From Cytophagales bacterium (GTDB lineage Bacteria; Bacteroidota; Bacteroidia; Cytophagales; 172606-1): DNA of 64,000 bases. Below are positions 1 to 64,000 of this stretch, piece by piece; positions within the stretch are counted from its first letter, which is position 1, and the number at the start of each line of letters is the position of its first letter. Position numbers and translations under genes: made by a program. Location: assembly GCA_030448185.1 (NCBI GenBank), contig JAUJNL010000002.1, forward strand, positions 26,925-90,924. Reading direction: 5' to 3'. Under the pieces are notes generated by a model. The model worked only from the letters and a program-made list of their open reading frames with translations, was not told where the DNA came from and did not search any database.

Positions 1-3000
1 TCGGACACTGGCACGTTGGTCTTGTTATTATCCGGCAGCAGTTTGCTTACCAGCGGAGGGGCATTGTCCACGGTATTGCCCGTCTCAAAGTTCCATTCTG
101 CCTGCGTCAGAATACCGGAGTGCGAGTTGCCATTGCGGTCTTTAAATGCCCCTTTAGGCATGGTAACCGAGATAGATGAGTTAGGCGGAAAATTATTGAC
201 TGGATTGACTACTACCGTATTCCCGTTAATACTGATCTGCGAAACGTCGGTTACCGGAATGGAGACCGAATTGCCGTTCTGGGTAATTACCACGGAGCCT
301 TCGCCAGCCTGGACCTCCTCATCGAAAATCATCATCAGGTTCACGTTCATCGGGATGCCCACCGCATTATCGGCCGGATATTGCACTTGCAGGGTGGGAG
401 CCACATTGTCCGAAATGGTGAAATCCCAGCTGGTTAGGTCATTGATACCCCGGAAGCTATTGTCGGCCATATCCAGGAATACGCTGGAAGGGATATAGAC
501 GCTGACCTTCTGACCGGAAATAAACTCATCGGGTTTGATGGTTACGGTATTGCCGGCAATTATGACTTTAAGCTCATTCTTTACGTCGATACTCTTTACG
601 GTACCTCCCTGATTAACAAATATAAATCCGGAACCCCGTTTGACCGGTTCGCTAAAGGAGAGGGTCAGATCGGTCTTGGGAGATACATTGACGGCATTGT
701 CCGCCGGAGAAAGCGCCACCAGGGCCGGAGGCGTATTATCCACGGAAGCAGCCACAATAAAGTTCCAGGTGACAGCGTCACTGATACCGGCGTATTTGTT
801 GCCCGACAGGTCCGTGAAAGCACCATCACTGATCTGGATACTGATGCCGGCACTTGACGGAAAATCAAGTGGAGGGTTAATGGTCACTATATTATCAGAT
901 ACCGTAATATTATCGCTGGATACGGAGATTTCCTGTTTATTGACGCCATCATTGACAATGACCAATCCGCTGCCTTTCTTGATCCGCTCATTAAAAATAA
1001 CCGTGAGGTTGGCGCTGGGCGGTACGTTATTGGCATTGTCTTCCGGGGCAAAAGAGGAGACCCTTGGTGGCTCGGCATCTGGTGGGGGCGCTACACTGAA
1101 GTTCCAGGCAGTCGTGCTTAGAATTCCCCCAAATGGGTTGCCCGCTAGATCTTTGAACGTTCCTGCCGGTACCTGCACTGATACTCCGGTGTTGTAAGGG
1201 AAGTTGTTCGCCAAGTCAATGGTTACGGTGCGGTCTGACAAGGTTACCTGCGGATCGTTTACGTCAATCTGCACAGTAGCTGACCCATATACCACGCTGA
1301 TTTTGCCTTCACCCCTCAGAACGGTTTCGTTAAAGGTAATAATCAGATTGACATCTACCGGCACATTGACGGCATTGTCACCGGGACTCAGGTTGGTAAA
1401 GGTAGGTGCATTAAAGTCAGGCTCTGGCATTGTCCGGAAGTTCCACCGGTCATTGGTGCTGATGCCCTCAAATGCATTACCGGCCAGGTCCGTGAAGGTT
1501 CCCGCCTGAATTCTGACAAATACGTCGGTGCTATAGGGCAGATCATTAGGCGGATCTACCGTCACCAGGTCGCCATTAATGGCAATGGCCGGATTGTCAA
1601 ACGGAATTACCTGCTGGCGGCCTCCGCCCATATCAATGAGTACAAAACCCGTATTCCCTCTTTTAACGGCTTCACTGAAGCGGATTTCCAGATTGGTCTT
1701 AACGCCTACATTCTGTGCATTGTCAGCCGGGGAGAGACCCGTAATGGTTGGCACCGTCACGTCTCCCACGCTGAAATTCCAGGCGGTAGGACCCGTAATA
1801 CCGGCAAAAGGATTTCCCGATAGATCCGTGAAAATACCAGCTGGCATCTGTACGTTCACCGTTGCCCCGGAGGGGAAGTCTGCCGGATCAATGGTTACTG
1901 TATTGTTGGATACCGTAACACTGCCAGCGTTGACGTCTATCGTCTGCGAAGTGCCGTTTATATTCAGGGTAATGGAGCCCGCACCCTTCTTGACCGGTTC
2001 GCTGAAGGCCATCGTCAGATTGGCATTGGTGGCCGCATTAGCCGCATCATCGGCCGGTGATAGTGCCGTAATAACAGGCACTCCGGTATCTTTTACCGTG
2101 AAATTCCAGGTGGTAGCGTTGGTGATGCCTGCAAAGGGAATATTGTTCAGATCCAGGAAAATACCTTCCGGCATGGTGATGCTGATGGCCGAACCCGAAG
2201 GAAAATCCGCCGGATTAATCGTGACAATGTTGTTGTTAATACTTACGGAAGCGTCATTAACATCAATTTCCTGATTGGTGCCTCCCTGATTAATGGTGAT
2301 TTTACCAACCCCTTTTTTTACGGGTTCACTAAAAGTCATTACCAGGTTCGCATTCAGGTCTACGCTGCCTGCATTATCCGCCGGTGACAGGCTGGCAATG
2401 GTAGGAGCACTCACGTCGGAAATGGTGAAGTTCCAGGTGGCTGGATCGGTAATGCCCGGGAAGGGATTATTTTCCTGATCCAGGAACGTGCCGGCCTGCA
2501 TGGTCACATTGACGTTGGCTCCCGAAGGTAAATCAGAGGGAGGATCAATAGATACAATGTTGCCATTAATGGTGACATACTGACTGGGCACACTGATCAG
2601 GCGGCTGGTATTGCCGTAGGTGAGTACAATAGCCAGATTCTGACCCGTTCCCGCTTTTACGGGTTCACTAAAGGTCATCACCAGATTGGTATTGGGCGAT
2701 ACGTTCTCCTGATTGTCAGCTGGCAGGAATGTGATTACGTAGGGCGCGTTTACATCATTAACCTTGAAGTTCCAGGCGTCGGCGCTGGTGATTCCGGCAA
2801 AGGCGTTGCCGGCTAGGTCCGTAAGGGCACCCGAAGAGATCAGCACGTTTACATTGGCACCTGAAGGGAAGTCAGCCGGGTTCACAGTGACTTTGTTCCC
2901 CGCGATGGTAATTGGGGCCGCCGGATCATCTACCCTGAATTGTTGGGTAAGATTACCCTGGTTGATGAAAATAAATCCCGTGCCGGCTCTTACTGGTTCA

Positions 3001-6000
3001 CTAAAGGTTATTTCCAGATTGGCGTTCGGGGCAACAGTGAGTGAATTGTCGGGGGGCGAAAGAGACGTAGCTGTAGGCGCCACAACATCTTTTACCGTAA
3101 AGTTCCAGGTATCGGCGCTGGTGATTCCGGCAAAAGTATTATTGTCGGCATCCAGAAAAGCACCCGGCTGAATCTGCACGTTCAGGTTGCCTCCCGAAGG
3201 GAAATCTGCCGGATCAATGGTCACTACCTGCTGATTAATGCTGACAGCGGCATCCGTTACGGCAATGGTTTGCAGTACGGTGCCTCCCTGATTAATGGTA
3301 ATGCTCCCCGAATTTCCCTTTTTGACGGGTTCATTAAAGGTAATCACCAGGTTCGCATTAGTTTCTACATTGCTTGCATTATCGGGCGGGGACAGCGCAC
3401 TAATCGCAGGGCCAGCCACATCGGCTACCGTAAAGTTCCATTCGGTAGGGGAGGAGATGCCCGCCCAGTTATTGTTCGATAAGTCGGTAAACGTACCGGT
3501 CGGAATGGTTACGTATACGGCGGCACTAGAAGGGAAGTCAGCTGGGTTAATGGTAACGGTTCTGCCATCCGCAGAAACGCTTACGGCCGTAGAACTAACT
3601 GCAATGCTCTGGCTGGTACCTCCCTGGTTAACGGTAATGTTGCCCGAATTGCCTTTCTTGACGGGCTCATTGAACGTAAGAACCAAATCGGCATTGGTGG
3701 CCACTCCCGTGGCATTATCCTGCGGAGTAAACGTAATGGCCGTAGGAGCCTGGGTATCCACTATCGTGAAGCCCCAGGTAGTGGCACTGGTAATGCCGGC
3801 AAAATTATTATTGGCAAGATCCTGAAAAGCACCAGCCGTAATCTGAACATTCAGCGTAGCCCCGGAAGGAAAATCCGCCGGGTCAATAGTCACTGTTTTT
3901 TGATCTGCGCCAATACTTACAGCCGCATCCGTCACACTAATCGTTTGGATCGGCGTATTGCCTTGGTTAATGGTAATGCTGCCGCTGCCCTTTTTGACGG
4001 CTTCATTAAAGGCAACCGTTAAGCTCTTGTTCCCGGCTACATTGGTAGCACCGCTTCCCGGATCAAGTCCGGTAATCATAGGAGCCTGCGTATCGGGAGC
4101 CGCTACGGTAGTAAAACTCCAAGGATTTGTACCACTAGCTCCGGTAGTGCCGATAAACTTATTACCGGCTAAATCCTCAAACGCTGTATTGGGAATAGTA
4201 ACAGAAACCGCCGTTGAATAAGGTAAATCCCCGGTAGGCGTAGGATCAAAACTAGCCGTTAGCCCATTCGCGGAAAGCGTAACGCTAGTGAGAGGAATCG
4301 AGGTATTGGTGCTGCCATAGCTGACGGTAATGTTGCCTGTGCCCTTTTTGACCGCTTCACTAAAGGTAAGACTCAGGATTTTGGTAATGGCAACTCCGGT
4401 AGCTGCGTGCTGCGGATCTAAGCTAGCCATAGGCGCCTGCGTATCAGGAGCGGCTTTGGTCGTGAAGCTCCAGGGAGTACTTGGGTTAGCACTGCCTGTA
4501 CCGGCAAAAGCATTATTAGCATCATCTCTAAAAGCCCCGCTAGGAATGGTAACGGCAACGGTAGCGGAATAAGCAAAATCGGCCGGATTAATCGTCACCG
4601 TCCTTCTATCCACCGAGAAACTCACCCGGCTCCCATCGGTAACGGCAATAATCTGGTTCGTAATCCCATCAGTAATACTGATGTTGCCACTACCGGCTTG
4701 TACGGCTTCATTAAACGTAAGCACCAGGTTAGTGCTGATTTCCTGATTGGTAGCTCCGTTATTTGGGGTAAGACTAGCCGTAGGGGCTTGGGTATCGGGA
4801 ACAGATGCGGTCGTAAAGCTCCAGGGATTGGCTCCACTAGCGCCGGTAGTGCCGTCAAAAGGATTATTGGCCAGATCCGTAAAGGCCCCGCTAGGCACTG
4901 TCACTGAAACAGTCGTTGCGTAAGGCAGGTCTCCGGTAGGCGTAGGATCAAAACTAGCCGTTAGCCCATTCGCGGAAAGCATAACGCTACTTAAGGGAAT
5001 CGAGTTAGTCGTACTGCCATAACTCACCGTAATACTGCCACTGCCCTTTTTGACCGCTTCACTAAAGGTAAGACTCAGGATTTTGGTAATGGCAACTCCG
5101 GTAGCTGCGTGCTGCGGATCTAAGGTAGCTGTGGGTTTGGTGTTATCCGGATTAACCGTCTTAAAACTCCAGGGAGTACTAGGGTTAAACGTACCCGTTC
5201 CGGCAAAGGTATTTCCAGACGGGTCTCTGAAAGCACCCTCGGGAATGTTTACCGAAATGGTGGTATTGACGGGCAGATCCGCCGGAGGATCAATCGTTAC
5301 CGTAGCCGTTGCCGAAGACAGAACCAGGGTACTTACATCAATGCTTTGTCCGGGATTGCCGTTATACGTAAGCGTAATCGTACCCGTGCCCTTCACGACG
5401 GGTTCCGAGAAGGTAAGTTGCAGGTTTACATTTACTGGTTGATCCACGGCATCATGGCCCGGTGCACGATTGCTTAAGGTCGGTTTGGTATTATCCGCCG
5501 GAGCTGCAGTAGTAAAGCTCCAGGGCGTAGCACCAGAAGCACCGGTAGTTCCGCCGAACTCATTATTGGCTAAGTCTTTGAAAGCGCCCTTAGGAATAGT
5601 GACGGCAACGGTAGCCGAGTTGGCAAAGTCCAGCGGATTAATGGTGACCGTCTTTTTATCGGCCGAGAAACTGCCACCCGGCTGGCATCGGTAACCGAAA
5701 TACTTTGCGGAGTAGTCCCATCAGTAATGCTGATGTTGCCACTGCCGGCTTGTACAACCTCATCAAAAACCAGTACTAAGTTCTCGCTAATGGCTACGTT
5801 GGTAGCATTGTGCATGGGAGTTCGGGTAGCTAAACCTGGCGCCTGCGTATCAGCAGCGGCTACGGTAGTAAAGCTCCAGGGATTTGTACCACTAGCACCC
5901 GTAGTACCGGCGAAAGGATTATTAGCTTCATCTCGAAAAGCCGTATTGGGAATAGTCACCGAAATGGTAACTGAATAATCGAAATCAGTCGGATTAATGG

Positions 6001-9000
6001 TGACAACCAGTCTATCAGCGGAAAGAGTAACCAAGCCCGAAGTAGCCACATCAATCGTCTGACTCTTGCCCGAAGACTGATTTACAAGAATACTACCAGT
6101 TCCTTTGTTAATAGGCTCATTAAACGTAAGTACCAGGTTATCCGTGATGGCGGCATCCGGCTTGCCATTGTTTGGGGAAAGGGTAGCCGTAGGGGCAGTT
6201 ACATCCGGCTCTTCCTGAGCCGAAAATTTCCAGTTCTGACTTCCGGGACCACTATTGATACCCAAAAACTTGTTTCCCGCTACGTCTTCAAAGGCTCCCA
6301 GCGGTACAGTTACGTCAATAGTAGCTCTATAGGGGAAATTATTCGGTGGGTTGATCGTGGCCGTTTTCTTATCGGCTGATAAAGCAACGGAGCCATTCAC
6401 AACGTCAATTATCTGACTGCCTCCGTTGGAATAATCAATCCTGATACTTCCGGTGCCTTTTTTAATTTCCTCATTAAAAGTCAGGATCAAGTCCGCATCA
6501 ATGGGCACTCTCTGATCCCCATTACCAGGCCTGAGCGTAGTAACGGTAGGTGCCTGGGTATCCGCGGCAGCTACCGTGGTAAAGCTCCAGGGACTAGCTC
6601 CACTACTGCCAGTCGTACCCACAAAAGCATTATTAGCCAGATCCGTAAAAGCCGTATTGGGAACCGTCACCGAAACGGTAGCTCCATTCGGTAGATCACC
6701 GGTAGGAGCCGGGTCAAAGCTAGCCGTCTTGTTATCAGTTGAGAGATTAACGCTGCTTATAGGAATGGAGGTATTGGTGCTGCCATAACTGACCGTAATA
6801 CTGCCACTGCCTTTCTTTACCGCTTCACTAAAAGTAAGCGAAAGGGTTTGGGTAATAGCTACATTCGTAGCTCCATTATTTGGGGTAAGACTAGCCGTAG
6901 GAACTTGTTTATCCGCGGGAGCTATCGTAGTAAAGCTCCAGGGATTAGCGCCGCTAGCGCCAGTAGTGCCATCAAAAGGATTATTAGCTTCATCCGTAAA
7001 GGCCCCGCTTAGAATGGTGACCGAAACCGTGGCGGCACTGGCAAAGTCCAGCGGATTAATAGTCACCGTTTTTTATCTGCGGAGAAAGAGACCCTGGTAT
7101 CAGCTATCGGAATAGTTTGAGTAGGATTCTTGCCATCAGTAATAGTAATCGAGCCACTGCCTGCCTTCACGGCTTCATCAAAGGCAAGCACCAGGTTAGC
7201 GGTGGTATCCTGATTAATAGCTCCATTACCAGGAGTAAGCGTAGCCTTAGGTTTAATATTATCAGCCGCTACTATCGTAGTAAAGCTCCAGGGGAGTACT
7301 TGGGTTAGCACTGCCTGTACCGGCAAAGCATTGTTAGCCAGATCCGTAAAGGCACCACTAGGAACCGTCACCGAAACGGTTGCTCCATTGGGCAGGTCTC
7401 CGGTAGGAGCCGGATCAAAGCTAGCCGTCTTGTTATCAGTTGAGAGATTAACGCTGCTTATAGGAATGGAGGTATTGGTGCTGCCATAACTGACCGTAAT
7501 ACTGCCACTGCCTTTCTTTACCGCTTCACTAAAAGTAAGCGAAAGGGTTTGGGTAATGGCTACATTCGTAGCCCCATTACCCGGGAGAGATTAACCTTGG
7601 GTGCTTGTTTATCGGCAGGCGCCGCAGTGGTAAAGCTCCAGGGCGCAGCGCCAGAAGCACCCGTAGTTCCGGTAAATTTATTGCCGGCCAAGTCCGTGAA
7701 AGTTCCTTCAGGAATGGTCACCGCAACGGTAACTGAAGCCGCAAAATCAAAGGGATTGATAGTTACCGTCTTTTTATCGGTTGAAAAACTCACTCGGTTA
7801 TCGGTAACGGAAATGCTCTGATAATTAGCTCCGTTGGTAATATTAATATTGCCACTACCAGCTTGGACAGCTTCATCAAAGACAAGCACTAGGTTAGCGG
7901 TAGTATCCTGATTCGTCGTGCCGTTAGCGGGAGTAAGCGTAGTGACTTTCGGAGCTTGGGTATCAGCGGCAGCTGCGGTCGTAAAGCTCCAGGGCCTAGC
8001 ACCACTAGCGCCGGTTGTACCGGCAAAGCATTCGGGGTAGAAGCCAGATCGGTAAAAGCCCCACTCGGAATAGTGACGGCAACGGTAGCCGAGTTGGCAA
8101 AGTCCAGCGGATTAATGGTGACCGTCTTTTTATCGGCCGAGAAACTCACCCGGCTGGCATCGGTAACCGAAATACTTTGCGGAGTAGTCCCATCAGTAAT
8201 GCTGATGTTGCCCGTGCCGGCTTGTATAGCCTCATCAAAAACCAGTACTAAGTTCTCGCTAATGGCTACGTTGGTAGCATTGTGCATGGGAGTCCGGGTA
8301 GTAAGGCCTGGTGCTTGGGTATCGGGAGGCGCAGCGGTGGTAAAGCTCCAGGTTGTGTTGTTATCAATACCAGCAAAAGCGTTGTTGGCCAGATCCGTAA
8401 AGGCTCCACTAGAAATACGCACGGCTACGGGAGTCGCATGGGGCAGATCCGTAGCCGGATCAATCGTAGCCGAAAGCGCATCGGCACTAATGGAGACCGT
8501 ACTGGCCGTAACCGGAATCGGACTTTGGGCCACGTTGTTATAATACAACGTAATCGTACCCGTGCCTTTCTTGATCTTTTCCGAGAAAGTAATTTTTAAG
8601 TTCTGAGTAGTAGCTACACTAGTGGCACCAGTAAGCGGATCAAGGACACTAATCGTAGGCGGTGTGTTATCAGCGGCAGCTACCGTAGTAAAGCTCCAAG
8701 GAGTACCACTACTGCCACCCGTACCATTAAACTTATTCCCGGCTAAATCCTCAAAAGCTGTATTAGGCACGGTGACTGAAACGGTAGCTCCATTAGGGAA
8801 GTCTCCGCTAGGGGTGGGATCAAAACTAGCCGTCCGGTTATCAGCTGAGAGGGTAACGCTGCTTAGCGGAATCGAGTTAGTCGTACTGCCATAACTCACC
8901 GTAATACTGCCACTGCCCTTTCTTACGGGCTCATCAAAGGTAAGACTAAGCGTTTGGCTAATAGCCACTCCAGTAGCATTATGCTGCGGATCTAGCGTAG

Positions 9001-10396
9001 CTTTCGGAGCGGTATTATCAGCACTGCCGGCTACAGTAAAGTTCCAGGCTGTAATGTTGGAAATACCTGCGTAAGCATTGTTATTCAGATCGGTAATGAC
9101 TCCGTTGTCAAGGGTAATATAGACACTGGCTCCGGTGGGAAAGTCTCCACTGCGGTTAATGGTTAAGGTCGAACCTGCTACCTGAATAATGGTATTGTTA
9201 ACCGGAATTACTTCGTTAGTGCCGTTAACATTTAGGGTAATATTGCCGGTATTCCCCTTCCTGACCGGCTCAGAGAACGTAATACTAGGTTTTGTGTTAG
9301 CCGCTACTCCGGTAGCATTGTCACCGGGCGTAAACGAACTAGCCGTAGGCGGCGTATTATCGGCAGCAGCTACCGTAGTAAAACTCCAGGGAGTAGTGCC
9401 TGTTGAGCCCGTAGTCCCGGCAAAAGCATTATTAGCTAAATCCTTGAAAGCGCCACTGGGCACAGTAACTGATATAACAGTAGCATTCGGGAAATCAGCG
9501 GGATTAATCGTAACGGTTTTATTATCGGCTGAAAGGGTAATTGCCGTAGAAGTAGCCGCATTAAAAGTCTGCGTAGTGCTGCCCTGCGTAATGGTGATCG
9601 TTCCCGTGCCCCGCTGCACGGCTTCGTTAAAAGTCAATACTAAGCTCTCGGTAATGGCTACGTTCGTAGCTCCATTAATTGGAGATAGACTGGCCGTTGG
9701 CGCTTGGGTATCAGGAGCGGCTACGGTAAAGTTCCAGGTAGTGGCATTGGTAATGCCGGCAAAGGGATCATTAGTCGCAACGCTTAGAAACGCACCGCTT
9801 TCAATCTGCACATACACAGCCGCTCCCGGAGTGAAATCAGCCGAAGGATTAATGGTGACAGTTGCGCCGTTAATACTAACTATACCTGTATTTGCAGCCG
9901 CTATCGGACTAAGGGCGGTACCATTCTGGTAGATCGTTATGTTTTTATTTGCTGCTGCTTTGACCGGTTCACTGAAGGTAATTTCAAGATTATCACTGGC
10001 GGATGCTGTAGTGGCATTGTCAACTGGTTTGGTGGACGAAATACTGGGTATACCGGCAATATGAAAGCTTCGGTCTGTTTTAACTTCAATGCCGGCAAAG
10101 GATTCATCAGCATGTTTGTCAACCGATGCTCCTTCCTCCACATTGGCATAAAGAGCTATACCCGCCGGAAATGTTTCCGAAGATTTGCCCGTTTTCCCCC
10201 GCGTGTTTTTTGTCGTGATGCCACTCTTACTGACCTGCATTTCCCGGTCAAAAGTCATGGCCAGGTCACCCGCAGTTAGCGGATTGTTATGATCACCAGG
10301 GGATAATTCTTGAGTAGTCTGACTAAGAGAGGTACTTAACCCCAGAAGAATCCAGAAAATATTTGCCAATAGCATTGCTCGTACAGTTAATATCAT
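1..10396 (-). CDS. Giant secreted/cell-surface protein of about 30 tandem bacterial Ig-like (Big_5/SbsA-type) domains. N-terminus with signal peptide at 10396; 3' end runs off the left edge. Reading frame broken at least 5 times.
   Basis: Minus ORFs 7889-10396, 7560-7889, 7063-7371 and 5570-7066 all repeat one 100-110 aa unit, as does an unlisted open minus frame from about 5680 to position 1. My hand translation of 1-540 gives IKPDEFISGQKVSVYIPSSVFLDMADNSFRGINDLTSWDF...PPLVSKLLPDNNKTNVPVS. The unit is D[TN]xxP..L.P.NGATNV.....L.L.F.E.V.KG.G.I.I......I.V.......KT.TINP..DF.....V.V..GAF.D.A.N.F.G.....PW.FTT. The N-terminus MILTVRAMLLANIFWILLGLSTSLSQ looks like a signal peptide. Frame breaks lie near 8025-8045, 7580-7585, 7291/7325 (a compensating pair), 7069-7074 and 5673. 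Confidence 0.85.
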
Positions 10397-10499
10397 GGAT
10401 GGTTTTCACAGCGGTTGAAGGATTTAACTTCTCTGTAATAATTATGCTCGTATTTAAAAGTAAGTGCTCATCCGGGAATGAGCATTAAAAAAGTACTGG

Positions 10500-11240
10500 T
10501 TATCGCTCCTTAGGTGGAGGATTATCCGGACGGTCCAACTCACCCGGTTCGGGTGGGGGTGGTTTGGGTAGTGCCAGCAGGACCACACCAGTGGCTGCTA
10601 CTGCCGCCGCGGGCAAAATCTTCAGGGCATTCGGGATTTTTCGCTTGATGGCAAATACATCGCTGTAACGGTAATTGGCCGGTGTACTTACGCTGGCAAC
10701 CCGCAGGCGGTAGTTGGTTCCCGGCGTAAGGTCAGTTGGAAGTTCCCAGGTAAACTTTCCCTGATTACCGGTGCGCGTAATTACCGCATTGAGAATGGTA
10801 TCCCGGTACAGTTCCAATTGGACATTTTCCCCGTCAACGCCTCCTTTCCAGGCCAGGTCATACGTGCGGCCCCGGCGGTACTTTTCATCAACTACCGGCT
10901 TTTGCAACGGTGCATAGGTCAGGGTAGCTTCCACCTTAAAGCTCAATGGGCCTTCAAAACGGGAAAGTTCTTTGAATGCCCCCCAAACGATTTTTTTGTT
11001 CGTTCCCGGGGTCACATCTGCCCCAGCATCTCCGCGGACATGCACCAGGGGTTCGGCCATTTGGTTATGTGAACTGTATACCACTACCTGGTAAAGCTGG
11101 CCCGCCAAACTTCCGTTGAGATCATAGGAGATCATTACCACGTTGCCCCTGGTCTCTGCATTGAGATTCGTAACGGACTGACTGGTAGCTGTCAGGGACA
11201 GCAGGCAGCAAAAAGGCAGCAGAAAGTAGACAATGCGCAT
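10500..11240 (-). CDS. Hypothetical secreted, C-terminally membrane-anchored protein (246 aa)
   Basis: Intact ORF. N-terminal signal-like MRIVYFLLPFCCLLSLTATSQS, a hydrophobic segment ILPAAAVAATGVVLLALP near the C-terminus, then a Pro-rich tail. I recognise no family. Confidence 0.55.
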   Translation of the reverse strand: MRIVYFLLPFCCLLSLTATSQSVTNLNAETRGNVVMISYDLNGSLAGQLYQVVVYSSHNQMAEPLVHVRGDAGADVTPGTNKKIVWGAFKELSRFEGPLSFKVEATLTYAPLQKPVVDEKYRRGRTYDLAWKGGVDGENVQLELYRDTILNAVITRTGNQGKFTWELPTDLTPGTNYRLRVASVSTPANYRYSDVFAIKRKIPNALKILPAAAVAATGVVLLALPKPPPPEPGELDRPDNPPPKER

Positions 11241-11516
11241 AGGCCAGTTAAGACAGGGAAAAATCCGGAAGTAGGAATTACCAGTGCCGCAATTTTAAGA
11301 AAAGCCAGAACACCCATAAATCAACGTAAAATTTACGCAGGAAGTTTTTCCGGGCTTTCGCAATTACTACGGTAAAAAATCAAATAATTTAAACCTTTTT
11401 TTGGATTTAACCCATTCAATTCTAAGGCAAATTACCCTTTTATACGCTCTGTAACAAGGTTTATGGGTAGAAATGCTTCAAATCCTACTGCCTTCCTTTT
11501 TACTGAAAATTGCTGG

Positions 11517-12134
11517 CTAAGCCATAGACCGGATCATCTTTTCCTCCAAAATATTCCGCAAACTGCGCAGATAACGGAGTTTTGTACTTTTAACTACATC
11601 CTCATTCCGGTAGCCCAATACGGCGGCAATCTGCTTAATGGGTTTTTTATCAAAGTAGAACAACTGAATCAGGCGCTGGCCTCTTTCGGGAATTTGGCGG
11701 ATGGCGTCCGGAAGTTCATTCAGGGCCGTCTGATCAGGTGTGGCATCCGAAAGAAGCGCCATGTGGTCACCTGTTTCAACCGGTTCATCATGCAGCTTAT
11801 GGCGGTTGTCCAGGTCCCGTTGCCGCTGACGGATGTGAGAATGAATCAGATTCTTGCCGATGGCAAAAAGATAGGTTTTCATACTGGCGTTCTGACAGGA
11901 AAATTTGCCCTGTTTAATGTTCTCATAGAGAATGATAATGGCATCCTGATAGATGTCAGCCGCTTGCTCCCTGCCTAACCCAAAGTTTTTTTCGCTCCAC
12001 TTAAAAAATTCATTACGGTGGGCAAGGTAAAACTTATCCAGTGCGCTGGAAAAATCCTGCTGAATGTACTGCAGCATGGGGTGGTCGGCGGGGGAGGCCA
12101 TACACTGATAAGCGGGTAACTGAGTAGCGTTCAT
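11517..12134 (-). CDS. RNA polymerase sigma-70 family (ECF-type) sigma factor
   Basis: 205 aa. Region 2-like DIYQDAIIILYENIKQGKF...YLFAIGKNLIHSHIRQRQR and region 4-like ERGQRLIQLFYFDKKPIKQIAAVLGYRNEDVVKSTKLRYLRSLRNIL. Confidence 0.85.
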   Translation of the reverse strand: MNATQLPAYQCMASPADHPMLQYIQQDFSSALDKFYLAHRNEFFKWSEKNFGLGREQAADIYQDAIIILYENIKQGKFSCQNASMKTYLFAIGKNLIHSHIRQRQRDLDNRHKLHDEPVETGDHMALLSDATPDQTALNELPDAIRQIPERGQRLIQLFYFDKKPIKQIAAVLGYRNEDVVKSTKLRYLRSLRNILEEKMIRSMA

Positions 12135-12265
12135 GCGACTAAAGTTTGGGGATGGTGGCTAAGAACCAGATGTCAGTTAGTAGCCATGCCCTTTCGTTTT
12201 GTAATCGCCAGCCCAAAAAATGAAAACAGAAAAATAATCCGGGAAGATTGACGTGGCTTTATGAA

Positions 12266-12323
12266 TTCAAAAAGCAGCTGACCAAGCCGCATTGCCACTG
12301 GCAACGCAACCTGGTCAGCTGCT
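12266..12323 (-). terminator. Putative Rho-independent terminator downstream of sodC (read on the minus strand)
   Basis: A 12-bp perfect stem, AGCAGCTGACCA (12273-12284) with TGGTCAGCTGCT (12312-12323). An A-run at 12269-12273 on the plus strand gives a T-run after the hairpin on the minus strand. The 27-nt loop is long for a canonical terminator. Confidence 0.45.
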
Positions 12324-12334
12324 GGAGTGCTTAT

Positions 12335-12452
12335 GTATTAGTCATTAGTCATTAGTCATTAGTCATTAGTCATTAGTCATTAGTCATTAGTTTTTTCCCT
12401 GAATGATCTTTTTCGCAATGACCAATTAACCAATGACTATTACCTAATACCC
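12335..12452. repeat. Heptanucleotide microsatellite (GTCATTA x7 perfect, 12341-12389) forming the left arm of an imperfect hairpin
   Basis: Seven exact tandem GTCATTA copies are preceded by a degenerate GTATTA. The right arm CAATGACCAATTAACCAATGACTATTACCTAATACCC (12414-12452) is an imperfect reverse complement. Confidence 0.9.
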
Positions 12453-12467
12453 ATTCAACATTTACCA

Positions 12468-13127
12468 TTATTTTTTGGGCTCCTCGGCCTGCAGGGCAAT
12501 TACGCCGCAGCCTATTCTTTTGCCGGAGTCACCGGCCGGCTGGCTTTTGTAATCATCCGCTTTTTCGTGGATGACAATTGCCCGGTTTTCAATATTACGA
12601 GTAGTATCACTGCCCCCAATCGTCCATCCTTCAACCTCAATTTCCATCCGTCCGTTGCCGTCCTGGCCTACGGTCAGGTTGGGCAAGTCTCCCTGGTGGA
12701 ACTGCCCGGTTCCGCGCTTTCCGTGGGGTTGGCTGTTAGGGTTCCAGTGCGGACCCGCAGAACTGGCGTCAGTGGCCGAACAATCACCTTTTTGATGCAG
12801 GTGCACGCCGTGGGTGCCGGCCGGTACTCCATTTACACTAAGCACCATTTTAACCTTATTGTCACCGCTTGCCGTAAAGGTAACGGTACCCATCACTGAA
12901 CTGCCGCTGGCGCTGGCGATGGTAGCTACCGCCCGGGAGCCGCCACGCATGCCCGTTGGGGAATCACTGAGGGTACTATCTTCATTCCCGACTACCGTAA
13001 CGGTGTCGTTGCTGGCCATTACCGTATCAACGGAGCTATCGGTTTCAGTTGTTTTGCTGCTGTTGTTGCAGGAAGTGATCAGGGTAAGAAGCCCGAAAGT
13101 GCAGGCGTACAGATGTTTTTTATTCAT
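12468..13127 (-). CDS. sodC: Cu/Zn superoxide dismutase, lipoprotein-type signal
   Basis: 219 aa. A lipobox-like LLTLITSC, then GVHLHQKGDC, AGPHWNP, HQGDLPNL and AIVIHEKADDYKSQPAGDSGKRIGCGVI, which are typical SodC copper/zinc ligand motifs. Confidence 0.9.
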   Translation of the reverse strand: MNKKHLYACTFGLLTLITSCNNSSKTTETDSSVDTVMASNDTVTVVGNEDSTLSDSPTGMRGGSRAVATIASASGSSVMGTVTFTASGDNKVKMVLSVNGVPAGTHGVHLHQKGDCSATDASSAGPHWNPNSQPHGKRGTGQFHQGDLPNLTVGQDGNGRMEIEVEGWTIGGSDTTRNIENRAIVIHEKADDYKSQPAGDSGKRIGCGVIALQAEEPKK

Positions 13128-13324
13128 AATAGTAGTTATAAGTTGGAGATTTGGTTGGTATACGAAAGCAAAAACAGGCGGTTAGGAATTTCCGATAGCA
13201 AAACAAAAGGCGTTTTGTTTTCTGTTATTCCGGACCAAATTAGGAAATAAGCCGAATTATGCAAATAACTGAGCTCATTGGGCCGTACATAGATGAAACT
13301 ATTCACCATCAACACGTCAAACCT

Positions 13325-13867
13325 ATGAAAACGCTGCGTTTGTTTATCGCGTTGCCTTTACCGGCACCCTTACGGGATGAGTTGGCCGCCCTGTCGCTTG
13401 CAGCACCAGCTGAGGGCCTTCGCTGGACGAAGCCGGAAAACCTGCACGTTACCCTGCTTTTTCTGGGCAGTGTACCCGAATCCGAGGTGCCCGTTCTGAT
13501 TACGCGCCTGTCGGAGGTAAACGATATAGCGCCCTTTCTGCTTCAGTGCTCCTCAGTGAAGGCCATTTCCCGCCGGGGCAGTACTTCTATGCTCTGGGCG
13601 GCCTTTGAGCCATCTCCGTCTTTTACCAGATTAGCGGAAAAGGTGGCAGAAGCAACCCGGCATCCGCCTGACAAAGCACCCTTGCCTCATAGTACACTGG
13701 CCCGGGCCAAACGCGAATTCCGGGGTAAAATAGAAGATCGTCTTTTTCCCGGTATTAGTCACTTGTTGTTAGAAGTCACCTGCTTTGAACTCTGGGAGTC
13801 GCTGCTAAAGCCGCAGGGTGCCGACTACCATTGCCTGCACCGTTTTCGTCTTACTGACAAGCAGTAG
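13325..13867 (+). CDS. thpR: RNA 2',3'-cyclic phosphodiesterase (2H phosphoesterase, ThpR/LigT family)
   Basis: MKTLRLFIALPLP...NLHVTLLFLG and a second HSTLAR motif, giving two H-x-T/S-x motifs. The track ORF begins at 13259; I prefer the internal ATG at 13325. Confidence 0.75.
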   Translation: MKTLRLFIALPLPAPLRDELAALSLAAPAEGLRWTKPENLHVTLLFLGSVPESEVPVLITRLSEVNDIAPFLLQCSSVKAISRRGSTSMLWAAFEPSPSFTRLAEKVAEATRHPPDKAPLPHSTLARAKREFRGKIEDRLFPGISHLLLEVTCFELWESLLKPQGADYHCLHRFRLTDKQ

Positions 13868-14024
13868 CAGTAATCATTAGGCTTTAGATACCCCTCTCTT
13901 CTCGGAGGAAAAATACTGCCGCTGCCGCTTTACTTACCTCTTACTTCATTCTTCTTGTTTCCTGCCGCTGCTACTGCTACTTTTCAATGCTGCCACTTCT
14001 TCCGAACATCGGCAACCGAACATC

Positions 14025-15016
14025 TTACTTAACCAGTTCGAGTTCGGCCAACTGATTATTAATGAAGGTAATTTCCTCGGCGCTCAACTTCAGATTGGCC
14101 GCTGCTGCATTCTCTTCGGCCTGCGTGGGATTGCGGGCTCCTACCAGGGCGCAGGTAATACCAGGTTGCCGGATGGTCCACCCAATAACCAGTTGTGAAA
14201 GAGTAGCCTTCTTTTCCTGCGCCAGTGGTTTGATCTTTTCCAGAAAGGCATTAGTGCGCCGTACATTTTCAGGTTTGTACTGGCTGAGTCCAGCCCGGTG
14301 ATCACCTGCAGCAAACTCCTGGCCGGGCTTGATTTTGCCCGTCAGCAAGCCCCGCTGCAGCGGACTGTAAGCCAGTATTCCCATCTGATGCGCCTGGCAG
14401 TAGGGCACTACCTCTTTTTCAATGTCCCGCAGCACCATGCTGTAGGGCATTTGATTAGAAGCAATGGGTACCACCTTCCGGGCCGTTTCCATTTGCTCCA
14501 CCGAATAGTTGCTTACGCCAGCCGCCCTGATTTTGCCCTCCTTCAGGAGCTGGGCTACTGCTTCAAAAGTTTCTTCAATGGGCGTGGTAAGGTCGGGCCA
14601 GTGGATCTGATACAAGTCAATGTAGTCAGTACCCAGTCGCTGCAAGCTATCTTCGCACTCTTTAATCAGACTTTCTTTACGGGCCAATCGGTAAACTTTG
14701 ATAGGCTTGCCGTTTTCATCTTCCGTGGCAAACTGTAAATGACCTTCCGTAGTATCCCAGCGGAGGCCAAACTTAGTCAGCAACTGTACTTGCTGCCGGT
14801 TGCCCTAATTGCCTCCCCCACGATTTTTTCACTCAGGCCAAATCCGTAGATGGGGGCCGTATCAATGGTAGTGACACCTAAATCAACCGAACGGCGAATC
14901 GCCGCTACGGATTCCTGCTGATCGGTGCCACCCCACATCCATCCACCGGTGGCCCATGCCCCAAAGGCAATGGCTGAAAGCTGAAGATCACTGTTTCCTA
15001 ACTTGCGGTATTCCAT
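14025..15016 (-). CDS. Aldo/keto reductase, one frame break near 14790
   Basis: ORF 14777-15016 (MEYRKLGNSDLQLSAIAFGAWATGG...DTAPIYGFGLSEKIVGEAI) joins ORF 14025-14783 (...YIDLYQIHWPD...AAGVSNYS...). The junction reads ATTAGGGCAACC where ATTAGGGGCAACC would restore GEAIRGNRQQVQLLTKFGLRW. This is a G-run length change. Confidence 0.8.
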
Positions 15017-15252
15017 AAAAACGGTTGGTTAAATAGTGGTTTGAAAAGGAATCAATACAAAAACTGCCCGGTAATTCAGCAGAGCAGCCTCGAAAGGCGG
15101 AAAGCAGGCGGGCAAATCTACATAAACTTCAAAAAGACAACCTGCGGTTAATTTTGCATCAAAATTTGAAATTGCTAGTAAAAGTAAAAAACGGTTAAAA
15201 TTACAGTTAGTATTTTGCGTTGATTATCCGGTATCCTTCTAACCATTCGATT

Positions 15253-16848
15253 ATGACTGAAAAAAGGTTGTTATTGTTCGCTTTTTTTATAATTATTCCC
15301 ATTTTTATTTTCCGCGCCCAGGCTCAGGATCAACAGGGCGCCGCTACACCTACCAGTGATTCAACGATGCGGATAATCCTGCCGGAACAGCCCGGGTGGA
15401 ATGAACTGCCCGAAAATAAAAAAATTGATTTTACGCTTAGAACTGCCGGTGGCAGCAGTCAGACTGTAAAGTTTGCTATTGCGTCAGGCAAGATAGAGGG
15501 GATGAGTTTCGATTCCACGGGGCATTTTGCTTGGACGCCAGGGTATGATTTTGCGGATCGTTTGCAGACTAACCGTTCAATTCAAGTACTTTTCGAAGCC
15601 AAAAATGAGAAGAATGAAAGTGTGAGTAAGATGGTGGAATTTAAAGTTTCGCACGTCAACCGTCCTCCGGTAGTGGGCGAACTGAAACCCTTTTACCTGC
15701 AATACAATGCCCAGAACAGCTATCAGATTGATCAGAACATCGTGAAAGATGAAGATAATGATCCCATTGTGTTCATTCCTGTTACGGATGCCTTACCCGA
15801 AGGCGCCAAACTGTCTGCCCAGGGCGAACTGACCTGGAAACCTTCGCTTACCCAGTTTAACCAGCTTAAAAACAAACCCCTGTATATTGAGTTTTTCGTG
15901 GAGGACCAGCCGGCCAAAAGCCGCACCAAGGGTAAATTCAAGATTGAGGCTACCTCGCAGGATCTGGCTCCCCAACTGTCCGTAGTGCCCAAGGGCAACG
16001 TAGTCCGCTATCCGGAGAATGCTACCGTCAATCTGAAGTTTTACCTGATTGACCCGAATGGCGATGATGATATTGCCTCCTTTGGTTTTGTATCCGATAA
16101 TCCAGCAATCCCCAAAGCAGCCCTGGTGAAACATACGGTTAATAATTATGAATTTATCTGGTCGCCGGGCTATGAATTTGTCAAAGACCCGCAGGATTCC
16201 GTCTCGTTCAATGTCAGTTTTTACGTACTCGACAAGACGCAGAAGCGCGACGAGATGAAGCTTAAGTTCACGATCCTGAATGCCGTAAACGAAGGCGAAA
16301 AAGACCGTCAGCTTTACCTGCAGTACCGTACCGGGCTGGTCCGCGCCTTTGACCTGCTGGAGCAGCTGAAAGAAAAGGAATCCGATCTGAAGCACGATTA
16401 CCAGCGGGCCCGCAAGGGTAAAAAAGGCCGTTCGGTTATGAATGCCTCCCTGGGAGCTGTCTCGGGTATTGCTCCGGTTGCCATTCAGGAAGCAAAAACC
16501 GCCAAATTAGTATCCACCATCGGCGGCACTTCGGTAATGACGGTAGGTACGCTGGAAGCTACTGAGGTAATTGGCAAATCAATGAAGGATCTGGTAGAGC
16601 GGCTAAATTATGTAATGGACAAAAAGGCTGAGTTACAGATGCGTGGCGATATTTTTGCCCGTAAATATGCCTTACCCTCCTCCCGCCGCCGGTCTGAGTT
16701 CATCAAAGACTTGGAGGAGTTTATTGCCCTGATGAACCTGAAAGGACTGGTTGCCCTGGAGCTGAACGCAGGCTGGGAAAACAAGGCAAAAGCCACTGAT
16801 GCGCAGCTAAAAAAGACCTTTAAGGATTATAATCCGGAAGAAGGTTGA
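15253..16848 (+). CDS. Hypothetical secreted protein with Ig/cadherin-like repeats and a C-terminal coiled-coil/hydrophobic region
   Basis: Intact ORF. Signal-like MTEKRLLLFAFFIIIPIFIFRAQAQ. Acidic repeats of the type VKDEDNDPIVF and IDPNGDDDIASF with the pattern W.P...F. The family assignment is uncertain. Confidence 0.55.
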   Translation: MTEKRLLLFAFFIIIPIFIFRAQAQDQQGAATPTSDSTMRIILPEQPGWNELPENKKIDFTLRTAGGSSQTVKFAIASGKIEGMSFDSTGHFAWTPGYDFADRLQTNRSIQVLFEAKNEKNESVSKMVEFKVSHVNRPPVVGELKPFYLQYNAQNSYQIDQNIVKDEDNDPIVFIPVTDALPEGAKLSAQGELTWKPSLTQFNQLKNKPLYIEFFVEDQPAKSRTKGKFKIEATSQDLAPQLSVVPKGNVVRYPENATVNLKFYLIDPNGDDDIASFGFVSDNPAIPKAALVKHTVNNYEFIWSPGYEFVKDPQDSVSFNVSFYVLDKTQKRDEMKLKFTILNAVNEGEKDRQLYLQYRTGLVRAFDLLEQLKEKESDLKHDYQRARKGKKGRSVMNASLGAVSGIAPVAIQEAKTAKLVSTIGGTSVMTVGTLEATEVIGKSMKDLVERLNYVMDKKAELQMRGDIFARKYALPSSRRRSEFIKDLEEFIALMNLKGLVALELNAGWENKAKATDAQLKKTFKDYNPEEG

Positions 16849-16896
16849 TCCGAAAGACAGCCATTTTGAGCACGCGGGACGAGCAGTTCCGCGTTT

Positions 16897-17097
16897 TTAT
16901 ATCCATTGCATCACTTCGGATGTGTCTAACCATCCGCTCTGCCGGATCAAATCCCGGCAACGAACCTGCACGTCCCCTTTCCGGATCTGATAACGGTACT
17001 TTGGAATCCAAACGATCTGCACGTGCAACTGATGGACACTATGACTACGGTATCGATTCCGGCTCATAGCCCAAAGATACCGCCAGATGTGTCGCAA
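16897..17097 (-). mobile_element. N-terminal remnant of an IS200/IS605-family (Y1) transposase TnpA
   Basis: The translation MSRNRYRSHSVHQLHVQIVWIPKYRYQIRKGDVQVRCRDLIRQ matches the conserved TnpA N-terminus (H..h.YHhVW.pKYR...L). The frame stops after about 56 aa. The whole intergenic gap (16849-17164) is too short for a 150-aa TnpA, and no HUH/DHVH part is seen. Confidence 0.55.
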
Positions 17098-17164
17098 CTA
17101 AAGTCTTGCACTAAATTGCATGGTTTTACACCAGCCGACTTTAAAAATAAAAAAAGGGAAGTAA

Positions 17165-19188
17165 TTACTTCCCTTTTTCTACTCTTGATTGTCTTACGAG
17201 TGGTTCACTGACCACCGGCTTTCTCCGGATAGAGTCGGTTTTTTCTTTCTTCAATGAATCAGCATCAGGAGCAACTGCTTTCCCGTCTTTTGAGTTCTTG
17301 GACTTTTCATCTTTCTTTTCTCCCTCTTTCTTCAGTTCTTCTTTATCCATTGTACGTGCTGGCCAGAAGCTTTGCTCCCTCATGTACTTTTCCAGCGCCA
17401 GCCGCTGCTTTGATAATGTTGAATCAGGACGCAGGTACTTCTCCATAATCAGAGAAGCAATCGGAGCCGCTACCACTCCGCCAAAGCCGGCATTTTCTAC
17501 GTAACAGGCAATGGCAATTTTGGGGTTGTGCTTGGGAGCGAAAGCAATGAATGCCGAGTGGTCTTTGCCTTTTTTATTTTGAGAAGTACCGGTTTTGCCG
17601 CACACAATAATATCTGGTATTCGGGCTAAGCCTGCGGTACCTGCTCTTACCACATCTTCCATGGCATCAATTACTACCGCAAATTTGCTGCTGTCTACGC
17701 CAACATAGTTTGGAGTCGTATATTTGGGGTCAATCTTGCCATTTTTACCAATCCCTTTTATCAAATGAGGGGTTATATACCAGCCCCGGTTAGCGATAAT
17801 GGCCGCCAGATTGGCCATTTGTAAAGGCACTACTCCTAACTCACCTTCGCCGATAGCCATAGAGTACCAGTTAGAGAACTTCCAGCTACCTTTGCCGTAA
17901 ACTTTGTTAAAGTAGGCTGTATCAGGCACAAAACCGCCTTTTTCGTTGGGAAGGTCAAGCCCCAGCCTACGTCCAAACCCAAACCTGCCGATTGCTTCCC
18001 GCCAGCGCATCAGTCCTTTTTCTGAATCTTTGTACGTATTTCCGGTTTCGTTATGATAAATGTACTGCCGGAATGCCTGGTAAAAATACACGTTGCAAGA
18101 GTACTGAATCGCATTATGTAAGCCATTATGGTTGCTTGAGTGGTGATGACAACCCATAGGTCCCACATCAGGCAGACGGGCAGTAGGGTCAGCGAACCTT
18201 GTTGCAGATCAACCAGCGACTGTACCAGTTTAAATATGGAACCCGGACGGTATACAGCCTGAATAGGCCGGTTGTACAACGGAATATATGGGTCGCTGCA
18301 GCGGCACGAAATTTTTCATCATGTCGCGTCCCGTCAGCAAGCCAGGATCATAGGAAGGAGCTGACACCATGCAAAGAATCTCACCAGTCTGAGGTTCAAT
18401 GGCTACGATGCTGCCAATCTTGTTTTGCATCAAAGATTCAGCATATTTCTGCAATTCCAGATCAATGCTAGCAATTAAAGGCTCGCCAGGTACGGATAAT
18501 GTATCAAACTCACCGTTTTTAAATGATCCTTTAACCACGCCTTTTACGTTTTCTAGTACGTATCTCACCCCACGGCGTCCCCGCAACAACTCTTCGTATT
18601 TGGATTCCAGACCGCTAACCCCGACGTAGTCACCCTGATTATAGTAAGGATCTTTCTGCGCTTCTAACTGCTTTTTGCTGATTTCACCGATGTATCCCAG
18701 CCCATTAGCAAGTGACGCATGGGGATACGAACGGATGGTACGGGCAGTGTAGAAAAATCCGGGATAGTCAATTAGTTTGTCCTGAATCCGCAAAATCAAC
18801 GTTAGAGACTTGTTTAAACAGCGTATAGGGTTTGGAAGCGGAGGCTCGTCCGATTTTACGGTCCTTCCGGTATTCCATCATCAGCGTATCCAGGGTGCCT
18901 TTGGTAATGCCCATATCGCGGCAAAAAGGCTAATGTATCGACAATCTTAGTTTTTTTTTTCGGGATGAAAGAAATATCATAAACCGGACCGTTTATTACC
19001 ACTAGTCTATCTTTTCGGTCTAAAATTCGTCTACGGTGAGGATAGTCAACAACTCGTTTGATTACGTTGTTGTCGGCGGCGTATTTGTAATTGTCATCAA
19101 TCACCTGCAGATAAAATAGCCTAAGCAGGAAAACCAAGCCTACTGCTATGAATATGCCCTGGATGACGTATTTTTTTTCCTCTTGCAT
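17165..19188 (-). CDS. mrdA: Penicillin-binding protein 2 (peptidoglycan D,D-transpeptidase), frame broken at least 3 times
   Basis: Fragments 18856-19233 (TM segment IQGIFIAVGLVFLLRLFYLQVID), 18230-18799, 18010-18279 (PGSIFK, the SxxK motif) and 17165-18166 (SCN, the SxN motif; KTGTS, the KTG motif). It lies directly downstream of mreD. Confidence 0.85.
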
Positions 19189-19416
19189 GGATAACGTACA
19201 GGTAGTAGTAAGGGGTATTTGGAGAAATATCAAGAGATACTTTTATCCCGTATTTAGTAACCTGACGAGGCTTAGTAAAAGCTTCGTCTTTAGTAAATAT
19301 AACTCAAATTAATGAAAATTAGTTGCTCGCAATTTGTCTTTATAGTACCTTGTAATATCTGGGGCAAATTTCAAAAAAGACATTGCCGAGAAAAGAACTG
19401 CTTACTTTAAAAAAAG

Positions 19417-19917
19417 CTACTTCTTAAAATATTGCAATATAATAATCAAAGATCCGGTAAATAAGGTGCTGGCAAGTGCTTTCAGGATTGAACTCCACAG
19501 TAGCCCCCAATTACTGGCCTCAATCAGAAACAACGCCAGATGGTGAATAAAAAATCAATAGCAAGGCGTAGATGATAAACCAATCAGCCCCCATGGTTCT
19601 CAGTGAAATCCGAACCGTACCTTCGTATCCGCCCCGGGCGTAATCGTTTTCATTACCAAAGGCCTCAGAAAGGCAATTAACACGCAGGCGGCGGCGTGGA
19701 CGCCAAAACGTATCATAAAACGTGTCTACCAGCAGACCCGTGCCCAATGCGATAAATAGCAGCAACACCGGACTGGTTTCGTAGGGAAGAAGCAGCAAAA
19801 AGCTACGTAAACGAAACAGAAAGCCGTGTCAAACAGCACAAAGTTGCGCACCAGCACCAGCTGGGCCACCAAAAAAATAAAATTCAGAACCTGAATGATA
19901 CTATCTCTACTGTTCAT
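19417..19917 (-). CDS. mreD: Rod shape-determining protein MreD, frame broken
   Basis: Hydrophobic fragments 19726-19917 and 19520-19798, plus a hand-translated tail ...ALFLIEASNWGLLWSSILKALASTLFTGSLIIILQYFKK-stop ending at 19417. Its position between mreC and mrdA supports the call. Confidence 0.65.
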
Positions 19918-20752
19918 CGGGCTGCGGTGGGATGGAAGCCTTTTCCAGCGAGTCTTGTTCCAATTCCAGTTTATTCAGTACTACGTACACAAACTGAAGC
20001 TGATTGAACTTCGTGGAAAGGTTGAGGTCAATTTCGTAAAATGTTTCGGCGCCTTTATACCGGTAATCCTTTACCGTTCCTACCATCACGCCTTGGGGAT
20101 ATATAGTGTTATAACCTGAAGTGACTACGGTATCTCCTTTCTTCAGCTCAATGTGGCGGGGCGTACATCAAATCAATCTCCGATGGTTTTCCGCCATCCC
20201 ACTTAGCGGTACCAATGCTGCCGTTTTTCTTCAACTGGGAAGAAATTTGCATATCGGTATTAAGCAGGGAAAACACCGTCGAAAAATGCTCGGAACAACT
20301 CTTGATCTTCCCAACCACTCCTTCCGGACAGATTATGCCCATACCAGGTTTTCCAGTCCATCTGCACTACCTTTATCAATAGTTAGGTGATTGTGGGTGT
20401 AGCGGGTCGTATTATTCACCACCCGTGGCCGCACAAACTCAAAGCGCTTGGTCAGGGCTGAATCCAGACTATATCCCGCGGGGCCTGTGGCTTACTCAGG
20501 TTAAGCTGGGTGTACAATGCTCTCAGATTGGCATTTTCCCGCAAGTTGTTCATTTACCTCTTTCAATCCAACATAATCCTTTATCGACCGGGAAGTTTGC
20601 ATTACCCGGGCTGCGTAATGATTGGACGAATTAAAGAAGGCCGCGCCCTGGTACGTATTGTTCTTCACAATCAGCCAGCCGCATAATACTTCAAGGAGTA
20701 TAAAGAGTAAAAATGCCCGGTAGTTGTATAGAAACTGTAATAAACCCTGCAT
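19907..20752 (-). CDS. mreC: Rod shape-determining protein MreC, frame broken
   Basis: The likely start is MQGLLQFLYNYRAFLLFILLEVLCGWLIV (ATG at 20752). Fragments 20501-20815, 20148-20342 and 19907-20089 are in different frames. It lies between mreB and mreD. Confidence 0.7.
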
Positions 20753-20761
20753 GATTAGGAA

Positions 20762-20843
20762 GAGTGATTGAGTGAGTGAGTGACTAAGTGGCTGAGTTAG
20801 CAGATGCATTATCACTCAGTCACTCAGTTACTCAATCACTCAT
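20762..20843. repeat. Low-complexity imperfect hairpin (GAGTGA-type arms) filling the mreB-mreC intergenic gap
   Basis: Left arm GAGTGATTGAGTGAGTGAGTGACTAAGTGGCTGAGT. Right arm CACTCAGTCACTCAGTTACTCAATCACTCAT. The mreB stop is at 20851 and the mreC ATG at 20752. Confidence 0.8.
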
Positions 20844-20850
20844 TCGCTTG

Positions 20851-21874
20851 CTACGACATTAATACTGCCCGAAACGATTTAATATTCTTTAGGGCAATGC
20901 CGGTACCTTTCACTACGGCCCGTAAGGGATCATCGGCTACGTGGATCGCCAGTTTGGTTTTAGCTGCCAGACGTTTGTCCAGGCCGCGCAACAGAGCGCC
21001 TCCGCCAGTCAGGTGAATCCCATTGGTATAGATGTCAGCCGACAGCTCGGGAGGAGACATTTCGAGGGCTTTCAGTACGGCTTCCTCAATCTTGGAAACC
21101 GATTTATCTAAAGCGTAGGCAATTTCAGAATAAGAAACCTTAATGGTTTTCGGGATGCCGGTCATCAGATCACGGCCGCGGATTTCGTAGTCGCCGGAGG
21201 GACTTCGAGTTCAGTCAGGGCCGAGCCTACTTCAATCTTTACTTTTTCGGCCGAACGTTCCCCGATCAGCAGGTTGTGCTGACGGCGCATGTAGTCCAGA
21301 ATGTCTTTGTGAATACGTCACCCGCTACCCGGATAGACTGTTCACATACAATCCCAGAGAGCGCAATTACAGCAATTTCAGTCGTGCCCCCTCCGATATC
21401 CACGATCATGGAACCAACGGGCTGTTCGATGTCAATGCCGATCCCGATGGCAGCGGCAATGGGTTCGTAGACCATGTATACTTCCTTCGCGCCGGCGTGT
21501 TCGGCAGAGTCCTTAACGGCCCGTTTTTCTACTTCGGTAATGCCGGAAGGAATACAAATCACCATGCGGTGAGAAGGTGTAAAGGCTTACTGCCCGTATC
21601 GATCATCTTGATCATCCCGCGGATCATCTGTTCAGCGGCGGTAAAGTCGGCAATTACACCGTCTTTCAGCGGACGGATCGTCTTGATGTTTTCGTGGGTT
21701 TTTTCGTGCATCTGCATGGCCTCTTTGCCGATAGCCAGTACCCGTCCGTTGGTCTTGTCAATGGCAATAATGGAAAGGCTCATCCACTACAATCTTGTCT
21801 TTGTGGCTGATGAGGGTGTTGGCCGTACCCAGATCAATAGCAATGTCGCTGGTAAGAAAATTTAGCAATCCCAT
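20851..21874 (-). CDS. mreB: Rod shape-determining protein MreB (actin-like), frame broken at least 3 times
   Basis: Hand-translated start [32 protein letters not shown] (ATG at 21874). Fragments 21559-21783, 21266-21565 ([18 protein letters not shown]) and 20851-21165 ([16 protein letters not shown]). One break I checked is a C-run change, CCTCCGGCGAC where CCTCCCGGCGAC is expected. Confidence 0.9.
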
Positions 21875-22251
21875 GGGAGAATATCGTTGCGTTCTTGGTG
21901 GTGGAACGTTTATGAATCGAAGTTACTACTTTATTATCGCAAAATATTGTCGCAAATGTAATGACTGAAAAATCGTTCTCGCAATTGAAATGAAATTAAT
22001 TGTGAATAAAACTTCAACTTCAAAACTTTCTTATATGGTTTTCGCCACTTCTGGCTAAAAAGTCGCTTACATTTAAAATGGGAAGGGAAAAATAAAAGCG
22101 TTTCAAATCGTCTCTACAATCGTTGTACAGCCAAATCGCCCACTCTCTGCTTTTTTTTACTAGCCAGAGAAGTGGTCGATTAGAGATGTTATCAGGGAAG
22201 GTGACTTAAACAACTATTTCTCACATCATCAATAAATGCGCGGAATTTGCA

Positions 22252-23779
22252 CTAATGTTCAAAATGGCGGATTCCGGTGAAGACCATCGACATTTCGTTC
22301 GCATTACAGCAGTCGTTAATGGATTCCTGATCTTTGACTGATCCGCCGGGCTGTACAACGGAGGCTACACCTACCCTTTGGCAATCTCTCCACGCAATCG
22401 GGGAAGGGGAAAGGCATCCGAAGCCATGATCGATCCTTGCAGATCAAAACCAAACGATTTCGCCTTTTTCAATCGCTGCTTCAGGGCATCTACCCGGGGA
22501 CGTCTGCCCAACGCCGCTAGCCAGCAACTGCCCTCTTTCTGCCAGTACAATGGTATTAGACTCTGGTGTGCCCGGCAATCTTAGCGGCAAAAACCAGGCC
22601 CGTTTTTGGCTTCAGACGGGGCTTTTTCGGTGACCGTGCGCAGGTCGGCAATTGTCTCCGTATGGGTATCTTTGTCCTGCCGGATCACCCCGTTCAGCAG
22701 GGTTTTTACCAGCATTTCCGGCAGGCTACGTCTTTCCGCTTCAGCAGAATCCGGTTCTTTCTGGACTTCAGCAGGCTGAGGGCTTCCTCCTGGTAGGAGG
22801 GAGCAATCAGTACTTCGAAGAAAAGTTTATTGAGTTCTTGGGCCGTAGCCAGATCTACCTCTTGATTCGTCACAATTACCCCGCCAAAGGCCGAAACCGG
22901 GTCAGCGGCCAGGGCATTGAGATACGCTTCTTTGGGATCTTTTCCGGTGGCTACCCCGCAAGCGTTGGTGTGCTTAATAATGGCAAATGCCGTATCTCCG
23001 CCAAACTCATCAATCAGCATCACTGCCGCATCCACGTCTACCAAATTATTATAAGATAGTTCCTTGCCGTTCAGCTGCTCAAACATGGCATCCAGGTCAC
23101 CGTGGAACCAGCCTTTCTGATGAGGATTTTCCCCATACCGCAGTTGACGACCGGCCGGAAGGCTCATCTTCAGGGAAGGTATTTCGTTATCTGAATTGAA
23201 ATAATTGAAGATGGCCGAATCATAATGGGAGGTTACGCTGAAGGCATGGGCCGCAAAACGTTTCCGGTCTTCCAGGTCAGTAAAGCCGCCTTTCTCCTGT
23301 AATACTTTTTCCAGGTCACCATACTGATTCTGTGAAGCCACTACCACCACATTGCGGAAGTTTTTGGCTGCCGCCCGAATCAGCGAAATACCACCAATAT
23401 CAATTTTTTCGATGATATCTTCTTCAGAGGCACCGGAGGCAACCGTTGTCTCAAAAGGGTATAAGTCTACGAGTACCAGATCAATAAAGGGAATTTCAAA
23501 ATCTTTGACCTGCGTATTGTCTTCAGGGTCTTCCCGACGGAACAGGATGCCGCCGAAAATTTTGGGGTGCAGCGTCTTCACGCGGCCACCCAGAATTGAA
23601 GGATAACCGGTAACCGTTTCAACGGCAGTAACTGGGATATTCAGCCCGGCAATAAAAGATTGCGTGCCGCCGGTAGAATACAATTGAACGCCTTGCTGGT
23701 GCAGCAGCCGGACAATGGGTTCCAGCCCGTCCTTGTGGTAAACTGAAAGGAGGGCTGAGTGAATTTTGGTAGTGGACAT
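22252..23779 (-). CDS. purH: Bifunctional AICAR formyltransferase / IMP cyclohydrolase, C-terminal third frame-broken
   Basis: ORF 22706-23779 starts [43 protein letters not shown]. The hand-translated end is ...[33 protein letters not shown]-stop at 22252, which is the typical PurH C-terminus. Confidence 0.9.
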
Positions 23780-23937
23780 AGGGGAATGATGGAATTACAG
23801 AGGGACTGAATTGTCTGAATCAGGATTTGCAGAATTAGTAAAGTAGCAATCCTGTTAATCTCTTAATCTGCGTAATCCCGGTTCAGACAATTGAAGGCGC
23901 AAAACTACTCGATAGTTAGCAAGGCTCAAACCTTTAC

Positions 23938-24513
23938 TCAAACCTTCCTTTCGGATACCAGCTTTTCAATCACCCTGGGGAAATGTTCATGTTCAAGCAG
24001 CTGTACTTTGTGGGCAACGTCGGCGGCAGTGTCACCCGGTTCAACGGAACATTTTGCCTGAAAAACCATTTCGCCCTTGTCATATTCTTCGTCAATGAGA
24101 TGAATGGTAATGCCGGAAAATTTTTCTCCCGCAGCGACTATGGCTTCGTGTACTTTCATGCCGTACATGCCTTTGCCGCCGTAGGCCGGCAGCAGGGCCG
24201 GGTGAATATTGATAATCCGCCGGGGGAAGGCTTTGATCAGACTTTGGGGAACCAGCCACAGAAAACCGGCCAGGATCACCCAGTCAATCTTATGTTTTTT
24301 CAGTAGCTCAATTACTTCCTCTGATTCATAAAACTGGGCGCGGTTAAAGACAACTGCCGGTATTCCCAGTGTTGAGGCCCGTTCCAGCACTCCGGCTTTG
24401 AGATTATTCGTCAGAATAAGGGTTACCTCAATGTGAGAATGACTGGAAAAGTATTCGGCTATTTTCTGGGCATTACTGCCGGAGCCGGAAGCAAACAGGG
24501 CAAGACGTTGCAT
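23938..24513 (-). CDS. purN: Phosphoribosylglycinamide formyltransferase
   Basis: MQRLALFASGSGSNAQKIAEYF...WVILAGFLWLVP...INIHPALLPAYGGKGMYG...TIHLIDEEYDKGEMVFQ. The internal ATG at 24513 is preferred over the track start at 24606, because the extension overlaps a palindromic repeat. Confidence 0.85.
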   Translation of the reverse strand: MQRLALFASGSGSNAQKIAEYFSSHSHIEVTLILTNNLKAGVLERASTLGIPAVVFNRAQFYESEEVIELLKKHKIDWVILAGFLWLVPQSLIKAFPRRIINIHPALLPAYGGKGMYGMKVHEAIVAAGEKFSGITIHLIDEEYDKGEMVFQAKCSVEPGDTAADVAHKVQLLEHEHFPRVIEKLVSERKV

Positions 24514-24527
24514 GGGTGAATGAGTAG

Positions 24528-24547
24528 AGACGTTATGCATAACGTCT
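24528..24547. repeat. 20-nt perfect palindrome AGACGTTATGCATAACGTCT (one of two copies in the window)
   Basis: It is self-complementary by inspection. The 24-mer AGTAGAGACGTTATGCATAACGTC (24523-24546) recurs exactly at 41363-41386. Confidence 0.9.
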
Positions 24548-24771
24548 GAAGTGAGTGAATTTTCTGACAACTGGCAAAATTGCGCAGAAAAGCCCGGCCA
24601 GCGCAAGGCTAACCGGGCTTAAATTTTTGTAGGCAGGAAATCAACCATTCAGATTAGACTTGATTGATAATAAGATGAAGGGAACGTCATCGCTTCACTC
24701 GTGCCTCATTCGCAATGACGCGTATCGAAAATTGCCGTATCCGACATCCCCAATGCCACATTCGAAATCAT

Positions 24772-25716
24772 TTAGCTCAGCTGGGCGCCAACGCGTTCCA
24801 GCAGCGCTTTGGTTTTACGGATACCTTCCTCTTCAGATAAAGTACTCCCTTCGTATTCGATGCCCATAATGCCACGCCAGCCAGAATCCTTCACAATTTT
24901 GAGCATTTTGGCGTAATCGGTATGCGTTTCGTTGCCACTGGCATCAAAGTCGTGGGTCTTGGCGCTAACCCCTTTGGCGAAGGGCATCAGCTCTTTTACG
25001 CCTTTGTAACGGTCGTATTCCTCCTGGCATTTATCATTAGCGCGTTTAATGCAGAAGTTGCCAAAATCCGGCAGGGTGCCGCAGTTTTTCATATTTACGC
25101 CCTTCATCACCGAAGCCAGCCATTGGCCGTTGGAAGAGTTGCCGCCGTGATTCTCCACAATCACATTAATGTTGTGCTTAGCCGCAAACTCAGACAGGCG
25201 TCCTAAGCCATCAATAGCTGCCGCTTTTACGGCTTCCGGCGTGCCTTCACCCGCAGCGTTTACCCGGATGGTCTGGCAACCCAGAAACTTAGCCGCTTCT
25301 ACCCACTGATAATGATTTTCTATGGCCTGCGTACGCCGGGCTTTGTCAGTGTCCGCTAAGTGTCCGGCCGTATCAATCATGATCAGGTTGCTCCTTACGC
25401 CATTGTCATTGCAACGCTGCTTCAGTTCTTTCAGGTAGGTCATATCCTTGGCTTTGTCCTTAAAAAACTGGTCCACGTATTCCACAATGCTGATGCCGAA
25501 ATCCTTTTTGGCCATAACTGGAAAGTCTAAATTCGTCATCTTTTTGGCATTCAGGGATTTATGCAATGACCATTCGGCCAAGGAAATTTCGAAGAACATC
25601 TTTTTGGTAGGAGTTGTTGCAGAAGCAGACAAAGATTGGGGCAGAGCAGTAAAAACACCTATACCGGCGGTTAACTGGCCGAGTTGTTTAATAAAGTCAC
25701 GACGCTTGGAATGCAT
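24772..25716 (-). CDS. Sugar phosphate isomerase/epimerase (xylose isomerase-like TIM barrel) with Tat-type signal
   Basis: 314 aa, intact. The twin-arginine N-terminus is [31 protein letters not shown]. The body resembles the AP endonuclease 2/xylose isomerase-like TIM family. Confidence 0.7.
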
Positions 25717-25908
25717 AGAATTAGTAAGTAAGATTTTAAAAATTTGGTGAGAAAATAGTATAAAATCCTGATATTTTCAAACGTTACCCGGTAGATCCCA
25801 GGCCTAAATAAGCGTTTCCCCCGGCAAAAATGTAACTATTATTCCAAACTTTGGTAACCATCACCCGCTTAACCGGGTTATAAGGTTTACAGCACAGAGA
25901 AAGAATCT

Positions 25909-26829
25909 ATGAAATTACGCCATATCGGCTATGCTTGCATCAACGTGCAGATGGACATAACCACGAATCATACTTTCCGGCTGGCCCGGCTTAGTAATGA
26001 GGTAGTGCAGCAGACTGCCGCCCAGAATTTTACGGCTTTACAACAGATACTTGAATGGAACCTGCAGCACGGCATCCGGCTGTTCCGGATCGGATCTTCC
26101 ATCATTCCGTTTGCCTCGCACGAGAAATTCACCTTTAACTGGCAGGAAGCCTTTGCCAAGGAAATGGAATCCATCCGGAATTACGTGCGGCAACACGGAC
26201 TGCGTTTATCCATGCATCCCGGGCAATACACGGTACTGAATTCACCAAATCCGAAGACACTGGCCGATTCGGTGCGGGAACTCGAATGGCAGGCCCGGCT
26301 GGTGAGTGAACTGGATCCTGATCAGGGCGTGATTGTGTTGCACATCGGCGGGGCGTACGGAGACAAGGAAAAGGCTATTGACCGTTTTGCCGAACATTTT
26401 CACCGCTACCTGAGTGATAATGCTAAAAGCCGTTTAGTCATTGAAAATGATGATGTTACCTTTAACCTTGATGAGGTTTTGCTCCTGCATGAAATGACGG
26501 GTACGCCCATTATTTTTGATATCCTGCACCATAAAGCCAACCACATCGGGGAACGCTGGCAGGAAGGACTCCAAACGAAGTTAATGCAGGTGGTAGACAC
26601 CTGGCAGGGTAAAGTTCCCAAAGTACACTTATCCTCACCTAAACCCGGTTCCACGACTTCTCACGCCGACTACATTGAGCAGGATGACTATGATGAATTG
26701 TTGTTCTGGATGGGACAGTTCCGGCCCGGCGAAGTATTTGACCTGATGATCGAAGCAAAGCTGAAAGATAAAGCCGTACAGGCACTGTCCTGCGAAGTAT
26801 TTAATCAGGTGGACATAAGGGAGCTATAA
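25909..26829 (+). CDS. uvsE: UV DNA damage endonuclease (UvdE/UvsE)
   Basis: 306 aa, intact. MKLRHIGYACINVQ...TFRLARL, LFRIGSSIIPFASH, RLSMHPGQYTVLNSP, VLHIGG, LVIENDD, FDILHH. Confidence 0.85.
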   Translation: MKLRHIGYACINVQMDITTNHTFRLARLSNEVVQQTAAQNFTALQQILEWNLQHGIRLFRIGSSIIPFASHEKFTFNWQEAFAKEMESIRNYVRQHGLRLSMHPGQYTVLNSPNPKTLADSVRELEWQARLVSELDPDQGVIVLHIGGAYGDKEKAIDRFAEHFHRYLSDNAKSRLVIENDDVTFNLDEVLLLHEMTGTPIIFDILHHKANHIGERWQEGLQTKLMQVVDTWQGKVPKVHLSSPKPGSTTSHADYIEQDDYDELLFWMGQFRPGEVFDLMIEAKLKDKAVQALSCEVFNQVDIREL

Positions 26830-26919
26830 ACTTTGGCCTCAATTCCTTTTTGCCGAAATAGGGTAGTTTCAGGTGCGTAACCAACCCCGGTTGAAGAAAC
26901 CATCCTTGTTTTTTATAAA

Positions 26920-27075
26920 TAAGTAATTGAGGGGAGGTCCTAAATCGGATTACAAATCCGCCATTTCCTAGGTTCGGCATTGCAAATGCCGAACAACCAT
27001 CCGGTTGGTCCGCATTTGCAATTCGGACACCACGTGAGCTCGGATTTGTAATCCGATTTATGGCCACCCCTCATT
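26920..27075. repeat. REP/BIME-like cluster of four CGG(M)ATT-NNN-AAT(K)CCG hairpins, bounded by a perfect 20-bp inverted repeat
   Basis: TAAATCGGATTACAAATCCG (26941-26960) is the exact reverse complement of CGGATTTGTAATCCGATTTA (27041-27060). Inside are GTTCGGCATT-GCA-AATGCCGAAC (26972-26994) and GTCCGCATT-TGC-AATTCGGAC. The outer imperfect arms are TGAGGGGAGGTCC and GGCCACCCCTCA. Confidence 0.85.
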
Positions 27076-27227
27076 TATAACCGCCCCTCATCCAAATAGC
27101 TCAGGCTAATTACCTTCTTTCACCATCGTAACTGTACTACAAATATTCCCTTTGATCTTTTTACGAGTAACTACCCTTCACCCTTCTATCATCTTCATCC
27201 TTTCATCACTTCCATCAACGGTTCTGA

Positions 27228-28886
27228 CTACAATTCGGCCAGGAATTCGTGGACCATTTTGATACCATGGCTCCCTCTCCCACGGCAGAGGCGATTCGGT
27301 TCATGGCTCCGGCTCTGACGTCACCCGCCGCAAATATTCCCGGAATACTCGCTTCCAGCAGAAAGGGCTCTCGTTCAAGTTTCCACTTCTTCTTAAAGTT
27401 CTCGTAGCGGAGCAGCTCCCGTCCCGTTTCGAGATATCCTTTGTCGTTACGCACCAGGTTTAGCTCCATCCAGTCAGTACAAGGCTTGGCGCCAATAAAG
27501 ATAAATACCGAATCAGCCGGAACGTTTTCTTTAGAGCCCGTTTTGATGTTTTCAACCGTAATCTTTTCCAGTCTGCCATCGCCGTGCATTTCCGTCAGGA
27601 CCATATAACCGCATACCTTAATGTTATTGGTAACATTGATCTGGTCGATCAGATACTGCGACATGGTGGCACTCAGATCGGGCTTGGTGGATGAGAATAT
27701 GCACACTACGGGCATATTTGGAAAGATACATGGCTGCCTGACCAGCTGAATTACCGCCGCCCACCACGTACACATCCTTATTGCTGCAGGCAAAGGCTTC
27801 CGTGTTTGCGGCCCCATAGTATACCCCGGCACCCGTAAACTGATCTTCATTTTTAGCGCCCAACTGCCGGTAGCTGACGCCGGTGGTAATGACTACACTT
27901 TTGGCCGTGATTTCGGAACCATCCACCAGTTTAATAATTTTATACTTGTCCTGAGCCGGATCTCGGCTACTTCCTGGGGAGCCAGAAACTCAGCTCCAAA
28001 CCGCTGTACCTGCGAAATAGCCCGCTGGGTAAGTTCGGCTCCACTTAAACCGTTGGGGAAACCCAGGTAGTTTTCGATTCGGGAGAGGTACCGCTTGTCC
28101 GCCGGGAGCCCGCCGTTCAATCAGCAACGTTTTTAATCCTTCCGAAGCACCATACACGCCGGCAGCCAATCCGGCCGGACCCGCACCGATGATGACCACG
28201 TCGTATAACTGCTCAGCGGCCTGGGACTTCAGACCTACTTTGTTGCCAATAGTAGCAAGGTCAGGTTTCACCAGGTTCGAACCATCTTCAAAAAACAGGA
28301 TGGGCAGGTCTTTTTCGGTAAGGTTAGCTAAGTCCAGCAGTTCTTTCGCTTTTGCGCTGTTTTCCATGTCCAGCCAGGAGTAAGGAACCAGATTGCCGCC
28401 AGAAAGTCTTTGATAATATGCGTTTGCGGCGACCCACTGGTAGCCGGCCAGGCGGATATTAGCTAAATCGCCGGTGGAGGTTTTGCCATTCGTCGAGCTG
28501 GTCGTCGAGTACCGGGTACAGTTTTTCTTCGGGCGGGTCCCAGGGCTTCATCAGGTAGTAGTCAAGCTGCACCTCGTTGATGGCCCGAATCGCTGCATTG
28601 GTATCGGAATAGGCAGTTAGTAATATTCGCTTGGCATCGGGAAAATGTTCCTGGGCCTGTTGCAGAAAATCTACGCCCAGCATACCGGGCATCCGTTGAT
28701 CCGACACAAATAGCGCAACTGTTTCATTCCGGAGTTTAAGTTCTTGTACCGTTTTCAGGGCTTCTTCACCGGAAGCGGCGCTTAGAATCCGTAGTAGTCG
28801 CGTCGGTACTTGCTGCGCAGGTCGCGTTCGATGGCACGTAGTACTTGGGCATCGTCGTCAATAACGAGTATAATGGGAAGTGTCAT
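27228..28886 (-). CDS. Fused response regulator / thioredoxin-disulfide reductase, frame broken at least 5 times
   Basis: Hand-translated start MTLPIILVIDDDAQVLRAIERDLRSKY. The receiver continues in ORF 28459-28707 (SDQRMPGMLGVDFL...LLTAYSD...YLMKPWDP). The FAD/NAD part is in 27990-28367 (YDVVIIGAGPAGLAAGVYGASEGLKTLLIE), 27893-28120, 27624-27926 and 27215-27850 (IFAAGDVRAGAMNRIASAVGEGAM). The end is restored as MVSKMVHEFLAEL-stop (27228) if an A-run gains one base. Confidence 0.8.
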
Positions 28887-28950
28887 ATGGGCTGGCTAAG
28901 TGGTAACTGGGTGAGTAAGTTACAATTTTTTCAATTAGCCCGGTAACAAT

Positions 28951-28983
28951 GAAAAAGACAGGGCCCCCGCACCTGTCTTTTTG
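28951..28983 (-). terminator. Rho-independent terminator (bidirectional shape) after the 29074-29505 gene
   Basis: AAAGACAGG (28954-28962) pairs with CCTGTCTTT (28972-28980), with loop GCCCCCGCA. An A-run lies on one side and a T-run on the other. Confidence 0.65.
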
Positions 28984-28986
28984 AGT

Positions 28987-29074
28987 AATGGTAAATTTTG
29001 AATGCTAAATGCTCAATGGATGAGAAATGAGTAGATGATTACGTTTTAATTTACCCTTTACCCTTTAGCATTTC
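28987..29074. repeat. Low-complexity imperfect hairpin (AATGCTAAATG-type arms)
   Basis: Left arm AATGGTAAATTTTGAATGCTAAATGCTCAATGG. Right arm TTAATTTACCCTTTACCCTTTAGCATTTC. GGTAAATT pairs with AATTTACC, and AATGCTAAA pairs with TTTAGCATT. Confidence 0.7.
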
Positions 29075-29505
29075 TATTGCACGGAAGCCACCCGGGTCGT
29101 AACCGTTTCTACCGAAATGGTTTGTTTATGCGTTTCTTTACCACTGGTAATCTCAAACGTATAATCGCCATCGGCGAGGCCAGACAGGTCAAACCGGCGG
29201 ATATAAGTAGCCATTCTACCGGGTTTGTCTTCGTATACCAAGTCGTTACTGGCATTTTTGATCATTACCCGAATATCTTTGCCGGAAGGGTTTTTAATAA
29301 TGGCTTTAAATTTCATCGTGTTCTCCAGCCGGAACACCACTGCCTTCATAGAAGCCGTGGCACTGGCTTCCTGAGTGGGTTTTTCCGGACCGTTCAAAGC
29401 TGCCGGTGCAGCAGCGGCCAGCGTGCCCGCTATGCCAATGGTAGCTACAAACAAAGAAGCTTTCCGGAAACTATTTCCTAAAGAGCTGAACAAAGAAGTT
29501 TTCAT
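29074..29505 (-). CDS. Hypothetical small secreted protein
   Basis: The internal ATG gives MKTSLFSSLGNSFRKASLFVATIGIAGTLAAAAPAA, which is signal-like. A beta-rich body follows (KAVVFRLENTMKFKAIIKNPSGKDIRVMIKN...DGDYTFEITSGKETHKQTISV). No family recognised. Confidence 0.5.
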   Translation of the reverse strand: MKTSLFSSLGNSFRKASLFVATIGIAGTLAAAAPAALNGPEKPTQEASATASMKAVVFRLENTMKFKAIIKNPSGKDIRVMIKNASNDLVYEDKPGRMATYIRRFDLSGLADGDYTFEITSGKETHKQTISVETVTTRVASVQ

Positions 29506-29774
29506 GGTGTGGGTGTTTAAAATGAGTGTATTGTTTGTGTGTTTGACTATAAGATGCAGCTTCCATGCCTCACGTTGCAGCACGCCTCAAAATCTCCGCT
29601 ACAAAGGGTTGAGTGGCAGCATTCAGGATACAAACGGACGAAAAAGCACACAAACAGGACGGGGTGGCACTGAGCCCTAAAAATAGTTTCTGGTCCAATA
29701 GCAATAGTGTGACCTTTTTCGGACATTTTAGGGACCGAATACGAACACCTTATTATTGGTTTATTTCCTCTTCC

Positions 29775-31277
29775 ATGCCCAAACGCGTTCTTTTATCTAT
29801 TATTACCGGCTGCCTGGCCACATGCTTCTTATTTACGGACCGAGCAATTTCGCAGTCCACCGATGCCTGGACCCGGCAGGATTCTCTCGGGAAAGACTCT
29901 TCAACTGCGTATCATTTATCCCGCTGGACCCTTACAGCTGGTACCATAGCCACCGTAGCGGACCGGAATCACCAGCCATTGTGGCTGGTAGCCAATCGTT
30001 ATGGTACGCTCAGTGATGAGCAGGCTGATCTTGCCACTTTTGCCGGAGCCCGGGGCAGCTACCATTGGGGGAAGCATCGGGTCGTCAGCGGGGGACTGAA
30101 AGTATACTTTAACCGGCATTTCTCGCATGCTTTTATCGAACAGGGATACGCAACAGTGGGCTACCGGAATTGGCAGCTGAGCGGCGGCCGGTTTGAGCAG
30201 ACAACCGGTGAGGTGAATCCGTCACTTTCGGGTGGTTCTTTCGGGATCAGCCGCAATGCCTTACCCGTTCCTAAAATCCTCCTTTCTACCGCTGGTTACG
30301 TACCAGTGCCCTTTACCCGTAACTGGGTGCGGGTGAAGGGCCGATTCGGACACGGCTGGCTTGGAAGGCAGCAATACGTGCAGAATGCCTTTTTACACGA
30401 AAAATCCTTTTACGTAAGGATCGGCCGGGAAAAATGGAGTTTGCACGGAGGGATCAATCATTTTGCCCAGTGGAGCGGACAACACCCACAGGGAAAAATG
30501 CCTTCCCGTTTCAAAGATTATCTTCGAATACTTACGGGCAGCAGCGGTGATGCCGGGGACCGGGTGTACCAGGAAGGTCCCATTGATATTGCCAATGCGG
30601 TAGGCAACCACCTGGCGGTTTTCGACTTCGGAGTTAATCTGCAGGTCCGGCAGTCCTCATTTAAACTGTACACCCAAACCCTATTTGAGCGGGGTACTGC
30701 CCAGGTAGCCGATCAGCGGGACCGTATCGTTGGGTTTAAGCTCTTTGGCCCGGATCGGCTGGCGGGGATAAGCTGGGAAAACGGGCAAAACTTTTTATTA
30801 AAAGCGGTAGTAATTGAATGGCTGAATACCAGACATCAGGGTGGTTCCGTTATTTTTGTGGGCCGCGATAATTATTATAATCATACCATTTACCGTACGG
30901 GCTGGGTGTACCAGAATGCGATCATCGGTACGCCGCTTTTCATTACGCAAACCAGGGCCGGGCATTACAAGCTCCCTCAAGAAAGGGTCGGTGACCAGAA
31001 TATAGTAAGCAACCGCATCACTGGGGGGCACCTGGGGCTCAAAGGGCAAGTGAACGAGAAGATTGGGTGGCGTACCCTATTTACGTACCTGCGGCACTAT
31101 GGTAATTATTATAATGAAGCTTTTATCCCGGCTAAAACGCAGGGGCATCTCTTGCAGGAGTGTACTTGGGAGATGGGAAAAGGATTCACGGGTACGGCTG
31201 CCCTGGGTTACGATTTTGGTGACTTATCGGCTAACCTAGGTGGCATGCTGGGTATGCAGTGGACCGTGGGAAAGTGA
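29775..31277 (+). CDS. Outer-membrane beta-barrel-like protein, possibly capsule-assembly Wzi family
   Basis: Intact ORF. The internal ATG gives a signal-like MPKRVLLSIITGCLATCFLFTDRAISQ. The body is rich in alternating aromatic/Gly strands. The Wzi assignment is from memory of Bacteroidota annotations only. Confidence 0.4.
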   Translation: MPKRVLLSIITGCLATCFLFTDRAISQSTDAWTRQDSLGKDSSTAYHLSRWTLTAGTIATVADRNHQPLWLVANRYGTLSDEQADLATFAGARGSYHWGKHRVVSGGLKVYFNRHFSHAFIEQGYATVGYRNWQLSGGRFEQTTGEVNPSLSGGSFGISRNALPVPKILLSTAGYVPVPFTRNWVRVKGRFGHGWLGRQQYVQNAFLHEKSFYVRIGREKWSLHGGINHFAQWSGQHPQGKMPSRFKDYLRILTGSSGDAGDRVYQEGPIDIANAVGNHLAVFDFGVNLQVRQSSFKLYTQTLFERGTAQVADQRDRIVGFKLFGPDRLAGISWENGQNFLLKAVVIEWLNTRHQGGSVIFVGRDNYYNHTIYRTGWVYQNAIIGTPLFITQTRAGHYKLPQERVGDQNIVSNRITGGHLGLKGQVNEKIGWRTLFTYLRHYGNYYNEAFIPAKTQGHLLQECTWEMGKGFTGTAALGYDFGDLSANLGGMLGMQWTVGK

Positions 31278-31610
31278 GTGGATGAGTTTATGAGGTAAGA
31301 AGTAGGAAGTAAGAGGTAGGCGTAAATGAGTAAGATGAGTTGAAAGTATAAGAGTTAAAAGGGATAAGCAACGCATCAAGCCTATATCCTCATAAACTTA
31401 GTTTACCCAGTCACTTTTAACTCATTTGGCTGCTTATTTTTATGTAACACTTGTTTTTAGTTACCTTTACTGCATATAATCCAATCGAGTATCCATACCT
31501 AATTAAGTATAAAATCGGATCTAAATAGGTGTTCAATTCTCAAATGTTTACCTGTTGTCCATCATTTTACATTGTCCATTTATTTAATTCTTTCTTTGTA
31601 ACCCATTACA

Positions 31611-32767
31611 ATGGCGACTACGCAAACGTCCTCTCCGGCCAGAAGCCGGTTTACTCACTGGCTGCGGAGACCAAGCGGCACCCGTACACCCAAAAGTCCC
31701 TTTCGCGAATGGCTTGATTCAATCCTGTTTGCGGTAATTGTGGCTTCCCTGGTTCACTGGTTAATCATACAGCCTTTCACGATTCCCACTTCTTCCATGG
31801 AGAATTCCTTGCTGGTAGGCGATTATTTGTTCGTAAGTAAGTTTCACTACGGAGCCCGGATTCCCCGGACCATTCTGCAGGTGCCGCTTACCCACCAGAC
31901 TATCTGGGGAACCAATATTCCCTCGTACCTGGATTGGATCTACCTGCCTTATATGCGCCTGCCTGGTTTTTCGAAGATCAAGAACAATGATGTGGTGGTA
32001 TTTAATTATCCCATGGAGTTGCAATACCCTTCTGATCTGAAGATCTGAAGACCAACTACATTAAGCGGTGCATTGGTATTGCCGGTGACAGCCTCCGGAT
32101 TGTGGATCAGCAGGTGTATATTAACGGAAAGGCTCTGGAGAACCCCAAGCAGATGCAGACTAGTTATATAATCGAAACGCCTGAAAGAATCAGTGACCGG
32201 GTATTTTTCCGGTACAAACTGAATATTGAAGACATTCAGAACATGGGGAATGGCTATGTGGTCAATACCACAAATGAAACGGCCGCCAAACTAAAGGAAC
32301 TGTCCTTTATAAAAAGCATTACCAAAGTCACGGTTGATAAAGACTCAAGCGGCAGCAACAGCCGGGGCGTTTTCCCTAGCGACTCCAGATACAACTGGAC
32401 CGTTGATAATTTCGGTACCTTATACATTCCCAGAGAGGGCGACAAGATAAAATTGGATGAGAATACCCTGCCGCTTTACCAGTTTGCCATCCTGAACTTT
32501 GAAGGCAATGAAGATGCTAAGGTAGAGAATGGCAAGCTTTATATGAATGGAAGGGAAGTTTCAGAGTACACTTTCAAGCAGAATTACTATTTCATGATGG
32601 GCGACAACCGGCACAATTCGCTGGATTCCCGTTACTGGGGATTTGTGCCCGAAGACCACATCGTAGGAAAGGCTTTGTTCGTATGGTGGTCAGTGGATAA
32701 GTTTGCCAGCTGGTTTGATATCGGTGAAAAAATCCGGTGGAACCGTTTGTTTAGCAGCATCGACTGA
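31611..32767 (+). CDS. lepB: Signal peptidase I, split by an 8-bp tandem duplication at 32034-32049
   Basis: ORF 31611-32048 (TM segment ILFAVIVASLVHWLIIQPF; catalytic-Ser box PTSSMENSLLVGDYLFVSKFHYG) and ORF 32102-32767 (GDNRHNSLDSRYWGFVPEDHIVGKALFVWWS). Removing one GATCTGAA copy restores ...YPSDLKTNYIKRCIGIAGDSLRIVDQQVYINGK. Confidence 0.85.
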
Positions 32768-32790
32768 TAATAAAGCACTTCGTATTTGGA

Positions 32791-32824
32791 AGCCCGGCAG
32801 ATGTTGATTTGCCGGGCTTTTTTA
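32791..32824 (+). terminator. Rho-independent terminator after lepB
   Basis: AGCCCGGCA (32791-32799) pairs with TGCCGGGCT (32810-32818), followed by TTTTTT. Confidence 0.75.
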
Positions 32825-33063
32825 TGCTTTATCCATTGTCATATATCAACGTTATGCAAGCCAATGAAACAGTGATCTTCTTGGCGCTCTTTGCGTAAAA
32901 CTTTGCGCCTTTGCGTGAAAATGATAAAAAGGCCTTGTCAAACATCAATCTCAAAATCGCCGTCATTCGGGCAAATCCGGAACTTATCCCGTAGTGTGTC
33001 GTACACGTATAAAACATCACCCTAAGGGGCAGAAGACATTTCTTTCACACTAATTCCTAAAAC

Positions 33064-34131
33064 ATGAACAGCCAGGAAAACGGATCATTGAACCGGCGTT
33101 ATGAGTCGTTGCAAAGGGTAGCCCCCGGCGTATTCGCAGTTCCGGATAAAATTGTCAATGCTTATCTGGTCGGTAACCGCGATTCGTGGGTGCTGGTAGA
33201 TGCCGGATTGCCAGGTAGCGCAAACCGCTTTAAACAGGCTGCCGAGGAAAGCTTTGGCGTGGGAGCCCGGCCCCGGGCTATTGTGTTGACGCATGGTCAT
33301 TTTGACCACGTGGGCTCCCTTGTAGACCTGGTGCAGGAATGGCAAGTACCGGTGTATGCCCATACCCTGGAGTTGCCTTACCTGACGGGAATGTCCTATT
33401 ATCCACCACCCGATCCAACGGTAGGCGGAGGGGCCATGTCATTTATGTCCCGGTTTTTTCCGACCAAACCGCTTGATCTGGGAGACTGGGTAAAGCCGCT
33501 GCCTTTGATAGGGGAGTTGGCGGAAATGCCCGGCTGGCGGATCATTCATACTCCTGGTCACGCACCGGGGCATGTTTCCTTCTTCCGGGAAGAAGACAGT
33601 GTACTGATTGCCGGGGATGCTTTTGTGACCACTAACCAGGAGTCTTTCTGGTCAGTAGTTACCCGCAAGCAGGAAATTCACCGGCCACCGGCGTACTTTA
33701 CGCAAGACTGGGAAGCGGCCCAGCGTTCGGTAGAGCATCTGGCTAACTTACAACCTGCGGTAGTAGCTACCGGCCATGGTTTACCCATGCGCGGCACGGC
33801 CATGCAGACAGCCCTGCAGCATCTGGCTAAAAATTTCTGGTACGAAGCCGTACCGGCCCGTGGTCGCTATGTACGGGAACCTGCCCTGTTCGATGAAAGA
33901 GGCGTTGCCCATATACCTCCGGCCGTTCCGGACCCCACACCTAAAATATTGGTAGGAATCGGGATTGCCGCATTGGCCGGAATTGCCGTGTACGCCTGGA
34001 TGCAACGCAGCCATGAAGAGGAAGATACCAACAACATAGCTGGTGTGCAGCCCCAGCGGTTACAATACCGGCCTTTCCCGGAAAAGCGGATTCCGCTCGA
34101 AAGACGGGTATCACGTCCGGCCTATCAGTGA
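33064..34131 (+). CDS. MBL-fold metallo-hydrolase with C-terminal membrane segment
   Basis: 355 aa, intact. HxHxDH motif in VLTHGHFDHVGS. A later segment reads IHTPGHAPGH. The C-terminal hydrophobic segment is ILVGIGIAALAGIAVYAW. Confidence 0.8.
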   Translation: MNSQENGSLNRRYESLQRVAPGVFAVPDKIVNAYLVGNRDSWVLVDAGLPGSANRFKQAAEESFGVGARPRAIVLTHGHFDHVGSLVDLVQEWQVPVYAHTLELPYLTGMSYYPPPDPTVGGGAMSFMSRFFPTKPLDLGDWVKPLPLIGELAEMPGWRIIHTPGHAPGHVSFFREEDSVLIAGDAFVTTNQESFWSVVTRKQEIHRPPAYFTQDWEAAQRSVEHLANLQPAVVATGHGLPMRGTAMQTALQHLAKNFWYEAVPARGRYVREPALFDERGVAHIPPAVPDPTPKILVGIGIAALAGIAVYAWMQRSHEEEDTNNIAGVQPQRLQYRPFPEKRIPLERRVSRPAYQ

Positions 34132-34138
34132 GGAAGCG

Positions 34139-34240
34139 GTGATAGTAAATGCTAAATTTTAAATGTTGAATGCTAAAGGGTAAATGAAAAAGAAGTGCAC
34201 GCTTTCCATCTTCCACTTAACATTCAACATTTATCATTAC
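34139..34240. repeat. Low-complexity imperfect hairpin between convergent genes (AAATGTTGAATG-type arms)
   Basis: TAAATGTTGAATG on the left pairs with CATTCAACATTTA on the right. The flanking GATAGTAAATG and ATCATTAC are partly complementary. Confidence 0.7.
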
Positions 34241-34251
34241 TAAAACCAATG

Positions 34252-34986
34252 CTAATCCCTTTCATTGGTTTCGCTTTTGGTGGCAGAGTCAACTGATTTC
34301 TTCCTATCAGTCAAATTGATCCGGTAGGTGCCCGTCAGGCCGATAATGAAGAATTTGGTCGGATATTTAACGTTCTTCTCGGTTTCTACCCGGAAAAAGG
34401 TGTCGATGTCAAATGACTTGCTAATGTCCGAACTAAGCCCCATCGTGAACCGGGTAAGCTGATTTTCGTTCTTGCCGTTCAGCCGGTAAAACCATTCACA
34501 GGATAGGTAGGGCTGTACGCGTTTGGTCAGGTTGTAACTAAGGGATAGCCGGTTTCGAAGGTAATTTTTCCGGTCGGGGTCCTCTTCACTGATCTCTTTG
34601 GCCGTCTGGTACCGGAGCCGTTGCGAAAAAATCCATTTCGTATCGCCACTGCCAATGCTGTAAAATGCTTCTCCCGTCCAGCGCTGCCGGTCATTGTCAT
34701 CGGCACGGCGGCTTCCCGGCCGATTTGAATAGCGGTAAGCCCCACTGATGCCAAAGTGTTTCCAGGGACGAAAACGAAGCCCCGCTTCTGTATTGGCGCT
34801 ACCCAACTCACTGAACTCGTCCGTAGAGCGGAGTTGTTGCTCTATTTCGGCGCTGAGCATTTTATGCACCTTCGCCCTGATCCCAATGCTAGTCCATATC
34901 GCTTGTGCCTTTGTTCGCTGGCCGGAAGCAAGAATCAATGAACAGCTCAAAAGCGTAAACAGTATATGGGAAATGGGGCGCTGCAT
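34252..34986 (-). CDS. Hypothetical outer-membrane protein (DUF2490-like)
   Basis: 244 aa, intact. Signal-like MQRPISHILFTLLSCSLILASGQRTKAQA. The repeated pattern R...Y.......R.R.RL is typical of small beta-barrels. The DUF2490 call is tentative. Confidence 0.45.
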   Translation of the reverse strand: MQRPISHILFTLLSCSLILASGQRTKAQAIWTSIGIRAKVHKMLSAEIEQQLRSTDEFSELGSANTEAGLRFRPWKHFGISGAYRYSNRPGSRRADDNDRQRWTGEAFYSIGSGDTKWIFSQRLRYQTAKEISEEDPDRKNYLRNRLSLSYNLTKRVQPYLSCEWFYRLNGKNENQLTRFTMGLSSDISKSFDIDTFFRVETEKNVKYPTKFFIIGLTGTYRINLTDRKKSVDSATKSETNERD

Positions 34987-34999
34987 GCGGATAGGTGCC

Positions 35000-37258
35000 T
35001 TAATGAGTGATGACTAGTTTCTGATGAAAGATTATTTGTCCATACTGAATCCGGACCAGGTACAGCCCGGACGGCAGCGCAGATACATCCAGCCAATCCT
35101 GCTCCTGCTGAAGACGGTTAAACTTCACCGGCTGCCCCTTAGCATTCAGGAAGGTAATCTGTAAAGGTACATTACCGGAAAATTCACCCTCAAGAGCTAC
35201 TTTTTCCCCGGCCGGATTCGGATGGAGTCTAAAAGGCGGCGGAAAGATTTCCTGGAGTTGACGGATTATTTCCACGGGGCGTTGCAGGGCAAAACGTTTC
35301 ATCTCTTCCAGGGCTTCCAGCCAGTGATTGTAGGAATCAGGGGTATTCCAGCGGGCAATGTGCTCAGCCACCATAGGCGCATACTGGTTACGGAACTGCT
35401 CGATGGTCTGGATGACCCGGCCCGGCTCAAAGATGGTGTTTAACCGCAGGAAGAAACGGCCCACAAACTGCTGGCGGAACCCTTCATTTTGTAGCAGACT
35501 TCGCAGCAGAAACCGGTCACCGTCATCAGGGGCATTGGGGTCTACGTACTTACTCAGATCGGGAGAGGAATGTTTGATCATGCAGGCATCACAATCAAAG
35601 AACAGCCAGCGCCACTTGCCATCCGTCCGCCGGGGCCGCCAATACCGCACATTGTTATGCGGCCAGTCAAAATTAGCCAGGTACAGCTGGGCGATCTGGT
35701 ACTCCATGAAATTATCCGCATCCATCTGCGAACGGATGTAATCGTAATGAGACGGTTGCCGCAAGTCGTGGTTCCTTATGTATTGGAGCATTGCCTGATA
35801 ATGCCGGCTGTCTCCTTCAATAATTTCCTCATTACCCAGATCCGAGCCCAGGATATCGACACTATCAGGATGAACGCCGAAGCGGCTGGCCAAGTAATAT
35901 TTGTCCTGTCTTTCCCGCAGGTGATGAATTCCCCAGTACTCTCCGTTCAGGAAAGCAACCACTGGTTGCGTTGCCTGCAATTCAAGGCCGGTAGGTTGCA
36001 GTAAGGTATGGATCAGTTCATCCTTGAAAAGGGTATTGGAGAAGTCCGCATCGGGACTGCGCAAGATCAGCCGGGAAAAAGAGCTTACGGGAAGATGGTT
36101 AAAAAACGGGTAATCAATACGGTTTTTGCCGTATTCTTCGTCGGCATACAGGCGGAGGGACTTCTGCGGATTGGCCCGGGAACCACGGCCGTGTGCCCTG
36201 GCGCCTACCACTTGCCGGAGCATCGTCTGACCATCCGGGGTAAAGTATTCGAGGTGAACTTCCCGTTCCCAACTGCCGCCGCTCCGGTTGTAGTTAGGTA
36301 CGCCATCCGGTGATTCACCCGGTACATAAATACCCTTTTTCTTGCCAAAAAAATCACTCCGGTCTACCCCGAGTGAAACGATGGGAAATTGGTACCGTTG
36401 AGAAACTTGCGGGTCCACCAAATACGTATGGGTTATGACGGGGCTGGCGGGGCAACCATCCACGTAAGCCACGGCCCGGATCATGGTGGCTTTATTTACT
36501 GCCGTACCGGGCGGGGTCCATTGCGGGGAAGTAGAAATCGCCGCGTAATTGTCTGCTTGCCCCTGCTGGTCGGTAATGGGCAAAGGGGCCGCGTAAACGG
36601 GAGAAGTTTCGTCCGGAAGGGTTCCGTCAGTAGTATAGTGCAAACGGGTACGCGGCGAGGTAACGAAGAGGGAAAGAGTAAATCCGGCGGGGTAGAAACC
36701 GCCAGGATGGGAAAAAAGCACCGTATCTTTTTCTTCTTTAATTGTAAACCAGCTTGTCGGGTCATTAGGACCGGAAGGGGTGGGCCGTGACTGATGAAAC
36801 AAGGCTGGACTACCATCGGGTATCCTGCCAAGGGAGGCGTCGGAAGGAATGCAGCGGCCCGGCAATACACTTATTAAGGCTCCAGCAGCATTGTACAATA
36901 GTACCGGGTCCTTACCAGCGCCCAGCCGGAAATTGGTGTGCAGGGGCGCCCCGGGAGTAGTACGGTCTTTATCGGAGGCAAAAATCAGGAGAAAGCCTTT
37001 AGCCGGAATCGTAACCGCCGGAAATTTCCACTTATCGGTCTCCAGGGAATCGTCACTTAGACTCCATCCAGTCAGATCAACCGCTTCCGGTCCGGCATTA
37101 AATAATTCAATCCAGTCCGGCGTTTCGCCGTCCTCATCCCTAATGGTACGGGTATTGGAAGACATCACTTCGTTCACCACCACCTGGGCCCGCAGGGAAT
37201 AACAGTCAGTGAGGAAGAGAAAATAAAGGAGAACACTAGCAAAAGACCATCTTTTCAT
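35000..37258 (-). CDS. CotH kinase-family protein with N-terminal lamin-tail domain and T9SS C-terminal sorting domain
   Basis: 752 aa, intact. Lamin-tail domain: VVNEVMSSNTRTIRDEDGETPDWIELFNAGPEAVDLTGWSLSDD. CHB_HEX_C-like: LHYTTDGTLPDETSPVYAAPLPI. CotH core: LRSPDADFSNTLFKDELIHTLL...FLNGEYWGIHHLRERQDKYY. C-terminus: LDVSALPSGLYLVRIQYGQIIFHQKLVITH. Confidence 0.85.
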   Translation of the reverse strand: MKRWSFASVLLYFLFLTDCYSLRAQVVVNEVMSSNTRTIRDEDGETPDWIELFNAGPEAVDLTGWSLSDDSLETDKWKFPAVTIPAKGFLLIFASDKDRTTPGAPLHTNFRLGAGKDPVLLYNAAGALISVLPGRCIPSDASLGRIPDGSPALFHQSRPTPSGPNDPTSWFTIKEEKDTVLFSHPGGFYPAGFTLSLFVTSPRTRLHYTTDGTLPDETSPVYAAPLPITDQQGQADNYAAISTSPQWTPPGTAVNKATMIRAVAYVDGCPASPVITHTYLVDPQVSQRYQFPIVSLGVDRSDFFGKKKGIYVPGESPDGVPNYNRSGGSWEREVHLEYFTPDGQTMLRQVVGARAHGRGSRANPQKSLRLYADEEYGKNRIDYPFFNHLPVSSFSRLILRSPDADFSNTLFKDELIHTLLQPTGLELQATQPVVAFLNGEYWGIHHLRERQDKYYLASRFGVHPDSVDILGSDLGNEEIIEGDSRHYQAMLQYIRNHDLRQPSHYDYIRSQMDADNFMEYQIAQLYLANFDWPHNNVRYWRPRRTDGKWRWLFFDCDACMIKHSSPDLSKYVDPNAPDDGDRFLLRSLLQNEGFRQQFVGRFFLRLNTIFEPGRVIQTIEQFRNQYAPMVAEHIARWNTPDSYNHWLEALEEMKRFALQRPVEIIRQLQEIFPPPFRLHPNPAGEKVALEGEFSGNVPLQITFLNAKGQPVKFNRLQQEQDWLDVSALPSGLYLVRIQYGQIIFHQKLVITH

Positions 37259-37261
37259 GGA

Positions 37262-37879
37262 TCAGAATAGAATACCTGCCCGGAAGGCAATGAGATCGTA
37301 ATTCAGGGTGGTTCGGTAGGTATGACTCCCGGCCGTTTCGTAAGCCTGTTTGGCAAACTGGTGTTTGTAGTGAATGCCGGCCAGTGCCGCAAACCGGTCC
37401 CCAATTGAGAATTTATAGCCGATACCTGGGCTGAAGAGAATACCGCCCCTAAAATGATACCCTTCGTATTGCGGATAGTTACGGTTTATACCGATTGCAT
37501 AGCCTAGTTGAGCCGTTAGAAAAGGAGAATTATCCTTTTTTTTGAGCAATCCCTGAAAGCTGGCGAAAATGGGAATAAAACGTTCCTGATCGAACTGCTC
37601 GAACCCTACGCCTAATCCGTACATTACCCGGGAACTGAAAACCCGGTAGGCAGTATATTGCACGTGCATGCCCGATTTGTACACAAATGCCTCGTTGGAA
37701 AGCTGTCCGCCCAGTGTGAGTCCGCCCTCCCAAGCGTGACGAATCCGGGAAGATTTCTCATCTTCAGCGTCAGATTCCTCCTGAGCCATCAGGTGAGCAG
37801 GGGAGAAGCTACTGGCGAAAAACAAACCGGCCAAGATTGGAAAATAATGCCAGCCTCGATGGAATAGTAAATTATGCAA
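37262..37879 (-). CDS. Hypothetical outer-membrane beta-barrel protein, 4 nt upstream of the CotH gene
   Basis: 205 aa. Alternating-hydrophobic strands rich in G/Y/F. It ends ...LIAFRAGILF, a C-terminal Phe typical of OMPs. Confidence 0.5.
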   Translation of the reverse strand: MHNLLFHRGWHYFPILAGLFFASSFSPAHLMAQEESDAEDEKSSRIRHAWEGGLTLGGQLSNEAFVYKSGMHVQYTAYRVFSSRVMYGLGVGFEQFDQERFIPIFASFQGLLKKKDNSPFLTAQLGYAIGINRNYPQYEGYHFRGGILFSPGIGYKFSIGDRFAALAGIHYKHQFAKQAYETAGSHTYRTTLNYDLIAFRAGILF

Positions 37880-38395
37880 GAGTACTACAGTTTGTATTTG
37901 TTTCGAGATCTCAGCTGAGGACTTCAGGTTAATGCACCTGGCCCGGAGTTTATCACCAGTTATCGTATGGGCACTGGTTTTATCTGCTGAGTAGTTAATT
38001 TAAGTTACAAGAAACAGGTCTTGCCAGTATCAGGAGTACTATTGGAGTATTCCAAGATGCCAGACAAGAAGATTGCAATATATGGCTTTCCGGACAATAA
38101 ATTTAAGTAACGAAAAAGGCGCGTATTACTCCCTTTACAGGGAAAGAGTGGAATAAACCCCATCATTGCGAACGGGGCACGCTACAAACGTGTGGCGGGG
38201 GCCAGCTCTGCGGCAATGACGGGTTCTTTCTTTTCGGAAGTAGGCAGTAGCACTCGATTCTTACAAGGCAAGGGGGTAAAATCAAATAGCATTGGTCACC
38301 CTGAGTCGAGTTGAACGAGATTCCGATTTTAAATTTACTTACTGTCTGAAGAAGGGGCCGTATACTCCCTCAGAACCCTGTTTTTAGCACTGGCG

Positions 38396-39538
38396 TTATT
38401 TGATATTAGGATATTGAGTGGTAAAGAAATCAGCTTTATCCTTTAGGCCTTCATAAAAGAAGAATACTTCACCTTTCAGGCCTTCAGCGCGGTTGGCCTG
38501 GATCATTTCGGTCAGGAATTGATCGGTTGGTACATACGTTCCTATTTTTAATAAAACCCCCGGAGTAAATAAGTCAATTTTGGATTTGAATAAAGGTTTT
38601 TGCTGCTGCAACGTTGCTTTGTAGGCATCAATGTTATACCGGTAAATCTGGGGAATAACGCCATCCACCCAACTGCTATCTACCCAGGTAGGCCAGTCCT
38701 GTAAATATTCATTCAGACTAAATGGATAAATACTGGGCGCCATGATAATTTTCATGGCTGGCTTTGCCGCTTTTACTTCCGTGTGAATGCGTTTCATAAA
38801 AAGGTTCAGCTTTTTAGCCCGCCACTGCAGCCAACCCGCATCTTTAGTATTGGTTGGAGGCTCGGCGCCGCCATTTTCTGCTTTATAAAGGGTAACCGTG
38901 TAGGGGTCGTATCCTCCTTCACTGGGCATGGCTGGTAAACGGTCGTCACCCTGAATGCCATCCACATTGTATTTGGTGACTACTTCCTTAATCAGGCTCA
39001 TTAAAAAGTCCTGCACTTCCGGATGAAAGGCATTAAGCCAATCAAAGCCGTTTTTCACTACCAGATTACCGCTACTATTCTGACTGGCCCATGCTGGTTT
39101 GGCCTGAAGGATAGGACCTCCTTTGGCGTTATAAGAAGAAGAAAACCCGTACTCAAACCAGGCGTATACTTTTATATCAGCCGCGTGGGCTTCCCCGATC
39201 AGCTCCTGCAAGGGATCTCTTCCCTGGAATGCTTCCAAGATTGGTTTCCCAATCAGGTTTTGCATCACCGTGCTCGGGTAAATAGTACGGGCATTATTAT
39301 AAACCACTACAAAAATGTGGTTCATTCCGGCGGCTTTGCAGTTGGCAACCGTTTGTTTGATATTTTCGGTACTCTGTAAAGCCGTGCTTGCCGTGGTAGT
39401 TACCCAAACGCCTTTAATGGCTGTTGCTTCTACAGGAGGTTTCCCAGGCGATGGGGGTTCTGCTGGTTGACTGATTGGTCTACAAGTGAACAAAAGGCTT
39501 AAAGCTACCGTGCAGGTAATCAAATGAAGTGGTTTCAT
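38396..39538 (-). CDS. Glycoside hydrolase-like family 10 (GHL10/DUF187, YngK-like) lipoprotein
   Basis: 380 aa, intact. Signal/lipobox-like LLFTCRP. KGVWVTTTASTALQSTENIKQTVANCKAAGMNHIFVVVYNNARTIYPS and ...VYAWFEYGF... fit the TIM-barrel GHL10 pattern. Confidence 0.6.
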   Translation of the reverse strand: MKPLHLITCTVALSLLFTCRPISQPAEPPSPGKPPVEATAIKGVWVTTTASTALQSTENIKQTVANCKAAGMNHIFVVVYNNARTIYPSTVMQNLIGKPILEAFQGRDPLQELIGEAHAADIKVYAWFEYGFSSSYNAKGGPILQAKPAWASQNSSGNLVVKNGFDWLNAFHPEVQDFLMSLIKEVVTKYNVDGIQGDDRLPAMPSEGGYDPYTVTLYKAENGGAEPPTNTKDAGWLQWRAKKLNLFMKRIHTEVKAAKPAMKIIMAPSIYPFSLNEYLQDWPTWVDSSWVDGVIPQIYRYNIDAYKATLQQQKPLFKSKIDLFTPGVLLKIGTYVPTDQFLTEMIQANRAEGLKGEVFFFYEGLKDKADFFTTQYPNIK

Positions 39539-39818
39539 GTATTTTTACATTAGATAAATAAATAGGGGTTTAAAAATAGTATTTTTATCCTTCTACGCCA
39601 TCATTTTTAATAAGACGTAGTGGCATGCGCTACCCGGTAGCCCCAATCAGCTATGGGTGCATTCAGCGCTTGTCCGCTACAGACCTTTTTTTACTACTCC
39701 TTTTAAAAGCACCTTTGTTCCCTGAACAAAACCTTGCCTTACCGGGTTACACCCATTGAGAAGGCCTAATGGTAAATGTAGAATTTAGCCTTCAATATTT
39801 ACCATTGCCTGAAAAGGT

Positions 39819-41363
39819 ATGTCCCGAAAAGAAAGAATCCGTCTCATCCTTGACCGCCTGCAGCGCGGCGTATACGAAAAAGAGGAAGCTATCCGGCTGT
39901 CACTGCTGGCTGCACTGGCCGGGGAGAGTATTTTTCTGTTAGGCCCGCCGGGGGTGGCCAAAAGTCTGATTGCCCGCAAACTTAAATTTGCCTTCCGGGA
40001 GGGCCGTTCTTTCGAATATCTGATGAACCGGTTTAGTACTCCGGATGAAATATTCGGTCCGGTATCCATTAAAAAACTGAAAGACGAAGACCGCTACGAA
40101 CGCCTCACGGATAAATACCTGCCGGGAGCCAACGTGGTTTTTCTGGATGAAATCTGGAAAGCAGGTCCGGCCATTCAAAACGCTTTGCTGACCGTACTGA
40201 ACGAAAAGGTGTACCGGAACGGGGAACAGGAGATCCGCGTACGCATCAAGGCAATTGTATCGGCTTCCAACGAACTACCCGCCGAGGGGGAAGGCCTCAA
40301 CGCCTTATGGGACCGCTTTTTGATGCGGTACATGATTGCCGAAATCCGGCAAAGTGCGGCCTTTGTCAGCATGATCACCGATACCACGGATCTGTATGAA
40401 GATACCATTCCGGAGGAGGCCAAAGTAGCCGAAAGTGAACTCGAAACCTGGGATGAGGAGATTAACCGGATTGAAGTGCCGGCCGAAGTACTGAATGTGA
40501 TTCAGGTGGTGAAATACCGGCTTGATGAATACGATGCGGCCCATCCCGAAAACCCTTTCCGGATTTATGACCGCCGCTGGAAAAAGATCATCCGCGTGCT
40601 GCGTACCTCGGCTTTTCTCAACGAACGGACCAAAGTGGATCTGATGGACTGTTTTCTGATGCCGCACTGCCTCTGGAATGCGCCGGACCAATTGGAAACG
40701 GTGCAGGAAATAGTGGCTGAAACGGTACGGCGGCACGGCTATACCATTGCGTTGAATGTAACGCCGTTGCGGCAGGAGTTGCGGGATTTTGAGGCGGAAG
40801 TAAAAGCGGAGACCCGAATCCCGAATGTAGTGCTTACTGATGCGCCCCGCCCCGTGGACCGTGAATATTACGAATTACTCAATATTGAGCAGTACTTCGA
40901 CGGTAACCGCATCAAGCGTGGGGAGTATGACCGGCTAGGTATTGATGAAGAAATTACGATTAACTTATTTGACAGCGGGGGGCACCTGACCAATCGTTTG
41001 AAAGCCCGTAAGGCGGAAGATATTCCCAATGCCATTGTAATCAATGCCAATGCCCGTCAGTATACGTTTCAGCTGGTAACGGACAAAGCCGAAAAAACCG
41101 AATACTTATATAAAAAGCCGCACCCACTGGTGAATACTTACTGGAATGACCGCCTGAGAGAGCTGGGAAACTACATTGAGGACCAGCAACAGCGAATAAA
41201 AACGGACCTGCCCGAAGAATTATCTTACCTGCGGAACAACCTTTTTGTAGCATCTGATCTGGCCCAGCTGGTAGAGGCCAACCTCCGCGAAACTTCCGAT
41301 GCCCTGGATTCCCTCCGCTTGCAAGTGGATAAAATTCGGTTTTTGTACGAAAGCATTAAATAA
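39819..41363 (+). CDS. AAA+ ATPase of the MoxR/RavA-like group with an uncharacterised C-terminal half of about 250 aa
   Basis: 514 aa, intact. Walker A: FLLGPPGVAKS. Walker B: VVFLDEIWKAGPAIQNALLTVLNEKVYRNG. Sensor region: ASNELP. No vWA partner gene is adjacent. Confidence 0.75.
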   Translation: MSRKERIRLILDRLQRGVYEKEEAIRLSLLAALAGESIFLLGPPGVAKSLIARKLKFAFREGRSFEYLMNRFSTPDEIFGPVSIKKLKDEDRYERLTDKYLPGANVVFLDEIWKAGPAIQNALLTVLNEKVYRNGEQEIRVRIKAIVSASNELPAEGEGLNALWDRFLMRYMIAEIRQSAAFVSMITDTTDLYEDTIPEEAKVAESELETWDEEINRIEVPAEVLNVIQVVKYRLDEYDAAHPENPFRIYDRRWKKIIRVLRTSAFLNERTKVDLMDCFLMPHCLWNAPDQLETVQEIVAETVRRHGYTIALNVTPLRQELRDFEAEVKAETRIPNVVLTDAPRPVDREYYELLNIEQYFDGNRIKRGEYDRLGIDEEITINLFDSGGHLTNRLKARKAEDIPNAIVINANARQYTFQLVTDKAEKTEYLYKKPHPLVNTYWNDRLRELGNYIEDQQQRIKTDLPEELSYLRNNLFVASDLAQLVEANLRETSDALDSLRLQVDKIRFLYESIK

Positions 41364-41386
41364 GTAGAGACGTTATGCATAACGTC
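41363..41386. repeat. Second copy of the AGTAGAGACGTTATGCATAACGTC palindromic element, directly after the ATPase stop codon
   Basis: Exact 24-nt match to 24523-24546. The core GACGTTATGCATAACGTC is an 18-nt perfect palindrome. Confidence 0.9.
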
Positions 41387-41601
41387 CTAAGACTGTGCCT
41401 ACCGTCTTTACGCTACCTGATGCCCATTCAACATTTAAAATTCGCCGTTACCCCATTTATAGGTTCATGGTTCCGGCTTAGTTATTATCTTGCAAAGCCG
41501 CCTGGCAACCTTTCTTAAACTAAATTTCACGCAGTACGTAGCTGACAGTAGCAGATTAATCCGTTATTTCGCTGTTATCGTATTTGTGGCTGCCAATTAA
41601 T

Positions 41602-42249
41602 ATGGACCTCTCGGGAATAAAAGAGTTTTTTCAGCTTTTGCTGGATTCAGAAGAAATTATCCGGTACGGCGGGCTGGCTATGGTGGCGTTAATCGTATTT
41701 GCCGAGAATGCTTTATTCTTTGCTTTCTTTTTGCCGGGAGATTATTTGTTGTTCCTGGCCGGGTTATTTACCAGTACGCGGCAGTTAAACTGGCCCATCA
41801 GTATCGTAATTCTGGTGATTATTGTAGCCGCAGTGGTAGGGAGTTTTGTGGGATACTTTTTCGGCCGGGCCCTGGGGCAGGGCCTTGAACAACGGCCTGA
41901 TTCCTTCTTTTTCAAGCGACGGCACCTGGAACAGTCCAAAGCATTTTTTACTAAATACGGCGGCCGGGCTCTGGTTCTGGCCCGTTTTATGCCAGTTGTC
42001 CGAACCTTTTCGCCCATTATTGCCGGTACCATCCGGATGCCGCTTCGTTCATTTAGTTTCTACAATATCCTTGGGGGAGCCATCTGGGGCATCTCACTGC
42101 CCCTGGCCGGGTATTACCTAGGTCAGTCCTTTCCGGGAATTATTAATTACGTCGAGTGGATTATCGTTTTCTTCCTGGTGATTACGTCCGTTGCGCTGGT
42201 GAGAACCTTCCTCAAAATGCGTAGTACCAGAAAACAACCTGCGGATTAG
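41602..42249 (+). CDS. DedA/VTT-domain family membrane protein
   Basis: MDLSGIKEFFQLL...FAENALFFAFFLPGDYLLFLAG...GRALVLARFMPVVRTFSPIIAGTIRM, the typical DedA signature. The internal ATG at 41602 is preferred. Confidence 0.8.
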   Translation: MDLSGIKEFFQLLLDSEEIIRYGGLAMVALIVFAENALFFAFFLPGDYLLFLAGLFTSTRQLNWPISIVILVIIVAAVVGSFVGYFFGRALGQGLEQRPDSFFFKRRHLEQSKAFFTKYGGRALVLARFMPVVRTFSPIIAGTIRMPLRSFSFYNILGGAIWGISLPLAGYYLGQSFPGIINYVEWIIVFFLVITSVALVRTFLKMRSTRKQPAD

Positions 42250-42261
42250 GTAAGGGAAAAT

Positions 42262-42440
42262 GGGGTGTACGACAAAATGCAGAGCGTTCATCCGCATTTA
42301 GCTTCGCTGAGAATAGTTGCAATGCGGATGTGCATATAGCCGGGCATTTGAAATGCCCTTTTCTCAGTTCCGCATTGCAAAAATGCGGAACAACACGAAC
42401 AAAGTTTAATGGTTGATCTGCAATTTGTCGTATACCCAGG
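42262..42440. repeat. REP/BIME-like hairpin cluster of the same family as 26920-27075, bounded by an imperfect outer inverted repeat
   Basis: CATCCGCATT (42289-42298) pairs with AATGCGGATG (42321-42330). Also present are GGGCATTT-G-AAATGCCC (42341-42357) and GTTCCGCATT-GCAAA-AATGCGGAAC (42367-42391). The outer arms are GTACGACAAA and TTTGTCGTATAC. Confidence 0.8.
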
Positions 42441-42661
42441 GAAAAGGGTATTAGGTACTCGGTATTAGATTTTCCCGATAACCTTCTCATGCCTGTAACC
42501 TACTAACCAACAAATACGCTGATGACTATTGACAGCTGACTCGTACCTAATACAGTAATACTTAGTATTCATCTCGCATTTAAAATTTACCATTCCCTGC
42601 GTTGCTACTCCCGTTCGGCCGGAGGTGGCAGAATTAATAATTTTCCCGAAGAAAACAGCAT

Positions 42662-45199
42662 TCATAAACAACTTATTGGTGCCGTACCAGAATCCCTTCG
42701 TGGAAGTTTGCATTGTCCGTCATCAGAATGACGTGTCCGCTGCCGAATAGAATTGACTACAATAGAAGCAGAATTAGCCAGTTTCCGCAGGTTAGGCTTG
42801 GAAATATAGCCGCTTAGTAAAGGACTGGCCGTATACCGGGCCGGAGTAACGTAGGGATTTTGCGGTATTTCCAGGAAAATAGTATTATCCCGGAAAGTAG
42901 GAATGAGTTCGTCTTTGTACCCATAGGCCATCGGGTGAGAACGGTCAAGCTTCAGTTGGAAAATAGCCCCTACGATATCCTGGGCCCGGGTATTTTCCTC
43001 AAGGGTGGCATACGGAAGGGTGGCAGTCGTATCAGTTTGGCCCTTTTTCAGTTTTACATTCGCCAATCCCCGGGCAATAGACCACCCGATGGCGTCCGTC
43101 ATCGTAATAAGCGTACCGCCCTGCCCAATCCAACGTTTCATGTTGTCTACGGTAGTCTCATTCAGCGTACCGTAATTGCCTCCCACCATCACAATTACGT
43201 TATACTTCGAAAAATCAGTCCGGCCGGCTTGGGAGACATCCACCAGGACCGGAGGCATGCCATACCGTTGATCAAGCAGGTGCCAAACTTCACCAGCATC
43301 ATTGGGGTTTACTCCGGCGCCGACCAGCAGCATCAATTTGGGCTGCGTTAAAGGCGCAAAGTTGGCGCTTCCAAAATCAATGCCCGATGGCGTAAGGCCG
43401 GAACGCAGGGCGTATACGTCAAGTCCGTCCCGCTGGGCCAGGAGCTGCATTTGCGCCGGTAGTTCCTCTCCGTTCTTTGGCTGAATACCCGCCGGAACCA
43501 GGATGGTACCATAATCAAATGACTGACTTTTTCCCTCAATGTCAGCCGTGAAGGGTTTGGTCGCTACCCGGACTTTGTACCCCTTACCCAACAATTCAGT
43601 AACGGCTCGGGGTGCATAATAAGCATCCCAGGCAAACAAATAGGCATACGCCCCGGAAGGGGTACCGGTAACCTTACCGGGTGGCAAGACCGCGGGTTCC
43701 GCTTTTGCGCCTAATCCCGGAAGGGATTTTAATTCCGCATAAGGCATGTTCAAAGCCAAGGGTAGTGAAAAAGCCGATATATCATAAAAAAGACTGTCTT
43801 CGAAAGTAGTCCGCTTTTCAAACATGGCCTTGATGATCCGGTGCTGTTGCTGACCGGCAGGCACAACATAAGACCAGTCGGGCTCATAAGTCCGGCCTCC
43901 GGCATTAATGGAGCCATTGGGCTTATATACCTCTACCTGTTGTTTCTGCAGAATCCGGAGCATTTCGGCGGTACGGGCTTTGTCTTCCCGGCTGCCAAAC
44001 ACGTAGGCTTTAATAGCGGCGCCGTTCCCTTCCCGCTGGGCATCGCGGTAAAAATCCCGCTGGTAGGTCAGCAGTTCGGTCCGCATGGCTCGGGCGGCGG
44101 CCAGCGTTGAAAGCATAGTCGTAAACTGGTTACGGATGGTGAACGGAAACCGGAGTACGCCGTTGGTGGTTTCCTGGGCGTGTCCCCGGGAACTGGCCTG
44201 CTCAAACAGAATGCCGATGGAGCCCTGTACATCGGGGAAGGTAGAGCCCTTACCGTAGTAAAAATCGTCGTAATTTTCTTCCGTAAAATACAGGGACCCT
44301 ATTTTGTCCAATGCCTTAGCATGGAAATTACCCATTTTTGCCGTTAGTTCCTGGTTCTTCTTAGGCGTTAGGGGATGCACCCGGGCCGGCACTCCCGGCT
44401 GAAAAAAGAAGGTCGCATTACTGCCTTGTTCGTGGTGGTCGGTAAGAATAGTGGGTTTCCACTCGTGAAATTTGGCCACCCGTCCCTGACTTTCGGGGTG
44501 CTGCAGGTAGAGCCAGTCGCGATTAAGGTCAAACCAATAGTGGTTGGTACGGCCACCGGGCCATACCTCGTTCAGTTCGCGGTTATTGGGGTCGGACACC
44601 GGCGTCTGGCTTTTGTGCACATTGACCCAACTGGCAAAGCGGTTAAGTCCGTCGGGGTTGAAGCTGGGGTCAAGCAAAATTACCGTTTCATTGAGCAGGG
44701 AATCCACTGCGGGGCTTTGGGCCGCGGCCAGGTAATAGGCCAGCAGGAGGGAGGCATTGGCGCCGCTGGGTTCATTGCCGTGTACGCTGCACCCGACCCA
44801 GACTACCAGCGGCATCCCGGACGTATTGAGCGAACCCGACTGAGCCGGAAAGGTCAGATTCCGGTGGTCTTCTTTAATTTTAGGCAAATTGCTCCGGTTT
44901 TGGGCCGAAGTGACGGTGAGCAGCATCAGAGGACGACCTTCGTAACTCCGGGCATATGGTTCAATTTCAATGCGGTCCGAAACCCGGTCCAGTTCCCGCA
45001 TGTAGCTTACCAGTAAGTCGTGGGAGACGTGCCATTCGCCTACCTGCCAGCCCAGAAAAGCTTGTGGGGTCGGGATTTCGGGATTGTATTTTACATCATC
45101 CGGCAGGTAGTAGGAGGTAGGAATCGGTTGGGCCGTTAGGGTAAGCGGCAGGGTGAATATCAGAGGTAAGAATACGGTTAATAAGCGGAGTAGGTGCAT
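42662..45199 (-). CDS. M14-family zinc carboxypeptidase (large, secreted). C-terminal end frame-broken; true stop uncertain.
   Basis: 845-aa ORF. Signal MHLLRLLTVFLPLIFTLPLTLTAQ. Zinc motif HGNEPSG in VWVGCSVHGNEPSGANASLLL. The conserved tail ...GSGHVILMTDNANF then GFWYGTNKLFMNAVFFG appears in two other frames (ORF 42465-42713). This implies at least 2 indels near 42700-42745. Confidence 0.8.
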   Translation of the reverse strand: MHLLRLLTVFLPLIFTLPLTLTAQPIPTSYYLPDDVKYNPEIPTPQAFLGWQVGEWHVSHDLLVSYMRELDRVSDRIEIEPYARSYEGRPLMLLTVTSAQNRSNLPKIKEDHRNLTFPAQSGSLNTSGMPLVVWVGCSVHGNEPSGANASLLLAYYLAAAQSPAVDSLLNETVILLDPSFNPDGLNRFASWVNVHKSQTPVSDPNNRELNEVWPGGRTNHYWFDLNRDWLYLQHPESQGRVAKFHEWKPTILTDHHEQGSNATFFFQPGVPARVHPLTPKKNQELTAKMGNFHAKALDKIGSLYFTEENYDDFYYGKGSTFPDVQGSIGILFEQASSRGHAQETTNGVLRFPFTIRNQFTTMLSTLAAARAMRTELLTYQRDFYRDAQREGNGAAIKAYVFGSREDKARTAEMLRILQKQQVEVYKPNGSINAGGRTYEPDWSYVVPAGQQQHRIIKAMFEKRTTFEDSLFYDISAFSLPLALNMPYAELKSLPGLGAKAEPAVLPPGKVTGTPSGAYAYLFAWDAYYAPRAVTELLGKGYKVRVATKPFTADIEGKSQSFDYGTILVPAGIQPKNGEELPAQMQLLAQRDGLDVYALRSGLTPSGIDFGSANFAPLTQPKLMLLVGAGVNPNDAGEVWHLLDQRYGMPPVLVDVSQAGRTDFSKYNVIVMVGGNYGTLNETTVDNMKRWIGQGGTLITMTDAIGWSIARGLANVKLKKGQTDTTATLPYATLEENTRAQDIVGAIFQLKLDRSHPMAYGYKDELIPTFRDNTIFLEIPQNPYVTPARYTASPLLSGYISKPNLRKLANSASIVVNSIRQRTRHSDDGQCKLPRRDSGTAPISCL

Positions 45200-45396
45200 T
45201 CGTGGCGTAGGGTTTGGAAATCGGAAGTTAGAAAGGCCGCCGTAATTATCAAATGGAAGGCTTCCCTAATCCACAAATTGTTTGCTTATCGGCACAAGAT
45301 TAGTCTGCCGAGGTCTGATTCTGGTGTAATCCCCCGCCAGTATACATTGCATGCAGGGCACGATTACAAATACCTAACCTCGCAAAGAACCTGAAC

Positions 45397-46675
45397 TTAT
45401 TCTTCAGGACCCGCACGAAAAGGAAGGCATAAATGGAAGGTAGTGCCCCGGTTCGCGCGGCTCTCGACCTTGGATGTGGCCTTGCAGTTTCTCCACAATA
45501 TTTCTGACAATATAAAGCCCCAACCCACTTTAGAAGACGGCGTTTGTAAAACATTTCGAAGATATTCCCCTTTTCTTCCTCCCGGATCCCTACTCCATTA
45601 TCACTCAGCGTCAATAGCACTCCCGCGTCCCTATCCGTGATGCTGATGGAAACCTGCACTTGTTCATGTAGATTATACTGCATGCTGTTTACCAGCAATT
45701 CTTCCATAATCATCCCTGGCAGAACCTGATCCGACACAAAGTTCTGGTTGACAGTAATCGTACGCTGGACGTATACCGCTTTTTTTCTTCTGGTCCGGGC
45801 ATTGACTATGGCCCGGTCAATTACTGCATCCCAGTCAGTGAGGGTAAAATCAGAGGCGTCTTTAATGGATATGATTTTTATTAGATGCACCAGCGCATCG
45901 TCTAGTTTCTGCCCGTAGCCTGGGAAAGGTAAGGTAATGGTGAACATTTTCTATATTCATCTCACGGAGTGCCAGGTTAGTGATTCCCTGAAGGGTTTTA
46001 AGGGGATCTTAGCAACTCATGGGAAGCTTTGTAAATCAACCGGTTCCTGCCCGTTGTTCAACGATTAATTTTTCGTCTCTTTCCTTCAGTTCGGCCATTT
46101 TCTGTTCCAGTTCGGCGGTTCGCTGCTGGATCCTTTCTTCCAGGTGCTGTTTTTCTTTTTCCAGCTCTTTTTCTCATCTGGTTCAGTTCAAAAAATTAAC
46201 TACTTGCTGAGCTAACAGGATAAGCGCGTTTTTCTGGGCATCGTCCAGTTTCCGGGGTATTTGGTCTATTAATGCCAGTGAGCCGATTTTGAATCCTTTT
46301 TCATTGATCAGGGGCGCGCCGCAGTAATAACGCATATAAGGGCTACTGGTAACCATTGGGTTATTTCTGAACCGGTCATCGCCCAGGTATCCTCCACCTC
46401 AAATACTGAATTGCCCATGATCGTAAACTGGCAAAAAGAGACACTTTTTTCCGTCTCTCTTATGGTTAGTCCATAATAGATTTAAACCATTGCTGCTTCT
46501 GGTCAATGATGGTAATAAGCACAATAGGCAGACCGAAAAGATACTGGCAGTCAGTGTCGTTAATTCATCTAATTGTTCTTCATTAGGCGTATCCAGGATC
46601 TGGTAAGTCAGCAGTGACTTAAGTCGTTCTCTCTCATCAGGAGGCAAAAGGGATATGAGAAATTGAGTCAGCCAT
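45397..46675 (-). CDS. GAF-domain sensor histidine kinase, frame broken at least 4 times
   Basis: N-terminus (MADSISHIP)LPPDERERLKSLLTYQILDTPNEEQLDELTTL, typical of GAF-HK. GAF body in 46200-46650. Coiled coil at 46020-46200. HATPase_c boxes: LLVNSMQYN, LSDNGVGI, IFEMFYKR, then SGLGLYIVRNIVEKLQGHIQ and VESRANRGTTFHLCLPFRAGPEE-stop (45397) in shifted frames. Confidence 0.7.
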
Positions 46676-47097
46676 CAGTGGTTGTATTAAGAGCAAAGCA
46701 TGAGTATTTCAATTATTCGCGGCGGTAAAAAGAGTAAATGACTATCGCATCTGACAGACCAGTACTTTCAAAATGCGGTTAAGGAGTAAATGAACGGAAC
46801 AGGAGGATGCCGTTTACTTTTCCGCATCCGTCGCCATAAAGCCCAATGAGCTTGAAGAACTATTATCATGTAAAAAAAGCACACAAGCGTATAAAAAATG
46901 GGGCCGCCGTTGAAAAGACTGGAAAAGCTATTGCTGACCAGACTTTTGAAACCCAATCGCTTGCTGGGTATAGTCTACACCGCTTTAGGAGCAGAAGGTA
47001 ACAAAACAGGTACTTTCCGCAGGTTAGATTAAGGAAACAATATAGTATAATGTTTAAAAAACAATTTCATTCAGTAAAAAAAGAATAAATGCTGCCA

Positions 47098-48247
47098 TTA
47101 GCCCAGCCGGGCATAACGGTTGATCCAGCGCTGGGGTAGTTCGCCCCGCGTAGCGGATTCGTAATCCTGGTAGCTGCAAGGGACCACGGCCATCTTGCCG
47201 GGATGTCTTGGGTTGGGTACTTCCATCCACCACTTCTCCGAACGCTGGCTTTTGTAAAATATCAGTGAAACATCTGACCGTCTGGGAGAAAGGCACGGTG
47301 TAGCGGACATGGGTCGTTTCGTCCACCAGCGACTCGTGCTTGCGGTGGTAAAACCCCTCTATCAGGTACCAGATCATGGTTGCTACCATCTCGGCCGTCT
47401 GGCCGCGATGATCGTACAAGGGATTATACTCATAAAATCCGGCAGAGGAGAGCTTATCATTTATGCCGGCGTACCAGCACAACTGGCAGGCTTCCTCAGC
47501 AGCCAGCCCAAAGGCGTGGGCATTGGCATTACCCGGAGCATCGGTCATTTTAATGGCCGTAATATCAAACTAAGCATGTCTGCTTCCCGGATTACCGGCT
47601 CCACTTCCCGGAAATTGTCGCGGAGCTGGCCAAGCCGGTAGGCTTCAAAACCCAGCGTCTCCAGAGTAGCCAGGGCGTCGGGGGAGGTCAGGTAACGCTG
47701 GTAGGCCAGGTGGGTAAAGGTAGCCAGGTAATTGGAGTTCGTGCATGAGCACATCCAGCAGATGCCGTTCGTGTTCGGCAACGGTAGGCGTATTATCCAT
47801 ATCCAGCAGCGCATCTACGTTCAGCACCGAGACCGGGTCTCCCAAACTTTCGTAGGCCAGATACTGACCATACATCAGGTCGTGGAGCCGCCCACCAGCA
47901 CCGGAATCACCCCATGCTGCATGAGGGATTCGCATACTTCCCGGATCCGCAGATAGGTTTGTTGCAGATCAACCCGCAGCGCAGGTTGCCCAGATCGGCA
48001 ATCCGGCAGGAGGCTACCGGCTTTTTGAGGGCGTATAGCTTCTGACGGACTTCAGCGGGACCGATCTTGGTACCCTTATTGAATGAGTTCCTCTCTCTTC
48101 GGGAATACCGATGATGGCCAGATGCGACTTCTGCCACGCCGGCTGTTTCTCGCCATAGCAGTCGATGCAGTGAAACAGTGCATCCGGGGGCAAGGCGTCA
48201 ATGCTGGGCAGATCACTTAGCGGATCAAAGAAAAGAGCAATATTCAC
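47098..48247 (-). CDS. Arginase-family enzyme (formimidoylglutamase-like), frame broken at least 4 times
   Basis: Fragments 48014-48340 (ALFFDPLS...HLAIIGIPEE), 47907-48137, 47645-47935 (LVGGSHDLMYGQYLAY...LNVDALLDMD in neighbouring frames), 47545-47814, 47054-47548 (ITAIKMTDAPGNANAHAFGL...YEYNPLYD) and 47098-47310 (tail ...PCSYQDYESATRGELPQRWINRYARLG). Confidence 0.65.
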
Positions 48248-48528
48248 TATATGTAACGGAAGAGTTAAGGGGTAACCAAAGAGAGAAAGCTGTAAAAAGT
48301 ATTGTTTTTCAAATAATTCTGTAGGGTAACTCACCCACAAAAAAGGCTATTTATCCTGATTGACGATGTCCGATGTTCGATTGGCGATGTTCGATTGACG
48401 ATGGAAGAAGAACTATCCGGTTATTCGCCGAACTCCTAACGGCTCTGTCTGTGGGAAACAGATCTTTTAACTTATCTCATATTTCCTGCTTCATGCCTCA
48501 CTTAGACACTGTTTTAAAACCCCTATGG

Positions 48529-48648
48529 TCATCCCCCTACCCCCTTCGGCTAGACTCTTTCCAGCCGCACCAGGGGGACCAGTTGGGTTCAAAAGTCCCC
48601 CTTGCGGGAAGCGTTGTGCCAGAGCCGAAGGGGCAGGGGAGGGGATGA
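48529..48648. repeat. G/C-run-rich nested hairpin element
   Basis: The outer arms are TCATCCCCCTACCCCCTTCGGC (48529-48550) and GCCGAAGGGGCAGGGGAGGGGATGA (48624-48648). The inner hairpin pairs AGGGGGAC with GTCCCCCT (48572-48601). Confidence 0.75.
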
Positions 48649-48827
48649 TGGTTGAGATCCAAATACCTTTGTAAAACCGCTTCTTACCTGATATCGAACA
48701 TTGTCAAGCAACCATCAGGTATTTCCCGGTCGGTATCGCATAAAAAAAGCCCGGTCAGTAACCGGGCTCTTTCGCGCAAAACTATGGGAAACTTTTGTTA
48801 CAAAGTCCTGATGGTATAACAATCCTT

Positions 48828-49805
48828 TTATAACAATTGTTTCCAGGTTTGTTTGGCAATGCTATATTTTAAGGTACTTCGAAGGGCCTGCCACCAATAT
48901 TGGTTCATTTCGACCGCAAAGAAGGCTGCATATAACAATTGATGGCACAGCCTTGACATTGCGGCAGGCGGCCTTCCTGTTCGATCCAATATTTTACTTC
49001 GGCCGATTGAAAAACTTCATACAGGTTATCCCCAATAGGAATTGTTTTTAATCCCAAATGATAACAGGGCAGTACTAAGTGATTATCCGGAGAAATAACG
49101 ATGGTAGAACTGGCCGCCCGGCAGACTGGTTTTGCCGTATCGTTGCCCCCATTGCGTCGCAGCGTAATGAAGGCTTCATTCAAATACACATTTTTCTGCT
49201 TTCCCCACCAGCTTAAGGCGGTCAGAGAAGATTCGGAGAGTCCGCCACCCGTTTGCACGGCATTGTACTCAAACACCGGATTGAGGATCAGGACCAGATT
49301 GTCGGGTAGGCAAATATTCTTCCAGATCGTCTCAATGTGTCCGATATTGTGGTCAAATACGGTGAAGAGGATATCGGGCCTTTCGCCCAGGCTACGGGCC
49401 ACCCGGATGGACTCCAGCACCGAATCGTAGCAGGCCACCCCGCGCATGGCGTTATGTTCTTCCCGGATGGGAGAGTCAAGGGAGAAGTGGAGCATATCTA
49501 CTTTTCCCCCGTAACTTCTCGGCATATTTGGGATAGAGCAGGCCGTTGGTAGTCAGCGTAGTAATCAGTTTTTTTGATTTAGCCAAGGCCAATAACCCAT
49601 CTATTTGCCGGTGCAGGAGGGGTTCGCCGCCCGTGAAGTCAACTACCTTCACGCCCAGCCGTTTGAGATCCGTCAGATTCCGCTCCGCGTGGGCTATGGT
49701 AACATAAGGAGACGGACGTTCCCAGATATCGCAGAAACTGCAGGATGCGTTGCAGCGATAGGTCACGTAGTAGTTACACAGAACGGGATGATGAATCAGA
49801 CGCAT
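48828..49805 (-). CDS. Radical SAM protein with Cys-rich C-terminal (SPASM/twitch-like) region, 2 frame breaks
   Basis: ORF 49476-49805 reads MRLIHHPVLCNYYVTYRCNASCSFCDIWE (CxxxCxxC) ...FTGGEPLL. ORF 48905-49525 ends ...LPQCQGCAINCYMQP. The tail is restored as FFAVEMNQYWWQALRSTLKYSIAKQTWKQLL-stop at 48828 in a shifted frame. Confidence 0.7.
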
Positions 49806-49808
49806 GGA

Positions 49809-49944
49809 GGTTTCCGGTTTATAGTTGCTGGTTTATGGTTTCTAGTTTAATCCTTGCCCAACAGGGAGCAGACGTAGTTCGTGGACCGTTAAACCGGAAA
49901 CCAACAACTGGCAACCCTAAACCGGAAACCGTAAACCAACAACC
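49809..49944. repeat. Low-complexity imperfect hairpin (GGTTTCCGGTTTA / TAAACCGGAAACC-type arms)
   Basis: Left arm GGTTTCCGGTTTATAGTTGCTGGTTTATGGTTTC. Right arm AAACCGGAAACCAACAACTGGCAACCCTAAACCGGAAACCGTAAACCAACAACC. Confidence 0.75.
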
Positions 49945-49957
49945 TAACGAAGCCCCT

Positions 49958-51000
49958 CTATAAATCCATGATAAGCGGGTTTTTCTGGTAGTTATCATCA
50001 AACAGTAACGGCCAGTCTTTGCGCTTATAATAAGACCGGAGCCAGCTATCAGCATCGCCTACGTTCCAGGTGGTAATGCCGTGTTGCTGGGCCTTTGGTA
50101 CCAGTTGCCGGTAGGTCTTAACCACATACAGGAACTTCTGCCGCTGCTTTTCTTTCAGTTCATCCGTAAACTCTATGCTGGTACTACCACCCGGTTGATG
50201 GCAACGTCCAGTTCGGATATATGCACTTTCAAGCCGGTTTGGGCGCAGGCTTGTATGGTGTTGTAAATTCCGTCATTGGGGGTATTGAGATTAATGTGCA
50301 TCTGTAAGCCCAGTCCGTCAATGGGAATATTGCGTTTCTTAAAATCGGCCACCATATCCAGCATAGCTTTTAACTTGGCCGGGTTGGTTTCCTGACCAAA
50401 ATCATTATAGAACAGTAAAGCTTTGGGATCAGCGGCCCGGGCATACTGAAAACAGCGGGCTACGTAATCACGTCCCAAGTGCCGCCGCCAGATACTGCCG
50501 CCTTCTCCCGTGTTACGCAGCGTACCATTTGACAGAAAGGCTTCGTTCACCACGTCCCAGGAAGTTACTTTTCCCTGATAATAGCCCCTACTTTCCCAAT
50601 GTGATCTTTCAGCAACCCTTCCCAGGCCGCCGAGTCTCCAACAAAGTTGTTCACCCAGCCGGGTATTGCCTGATGCCAGACAAAGGTATGGCCGTGCATC
50701 CTTTCTTTTTCCATCCAGGGCAAACTGAACGATGTAATCAGCCCGTGACCAGTCATAAGTGTTCTGAGCCGGATGCACGTTATTCATTTTCAGCATGTTC
50801 TCAGCCGTAATTCCATCAAACTCCTTGCTTAATACCCTGCGGTAAGCAGTGTCGTTTCGAGGCGGGTAGGGTCAATAGCGGCTCCTACGGTGAAGGGGGC
50901 TTCTGATTGCAGGGTTACTTCCGCCGGTTTGGGGGAGCCGCTCGGGAAGGTCAATGAGGTGACAGCCCATCAGCAGAGGTAACAGTAAGAGTAATGACAT
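49958..51000 (-). CDS. Glycoside hydrolase family 10 endo-1,4-beta-xylanase (lipoprotein signal), frame broken at least 3 times
   Basis: Start MSLLLLLPLLMGC (ATG at 51000). ORF 50173-50796 has WDVVNEA (acid/base) and HISELDV (nucleophile). The tail ...TTWNVGDADSWLRSYYKRKDWPLLFDDNYQKNPLIMDL-stop (49958) was hand-translated. Confidence 0.8.
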
Positions 51001-51139
51001 GGAACGGGAGGTTAGCATAAGGGTTTGGTTAAAGGTTAGTACAGGAAAATAGCCGAAAAATTTGCATTATACAAGGCTATACCATGAATAATCCCAAAAG
51101 GGTAGCTAAAGTGTGAGGGTACGGCAAACGGCGGGATGC

Positions 51140-51177
51140 TAACAATAAAAGTTTGCCCCTCTGGGCAGGAGAGGGGC
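51140..51177 (-). terminator. Putative Rho-independent terminator after accD
   Basis: GCCCCTC (51155-51161) pairs with GAGGGGC (51171-51177). On the minus strand it is followed by AAACTTTTATTGTT. Confidence 0.45.
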
Positions 51178-51221
51178 GGTAGTGCCGTGCCGAAGCCGTT
51201 GTTTTATTTACTGTAGCATTT

Positions 51222-52046
51222 TCACCAGGTGGTCACCTTCATTTTCAGCTCTTTACGATCCACAATCAGGTCGAGGAAGCCATGTTCGAGCACAAATTCA
51301 GCACTCTGGAAATCTTTGGGCAGATCCTTACCAATAGTCTCACGAATGACTCTTGGACCGGCAAAACCAATCATGGCACCGGGTTCGGCAATGTTCAAGT
51401 CGCCCAGCATGGCGTACGAAGCCGTGACGCCTCCCGTAGTAGGGTCGGTCAGCAGGGAAATAAAAGGAATACCCGCTTGGTCCAGCAGGGATAGCTTGGC
51501 GGAAGTTTTAGCCATCTGCATCAGCGAGAAGCCGGCTTCCATCATCCGGGCGCCGCCGGTGCGGGAAATAACCAGCAGGGGAACGCGGTTGTGCAGGGCA
51601 AAATCAATGGCCCGACCAATTTTTCTCTACTACCGAACCCATCGAGCCCCCGATAAAATTAAAGTCCATCACGGCAACTGACAGCATCTGGTCATTTACT
51701 TTGCCATGCGCCGTCCGGACGGCATCCTTTAGCCGGGTTTTCTTCTGGGTAGCCGCAATTGGTCGGGATACGATTTGGTGTCTACGAATTTCAGCGGGTC
51801 CTGAGAAGTCATGTTTGCATCGGTCTCCGTAAACTCGTTGTTATCAAAGAGCAATTCAAAATACTCTTCGGAGCCGATCTTTTCGTGGTAGTTGCAGTGA
51901 ATGCAGGTGTATGCGTGGTTTTTGTGTTCGCGGGTGTGCATCACCTTCTTACATTCGGGACATTTATACCACAAACCATCCGGTGCTTCGCGCTTCAGTT
52001 CGGTTGGGGTAACAATATTTTTTTCTTTCCGGGTAAACCAAGACAT
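51222..52046 (-). CDS. accD: Acetyl-CoA carboxylase carboxyltransferase beta subunit, 2 frame breaks
   Basis: ORF 51729-52046 carries the Zn ribbon [26 protein letters not shown]. The middle, [44 protein letters not shown], is in another frame. ORF 51222-51545 reads [18 protein letters not shown]...[15 protein letters not shown]. The breaks are at short homopolymer runs. Confidence 0.85.
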
Positions 52047-52069
52047 AGTTTATGAAATGTTAATTGTTG

Positions 52070-52193
52070 AATGCGCAATGTTAAATGGTTATTGGGTATT
52101 AAGGTATTGGGTATCAGATAATAGTGTTGAACTGAATGACCTCTTTCTAATACCTAATAACCAGTACCTGATACCCATTTAACATTGAGCATT
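52070..52193. repeat. Long low-complexity imperfect hairpin between fbaB and accD
   Basis: The left arm is AATGCGCAATGTTAAATGGTTATTGGGTATTAAGGTATTGGGTATCAG. The reverse complement of the right arm is AATGCTCAATGTTAAATGGGTATCAGGTACTGGTTATTAGGTATTAG. The arms are about 45 nt. Confidence 0.8.
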
Positions 52194-52219
52194 TAAAATT
52201 TAGAATTTAACATTTGCCT

Positions 52220-53293
52220 TTAGGCTATTGTAATTTCCGGCGCCAGATATACGTCCTGAATGGCTTGTAAAATAGAGGCGCCTTCAGTCATCGGCCGCTG
52301 GAAGGCTTTGCGTCCCGAAATCAGTCCCGTTCCCCCGGCCCGTTTATTAATCACGGCCGTCCGGACGGCTTCCTTCAGGTCTGACTCTCCAGCCGAGGCG
52401 CCGCCGGAATTAATCAGGCCGGCCCGGCCCATGTAGCAGTTGGCTACCTGATAGCGGCACAGGTCAATGGGGTGATCAGAAGTCAATTGGGTATAGATCC
52501 GTTCGTCGGTTTTGCCGTAGCTGGAACCCGATATATTCAACGCCTTAAAGCCACCGTTAGTTTCCGGAAGCTTCTGCTTGATAATGTCGGCCTGAATAGT
52601 AACCCCCAGATGATTCGCTTGTCCGGTAAGGTCCGCCGAGAGGTGGTAGTCAATTCCTTCTTTCTTAAAGGCATTGTTACGGGTGTAGCACCAAAGGATG
52701 GTAGCCATCCCAAGCTGGTGGGCTTCTTCAAAGGCCCGGGCCACGTCCACAATCTGCCGGGATGATTCCTCCGAGCCAAAGTAAATCGTTGCGCCCACAG
52801 CTACCGCCCCCAGATTCCAGGCCTCCCGTACGGAGCCAAACATAATCTGGTCGTATTTATTCGGGTAGGTTAGTAGTTCGTTGTGGTTTATTTTGACGAT
52901 GAACGGGATTTTATGCGCATATTTCCGGGAGGTCATGCCCAGCACGCCAAACGTAGTAGCTACGGCATTGCAACCGCCTTCAATGGCCAGTTTGACTATA
53001 TTTTCCGGATCAAAATAAATCGGGTTTTTGGCGAATGAGGCCCCGGCACTGTGTTCTATTCCCTGGTCGATGGGCAGAACAGACAGGTAACCCGTACCGG
53101 CCAGGCGGCCTGAGTTGAATAATTGTCCCAGACTGCGCAGTACTTGCGGGCTGCGGTTGGTGGAGTTCAGAACCGTATTTATAAAATCGGGGGAAGGTAA
53201 GTGCAACTGGTCCTTCGAGATCGTCTTACAGGTATGGCCAAGCAGGGAATCCTGGTCATTGCCCAACAGGTCAGTAATTTTCTGATAGGACAT
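52220..53293 (-). CDS. fbaB: Class I fructose-bisphosphate aldolase (FbaB/DeoC-LacD type)
   Basis: 357 aa, intact. [37 protein letters not shown]...[17 protein letters not shown]...PFIVKINHN resembles E. coli FbaB. Confidence 0.85.
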
Positions 53294-53533
53294 GGTAAGT
53301 CAGTTTGGTAAAAGTATAAGGCCAAAGTTATTTATTATTTACGGATTGTCTAATGCCGGTAATGAGGTGTGGGATAACTTTAACTTTGACCAAGTTCCTC
53401 CTGTTCAGGGCAGGCAGAAAGCAGCAATAGATCAGCCATGAGAATTTGTTTTTCTTTTGCCCTTCTATTCCGGCGAAAACCTTAGTAAAATTGCAGCTTA
53501 GCATGTACCACCAAACCTTTATCATTTTTATCT

Positions 53534-54025
53534 ATGCCTGCCTGGTTTTTATGTAAAATCCGTTACCGGAAAGAGGCCGAAAACGGCAAACAAATCACCA
53601 TCAACGAATCGTATCTGGTTGATTCAGTTTCGTTTACCGATGCCGAAGCCCGAATCTATAAGGAATTGGAAAGTATCATCAAGGACTTTACGCTGACCAG
53701 TGTAAGCCAGATGAAAGTAGCCGACGTGTTTCACTACGAGGACGCCGAAATCTGGTTTAAGTGCAAGGTGCAGTATGTTTCCCTGGATGAAAAGAGCGGT
53801 AAGGAGAAGAAAATCCAGAATATCATGCTGATTACGGCCGAAAACGTAAAACAGGCCTATGAACGGATTGAAGAAAGCCTGAAAACCATGCTGGTACCGT
53901 TTGATATTACGGATATCAATACCACAAATATCGTTGAAATTTTCCCGTATTACGCTGACGAACCTGAAATTCCCGCTAATTTCCGTCCACTCAGTGAAGT
54001 AAAGGAAGAAGCCGAAGTGGAGTAA
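53534..54025 (+). CDS. DUF4494 domain protein
   Basis: 163 aa. MPAWFLCKIRYRKEAENGKQITINESYLVDSVSFTDAEARIYKEL matches my memory of the Bacteroidota DUF4494 N-terminus. Confidence 0.65.
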   Translation: MPAWFLCKIRYRKEAENGKQITINESYLVDSVSFTDAEARIYKELESIIKDFTLTSVSQMKVADVFHYEDAEIWFKCKVQYVSLDEKSGKEKKIQNIMLITAENVKQAYERIEESLKTMLVPFDITDINTTNIVEIFPYYADEPEIPANFRPLSEVKEEAEVE

Positions 54026-54051
54026 ACGGGCATTGGCGCTGCCATTAGATG

Positions 54052-54090
54052 ATCCCCGGCCGGTTTTCAAAACCCGCCGGGGATTTTTTT
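54052..54090 (+). terminator. Rho-independent terminator; last core feature before the AT-rich segment
   Basis: ATCCCCGGC pairs with GCCGGGGAT, followed by TTTTTTT (54084-54090). Confidence 0.8.
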
Positions 54091-54405
54091 AACTCTGGCA
54101 TTTACTTCTCCTTATGCAACGTTTCACGGCAGAAAGCCCTGCCAGGGCTGCACGTTTAAATTTGACGCAGTAGTCAACCTATGCGGGTAAAAAAATAGAA
54201 ACAGTCTGATGCAACAGGTCTAAGTTTCCCGATTTTGGGCTTATGCTATCTGCCCGCTTAATGGTAAGTTAGTGTGTATTGTACACATTATTGGGTGTAT
54301 TTTTAACAGTCAGTCAGGATTGAAAACAGGGCTTCATTTGAATTTTAACCGCTTTTCAAATAAGTTGTGTGTATTAGTATGTTGTACACAAATAAAAAAA
54401 ACAAT

Positions 54406-54836
54406 ATGAAAACACTTTTTTTAACTCTGGTAACCGTTCTAATTTACTGTTCAGCTACTTGCCAAACGTTGCAAAATGACAAGATAATTGGAGAATGGAC
54501 CGTTAAGAATTCCCAGTTGATTGCTGAAATGGGACTCGATAAAGAACAGTCTCAACAAATGGAAAGCCTAAGGAAAGGATTCATTGGCTCCACATTTGTC
54601 TTTAAAGCTGACCGTATCTTCCAGATTAAGTTTCCTGCTACTGCCAATAACTTTATGAAGGAGCTAGCGATGTTGAATAATAAAAATGGAAACTAAATCC
54701 GAAAGAAAGTTCAGTAGCAATTGGAACAGATAAAGACCAATACTCTTTAATGGGAATTCTTGTAAAAAATCAAGGAGGTAAGACCTATTTTATCCTTGAG
54801 GAGAGCCCTTTCTTATTAGAAGTCACTAAGAAATAA
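54406..54836 (+). CDS. Cassette ORF A: hypothetical small secreted protein (one frame break in an A-run near 54690)
   Basis: MKTLFLTLVTVLIYCSATCQ signal. The body continues after the break as KWKLNPKESSVAIGTDKDQYSLMGILVKNQGGKTYFILEESPFLLEVTKK-stop (54836). Confidence 0.5.
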
Positions 54837-54841
54837 TCTGT

Positions 54842-54926
54842 GGCTAACACCGCGTTCGACCGACCACCAGCCCTGCCAAGCGCATAGCCTCACCGCAATG
54901 GTCATGGCGTCGGGAATGCTAGTTCC
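54842..54926 (+). repeat. attC-like element 1 (starts 6 nt after the ORF A stop; interrupted at its 3' box by the intron)
   Basis: Left box GGCTAAC (54842-54848). The inner stem pairs TTC[GA]CCGAC with GTCGGGAA. Central part GCGCATAGCCTCACCGCAATGG. GTT at 54922-54924. The expected right tail CTGCAACCCAAAAAA follows the intron at about 55733. Confidence 0.45.
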
Positions 54927-55729
54927 GTGTGCGACTCGTTTTCTTGAAAGATCGAAAGATCGGGAAAGAAGCAGCATGGAGACATGCTGACAACTCAAGG
55001 TTCGAACAAGTGCGACTTTTAGTCAACTCTTGTCCCAAACGTGAATTGGAGAAAGCGTTGCCCCCATTGTTAGTCTTGACACGACTAAGGGTGGATGCAG
55101 GGGCAAGAAGCCGGTCACGTTAAACGCTCTAGCGAATCCCGGCAAGCAGGAAGGTACGGACAGCGCAGAGCGAAGCTACTCTGACCCATCGTAAAGCACG
55201 ACAAGCCAACGAGCGTTAACAGGCTTGACCAAAACGGTACAGGATAGGGGGCTGGCGGCGAGGGATCCGACCAGTATTCACGCCCGCAAAACCCAGTGGA
55301 AAGTAGCGTCCTAACCCTTCACAAAACGAACCTTGGGAACGAGGAAAAGCCTTGTGTTCTCTTTCTGGTAGCAGTTTTACCCGAAAGCAGGTGTCAACCG
55401 CATGAACACAAGGAGTAGGATTGTCTATCAAGCTAACGCTTCGGGTAATGCCGAAGATACGCCCACGTAGACACCTTAGGATTGGAAGGTAAACTGGCCG
55501 GTAGGAGTCAACATGTTATGAGCACGGATGCAAATCTGATGTATGAATGGAAAGATTAAACCTGAAAGGGTTTACTTTCAAGCTCCAAAAAGCGAATTTA
55601 CCAAGCCTCTTTCATCGAAGAGGTGCTCCTTGCCAGGGAGCCAATTCAAGGAGGAGCCGGATGAGGGGAAACTATCATGTCCGGTTTTGGAGGACCAGCC
55701 GAAGGGGTAACCCTTCGGCTGAGTCTAAC
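54927..55729 (+). ncRNA. ORF-less group II intron (about 0.8 kb; 5' end is either 54927/54929 or 55010)
   Basis: 5' GUGUGCGAC/GUGCGAC. Domain V at 55654-55687 is exactly 34 nt, GAGCCGGAU-GAGG-GAAA-CUAUC-AU[GU]CCGGUUU, with the AGC triad, a 2-nt bulge and a GNRA loop. Domain VI at 55692-55726 has a perfect stem CAGCCGAAGGG-GUAA-CCCUUCGGCUG and a bulged A at 55722, 7 nt before ...CUAAC. Domain IV is reduced to a stub, CCUUG-13nt-CAAGG. No ORF in the segment has RT motifs. Confidence 0.75.
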
Positions 55730-55784
55730 TACCTGCAACCCAAAAAACGAACACAAATTTCACAATAATTCTAACTGAAATAGT

Positions 55785-56600
55785 ATGGACATAGCTGGGA
55801 AAAATATTTTAATCACAGGTGCTTCTGCTGGAATAGGCAAAGCTTTGGCTGATACGTTGGCGAATGAAGCGGCTGTTTTGGTTTTGGTCGCAAGACGACT
55901 TGAAAAAATTGAAGAAATAAAAGCCAACCTTTTTAAAAATATCCAAACCTAAAAGTTATACTCTTTGGAAAGGATATTTCAATAAGAGAAAACCAAATTG
56001 AAATTTTGGCAGAATTGCACAATCAAAATATTGCATTGGATATGTTAATCAACAATGCGGGTATTGGGGATGAAAGCCTGTTTTTCGAAAGTGAATGGAA
56101 AAAAGCAGAAAACATTATTGACCTGAACAACAAAAAGCGTGATCAGCCTTACCCACCTTTTAGTGCCTCAGTTTGTAAAAAATCCGAAAGGAAAATGTAT
56201 CGTTTTTATAGGCTCGGGCGGAGGTATTGCTTGGATGGCGGGCAGCCTTGATTATTACGCTGCAAAACACTTCATCACAGCAGCGGCAATGATTGTAAGA
56301 GCTGAACTTAAACCAAAAGGCATTCAAGTAAATTTGGTTTGTCCCGGCCCCGTAGATACAGAGTTTGATGCTCTTGCAGGTATTGAAAAAGGAATGAAGG
56401 GCGGACCTTCCCAAAAAACAAGAATTTCATCTGAGGAATGCGCCAATGATATTATAAAAGGCATTAAGCAAAACAAAGCTGCCATATTTCCTGGCAAAAA
56501 ACTAAATAGATTAATGAAATTCTATTTATTGCTTCCGTGGAATATTCGTAGGATTATTTTAGAAAATGATGGCAAGAAATTATATAAAAATCAATTTTAG
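55785..56600 (+). CDS. Cassette ORF B1: short-chain dehydrogenase/reductase, frame broken at least 2 times
   Basis: MDIAGKNILITGASAGIGKALA (TGxxxGIG). Also NNAGIG. The YYAAK motif (YxxxK) is in ORF 56139-56600. Fragments lie at 55785-55950, 56006-56251 and 56139-56600. Confidence 0.75.
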
Positions 56601-56602
56601 TT

Positions 56603-57058
56603 ATGTATGAACTCTTAAAAATTTCAACGCTTATAGTTGCGGGTTGGTTAGCGGGAGCCGAAAGTGGTTCTTGGTCTTGTGTACATCCGGTAATTGCCAA
56701 ACTTGATCCCGACAACCAAATACTTTTCCAAAAGGGATTGCTTAAAACCTTTGGACGGATAATGCCGGTCTTAATGCCTTTAAACTTTATGTTGGTTATT
56801 TTACTGGCCAGTTTCACTGAAGATAAGACTTCAATGATTTTTTATTTACGACTTATTGCGGTCATTCTTTTGGCGACAATGATTTTTACAACAGTTGTCT
56901 TTAACGTTCCTGTCAATATCCAAACTGGAAAGTGGAATGATGAATACAATGAGAAATGGAAAAAGAAAAGAAAAATATGGCAAATTTTTCAAGGTTATCG
57001 CTCTATAATACTATTTATCGTATTTGTGGTGTTAGTAGTTGCACAAATCCGATACTAA
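56603..57058 (+). CDS. Cassette ORF B2: DUF1772-like small membrane protein
   Basis: 151 aa with 4 hydrophobic segments. It starts 3 nt after the SDR stop. The DUF1772 call is from memory. Confidence 0.55.
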   Translation: MYELLKISTLIVAGWLAGAESGSWSCVHPVIAKLDPDNQILFQKGLLKTFGRIMPVLMPLNFMLVILLASFTEDKTSMIFYLRLIAVILLATMIFTTVVFNVPVNIQTGKWNDEYNEKWKKKRKIWQIFQGYRSIILFIVFVVLVVAQIRY

Positions 57059-57059
57059 A

Positions 57060-57224
57060 GGAAGCTAACCAAAAAAGGCAGCTGGTAACATTGACTATAA
57101 GCAATGCGGGTTTGGTGATAAATTGAAAGTGAGTGAACATTAACAAACATATCAGTAGGCTGAAAGTGAAGAGCTTTTTAATCCCGCACTCACGCATCGC
57201 CTTGTACGTTCGTTGGCAGTAAGC
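57060..57224 (+). repeat. attC-like element 2 (longest, AT-rich interior)
   Basis: Left GCTAAC (57064-57069) is complementary, with one G-T pair, to GTTGGC (57212-57217). Internally GTGAGTG pairs with CACTCAC and GCGGG pairs with CCCGC. It ends AGTAAGC + AAAAGAAAAAATG. Confidence 0.35.
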
Positions 57225-57234
57225 AAAAGAAAAA

Positions 57235-57630
57235 ATGAAACGAGGATTGTTACTTGTGTTTCTGCTGATCAGCAAAGCGGCTCTCTCACAAACTCAATTA
57301 GAGATGAACCAGCAGGCACACGCTGCCTATCAGCAGGCAGACAAAGAATTGAATACGGTATACCGTAAGATTTTGTCCTTGTATAAAGAGGATACCGTCT
57401 TCATTGCCAAATTAAAGGAGTCGCAGCGGATATGGGTTAAGTTCCGCGATGCCGAAGTGAAAATGAAGTATCCGGACCGAGAAGCCGGATTTTATGGTTC
57501 TGTTCATCCACTTTGTTGGTCGAACTACTTGGAACAGCTTACTTATCAACGAACCGAAAAACTAAAAGAATGGCTTAAGGGAGCCGAAGAAGGGGATGTA
57601 TGTGCGGGGTCAGCCATGATTAAAGAATGA
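57235..57630 (+). CDS. Cassette ORF C: DUF1311 (LprI lysozyme-inhibitor-like) secreted protein
   Basis: 131 aa. Signal MKRGLLLVFLLISKAALSQ. AYQQADKELNTVYRKIL...SQRIWVKFRDAEVK...GSVHPLCW...TYQRTEKLKEWL fits DUF1311. Confidence 0.7.
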   Translation: MKRGLLLVFLLISKAALSQTQLEMNQQAHAAYQQADKELNTVYRKILSLYKEDTVFIAKLKESQRIWVKFRDAEVKMKYPDREAGFYGSVHPLCWSNYLEQLTYQRTEKLKEWLKGAEEGDVCAGSAMIKE

Positions 57631-57639
57631 AAAGATAAA

Positions 57640-57766
57640 GCCAACTGCCAACACCACGCTGACCGATAACCGGGCCGCTAACCCTAGCCTTACCGCAAAG
57701 CCAACGCTGGAAAAACCCTAGCTTCGAGCCACGCCGTCGGATAGCTTTGCTCCGATATGTGCAACC
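57640..57766 (+). repeat. attC-like element 3
   Basis: GCCAACTGCCAACACCACGCTGACCGATAACCGG shares the AACACC-N9-CG-NNAACC pattern. It ends ATGTGCAACC + AAATAGAAAAATG. Confidence 0.35.
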
Positions 57767-57776
57767 AAATAGAAAA

Positions 57777-58133
57777 ATGACAAATCACGTATTCTTTTAC
57801 CTTGGACTTTCGATGATTATGATGCATGAGATGGACGCAATCAGGTGTAAAGAATGGAGAATCTTCCCCGGAATGTCATTTTTAAATGACAATATGGGCT
57901 TTAAAGTTTTTATGTTCGCTCATGTCCCACTATACTACTATATCTTTAGCAGTCTTGATGGCGAAAATAATGAAAGCTTTATTTATGGATTTAGCGTTTT
58001 TCTTGTCATTCATCTCGGTCTGCATTTACTGTTTTTAATGCATAAAAAGAATGAGTTCAAAGATTGGATTTCTTGGACAATTATTGGTGGAACTGGAGTG
58101 TGCGGATTACTCGAAATAGTATTAACAAAATAA
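57777..58133 (+). CDS. Cassette ORF D: small 4-TM membrane protein (DUF6713-like?)
   Basis: MTNHVFFYLGLSMIMMHEMDAIRCKEWRIFPG..., hydrophobic throughout. The family call is tentative. Confidence 0.5.
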   Translation: MTNHVFFYLGLSMIMMHEMDAIRCKEWRIFPGMSFLNDNMGFKVFMFAHVPLYYYIFSSLDGENNESFIYGFSVFLVIHLGLHLLFLMHKKNEFKDWISWTIIGGTGVCGLLEIVLTK

Positions 58134-58137
58134 TGAC

Positions 58138-58220
58138 GGCTGCACACAACACCATACCCGCCGACAACCGGTGCGCCTCATCGCACGGCCGGCGCTGGGT
58201 AGTTTTGATACATTAGCACC
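58138..58220 (+). repeat. attC-like element 4 (best attC-like fold)
   Basis: CACAAC (58145-58150), then 6 nt, then CCCGCCG (58157-58163). Next GTGCG-CCTCAT-CGCAC, then CGGCG[CT]GGG (58190-58199), then 2 nt, then GTTTTG (58202-58207). This is an R''/L''...L'/R'-like layout with extrahelical bases. Confidence 0.45.
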
Positions 58221-58328
58221 AATAGAAAAAATATAAAGAAAACGTAACAGCGACTAGTAGAAGTACAATTGGATAATCACTATTTTAAGTATTCTTTACC
58301 AAAAAACACTCTTTAAGGATAAACTCAG

Positions 58329-58919
58329 ATGAACCCAAGACTACTCCTTTGCTTTGCCCTCCTAGCGGGGCTAGTGTCCTGTAAGCAGACCGCTGAAATT
58401 GCCCCTAGCGAAGACGTGACTACGCTGCAAGCACGCTTCCACGGCAAGTACAAACCCATTTCCTCCACAAGCAGCGAAGCCTTAGACATAGACCAAGACG
58501 GCAAAGCCTCCACGAATATGCTTCAAGAAATAGCGGCCTTGCAAAACCAGCCAATCGAGGTGCATATCTACGGGAAAAGTCAGTACAATGCTGAGCCGTC
58601 TTTCAGTTTTGTGCATTACTGGCCTAGACAGGAATTCCGTCCGGCCGTACCGCAAGGCTATGATCCTACAGTAAAGGTGAGCTATTACACCAGTGTAGTC
58701 CACTGGGACTTTGCCTTTGACCAATCCCTTACCCAGCTTCAGTTACAACCCCAACCTCCTACTTTAACCGACCCGGAATTTTATACGCCTCCCCAAGCCG
58801 TTACCGTAAAAGAGAAGGACCGCCTGGAAGTCACCCTCACTAAACGCTTATACACCACTAGTGGCTGGAAGACGGTTCAGATCGTAACCCTCTACGAGCT
58901 ATACACCAAAGCAACGTAG
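58329..58919 (+). CDS. Cassette ORF E: hypothetical lipoprotein
   Basis: 196 aa, intact. Lipobox in MNPRLLLCFALLAGLVSCKQ. Confidence 0.6.
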   Translation: MNPRLLLCFALLAGLVSCKQTAEIAPSEDVTTLQARFHGKYKPISSTSSEALDIDQDGKASTNMLQEIAALQNQPIEVHIYGKSQYNAEPSFSFVHYWPRQEFRPAVPQGYDPTVKVSYYTSVVHWDFAFDQSLTQLQLQPQPPTLTDPEFYTPPQAVTVKEKDRLEVTLTKRLYTTSGWKTVQIVTLYELYTKAT

Positions 58920-58983
58920 TCCTTCTGGTGAAGGAAACTTTACGGTAAATCTTCATATAAAAGACATGACTAAACGAAGTAAT

Positions 58984-59084
58984 GGTGCTAACACCCCGCT
59001 GAAACGCCAACCACCCCTCCCTACCGCAGGGTTATCAGCGCAACGGACCTGGCTGCGGCAATGTTTGTTTCGTTATGCCCAACC
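58984..59084 (+). repeat. attC-like element 5
   Basis: TGCTAAC (58986-58992) + ACCCCGCTGAAACGCCAACC. The right side is GTTTC-GTTATGC (59072-59078) + CCAACC. GCTAAC pairs with GTTATGC with one bulged base. Confidence 0.4.
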
Positions 59085-59094
59085 GAGAGAAATT

Positions 59095-59484
59095 ATGTTT
59101 GATGATGAAAAGACAGAGTGGATAAAGAGAGAGTTTAAGGTAGAGGATTTTAAAGTACCTTATAGCGATTACGAAGAAAATTGAAAGTAAATTCATTATC
59201 AAGGATGATCGGCATATGCACTTTAATTATTGGAATGAGCACTTAAAAGGAGTTAAATTGGTCAAGGAGACTCTTCAATCCGCAGATGAGTTTTACCCTC
59301 TATAACCGAAGAAACGGTTAATTATTGGTTTATTATGATAGAAGGTTTCTCTTCCGGACATAGACACCGGCTGATCGATGCAAAACCATACCCAGCCCAT
59401 ACGTTTTTTCGCTGGCTTGGCACACCCTGGATGTATGTAGTGGACAAGCGATACAACTGGTTGATACTAATTGAAATTAACTAA
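59095..59484 (+). CDS. Cassette ORF F: hypothetical protein reconstructed across 2 frame breaks
   Basis: MFDDEKTEWIKREFKVEDFKVPYSDYEE / FIIKDDRHMHFNYWNEHLKGVKLVKETLQSADEFYPL / ITEETVNYWFIMIEGFSSGHRHRLIDAKPYPAHTFFRWLGTPWMYVVDKRYNWLILIEIN-stop. Three consecutive frames each look protein-like. Confidence 0.35.
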
Positions 59485-59533
59485 TGACCGGAAGAGAATT
59501 TATTATGCCAGACAAGGTATAGAAGAAAAAATA

Positions 59534-59644
59534 AAGGCCGGTGCTTAACACCGCCCGCAAACGACAACCGACCTTCCTCAACGCATTGCTCCACCGCAAT
59601 GGGATGGGTTTACGTGGGTTCCTGTTCCGTTAGCCGTTAGCAGG
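59534..59644 (+). repeat. attC-like element 6
   Basis: AAGGCCGGTGCTTAAC (GCTTAAC at 59543-59549 fits RYYYAAC). CCCGCAAAC pairs with GTTTA-CG-T-GGG, with bulges. The central hairpin pairs CATTGC with GCAATG. The right boxes are GTTAGCC (59629-59635) and GTTAGCA. Confidence 0.45.
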
Positions 59645-59841
59645 AAAAACGTCTCCTAACGGATAGAGAAGTTAGTAAAAGTCAGACAAGCCGGGTTTGC
59701 AGCAACAGATGAAGGGTTGCCAGCCGAAACCGAGCCGGAAGCAGTTGACAAAGCCCTAAGTCAACGATTTAAAACAAAAGATGAGTTGCGGCCAGTACAA
59801 TTGGTGAAAAGAGACAACGAAGCCCCGAAATTGAAGGATCA

Positions 59842-59870
59842 ATAAAGACAAAGGCTGAATGGCTAACACA
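59842..59870 (+). repeat. attC-like element 7: left end only (truncated)
   Basis: ATAAAGACAAAGGCTGAATGGCTAACAC is 25/27 identical to the start of element 8 (61770-61797). The next ORF starts at 59894. Confidence 0.5.
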
Positions 59871-59893
59871 AAATCACTGCTCGATATTATTCT

Positions 59894-61770
59894 ATGAGAC
59901 AATATTTGATACTGTTAATTCTGCTTATAAAGTTCTCCAATGCGTTATGCCAGGCCGAAAAGATAGATTCCATATTCAGTGACTGGAGATATCTTGATAG
60001 ACCAGGTGGTGTAATTGCAGTACTTAAAGACGGAGAAGTGCTTTACAAAAAAGCTTTTGGAGCATCAGATATCCAAAGGAGAAGCCCAAATTCAATCGGT
60101 ACACCTTTTGAATTAGCTTCCATAGCCAAACAATTTACAGCCACCTGTATTGCCCTTCTTGAGGAACAGGGTAAGCTTTCTAAAGAGGATGACATCAAAA
60201 TTTACTATCCTCAATTCCAGTTTTCAGAAAAAATCACCATAAAGAATCTGCTTGACCATACCAGTGGAATAAGAGAAGCGTATGTGCTAACCATCCTGTC
60301 GGGAAAGGTCAATTTAAAAGGACAGGTGCCGAAACGATATCAAACCAAGGAGCATCTGTTAAAAGTCCTGTCTAAGGAAAAAGACTTGAACTTTAAGACA
60401 GGTGATGAGCTCGACTTTCGCATTTTCTCATAATGCAACCTACCAAAGGGTTGAAATAGGGTTAATTCTTCAAATAGTTTTTGAACATCATGTCTAAAAC
60501 GCGATATTCAAAAACTAAAAATACCTTTATGTGCGCCGTTTAAGCCTGGTTTTCTGATTTTCACAAATGCGAAAGTCGAGATGAGATGGTGTACACAAAC
60601 ATCAACTATATTCTATTGGGTGACATTGCAGAAAAAGTGAGTGGTATGAAACTAAGACAATTTGCTGATAGTGCTATATTCAGGCCCTTGAAAATGCATA
60701 ACACTTTTTCAACGATCACGAAATCGGCACCAAAACGGTAGGCTATTATTATACCGGAAAAACATTTAAAAAAGGCATTCAGAAGGAGGCATTGTAGAGA
60801 TCACAATTTAATAAGCACCATTGATGATTTAATTCTTTGGAGCAATAATTTTTATGCGAACAAACTTGGAAAAAAGATCCCCTGTTCTTTGACAAGTTAA
60901 CTACAAGCAGCAGGCTAACTAATGGCGAAGCTACGGGATACGGGTATGGCCTGTTTACTTCAACCTATAAAGGGTTTGATCTGGTGTATCATGGGGGAGA
61001 TAATGGGATCCACACCTCCATACTATTGACAGTACCAGATAAAAGAATAGCGGTGGTTTGTCTTGCCAACTCGTCAAGATATAACGCCCTGGAGAGTAAG
61101 CATACAAAATCGTTGATATATTTTGGAGGATTCTTTGCCTAAATCAAAACCTTTGGAGCCTTTTAGCTATATCAATTTGGATAAAGAACAGCTTTCTTCT
61201 AAAGTTGGGCTTTACTATTTGATTGCAAAGAATAATCTCGGGCAATTGCGAAAGGTAACGTTAGAAGATGAAAGCCTGTTCATCAGTGATCATTATAGTG
61301 CAAAAGGGCTGAAGCTACATGCGGTCAGTGAGAATTATTTTGTCGCAAAGAATCCATCAGATGAATATTTACACATTTACTTTTTATCGGATTCAACCTC
61401 CGGGCATGCGCTCCGGGAGGTATACCTGGATAAAGTAGATCTGAAATTTTCGGCATACAAACCCGTTCAGGTTCAACCTGATGACTACAAAGGCACATAC
61501 GTCAACGAAAGCACCGGGGCAAGGATTAAAGTGAGTACCAGCAAAGGCGGAATCAAGGCAAGAAAGGGAATAATTAGAATACCCATGACTGTTTTCAAAG
61601 CGGATGTGTTTTATGCAACACAGAATAATGCATTGTTTGTCTTTGAAAGAAACAAAGTTAATACCGTTATTGGTTTAAAAATAAATGCAGAGGATTTTAG
61701 AAATCTCAGGTTGAATAAAATAAATCACCTATTAAAAAGAGGCGACGAAGGCCGTTGCAAGAAGCATTGA
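59894..61770 (+). pseudogene. Cassette ORF H: beta-lactamase-family serine hydrolase with C-terminal extension. Interrupted by a MITE and further frame breaks.
   Basis: SIAKQFTA (SxxK) lies in ORF 59894-60433. After removing 60410-60585 the frame continues TGDEMVYTNINYILLGDIAEKVSGMKLRQFADSAIFRPLKMHNTFF (YxN). There are further breaks at 60700-61120. The C-terminal domain is ORF 61123-61770. Confidence 0.75.
60410..60580. mobile_element. 171-bp MITE with 16-bp perfect terminal inverted repeats and 5-bp target-site duplication
   Basis: The left TIR CTCGACTTTCGCATTT (60410-60425) is the exact reverse complement of the right TIR AAATGCGAAAGTCGAG (60565-60580). ATGAG flanks both ends (60405-60409 and 60581-60585). 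Excision restores the hydrolase frame. There is no internal ORF. Confidence 0.85.
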
Positions 61771-61890
61771 TAAAGACAAAGGCCGAACGGCTAACATCAA
61801 ACAGTCTAATAACTGGGGCTCCTCCAGCGCATAGTCAAATTGCAACACCACCAATTTACGGCTGCTCATGCTACGTTGGCGGTCATTGTA
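61771..61890 (+). repeat. attC-like element 8
   Basis: TAAAGACAAAGGCCGAACGGCTAAC (GGCTAAC at 61789-61795). GAACGGCTAAC is largely complementary to GTTGGCGGTC (61875-61884). Internal small hairpins are CTGGGG-CTC-CTCCAG and AAATTG-9nt-CAATTT. Confidence 0.4.
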
Positions 61891-61923
61891 TAGACCCCCC
61901 GCAAATATTAAACAGACAAGAGT

Positions 61924-62375
61924 ATGACAACAGATCAATATCCAAAATTTTATTTGTACAGACGTATTGTTCAGGCAAAACTCTTTATTGACAAATTCTA
62001 TTCAGAAAAATCGACCTTGATAATATTTCAGACGAAGCATACTTTTCGAAATTTCATTTTATAAGACTGTTTAAATCCATTTACGGAAAAACACCTCACC
62101 AATACCTTACAACTGTCAGAATTGAGAGAGCACAACAGCTTCTCCAGCAAAACAAATCAGTAAGTGAAGTGTGTTTTTTAGTAGGTTATGATAGTGTAAG
62201 TACTTTTAGCGGACTATTCACCAAATTGGTAGGTAAAACACCTTCTCAATACTTAACTTATTTTAATCAACGAAAAAGTCAAATACAATCGAAACCGTTG
62301 GCTTTCGTTCCAAATTGTTATGCCTTTATGCACGGTTGGACCGAGAATCGCAATTTTGAAGAAACCAATATCTAA
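61924..62375 (+). CDS. AraC-family HTH transcriptional regulator (small), one frame break in an A-run
   Basis: MTTDQYPKFYLYRRIVQAKLFIDKFYSEK / IDLDNISDEAYFSKFHFIRLFKSIYGKTPHQYLTTVRIERAQQLLQQNKSVSEVCFLVGYDSVSTFSGLFTKLVGKTPSQYL. Confidence 0.75.
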
Positions 62376-62422
62376 ATCATTGCTGTCATTTGCATTGAGT
62401 TTAACAATTAAATGGATAAGCA

Positions 62423-62857
62423 ATGATAACAAAAATGACGGTAACAAACATTCACGTTATAGACCAAAACAGAGCCTATGACTTCTATGTAAACAAATTA
62501 GGGTTCAAACTTGTGGATGATATTCCAATGGGACCAGATACACGATGGTTGACAGTTTCACCACCAGACCAGCCTGACCTACAGCTTGTATTATTCCCAG
62601 TTACTGTAAGCAAAATGTTCCCAAAAGAAATTGCCGAAACTTTAATCGACTTAATCAAAAAGGGAATATTTGGATGTGGTGTATTAACCTGTAAAGACAT
62701 TCTTGCCACTTACGAAGAACTAAAAGCAAAAGGTGTAGAATTTATAAAACCACCTACAAAAGAATTTTATGGTACTGAAGCACTATTCAAAGATGATTCG
62801 GGAAACTATTTTTCATTGCAATCTATAAACAACTTTGGCAATGAAAACAATATTTGA
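62423..62857 (+). CDS. VOC-family (glyoxalase/bleomycin-resistance fold) protein
   Basis: 144 aa, intact. IHVIDQNRAYDFYVNKLGFKLVDD...GVEFIKPPTKEFYGTEALFKDDSGNYFSL. Confidence 0.8.
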   Translation: MITKMTVTNIHVIDQNRAYDFYVNKLGFKLVDDIPMGPDTRWLTVSPPDQPDLQLVLFPVTVSKMFPKEIAETLIDLIKKGIFGCGVLTCKDILATYEELKAKGVEFIKPPTKEFYGTEALFKDDSGNYFSLQSINNFGNENNI

Positions 62858-63294
62858 CACTTCGACAAGAGATGAATTATTACAGAGAATTAACTCACTC
62901 AATGAAGAATGCAAACCTATTTGGGGCAAAATGAATGTTTATCAAATGACCAAACACTGCACTATTTGGAACCAGTGGGTTTTGGGCAAAAAAGATTGTA
63001 TTTACAAACAAGATTTTCTTGGAAAAATATTTGGCAAAATGGCATTAAAGAGTAATACAAAGGACGACAAGCCTATAAGCAAAAATATGCCAGCAGGAAA
63101 AGCATTTTCTGTGAAAAGAAAAGGAAGGCGATTTAAAATCTCAAATGTCAATTTGGACTGAGCAAATTAAATCCTATGAAAACTTTTCAAATGATAATTT
63201 CATTCATGACTTTTTTGGTAAAATGACAATTGACCAAATTGGAATTTTTGCATATAAGCATAATGACCACCATTTAAGACAATTTAATGTGTGA
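62841..63294 (+). CDS. DinB-like/DUF1569-like protein, one frame break in an A-run
   Basis: MKTIFDTSTRDELLQRINSLNEECKPIWGKMNVYQMTKHCTIWNQWVLG... then ...EGDLKSQMSIWTEQIKSYENFSNDNFIHDFFGKMTIDQIGIFAYKHNDHHLRQFNV-stop (63294). Confidence 0.55.
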
Positions 63295-63575
63295 AAAAAC
63301 AACGAACGGGCAAACAGACTGCCTACCAGAAGATTATTAACCAATTCTCGTCCTCCCAAATCCGCCTGGTGGCAATCCCGGCAGCCGTGGACTATGTACA
63401 AATGTGCCCCCAATGGGCAATAGAAACTGAGTCAGTAGGAATACTTATGGCAGATACCGCCGTCGGATATACTTTGTTAAGCCTTTGCTTGATTTGCCAG
63501 TAGGCATAGCCGTATACTGCCAATCCCAACAGAAAGAGGGACAGCAGGCTGTAGCCTAACCATTTACCCACTTTT
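63295..63575 (-). pseudogene. 5' fragment of a membrane-anchored c-type cytochrome gene, cut off at the border of the AT-rich segment
   Basis: The minus strand reads (V)GKWLGYSLLSLFLLGLAVYGYAYW...PTDSVSIA, then after a G-run frame break GAHLYIVHGCRDCHQADLGGRELVNNLLVGSLFA (CxxCH heme motif). Protein-like sequence stops where GC drops at about 63295. Confidence 0.4.
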
Positions 63576-64000
63576 TTAAGCGTTTTCGTGTAGTGTCAGT
63601 TGAGTTTCAGGTTGTGTACTGTGTTTTTCTTCGGAACAGTTACTTCAGAAATTAAGAAGGGGACATTAGGGTAGTATGCAACTGCTCTGGTTATTTGAAC
63701 ATGGGTTCTTGCAGAAAGCCGGACGCCTGTGGCAGGTAGGTTTGGCTATATCCCAGTAGCAGAAATAGTGCCATGGGTTACGGAGAAACAAAGCGTCTTT
63801 TTTCCATTGCCCCGAGTTAGCCAGTCCGTAGCCAATCCGAATTGATTTTTCCAGACCCAGGCCGGTGTAGCCCGCACCCGGATGGTTATCTTTGTGCCCG
63901 TATCATTGCGGAAAAAAGTGCAGCTTATCCGGCAGCACAGTAGCTGTTTGCCCTTCCGATAAGGTAATATTCTTGCCGTCTAACCCCACCGTAAGCTGGC

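Follow-up and report, generated by a model that had tools for sequence, protein, structure and literature searches.

This locus raises the question of whether the genes at 54.1-63.3 kb form an array of gene cassettes and, if so, to which kind of capture system it belongs. Within the 64,000-nt stretch of DNA analysed here (i.e. the window), this segment is an AT-richer, co-oriented array of ~8 cassettes separated by seven structured sites of ~100 nt and one partial copy. With a probability of about 0.8, we interpret it as a cassette array belonging to an integron-like platform for gene capture that is specific to Bacteroidota. This platform is apparently undescribed so far; no description of such an array with its insertion-less recombinase was found in the literature. 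An integrase-less, attC-like (i.e. CALIN-like) array had been proposed in the initial annotation, and this reading was supported by AAC...GTT boxes, a hairpin covarying across homologous sites, a rule of complementarity across cassette boundaries, linkage to a recombinase in relatives, strain variation starting from GTT and introns inserted at GT/T, each established by sequence comparison.

Cassettes and separating sites

GC content was 0.34-0.46 (mean about 0.41) in 54-63 kb as compared to about 0.49 over the 53 kb before it, in agreement with the AT-richer composition first noticed for this ~9-kb stretch. All of the credible open reading frames were on the plus strand, as had also been claimed. 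Pfam searches confirmed the SDR, DUF1772/anthrone-oxygenase-like, LprI, beta-lactamase-family serine hydrolase and VOC identities and assigned the small membrane protein to DUF6713, whilst the AraC and DinB/DUF1569 identities were confirmed by homology to a Pedobacter operon. No Pfam match was obtained for the cassette 1 protein, whose ORF (54406-54696) probably extends beyond an assembly frameshift and ends near 54836. In cassette 2, an SDR gene split by indels (55785-56600) precedes the DUF1772/anthrone-oxygenase-like gene (56603-57058). Frameshifts were numerous in cassette ORFs and were likewise found in the core genes mreB, mrdA and purH, indicating that they are assembly indels and not evidence of cassette decay. 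The last cassette was collinear with a conserved Pedobacter operon and matched loci L064-L066 at 74% nucleotide identity, the limits of similarity being exactly the three ORFs; no complete site was present 3' of this cassette.

Table 1. Features of the cassette array, with window coordinates
Feature	Coordinates	Strand	Evidence or details
Non-coding lead-in, DUF4494 terminator to first cassette	54091..54405	+	sequence
Cassette 1: small secreted protein	54406..54838	+	ORF list
Site 1, 5' part	54836..54928	+	R1 67.7 bits, E = 1e-13, 13/14 pairs
Group II intron, ORF-less, 801 nt	54929..55729	+	inserted at GT/T of site 1 R', top strand
Site 1, 3' part TACCTGCA, completing R' as GTTACCTGCA; start of cassette 2	55730..55739	+	sequence
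Cassette 2: short-chain dehydrogenase and DUF1772/anthrone-oxygenase-like membrane protein	55785..57058	+	Pfam adh_short, Anthrone_oxy
Site 2, divergent sequence	57080..57221	+	R'' AGCTGGTAAC 57080-57089; R' GTTGGCAGTA 57212-57221
Cassette 3: LprI/DUF1311 lysozyme-inhibitor-like protein	57235..57630	+	Pfam LprI, E = 1.6e-20
Site 3	57640..57766	+	R'' AACTGCCAAC; degenerate R' GATATGTGCA 57754-57763; R1 23.9-34.8 bits
Cassette 4: DUF6713 membrane protein	57777..58133	+	Pfam DUF6713, E = 3.8e-21
Site 4, loop shortened	58138..58224	+	R'' TGCACACAAC; R' ATTAGCACCA 58212-58221; R1 44.1 bits
Cassette 5: lipoprotein, no family assigned	58329..58919	+	99.5% nucleotide match to L027
Site 5, hybrid	58980..59084	+	R' GTTATGCCCA 59072-59081; R1 44.1 bits, 9/14 pairs
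Cassette 6: short hypothetical ORFs, ambiguous frame	59085..59536	+	ORF list
Site 6	59537..59641	+	R'' GGTGCTTAAC; R' GTTAGCCGTT 59629-59638; R1 65.9 bits
Element 7, partial duplicate with R'' AATGGCTAAC	59806..59872	+	aligns to 61734-61801
Cassette 7: beta-lactamase-family serine hydrolase, frame broken by indels	59894..61770	+	Pfam Beta-lactamase, E = 1e-23
Site 8	61783..61887	+	R'' AACGGCTAAC; R' GTTGGCGGTC 61875-61884; R1 42.7 bits
Last cassette: AraC-type regulator, VOC/glyoxalase, DinB/DUF1569 (3 genes)	61924..63294	+	Pfam Glyoxalase, homology

Sites were located with a covariance model (R1) trained only on 39 homologous sites from other Bacteroidota genomes, the window being excluded. 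Six window sites were matched in the 64 kb (site 1 at 54836-54939; sites 3, 4, 5, 6 and 8 at the coordinates of Table 1), all on the plus strand with E = 1e-13 to 2e-3, and R1 gave no further matches there (next best E > 3). The pattern AACACC-N8-9-CG-NN-MACC-N7-CYNANCGCA occurred four times in the region and never in 100 shuffles. Each site opens with an R'' box whose last bases are AAC, continues as a three-segment imperfect hairpin containing bulges and internal loops, and closes with an R' box beginning with (G/A)TT; some 85 nt separate R'' from R', and a loop motif, CC(C/T)CA(C/G)CGCA, is conserved across sites. In site 1, R'' (TGTGGCTAAC, 54839-54848) and the hairpin are followed by GT, the first two bases of R'. 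The right box of element 4 had been misread as GTTTTG and is ATTAGCAC at 58212. Site 2 is not homologous in sequence to the others and was not matched by R1; its AAC/GTT boxes are in register with those of the adjacent sites, and it has an internal hairpin (GTGAGTG/CACTCAC). Eight separating elements had been counted, of which seven stand as sites whereas element 7 is a left end only, a second copy of the hydrolase cassette's 3' end. This remnant combines the 3'-terminal part of a hydrolase-like gene with an R'', without a hairpin or R', and its left end (59842-59868) is a 27-mer present twice as compared to 0 expected.

Palindromic repeats of about 100 nt could be REP/BIME- or MITE-like elements merely accumulating in intergenic DNA, and single or paired copies do occur on other Cytophagales MAG contigs (L011, L029, L004 and L026). 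This is the least probable of the alternatives considered: zero copies were present in the remaining 54 kb of the window, each array kept a single orientation throughout and had one site for each cassette, and the target-site duplications and terminal inverted repeats of MITEs were absent. The boundary rule and the linkage of the sites to a recombinase and to an attI-like site, described below, also speak against such repeats.

Hairpin covariation and the cassette boundary

Compensatory (i.e. double) changes were observed at 14/14 pairs of the hairpin. Pairing was found in 90.7% of cells as compared to 68% after shuffling, and the covariation score was 0.593 versus 0.196 for shuffled and 0.05-0.12 for slid partners. 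Covariation of this strength implies selection on an intrastrand fold. As for the stems proposed in the initial annotation, the structure emerged from comparison alone, single-sequence MFE folds being unimpressive. Window sites paired less well (8-13 of 14 pairs) than sites beside a recombinase (mean 12.5). Stem wobbles (16 G:T versus 20 A:C) did not reveal which strand folds; A opposite an invariant C begins about one third of R' boxes, giving a T:G wobble on the bottom strand only.

The reverse complement of R' agreed with R'' of the following site at a mean of 6.15/7 positions (28/48 pairs perfect), as compared to 2.62/7 for the site's own R'' and 2.85/7 for non-adjacent sites. Scores along the window were 5, 6, 6, 7, 4 and 7 of 7. 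Site 1 agreed with the R'' of site 2 (AGCTGGTAAC) at five of seven variable positions as read from the sequence, site 2 with site 3 at 9/10, site 3 with site 4 at 6/7, site 4 with site 5 at 7/7 and site 6 with site 8 at 10/10. The same rule holds in class 1 integrons. The complementarity of AAC and GTT boxes pointed out in the initial annotation stands, but the partner is the R'' of the next cassette and not that of the same site.

Cassette 5 recurs on contig JAUJON010000389.1 (L027), where window positions 58262-59031 are 99.5% identical and both neighbours differ; another cassette is likewise shared in different contexts by L010 and L046. Two hybrid sites have their breakpoint in the loop and not at R', indicating that some exchange occurs otherwise. 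In site 5, the left arm and loop are common to L027, homology breaks off after CCGCAGGG, and the right arm differs and is poorly complementary. Loop breakpoints are what homologous recombination predicts if the sites are RNA-level signals (terminators, processing sites or 3'/5' UTR structures) of acquired genes, shuffled without a dedicated recombinase. An RNA fold would explain the covariation equally well, and the sites do sit between stop and start codons. However, this explanation leaves unaccounted for the 7-10 nt after GTT that complement the next R'' rather than their own, the divergence of strains exactly at GTT beside a conserved attI-like site, and the start of arrays right after one recombinase family; we regard it as very unlikely, second in rank among the alternatives.

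Recombinase-linked arrays in relatives

In Rhodocytophaga rosea, a Sphingobacteriales MAG, Spirosomataceae and Chitinophagales, arrays directly follow a gene encoding an Xer/IntI-like tyrosine recombinase of ~540 aa. The Sphingobacteriales array (L010, probably continued by L046) has 18 sites and that of R. rosea (L056, CP048222) has 12; in L057, L074 and L077 site sequences differ and the logic is identical. In all of these the array is immediately downstream of the recombinase gene and co-oriented with it, and the insertion-less family was present in each of six distinct loci with an array-adjacent recombinase. Cargo comprised defence and miscellaneous accessory genes, SSB genes adjoined the recombinase in two lineages, and an attI-like site was conserved beside the recombinase gene. 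Four samples with identical recombinase and upstream flank diverged exactly at the junction of ...CAAAT and GTTA.

The recombinase has an Xer/IntI-type core with intact, invariant R-K-H-R-H-Y catalytic residues and an IntI-like SPLD tail, preceded by three beta-beta-alpha-beta-beta-alpha repeats (about 270-320 extra N-terminal residues). XerA and VchIntIA are the proteins nearest to it, XerA being the best sequence and fold match for the core-binding and catalytic domains (4a8e, 5hxy). The IntI-specific I2 insertion is absent (17 aa versus 60 in VchIntIA); scores against TIGR02249 (209-221 bits) were below the cut-off of 265, and the NF040815 (NCBIfam) cut-off was passed. In the literature, I2 is considered essential for single-strand attC recombination (PMC7790495, PMC8138268).

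An Xer-like enzyme without the I2 helix would suit double-strand Xer/dif-like modules (pdif, IMEX), in which the recombinase works on double-stranded R boxes and the hairpin plays no part; taken alone, the boundary rule would equally be expected if duplexes crossed over at R'. Known XerA-XerC/D systems of archaea and bacteria, however, use one short duplex site per replicon or site pairs flanking modules, lack the N-terminal triple repeat and are not linked to arrays of covarying 100-nt hairpins. The strong arm covariation, the R''-R' spacing (about 85 nt as compared to 6-8-bp central regions of dif sites), the bottom-strand wobble of one third of R' boxes and the neighbouring SSB genes make this explanation highly improbable, third in rank.

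Sedentary chromosomal integrons and CALINs (IntI/attI/attC; Cury 2016, Neron 2022) resemble the arrays in several respects: cassettes are co-oriented and mostly single-gene, an RYYYAAC-type left box and a GTTRRRY-type right box enclose a hairpin that is imperfect, having bulges and an unpaired spacer, the boundary falls at GTT with R' complementary to the next R'', an attI-like site lies beside the recombinase gene, cargo is defence or accessory, and arrays without an adjacent integrase exist. In contrast, the Bacteroidota recombinase lacks the IntI insertion, carries the three extra repeats and is encoded in the orientation of the cassettes; the R box extends to about 10 bp, R' often starts with ATT and the loop carries a conserved motif. 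An ordinary integron CALIN, with canonical attC sites and an I2-bearing IntI encoded elsewhere in the genome, would match in hairpin and R''/R' logic, in the boundary rule and in the targeting by introns, and one review reports integrons 'within Bacteroidota' (PMC8618304). It is nevertheless very unlikely, if the foremost of the alternatives, given the insertion-less family in all six loci and the report of essentially no integrons in Bacteroidetes proper in the IntegronFinder papers. The attC-model check proposed earlier, run with a proxy class-1 attC covariance model, also failed to recognise the sites, although 3/5 held-out class-1 attC sites were recovered. Taken with a recombinase lacking the IntI insertion, this result indicates that 'attC-like' and 'CALIN-like' are fitting terms and that the label 'integron sensu stricto' would claim more than is shown.

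Proposed cassette exchange and group II introns

On the integron-like reading, each cassette would comprise a short A-rich leader, 1-3 genes and a ~100-nt recombination site. Cassettes would enter and leave the array by site-specific recombination, the crossover falling at (G/A)/TT of R' or beside it. Bases beyond such a crossover would form part of the following cassette and would pair with its own R'' once that cassette is circularised. The ~540-aa recombinase is the candidate enzyme by association and would catalyse the reaction; the substrate may be single-stranded and folded, the bottom strand being the probable one, and cassettes would be transcribed from upstream. A tblastn search of the window with the array-linked recombinase was negative, so that the array is integrase-less as first described and hence CALIN-like. 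The lead-in holds two copies of AGTT(A)GTGTGTATT..GTACACA and shows a weak resemblance (score 17-18) to the attI regions in L010 and L056; it is a possible, unproven attI remnant, and no convincing attI was found in the window. With neither a recombinase gene nor a clear attI, the window array would be either of CALIN type, relying on a recombinase encoded elsewhere, or a fossil.

A group II intron of 801 nt, overlooked in the initial annotation, interrupts element 1. The intron runs from GTGCG to ..CTAAC, and its domains V/VI matched Rfam Intron_gpII at 55652-55729 (48.3 bits versus a gathering score of 40; RF04357, 56.8 bits). In the window as well as in L033 and L076, group II introns lie at GT/T of R boxes, as do group IIC-attC introns in integrons (PMC7923331), which likewise insert after the hairpin (Leon & Roy; PMC3001079, PMC7923331). 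The L033 and L076 introns are on the bottom strand, in the complement of R'' and antisense to the cassettes, as in integrons. In contrast, the window intron is ORF-less and lies on the top strand at R' in the orientation of the cassettes, an arrangement known in integrons only as an exception. Removal of the intron restores CCGTTACCTGCAACCC, an uninterrupted copy of which is present in L057.

Layout, hairpin structure and boundary rule of the array

The AT-richer, plus-strand-only coding layout described for this stretch in the initial annotation was recovered in the GC profile (0.34-0.46 across window 54-63 kb versus ~0.49 before it), in the ORF list, where every credible ORF of 54-63 kb lies on the plus strand, and in the Pfam matches, which comprised SDR, DUF1772/anthrone-oxygenase-like, LprI, DUF6713, beta-lactamase-family hydrolase and VOC. 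The intergenic elements (i.e. attC-like units of ~100 nt numbered 1-8, of which element 7 is a partial copy) were found to be mutual homologues with aligned conserved blocks AACACC, CCGAYAACC and CCTCAYCGCA plus a GTT box. A pattern derived from the elements occurred four times in the region and in none of 100 shuffles, and the long left module ATAAAGACAAAGGCYGAAYGGCTAACA was present in two copies with none expected. No known RNA family covered the elements in an Rfam scan at a permissive threshold.

Within the array, frameshifts break the genes for SDR, hydrolase, AraC and DinB; outside it, mreB (which lies in three pieces), mrdA, mreC and purH are broken in the same way. Pseudogenisation of the cassettes was ruled out as an explanation, since core genes are frameshifted as well; the frameshifts of the array are therefore assembly indels that carry no information on pseudogenes, and broken ORFs anywhere in the window are not to be taken as pseudogenes, indel errors being many. 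The last cassette is collinear with a conserved chromosomal Pedobacter operon exactly over its three ORFs. Nucleotide identity is just 74%, ruling out a recent Pedobacter origin. Downstream of this cassette there is no complete recombination site, only a weak R''-like GGGCAAAC. At the other end, a strong intrinsic-terminator-like hairpin (CCCCGGCCGG...CCCGCCGGGG, then a T run) ends the DUF4494 gene just before the array; its match to Rfam NsiR1 was sub-threshold and due to chance. In a partial duplication within the array, what is left of a hydrolase-like gene is its 3' end together with an R'' box (i.e. the left box of a site); this remnant sits just upstream of the intact hydrolase cassette, and both R'' boxes complement the right box (R') of site 6.

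Folding of each element as single-stranded DNA on both strands, which the initial annotation had proposed, gave unconvincing energies and shapes, and the structure was therefore taken from the comparison of sites. Alignment of 39 sites from other loci, with the window sites left out, yielded with RNAalifold a hairpin of three helices (4 + 3 + 7 bp) with asymmetric internal loops between them and a loop of ~26 nt. Compensatory double changes were observed in all 14 pairs; in one of them, for example, 24 sites have C-G, 15 have U-A and no site breaks the pair. Paired cells amounted to 90.7% as compared to 68% after shuffling (0/500 shuffles as high), and the covariation score was 0.593 versus 0.196 for shuffled alignments and 0.05-0.12 with slid partners. 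A covariance model of these sites (R1), run on the entire window with filters off, detected six window sites with E = 1e-13 to 2e-3, all on the plus strand and all within 54.8-61.9 kb; the rest of the 64 kb contained no other match with E < 3. Pairing was weaker in the window sites, at 8-13 of 14 pairs versus a mean of 12.5 elsewhere.

The AAC of R'' was invariant (54/54 sites), and R' starts with GTT in 34 sites. The sites have the box layout of attC sites: an imperfect palindrome, here made of three helices and internal loops, lies between an R'' that ends in AAC and an R' that typically begins with GTT. Roughly a third of the R' boxes start with ATT rather than the canonical GTTRRRY (19 of 53; in arrays L033 and L056 and at window 58212), and the opposing R'' base is always C, which makes a mismatch on the top strand and a T:G wobble on the bottom strand. 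Wobbles in the stem are balanced (16 G:T versus 20 A:C) and do not decide the folded strand; the A-starting R' boxes hint at bottom-strand folding as in integrons.

In integrons, crossover occurs in the GTT of R'; the bases beyond it are already part of the following cassette, whose own R'' they complement. The seven variable bases of R' and R'' were compared for all site pairs within arrays. Adjacent sites (i, i+1) exhibited a mean of 6.15/7 matches and were perfect in 28 of 48 pairs, as compared to means of 2.62/7 for the two boxes of one site and 2.85/7 for non-adjacent sites. The few adjacent pairs that mismatch coincide with missed or interrupted sites. Successive scores in the window were 5 (site 1 to 2, with an intron that splits site 1 removed), 6, 6, 7, 4 and 7 of 7, and the R' of site 6 matched the R'' of site 8 at 10/10 positions. 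Class 1 integrons, the positive control, obeyed the same rule (e.g. aadB R' GTTATGCCGC, then VIM-2 R'' GCGGCATAAC). Such a rule is unexpected of REP elements, terminators or MITEs. A dispersed REP, BIME or MITE family is further contradicted by the absence of copies from the remaining 54 kb of the window and, across the arrays, by uniform orientation with one site per cassette. A family-independent detector of R'/R'' chains performed no better than shuffles in AT-rich DNA when one mismatch was allowed; with exact 10-mers it recovered the true links in four related arrays (L056, L057, L074 and L077) but was noisy.

Related arrays and the adjoining recombinase

A degenerate-pattern scan of 185,579 species-representative genomes returned 54 loci, ~40 of which were chance matches in GC-rich coding DNA. 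True family members were found in two Cytophagales MAGs, a Sphingobacteriales MAG and Rhodocytophaga aerolata, all Bacteroidota, and on one further 2-kb contig binned as a cyanobacterium. The latter (L027; JAUJON010000389.1, 2154 nt, Thermosynechococcaceae cyanobacterium YX3bin19) yet carries a Bacteroidota-type site and is probably misbinned. In a profile search, the true members lay in co-oriented arrays with one site per small ORF.

Coordinates and content of features in the window and in related loci (L-numbers)
Feature	Location	Strand	Remarks
Frameshifted core genes	window 18230-23779		mreB, mrdA, mreC, purH
Terminator-like hairpin	window 54034-54091		
ORF-less group II intron	window 54929-55729	+	801 nt; 5' GTGCG at 54929, 3' ..CTAAC at 55729
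Intron domains V/VI	window 55651-55729		
Lipoprotein cassette	window 58262-59031		
Hybrid site	window 58980-59084		compared with L027 128-231
Partial duplication	window 59806-59872 and 61734-61801		
Last cassette, AraC + VOC + DUF1569/DinB-like	window 61924-63294	+	three-gene unit
Weak R''-like box	window ~63310		
Pedobacter operon	L064-L066 5501-6867		
Array, Sphingobacteriales MAG	L046		11 sites in 8 kb
Array, same MAG	L010		7 sites (profile search)
Array	L033		9-11 sites
Array, Rhodocytophaga rosea	L056 (CP048222.1)		12 R1-type sites after recombinase
Array, Spirosomataceae	L057		after recombinase, sites of another sequence family; perfect R'/R'' chaining, e.g. GTTGGTGGCT to AGCCACCAAC
Array, Cytophagales MAG	L074		after recombinase, consecutive exact links ~117 nt apart
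Array	L077 (OW818663.1)		after recombinase, consecutive exact links ~117 nt apart
Array, 6.2-Mb ENA contig	L076		after recombinase, cassettes; between them, on the other strand, three RT genes of group II introns
Group II intron copies	L076 12931-21596		
Hybrid site	L046 5746-5848		compared with L010 5512-5614
IS4-family transposase	L046 3925-4983	opposite to cassettes	inside array
SSB-family gene	L057 9607-9948; L074/L075 11676-12038		
Tandem ~307-nt units	L058 16832-17825		three, non-coding
Defence genes	L057 12611-14255; L059 12175-19499; L058 18101-21629		GmrSD; type I R-M with DarT/Macro between hsdS and hsdR; SNF2/PLD + MmeI-like methylase

At one locus of the Sphingobacteriales MAG (L010), a tyrosine recombinase gene shares the strand of the array, which begins 185 nt past it, and the first cassette boundary GTTACCAGTC complements the first cassette's own R''. 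This recombinase matched the XerA, IntI and XerD models, all below their cut-offs, and aligned to VchIntIA (PDB 2a3v) in two stretches, with 17 residues in place of the 60-residue insertion-bearing region of IntI. Array-linked recombinases scored 184-221 bits against TIGR02249 (cut-off 265), the full-length members reaching 209-221 bits in two stretches; full-length members also pass NF040815 ('site-specific tyrosine recombinase/integron integrase'). Among the 8,000 matches listed, > 7,600 were homologues at E <= 1e-20, mostly of 530-600 aa and from Bacteroidota wherever the source names an organism. Alignment and an AlphaFold model showed an N-terminus of three beta-beta-alpha-beta-beta-alpha repeats, for which the Pfam HARP hits were weak and sub-threshold, together with a core-binding SAM_4 domain, invariant catalytic R-K-H-R-H-Y residues and a C-terminal IKSPLD tail. 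Foldseek matches to the whole model were confined to the Xer/IntI core, with none for the N-terminal repeats. In two lineages the recombinase has a small SSB-family gene as its immediate neighbour, upstream in one and downstream in the other; this may be relevant to a single-stranded substrate.

A Chitinophagales recombinase (P0038) was present in four samples (L058-L061) with identical upstream genes. The 181 nt past its stop codon are also identical, and divergence starts exactly at ...TTTATACAAAT/GTTA. Past this junction the gene sets are a LinB-like gene with small ORFs, a type I R-M system with DarT/Macro, a methyltransferase and a cupin. The invariant stretch contains repeated AAATAAACGCAA motifs and an inverted repeat, which recur in L057 and, as a variant, in L010 and L056; the stretch is an attI-like site. 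No attI was identifiable in the window. The tandem units of L058 each end in CCGTTATATAAAATTATCAG, which also follows the attI-like junction in L059 and L061; they are possibly empty or non-coding cassettes. Defence genes form part of the cargo found downstream of the recombinases.

Relation to known integrons

An IntI bearing the I2 insertion was not found beside the array, as the window contains no recombinase related to the array-linked one and the recombinase adjacent to the relatives' arrays is insertion-less. Matches to an attC model, which the initial annotation had proposed as a check, were sought with a proxy covariance model (R2) built from 11 class-1 attC sites with annotated R and L boxes, which stands in for the IntegronFinder model. 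On held-out sites, R2 detected VIM-1 (49 bits), VIM-2 (34 bits) and aadA5 (23 bits), was weak for catB2 (E = 0.17) and missed arr-2. This proxy class-1 model had no match among the window sites and reached at best 10.7 bits (E = 1.5) in the Bacteroidota arrays. Together with the missing IntI insertion, this leaves the arrays without two of the features that define integrons sensu stricto, and known integrons differ from the system of the window in both recombinase and site family. Despite this, the functional logic of the arrays is that of integrons.

The window contains seven attC-like sites and no recombinase within its bounds; its array, lacking a recombinase, belongs to an integron-like system widespread in Bacteroidota. 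The 'attC-like, CALIN-like' reading of the initial annotation was borne out in this sense, with the qualification that the definition of a CALIN (i.e. an attC cluster without an adjacent integrase) needs attC-model matches, which were absent with the proxy. We infer the recombination chemistry, the strand choice and the activity of the window array.

Integrons are currently considered essentially absent from Bacteroidota. IntegronFinder 2.0 reported Bacteroidetes with In0 elements and one Salinibacter integron only, and a 2024 preprint counts Bacteroidota as one of the clades 'previously found without any integrons'. In the current view (PMC7790495), single-stranded attC recombination became possible through the innovation of the I2 insertion in IntI; Smyshlyaev et al. 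(PMC8138268) describe the IntI insertion as 'not fully conserved' in their integron-like subgroup. Full-text searches, with subscription journals outside their reach, returned no description of these arrays or of the recombinase as a cassette platform.

Taken jointly in all its parts, the reading that Bacteroidota (Cytophagales, Chitinophagales and Sphingobacteriales) possess a widespread second type of integron is given even odds (a probability of about 0.5). The integrase of such a system may be the Xer/IntI-like tyrosine recombinase, recombining folded hairpin sites without an I2 helix; structure-specific recognition may come from the three N-terminal HARP-like repeats, perhaps with the addition of a dedicated SSB. 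Single-strand cassette recombination may have arisen independently in this system, or the system may have survived as a relative of a pre-I2 integrase ancestor. A second integron type would escape IntegronFinder-type searches because the integrase profile and the attC model both fail. If this reading is true, the cassette rule is obeyed with an insertion-less recombinase family, a major phylum gains a gene-capture platform whose cargo so far includes restriction-modification, DarT/Macro and GmrSD genes, and the evolution of hairpin recombination is directly testable in cultured Rhodocytophaga rosea, which has a complete genome. In annotation, regions of this kind count as hot spots of horizontal gene acquisition that current integron finders probably overlook.

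Group II introns and shared cassettes

Element 1 is split by a group II intron that the initial annotation did not mention. The ends of the intron fit those of group II introns (5' GUGYG, 3' AY). Domains V/VI matched Rfam RF00029 (48.3 bits versus a gathering threshold of 40) and RF04357 (56.8 versus 53); no Rfam model matched domains I-IV, and no maturase/IEP gene for this intron was found in the window. The intron sits between GT and T of the site 1 R', co-oriented with the cassettes, and R1 aligned this R' to the first bases of the intron. Removal of the intron restored CCGTTACCTGCAACCC, and the same junction is uninterrupted in L057. Group IIC-attC introns target TTGT/T on the bottom strand (PMC7923331; PMC3001079). 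The RT-encoding introns of L033 and L076, which lie on the opposite strand after the hairpin at ..GTGT/ of the R'' complement, resemble group IIC-attC introns in position and orientation. In contrast, the window intron differs from these in lying on the top strand, in R' (CCGT/T), co-oriented and without an IEP, and is the rarer top-strand, co-oriented case. In L076, one intron (436-aa RT/maturase) is present three times, in consecutive sites of a single array; every copy is oriented against the cassettes, and the 5' junction is ..TATAGCGTGT/GTGCG after a hairpin.

Two cassettes were shared between loci. The lipoprotein cassette of the window exhibited 99.5% identity to L027, with different neighbours on both sides, and another cassette was common to L010 and L046. 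For both, homology stops inside the loop of the downstream site and not at R', producing hybrid sites with poorly pairing arms, in which identity covers the left arm and the conserved loop, and the right arm is different and non-complementary. As homology ends in the loop, some exchange has taken place there, probably by occasional homologous recombination within the conserved loop; this is a minority pattern because the arms covary strongly overall. The array of L046 is also interrupted by a transposase gene, across which the R'/R'' link is intact (7/7).

Follow-up and report, generated by a model that had tools for sequence, protein, structure and literature searches.

Within a 64-kb stretch of DNA from a Bacteroidota chromosome (the whole stretch analysed here, referred to as the window), one member of a family of intergenic repeats is split by about 0.8 kb of DNA that ends in two hairpins resembling domains V and VI of a group II intron. 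This locus raises the questions of: whether the inserted DNA is truly a group II intron; to which class it belongs and how it came to lack a protein gene; and whether the split repeat is an integron attC site, a question raised by a first-pass annotation that described an ORF-less group II intron at the 3' box of an attC-like stem-loop and set it beside the group IIC-attC introns. Positions 54929-55729 (+ strand, 801 nt) are a group II intron of the chloroplast-like type (structural class IIB) from which the ORF has been deleted, a genuine case of a kind already known, the ORF-less group II introns. Taken as a whole, the evidence makes it likely that this chloroplast-like bacterial intron has lost its intron-encoded reverse transcriptase/maturase (the intron-encoded protein, IEP) and that the copy is probably immobile.

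When the 64-kb window was compared with Rfam, only two matches were obtained, both above the gathering threshold: RF00029 (Intron_gpII) over positions 55652-55729 (48.3 bits, gathering 40, E 2e-6) and RF04357, a D5 model (56.8 bits, gathering 53, E 2.9e-10). The Rfam families for domains I-IV gave no match to the intron, the E-value mode included, and the identity of the 5' two-thirds therefore had to rest on homologues. A distant blastn search against plasmids led to cyanobacterial group II introns, the best of which interrupts a trsK-like gene in Fischerella NIES-4106 plasmid2; this 2.4-kb intron has an ORF for a 553-aa "RNA-directed DNA polymerase". Once this ORF is removed, the window intron aligns with the Fischerella intron from the first base to the last. 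A 24-base motif common to both, composed of one block in domain II and one in J2/3, was then used for retrieval, yielding four genome loci (one in Pelatocladus, two in Ktedonobacter racemifer and one in an Acidobacteriota MAG) and 23 metagenome loci. The window intron can be aligned along its whole length with the resulting set of about 28 protein-encoding relatives, whose sources are cyanobacteria, Chloroflexota, Acidobacteriota and soil metagenomes and which are all 67-72% identical to it over the alignable parts. The J2/3 motif AGGAUUGUCU (55416-55425), just upstream of domain III, is common to the window and all 28 retrieved relatives, these having been collected by searching for the J2/3 and domain II motif itself; a second shared motif, AGGUGUCAACCGCA (55388-55401), is located within domain II.

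The full-length alignment to at least 22 relatives, together with consensus and single-sequence folds, shows the complete six-domain architecture, and domains I-III, which a full secondary structure had to include, were built from the RNAalifold consensus and from single-sequence folds. The whole intron folds at -287 kcal/mol, as compared to -242 +/- 5 in shuffled sequences. The intron and its domains are as follows.

54929 to 55729, + strand: group II intron, chloroplast-like/IIB, ORF-deleted (Rfam matches, end-to-end alignment with IEP-bearing introns, fold z-score -9.15)
54935 to 55343, + strand: domain I, with a closing stem of 54935-42 with 55336-43 (RNAalifold on 10 non-redundant relatives, projected onto the window)
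55041 to 55046, + strand: alpha, GUGAAU, pairing with alpha' AUUCAC at 55276-55281 (complementary 6-mers found by inspection; the relatives carry complementary motifs there too)
55350 to 55413, + strand: domain II, with a 10-bp closing stem (fold z-score of the D2-D3 segment, -3.6)
55422 to 55473, + strand: domain III, folded together with domain II
55474 to 55651, + strand: domain IV, about 178 nt without an ORF, a closed domain (-58.5 kcal/mol, z-score -3.65)
55654 to 55687, + strand: domain V, with AGC triad, AU bulge, GAAA loop and a GxA mismatch (55665x55674)
55692 to 55726, + strand: domain VI, with branch-point A 55722

Domain V is 34 nt long and consists of the AGC triad (55655-57), a 9-bp lower helix, the AU bulge (55677-78), a 5-bp upper helix and the GAAA loop. 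This is the domain V of the first-pass annotation, to which we add the GxA mismatch in the upper helix, at a position that is paired in all relatives. Domain VI is as described there: a perfect stem of 11 bp capped by a GUAA loop, and a bulged A (55722) that is 7 nt from the ...CUAAC end at 55729. With both Rfam scores above gathering and with homology over domains I to VI, the claim that a group II intron is present is borne out.

The intron begins with GUGCG at 54929 and ends with ...AAC at 55729, on the + strand, which is also the strand of the flanking ORFs, so its sense orientation was correctly annotated. Three lines of evidence establish these ends. First, the 5' ends of the relatives fall on window column 54929 (GUGCGA, GUGCGG or GUGUGA in 22 of the 22 aligned), none of them carrying two extra bases, and the 3' ends align as well (...UUAGUUUAAC in the relatives vs ...UGAGUCUAAC in the window). 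Second, a leave-one-out repeat model made from the six other copies finds the interrupted repeat, element A, at E 4.4e-7, and the alignment stops exactly at 54928; the repeat consensus over the insertion point is UuCGU^UaGC, and the GU at 54927-54928 is repeat sequence. Third, an uninterrupted element in another genome (L030:7712-7837, where L030 is ERZ25039504 contig_32) reads GCGTTACCTGCAACC over the insertion point, with CGTTACCTGCAACC as its junction reading; over 14 bases (CGT|TACCTGCAACC) it does not differ from the two window flanks once these are joined at 54928/55730. Splicing at 54929/55729 is predicted to give the ligated exon junction ...GUUCCGU|UACCUGCAACC.

The 5' end had previously been placed at 54927, and has to be moved 2 nt downstream to 54929 (GUGCGAC), as GUGUGCGAC holds two exon bases. 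The 3' end, CUAAC at 55729, stood. The relevant GTT is the split one (CCGT^TACC) and not the upstream GTTCC. The repeat tail does resume directly after the intron, as had been stated, with 55730-55760 matching positions 105-135 of repeat model R1. The 54927 start was seriously weighed, since it would give five contiguous EBS1 pairs (GGGAU/GUUCC), which form the same helix in another register; it was ruled out by the 5' ends of the relatives, the IBS2 register, the leave-one-out repeat model and the L030 element, all of which put the GU in the exon. A second GTGCGAC, at 55011, was considered as an alternative 5' end or as a sign of a twintron, and was rejected as it aligns within domain I of all relatives.

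With the ends fixed, the elements by which the intron recognises its exons could be assigned from their positions in the relatives.

54915 to 54920, + strand: IBS2, AAUGCU, positions -14 to -9, in the same register as in L001, L003, L004 and L006 (4/6 pair with EBS2; by inspection)
54923 to 54928, + strand: IBS1, UUCCGU, positions -6 to -1 (5/6 pair with EBS1 GAGGGA, two as G-U, with a mismatch at -2; by inspection)
55195 to 55200, + strand: EBS2, AGCACG, the positional homologue of the relatives' EBS2, which covaries with their own 5' exons
55260 to 55265, + strand: EBS1, GAGGGA, part of the loop 55256-55270 (in L001/L003, L004/L005/L011, L006 and L007/L021, the homologous loop covaries with IBS1)
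55301, + strand: EBS3, A, pairing with IBS3 U55730 (in 7 of 8 introns this column agrees with the first base of the 3' exon, G with C and A with U)

In the relatives, the EBS1 loop matches the last six bases of the intron's own exon (GGUAUU/AGUAUC in L001, with AAUAUC in L003; GUAUGC/GCAUAC in L005 and L011; UGUAGC/GUUACA in L006), and EBS2, about 60 nt upstream of EBS1, matches exon positions -14 to -9 (AAGUCA/UGACUU in L001; GCGCAC/GUGCGU in L004; CGGCAA/UUGCCG in L006). The window intron pairs with its own exons at 5/6 (EBS1), 4/6 (EBS2) and 1/1 (EBS3) positions. The GGAAC at about 55335, formerly suggested as EBS1, does not vary among the relatives and supplies the 3' strand of the stem that closes domain I, where it pairs with 54935-42; the real EBS1 is at 55260-55265.

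The class of the intron was read from the IEP of its relatives, the window itself keeping ORF remnants only. The Fischerella IEP has its best match in T.el4h (PDB 6ME0; Thermosynechococcus IIB intron) at 1.1e-108, as compared to 6e-34 for LtrA (IIA) and 3.5e-30 for the GsI-IIC RT. The T.el4h-like IEP of the relatives, taken with the AGC triad, the length of domain I (about 410 nt) and an EBS2, places the intron in the chloroplast-like IIB lineage and not in IIC. Class C introns have a CGC triad, a short domain I and no EBS2 (PMC7923331), whereas the window intron has the AGC triad, the long domain I and an EBS2. The idea of a group IIC or IIC-attC-type intron had come from the neighbouring repeat, whose ends do recall attC core sites. 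However, the ribozyme without domain IV amounts to about 620 nt, EBS3 is present in addition to EBS2, homology is solely to chloroplast-like/IIB introns that bear an IEP and extends over the full length, and the intron lies in sense orientation within another box of the repeat. The IIC framing is thus not supported, and we give it virtually no credence; at the level of sequence comparison, the IEP matches and the alignments to the relatives refute it.

The intron contains no ORF of more than 73 aa, and no RT-like sequence, IEP or other intron fragment was found within the 64-kb window. The intron had rightly been called IEP-less, although its domain IV is not the 23-nt stub then described but a closed domain of about 178 nt, in which both ends of the lost ORF can be traced.

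55539 to 55609, + strand: remnant of the IEP N-terminus, with ATG at 55539, MYEWKD, a stop at 55557-59 and then a frameshifted "..FKLQK..IY.." region
55613 to 55640, + strand: remnant of the IEP C-terminus and 3' base of domain IV, aligning with the last 33-40 nt before domain V in the relatives

Domain IV starts like the DIVa of the relatives, and its ATG TAT GAA TGG (MYEW; compare MYEWNKLPW... in Fischerella) is followed by a TAA at codon 7. The N-terminal remnant corresponds to the opening 79-91 nt of the IEP ORFs in L001, L022 and L007, with 88-90% identity over 31-33 nt; the frameshifted stretch after the stop is 88-90% identical to the region coding "..VFKLQKRIY..", which is the RT0-coding region. 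Homology to the relatives breaks off near 55609 and is found again from about 55613-55619. In all relatives for which both ends are available, 1.7-1.9 kb lie between the domain II/J2-3 motif and domain V, and all of them thus encode a protein. As both ORF ends are still recognisable in domain IV with a gap in homology between them, about 1.55 kb of DIVb has been removed by deletion. The window copy is the only ORF-less and the most divergent member among the relatives found.

Two artefacts have to be weighed here, namely that the domain V/VI-like hairpins are part of an unrelated structured RNA, or that the ORF-less state results from assembly collapse. The assembly is indeed full of indel errors (the C-terminus of purH is spread over three frames), so that 1-nt details of the intron are unreliable. 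However, homology spans domains I to VI and goes beyond two hairpins, and the loss of about 1.55 kb, flanked on both sides by decayed remnants, is unlike the 1-nt errors seen elsewhere in the assembly. We regard these explanations as extremely improbable.

The host of the intron, element A, is one of seven related repeats of about 125 nt, all on the + strand and confined to 54.8-61.9 kb.

54829 to 54928, + strand: repeat element A, 5' part (the 5' exon), ending in ...UUCCGU (leave-one-out model R2, positions 4-106, E 4.4e-7)
55730 to 55760, + strand: repeat element A, 3' part (the 3' exon; IBS3 is T55730) (model R1, positions 105-135)
57067 to 57238, + strand: repeat element B (repeat model search)
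57630 to 57785, + strand: repeat element C (repeat model search)
58128 to 58246, + strand: repeat element D (repeat model search)
58974 to 59098, + strand: repeat element E (repeat model search)
59527 to 59662, + strand: repeat element F, the closest paralogue of A, unoccupied (...GTTCCGT^TAGCC)
61773 to 61908, + strand: repeat element G (repeat model search)

The array around these repeats is of lower G+C content and carries small co-oriented accessory ORFs (a fragmented SDR, anthrone-oxygenase-like, LprI, DUF6713, beta-lactamase-family, AraC and glyoxalase). The window encodes a T9SS sorting domain and a DUF4494 protein, which point to a Bacteroidota chromosome. Three more members of the repeat family (E 1e-10 to 1e-12) occur in a similar array in the other Bacteroidota genome, L030. 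The repeat consensus starts with GCTAACACC and ends with CGTTAGC, and the elements are conserved in primary sequence along their whole length.

Are these repeats attC sites? The sites of that name conserve structure and not sequence. The "attC-like" label is unsupported, since there is no conserved hairpin, no covariation and no integrase nearby. Single elements, folded as DNA on either strand, do no better than shuffled sequences (z about +0.4 to -2.2), and RNAalifold on ten members returned 0 consensus pairs. The terminal TAAC/GTTA match (R box) is 65% paired, the elements' own partners being no better than shuffled ones, with no covariation. In a crude scan for R''/R' arm duplexes, element A ranked 11th of 324 + strand candidates and the array gave no signal. 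Neither the 64-kb window nor the +/-10 kb around the L030 array gave any integrase or tyrosine recombinase (tblastn with an approximate IntI1 query). The attC-like stem-loop of the first-pass annotation is accordingly not supported.

One could still suppose that the host repeats are genuine but diverged attC sites of a CALIN, and that the intron disrupts the R' core at GT^T, mirroring on the sense strand the TTGT/T of IIC-attC insertions. The R''/R' core motifs (RYYYAAC and GTTRRRY) do have a likeness in the consensus GCTAAC ... CGTTAGC, where AAC never varies and GTT occurs in 5 of the 7 window elements; the array has small co-oriented accessory ORFs and a lower G+C content; and UHB.I2, a CL1/IIB1 intron, has been reported directly after an attC in the sense orientation (PMC7923331). 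However, besides the folds, the zero consensus pairs, the R box and the missing recombinase described above, conservation throughout in primary sequence is unlike that of attC sites, integrons are very rare in Bacteroidetes (PMC9024848), and the DUF6713 ORF of L030 keeps an upstream element but has none downstream. Genuine attC sites are very improbable, and the resemblance of the flanks to attC core motifs is insufficient for claiming a link between the intron and integrons.

A plausible alternative, suggested by the sequence of the array, is that the repeats are a promoter/leader module. They end 10-30 nt before start codons, and a TAnnTTTG, which we take to be the Bacteroides -7 promoter motif, is present at the same aligned position in 3 of the 10 members. 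The DUF6713 unit common to both genomes (82.5% over 405 nt) extends from within the upstream element as far as the stop codon. Our search of the literature on rAID-type Bacteroidales arrays yielded nothing permitting a motif comparison. The array is the more interesting by-product of this study: a sequence-conserved repeat of about 125 nt that precedes small accessory ORFs in at least two Bacteroidota genomes, with no integrase nearby and no hairpin, possibly a promoter/leader module or a cassette system other than an integron.

As to how the intron arrived, we infer that an IEP-encoding parent, guided by EBS1, EBS2 and EBS3, would have reverse-spliced into the sense strand of this intergenic repeat on a Bacteroidota chromosome, with ...UUCCGU on its 5' side and UACCUGC... 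on its 3' side. A later deletion of about 1.55 kb within domain IVb spared just the first ~25-30 codons and the last ~10 codons of the ORF, leaving all six ribozyme domains and the catalytic motifs, with no encoded protein. As no protein is encoded, the copy cannot move by itself. By analogy with the TeI3 introns, for which such dependence has experimental proof, its splicing in vivo could be efficient only with a related IEP produced from another locus of the genome; our view of the genome is the 64-kb window, and a helper IEP or further copies may exist elsewhere.

An exact 22-mer spanning domains V and VI had 0 matches in genome_contigs and 0 in metagenome_contigs, patterns for domain V and for the ORF-less gap had 0 matches in viral contigs, and a close relative or near-identical copy was not found in public genome and metagenome data. 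A scan for sigma-70 promoters and terminators around the intron gave no more matches than shuffled sequences, the sigma-70 model being ill-suited to Bacteroidota. Exact-protein look-ups for an intron-less allele led from the DUF4494 protein to a 1.2-kb contig only, and gave no record for two flanking ORFs and P0070. The imperfect IBS/EBS matches, the domain V mismatch, the lone copy in the array and the lack of near-identical public copies indicate that the intron is probably immobile. Most likely, it is a non-autonomous, possibly dead copy in an intergenic repeat, immobile though possibly still spliceable, rather than an actively spreading element.

Is the ribozyme decaying? Domains II, III, IV and VI form clean helices whose sequence is unlike that of the relatives' helices, which fits a recent deletion or continued selection on the RNA; a dead relic is not demonstrated. 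Possible signs of decay are the GxA mismatch in domain V, the imperfect IBS pairing, 31/192 and 5/47 departures from positions invariant among the relatives, a restructured sub-domain of domain I (55068-55099), and 84 of 102 consensus pairs intact vs 92-100 of 102 in the relatives, the window being the most isolated lineage and partly misaligned. These departures may reflect lineage divergence or decay, and because of that isolation the counts do not separate the two.

The opposite view, that of an active non-autonomous intron, mobilised in trans by a driver IEP encoded elsewhere and homing to the 3' core YCGT^TAGC of the repeat family, we consider unlikely. It would account for an insertion point within the most conserved 3' motif of the repeat, for the recurrence of IBS1 UUCCGU and IBS3 U in element F and in L030:8375-8498, and for ribozyme helices that look intact, and ORF-less chloroplast-like introns can be highly mobile (PMC2882425). 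However, only 1 of the 7 elements in the array and 0 of 3 in the sister array are occupied; element F, with perfect IBS1 and IBS3, is empty; the intron's pairing with its own exons is imperfect (IBS1 5/6, IBS2 4/6); no near-identical copy is present in the genome and metagenome collections searched; and the relatives home into unrelated, apparently coding targets. It is very improbable, further, that a Bacteroidota IIB intron lineage has specialised on the 3' core YCGT^TAGC of inter-cassette repeats, on the sense strand, with the ORF-less copy mobilised in trans. If true, group II introns would have come to exploit cassette-array junctions a second time and independently, here on the sense strand as the mirror image of what IIC-attC introns do at TTGT/T, and the intron could fuse or create cassettes. 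The reading we retain is that of an immobile copy.

Among bacterial group II introns, the ORF-less ones already form a catalogued category (PMC2882425, PMC8919778), and truncated IIB introns have been reported in a CALIN (PMC7923331). The closest known systems include the TeI3 introns of Thermosynechococcus elongatus, 17 ORF-less copies for which the IEPs of sister introns provide splicing and mobility (Mohr et al. 2010, PMC2882425). The window intron resembles them in its chloroplast-like IIB ribozyme and in having lost about 1.5 kb of DIVb, where N- and C-terminal ORF remnants can still be recognised but the remnant frame is disrupted, and by analogy it would depend on an IEP supplied in trans. 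Whereas the TeI3 introns are present in 17 copies with good EBS/IBS matches and have known driver IEPs in the same genome, the window intron is a single copy with imperfect IBS matches, in a Bacteroidota host and with no IEP in the 64-kb window.

With UHB.I2 (CL1/IIB1; Sonbol and Siam 2021, PMC7923331), the window intron shares the IIB/chloroplast-like class, the same orientation as the neighbouring cassettes and a location at the 3' end of a recombination-site-like element between ORFs. However, UHB.I2 is full length with an En-minus IEP and its neighbouring attC sites are called by IntegronFinder, whereas in the window the IEP is deleted and the host repeat fails every structural attC test run. 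The IIC-attC introns (S.ma.I2 and relatives, PMC3001079) likewise split a GT^T, in the core-like motif at the end of an inter-cassette element. They carry an IEP, insert into the bottom strand and lie antisense to the cassettes (PMC3001079, PMC7923331), in agreement with the traits given in the first-pass annotation. These are class C introns with a small ribozyme, a CGC triad and no EBS2, dependent on a stem-loop and inserted at TTGT/T in R'' on the attC bottom strand; the window intron, by contrast, is a sense-strand insertion at CCGT^TA, close to the element's 3' end.

The IEP-bearing relatives are also among the closest systems, and with them the window intron shares domains I to VI, the domain II and J2/3 motifs, domain V, the 5' GUGCGA, the 3' UAAC and the positions of EBS1, EBS2 and EBS3. 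In those introns there is an RT-X-En ORF of about 550 aa, and their target sites are different. As its identity to any known relative is only about 70%, the window intron represents a divergent new example, on a Bacteroidota chromosome, of a naturally ORF-deleted chloroplast-like group II intron.

Small accessory ORFs, all in the same orientation, are arrayed 3' of copies of an intergenic repeat of about 125 nt in at least two Bacteroidota genomes. Members of the family lie in the window and on L030, a contig from another Bacteroidota genome:

54829-61908, + strand, window: intergenic repeat family, about 125 nt per copy
L030:7712-7837, 8375-8498 and 9837-9967: members of the same family

The consensus reads GCTAACACC...CCGACAACC...YACCGCA...GCAATGG...CGGGTAGnTTTGTTCCGTTAGC...GCAAC...A-rich stretch, with an ATG next. 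In element F, the 3' core is tandemly duplicated (GTTAGCC GTTAGCA, 59629-59642).

The two arrays share a DUF6713 unit (window 57728-58132 versus L030:9910-10314, 82.5% identity) and are otherwise non-syntenic. P0070, a 79-aa protein fragment listed with this unit, has a 100%-identical match on a 141-kb NCBI contig. A strong hairpin, GC-rich and with a run of T behind it, lies 3' of the DUF4494 gene (54034-54091, + strand). It gave a weak match to NsiR1 (21 bits, under the gathering threshold) and is probably no more than an intrinsic terminator at the array's left edge.

A 41-nt direct repeat (59833-59873 and 61761-61801, 83% identical) lies around the beta-lactamase-family (serine hydrolase) gene, with one copy immediately 5' of the gene start. 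The other spans the ORF end and the first bases of repeat G, GGCTAACA. The direct repeat has the look of a scar left by recombination where two cassettes meet. This gene (59894-61770, + strand) is apparently in several ORF pieces, and the short-chain dehydrogenase gene directly 3' of the intron (55785-56600, + strand) is broken across three frames:

55785-55952, 56006-56251 and 56139-56600, + strand: short-chain dehydrogenase pieces
59894-60433, 60586-60741 and 61123-61770, + strand: beta-lactamase-family gene pieces

Outside the array, purH (22100-23779, - strand) is also disrupted: one ORF holds the first 357 aa, and the C-terminal ~160 aa are still there but scattered across all three frames inside 500 bp. 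This suggests an assembly with many indel errors rather than true pseudogenes and, because of this result, the dehydrogenase split may likewise be an assembly artefact and not a pseudogene.

No conserved hairpin was found in the repeat family, nor any integrase close to the arrays in the window or on L030. Three of the ten repeat copies carry TAnnTTTG at the same aligned position, a sequence that resembles the Bacteroides -7 promoter motif. The repeat is possibly a promoter/leader module or a cassette system other than an integron.
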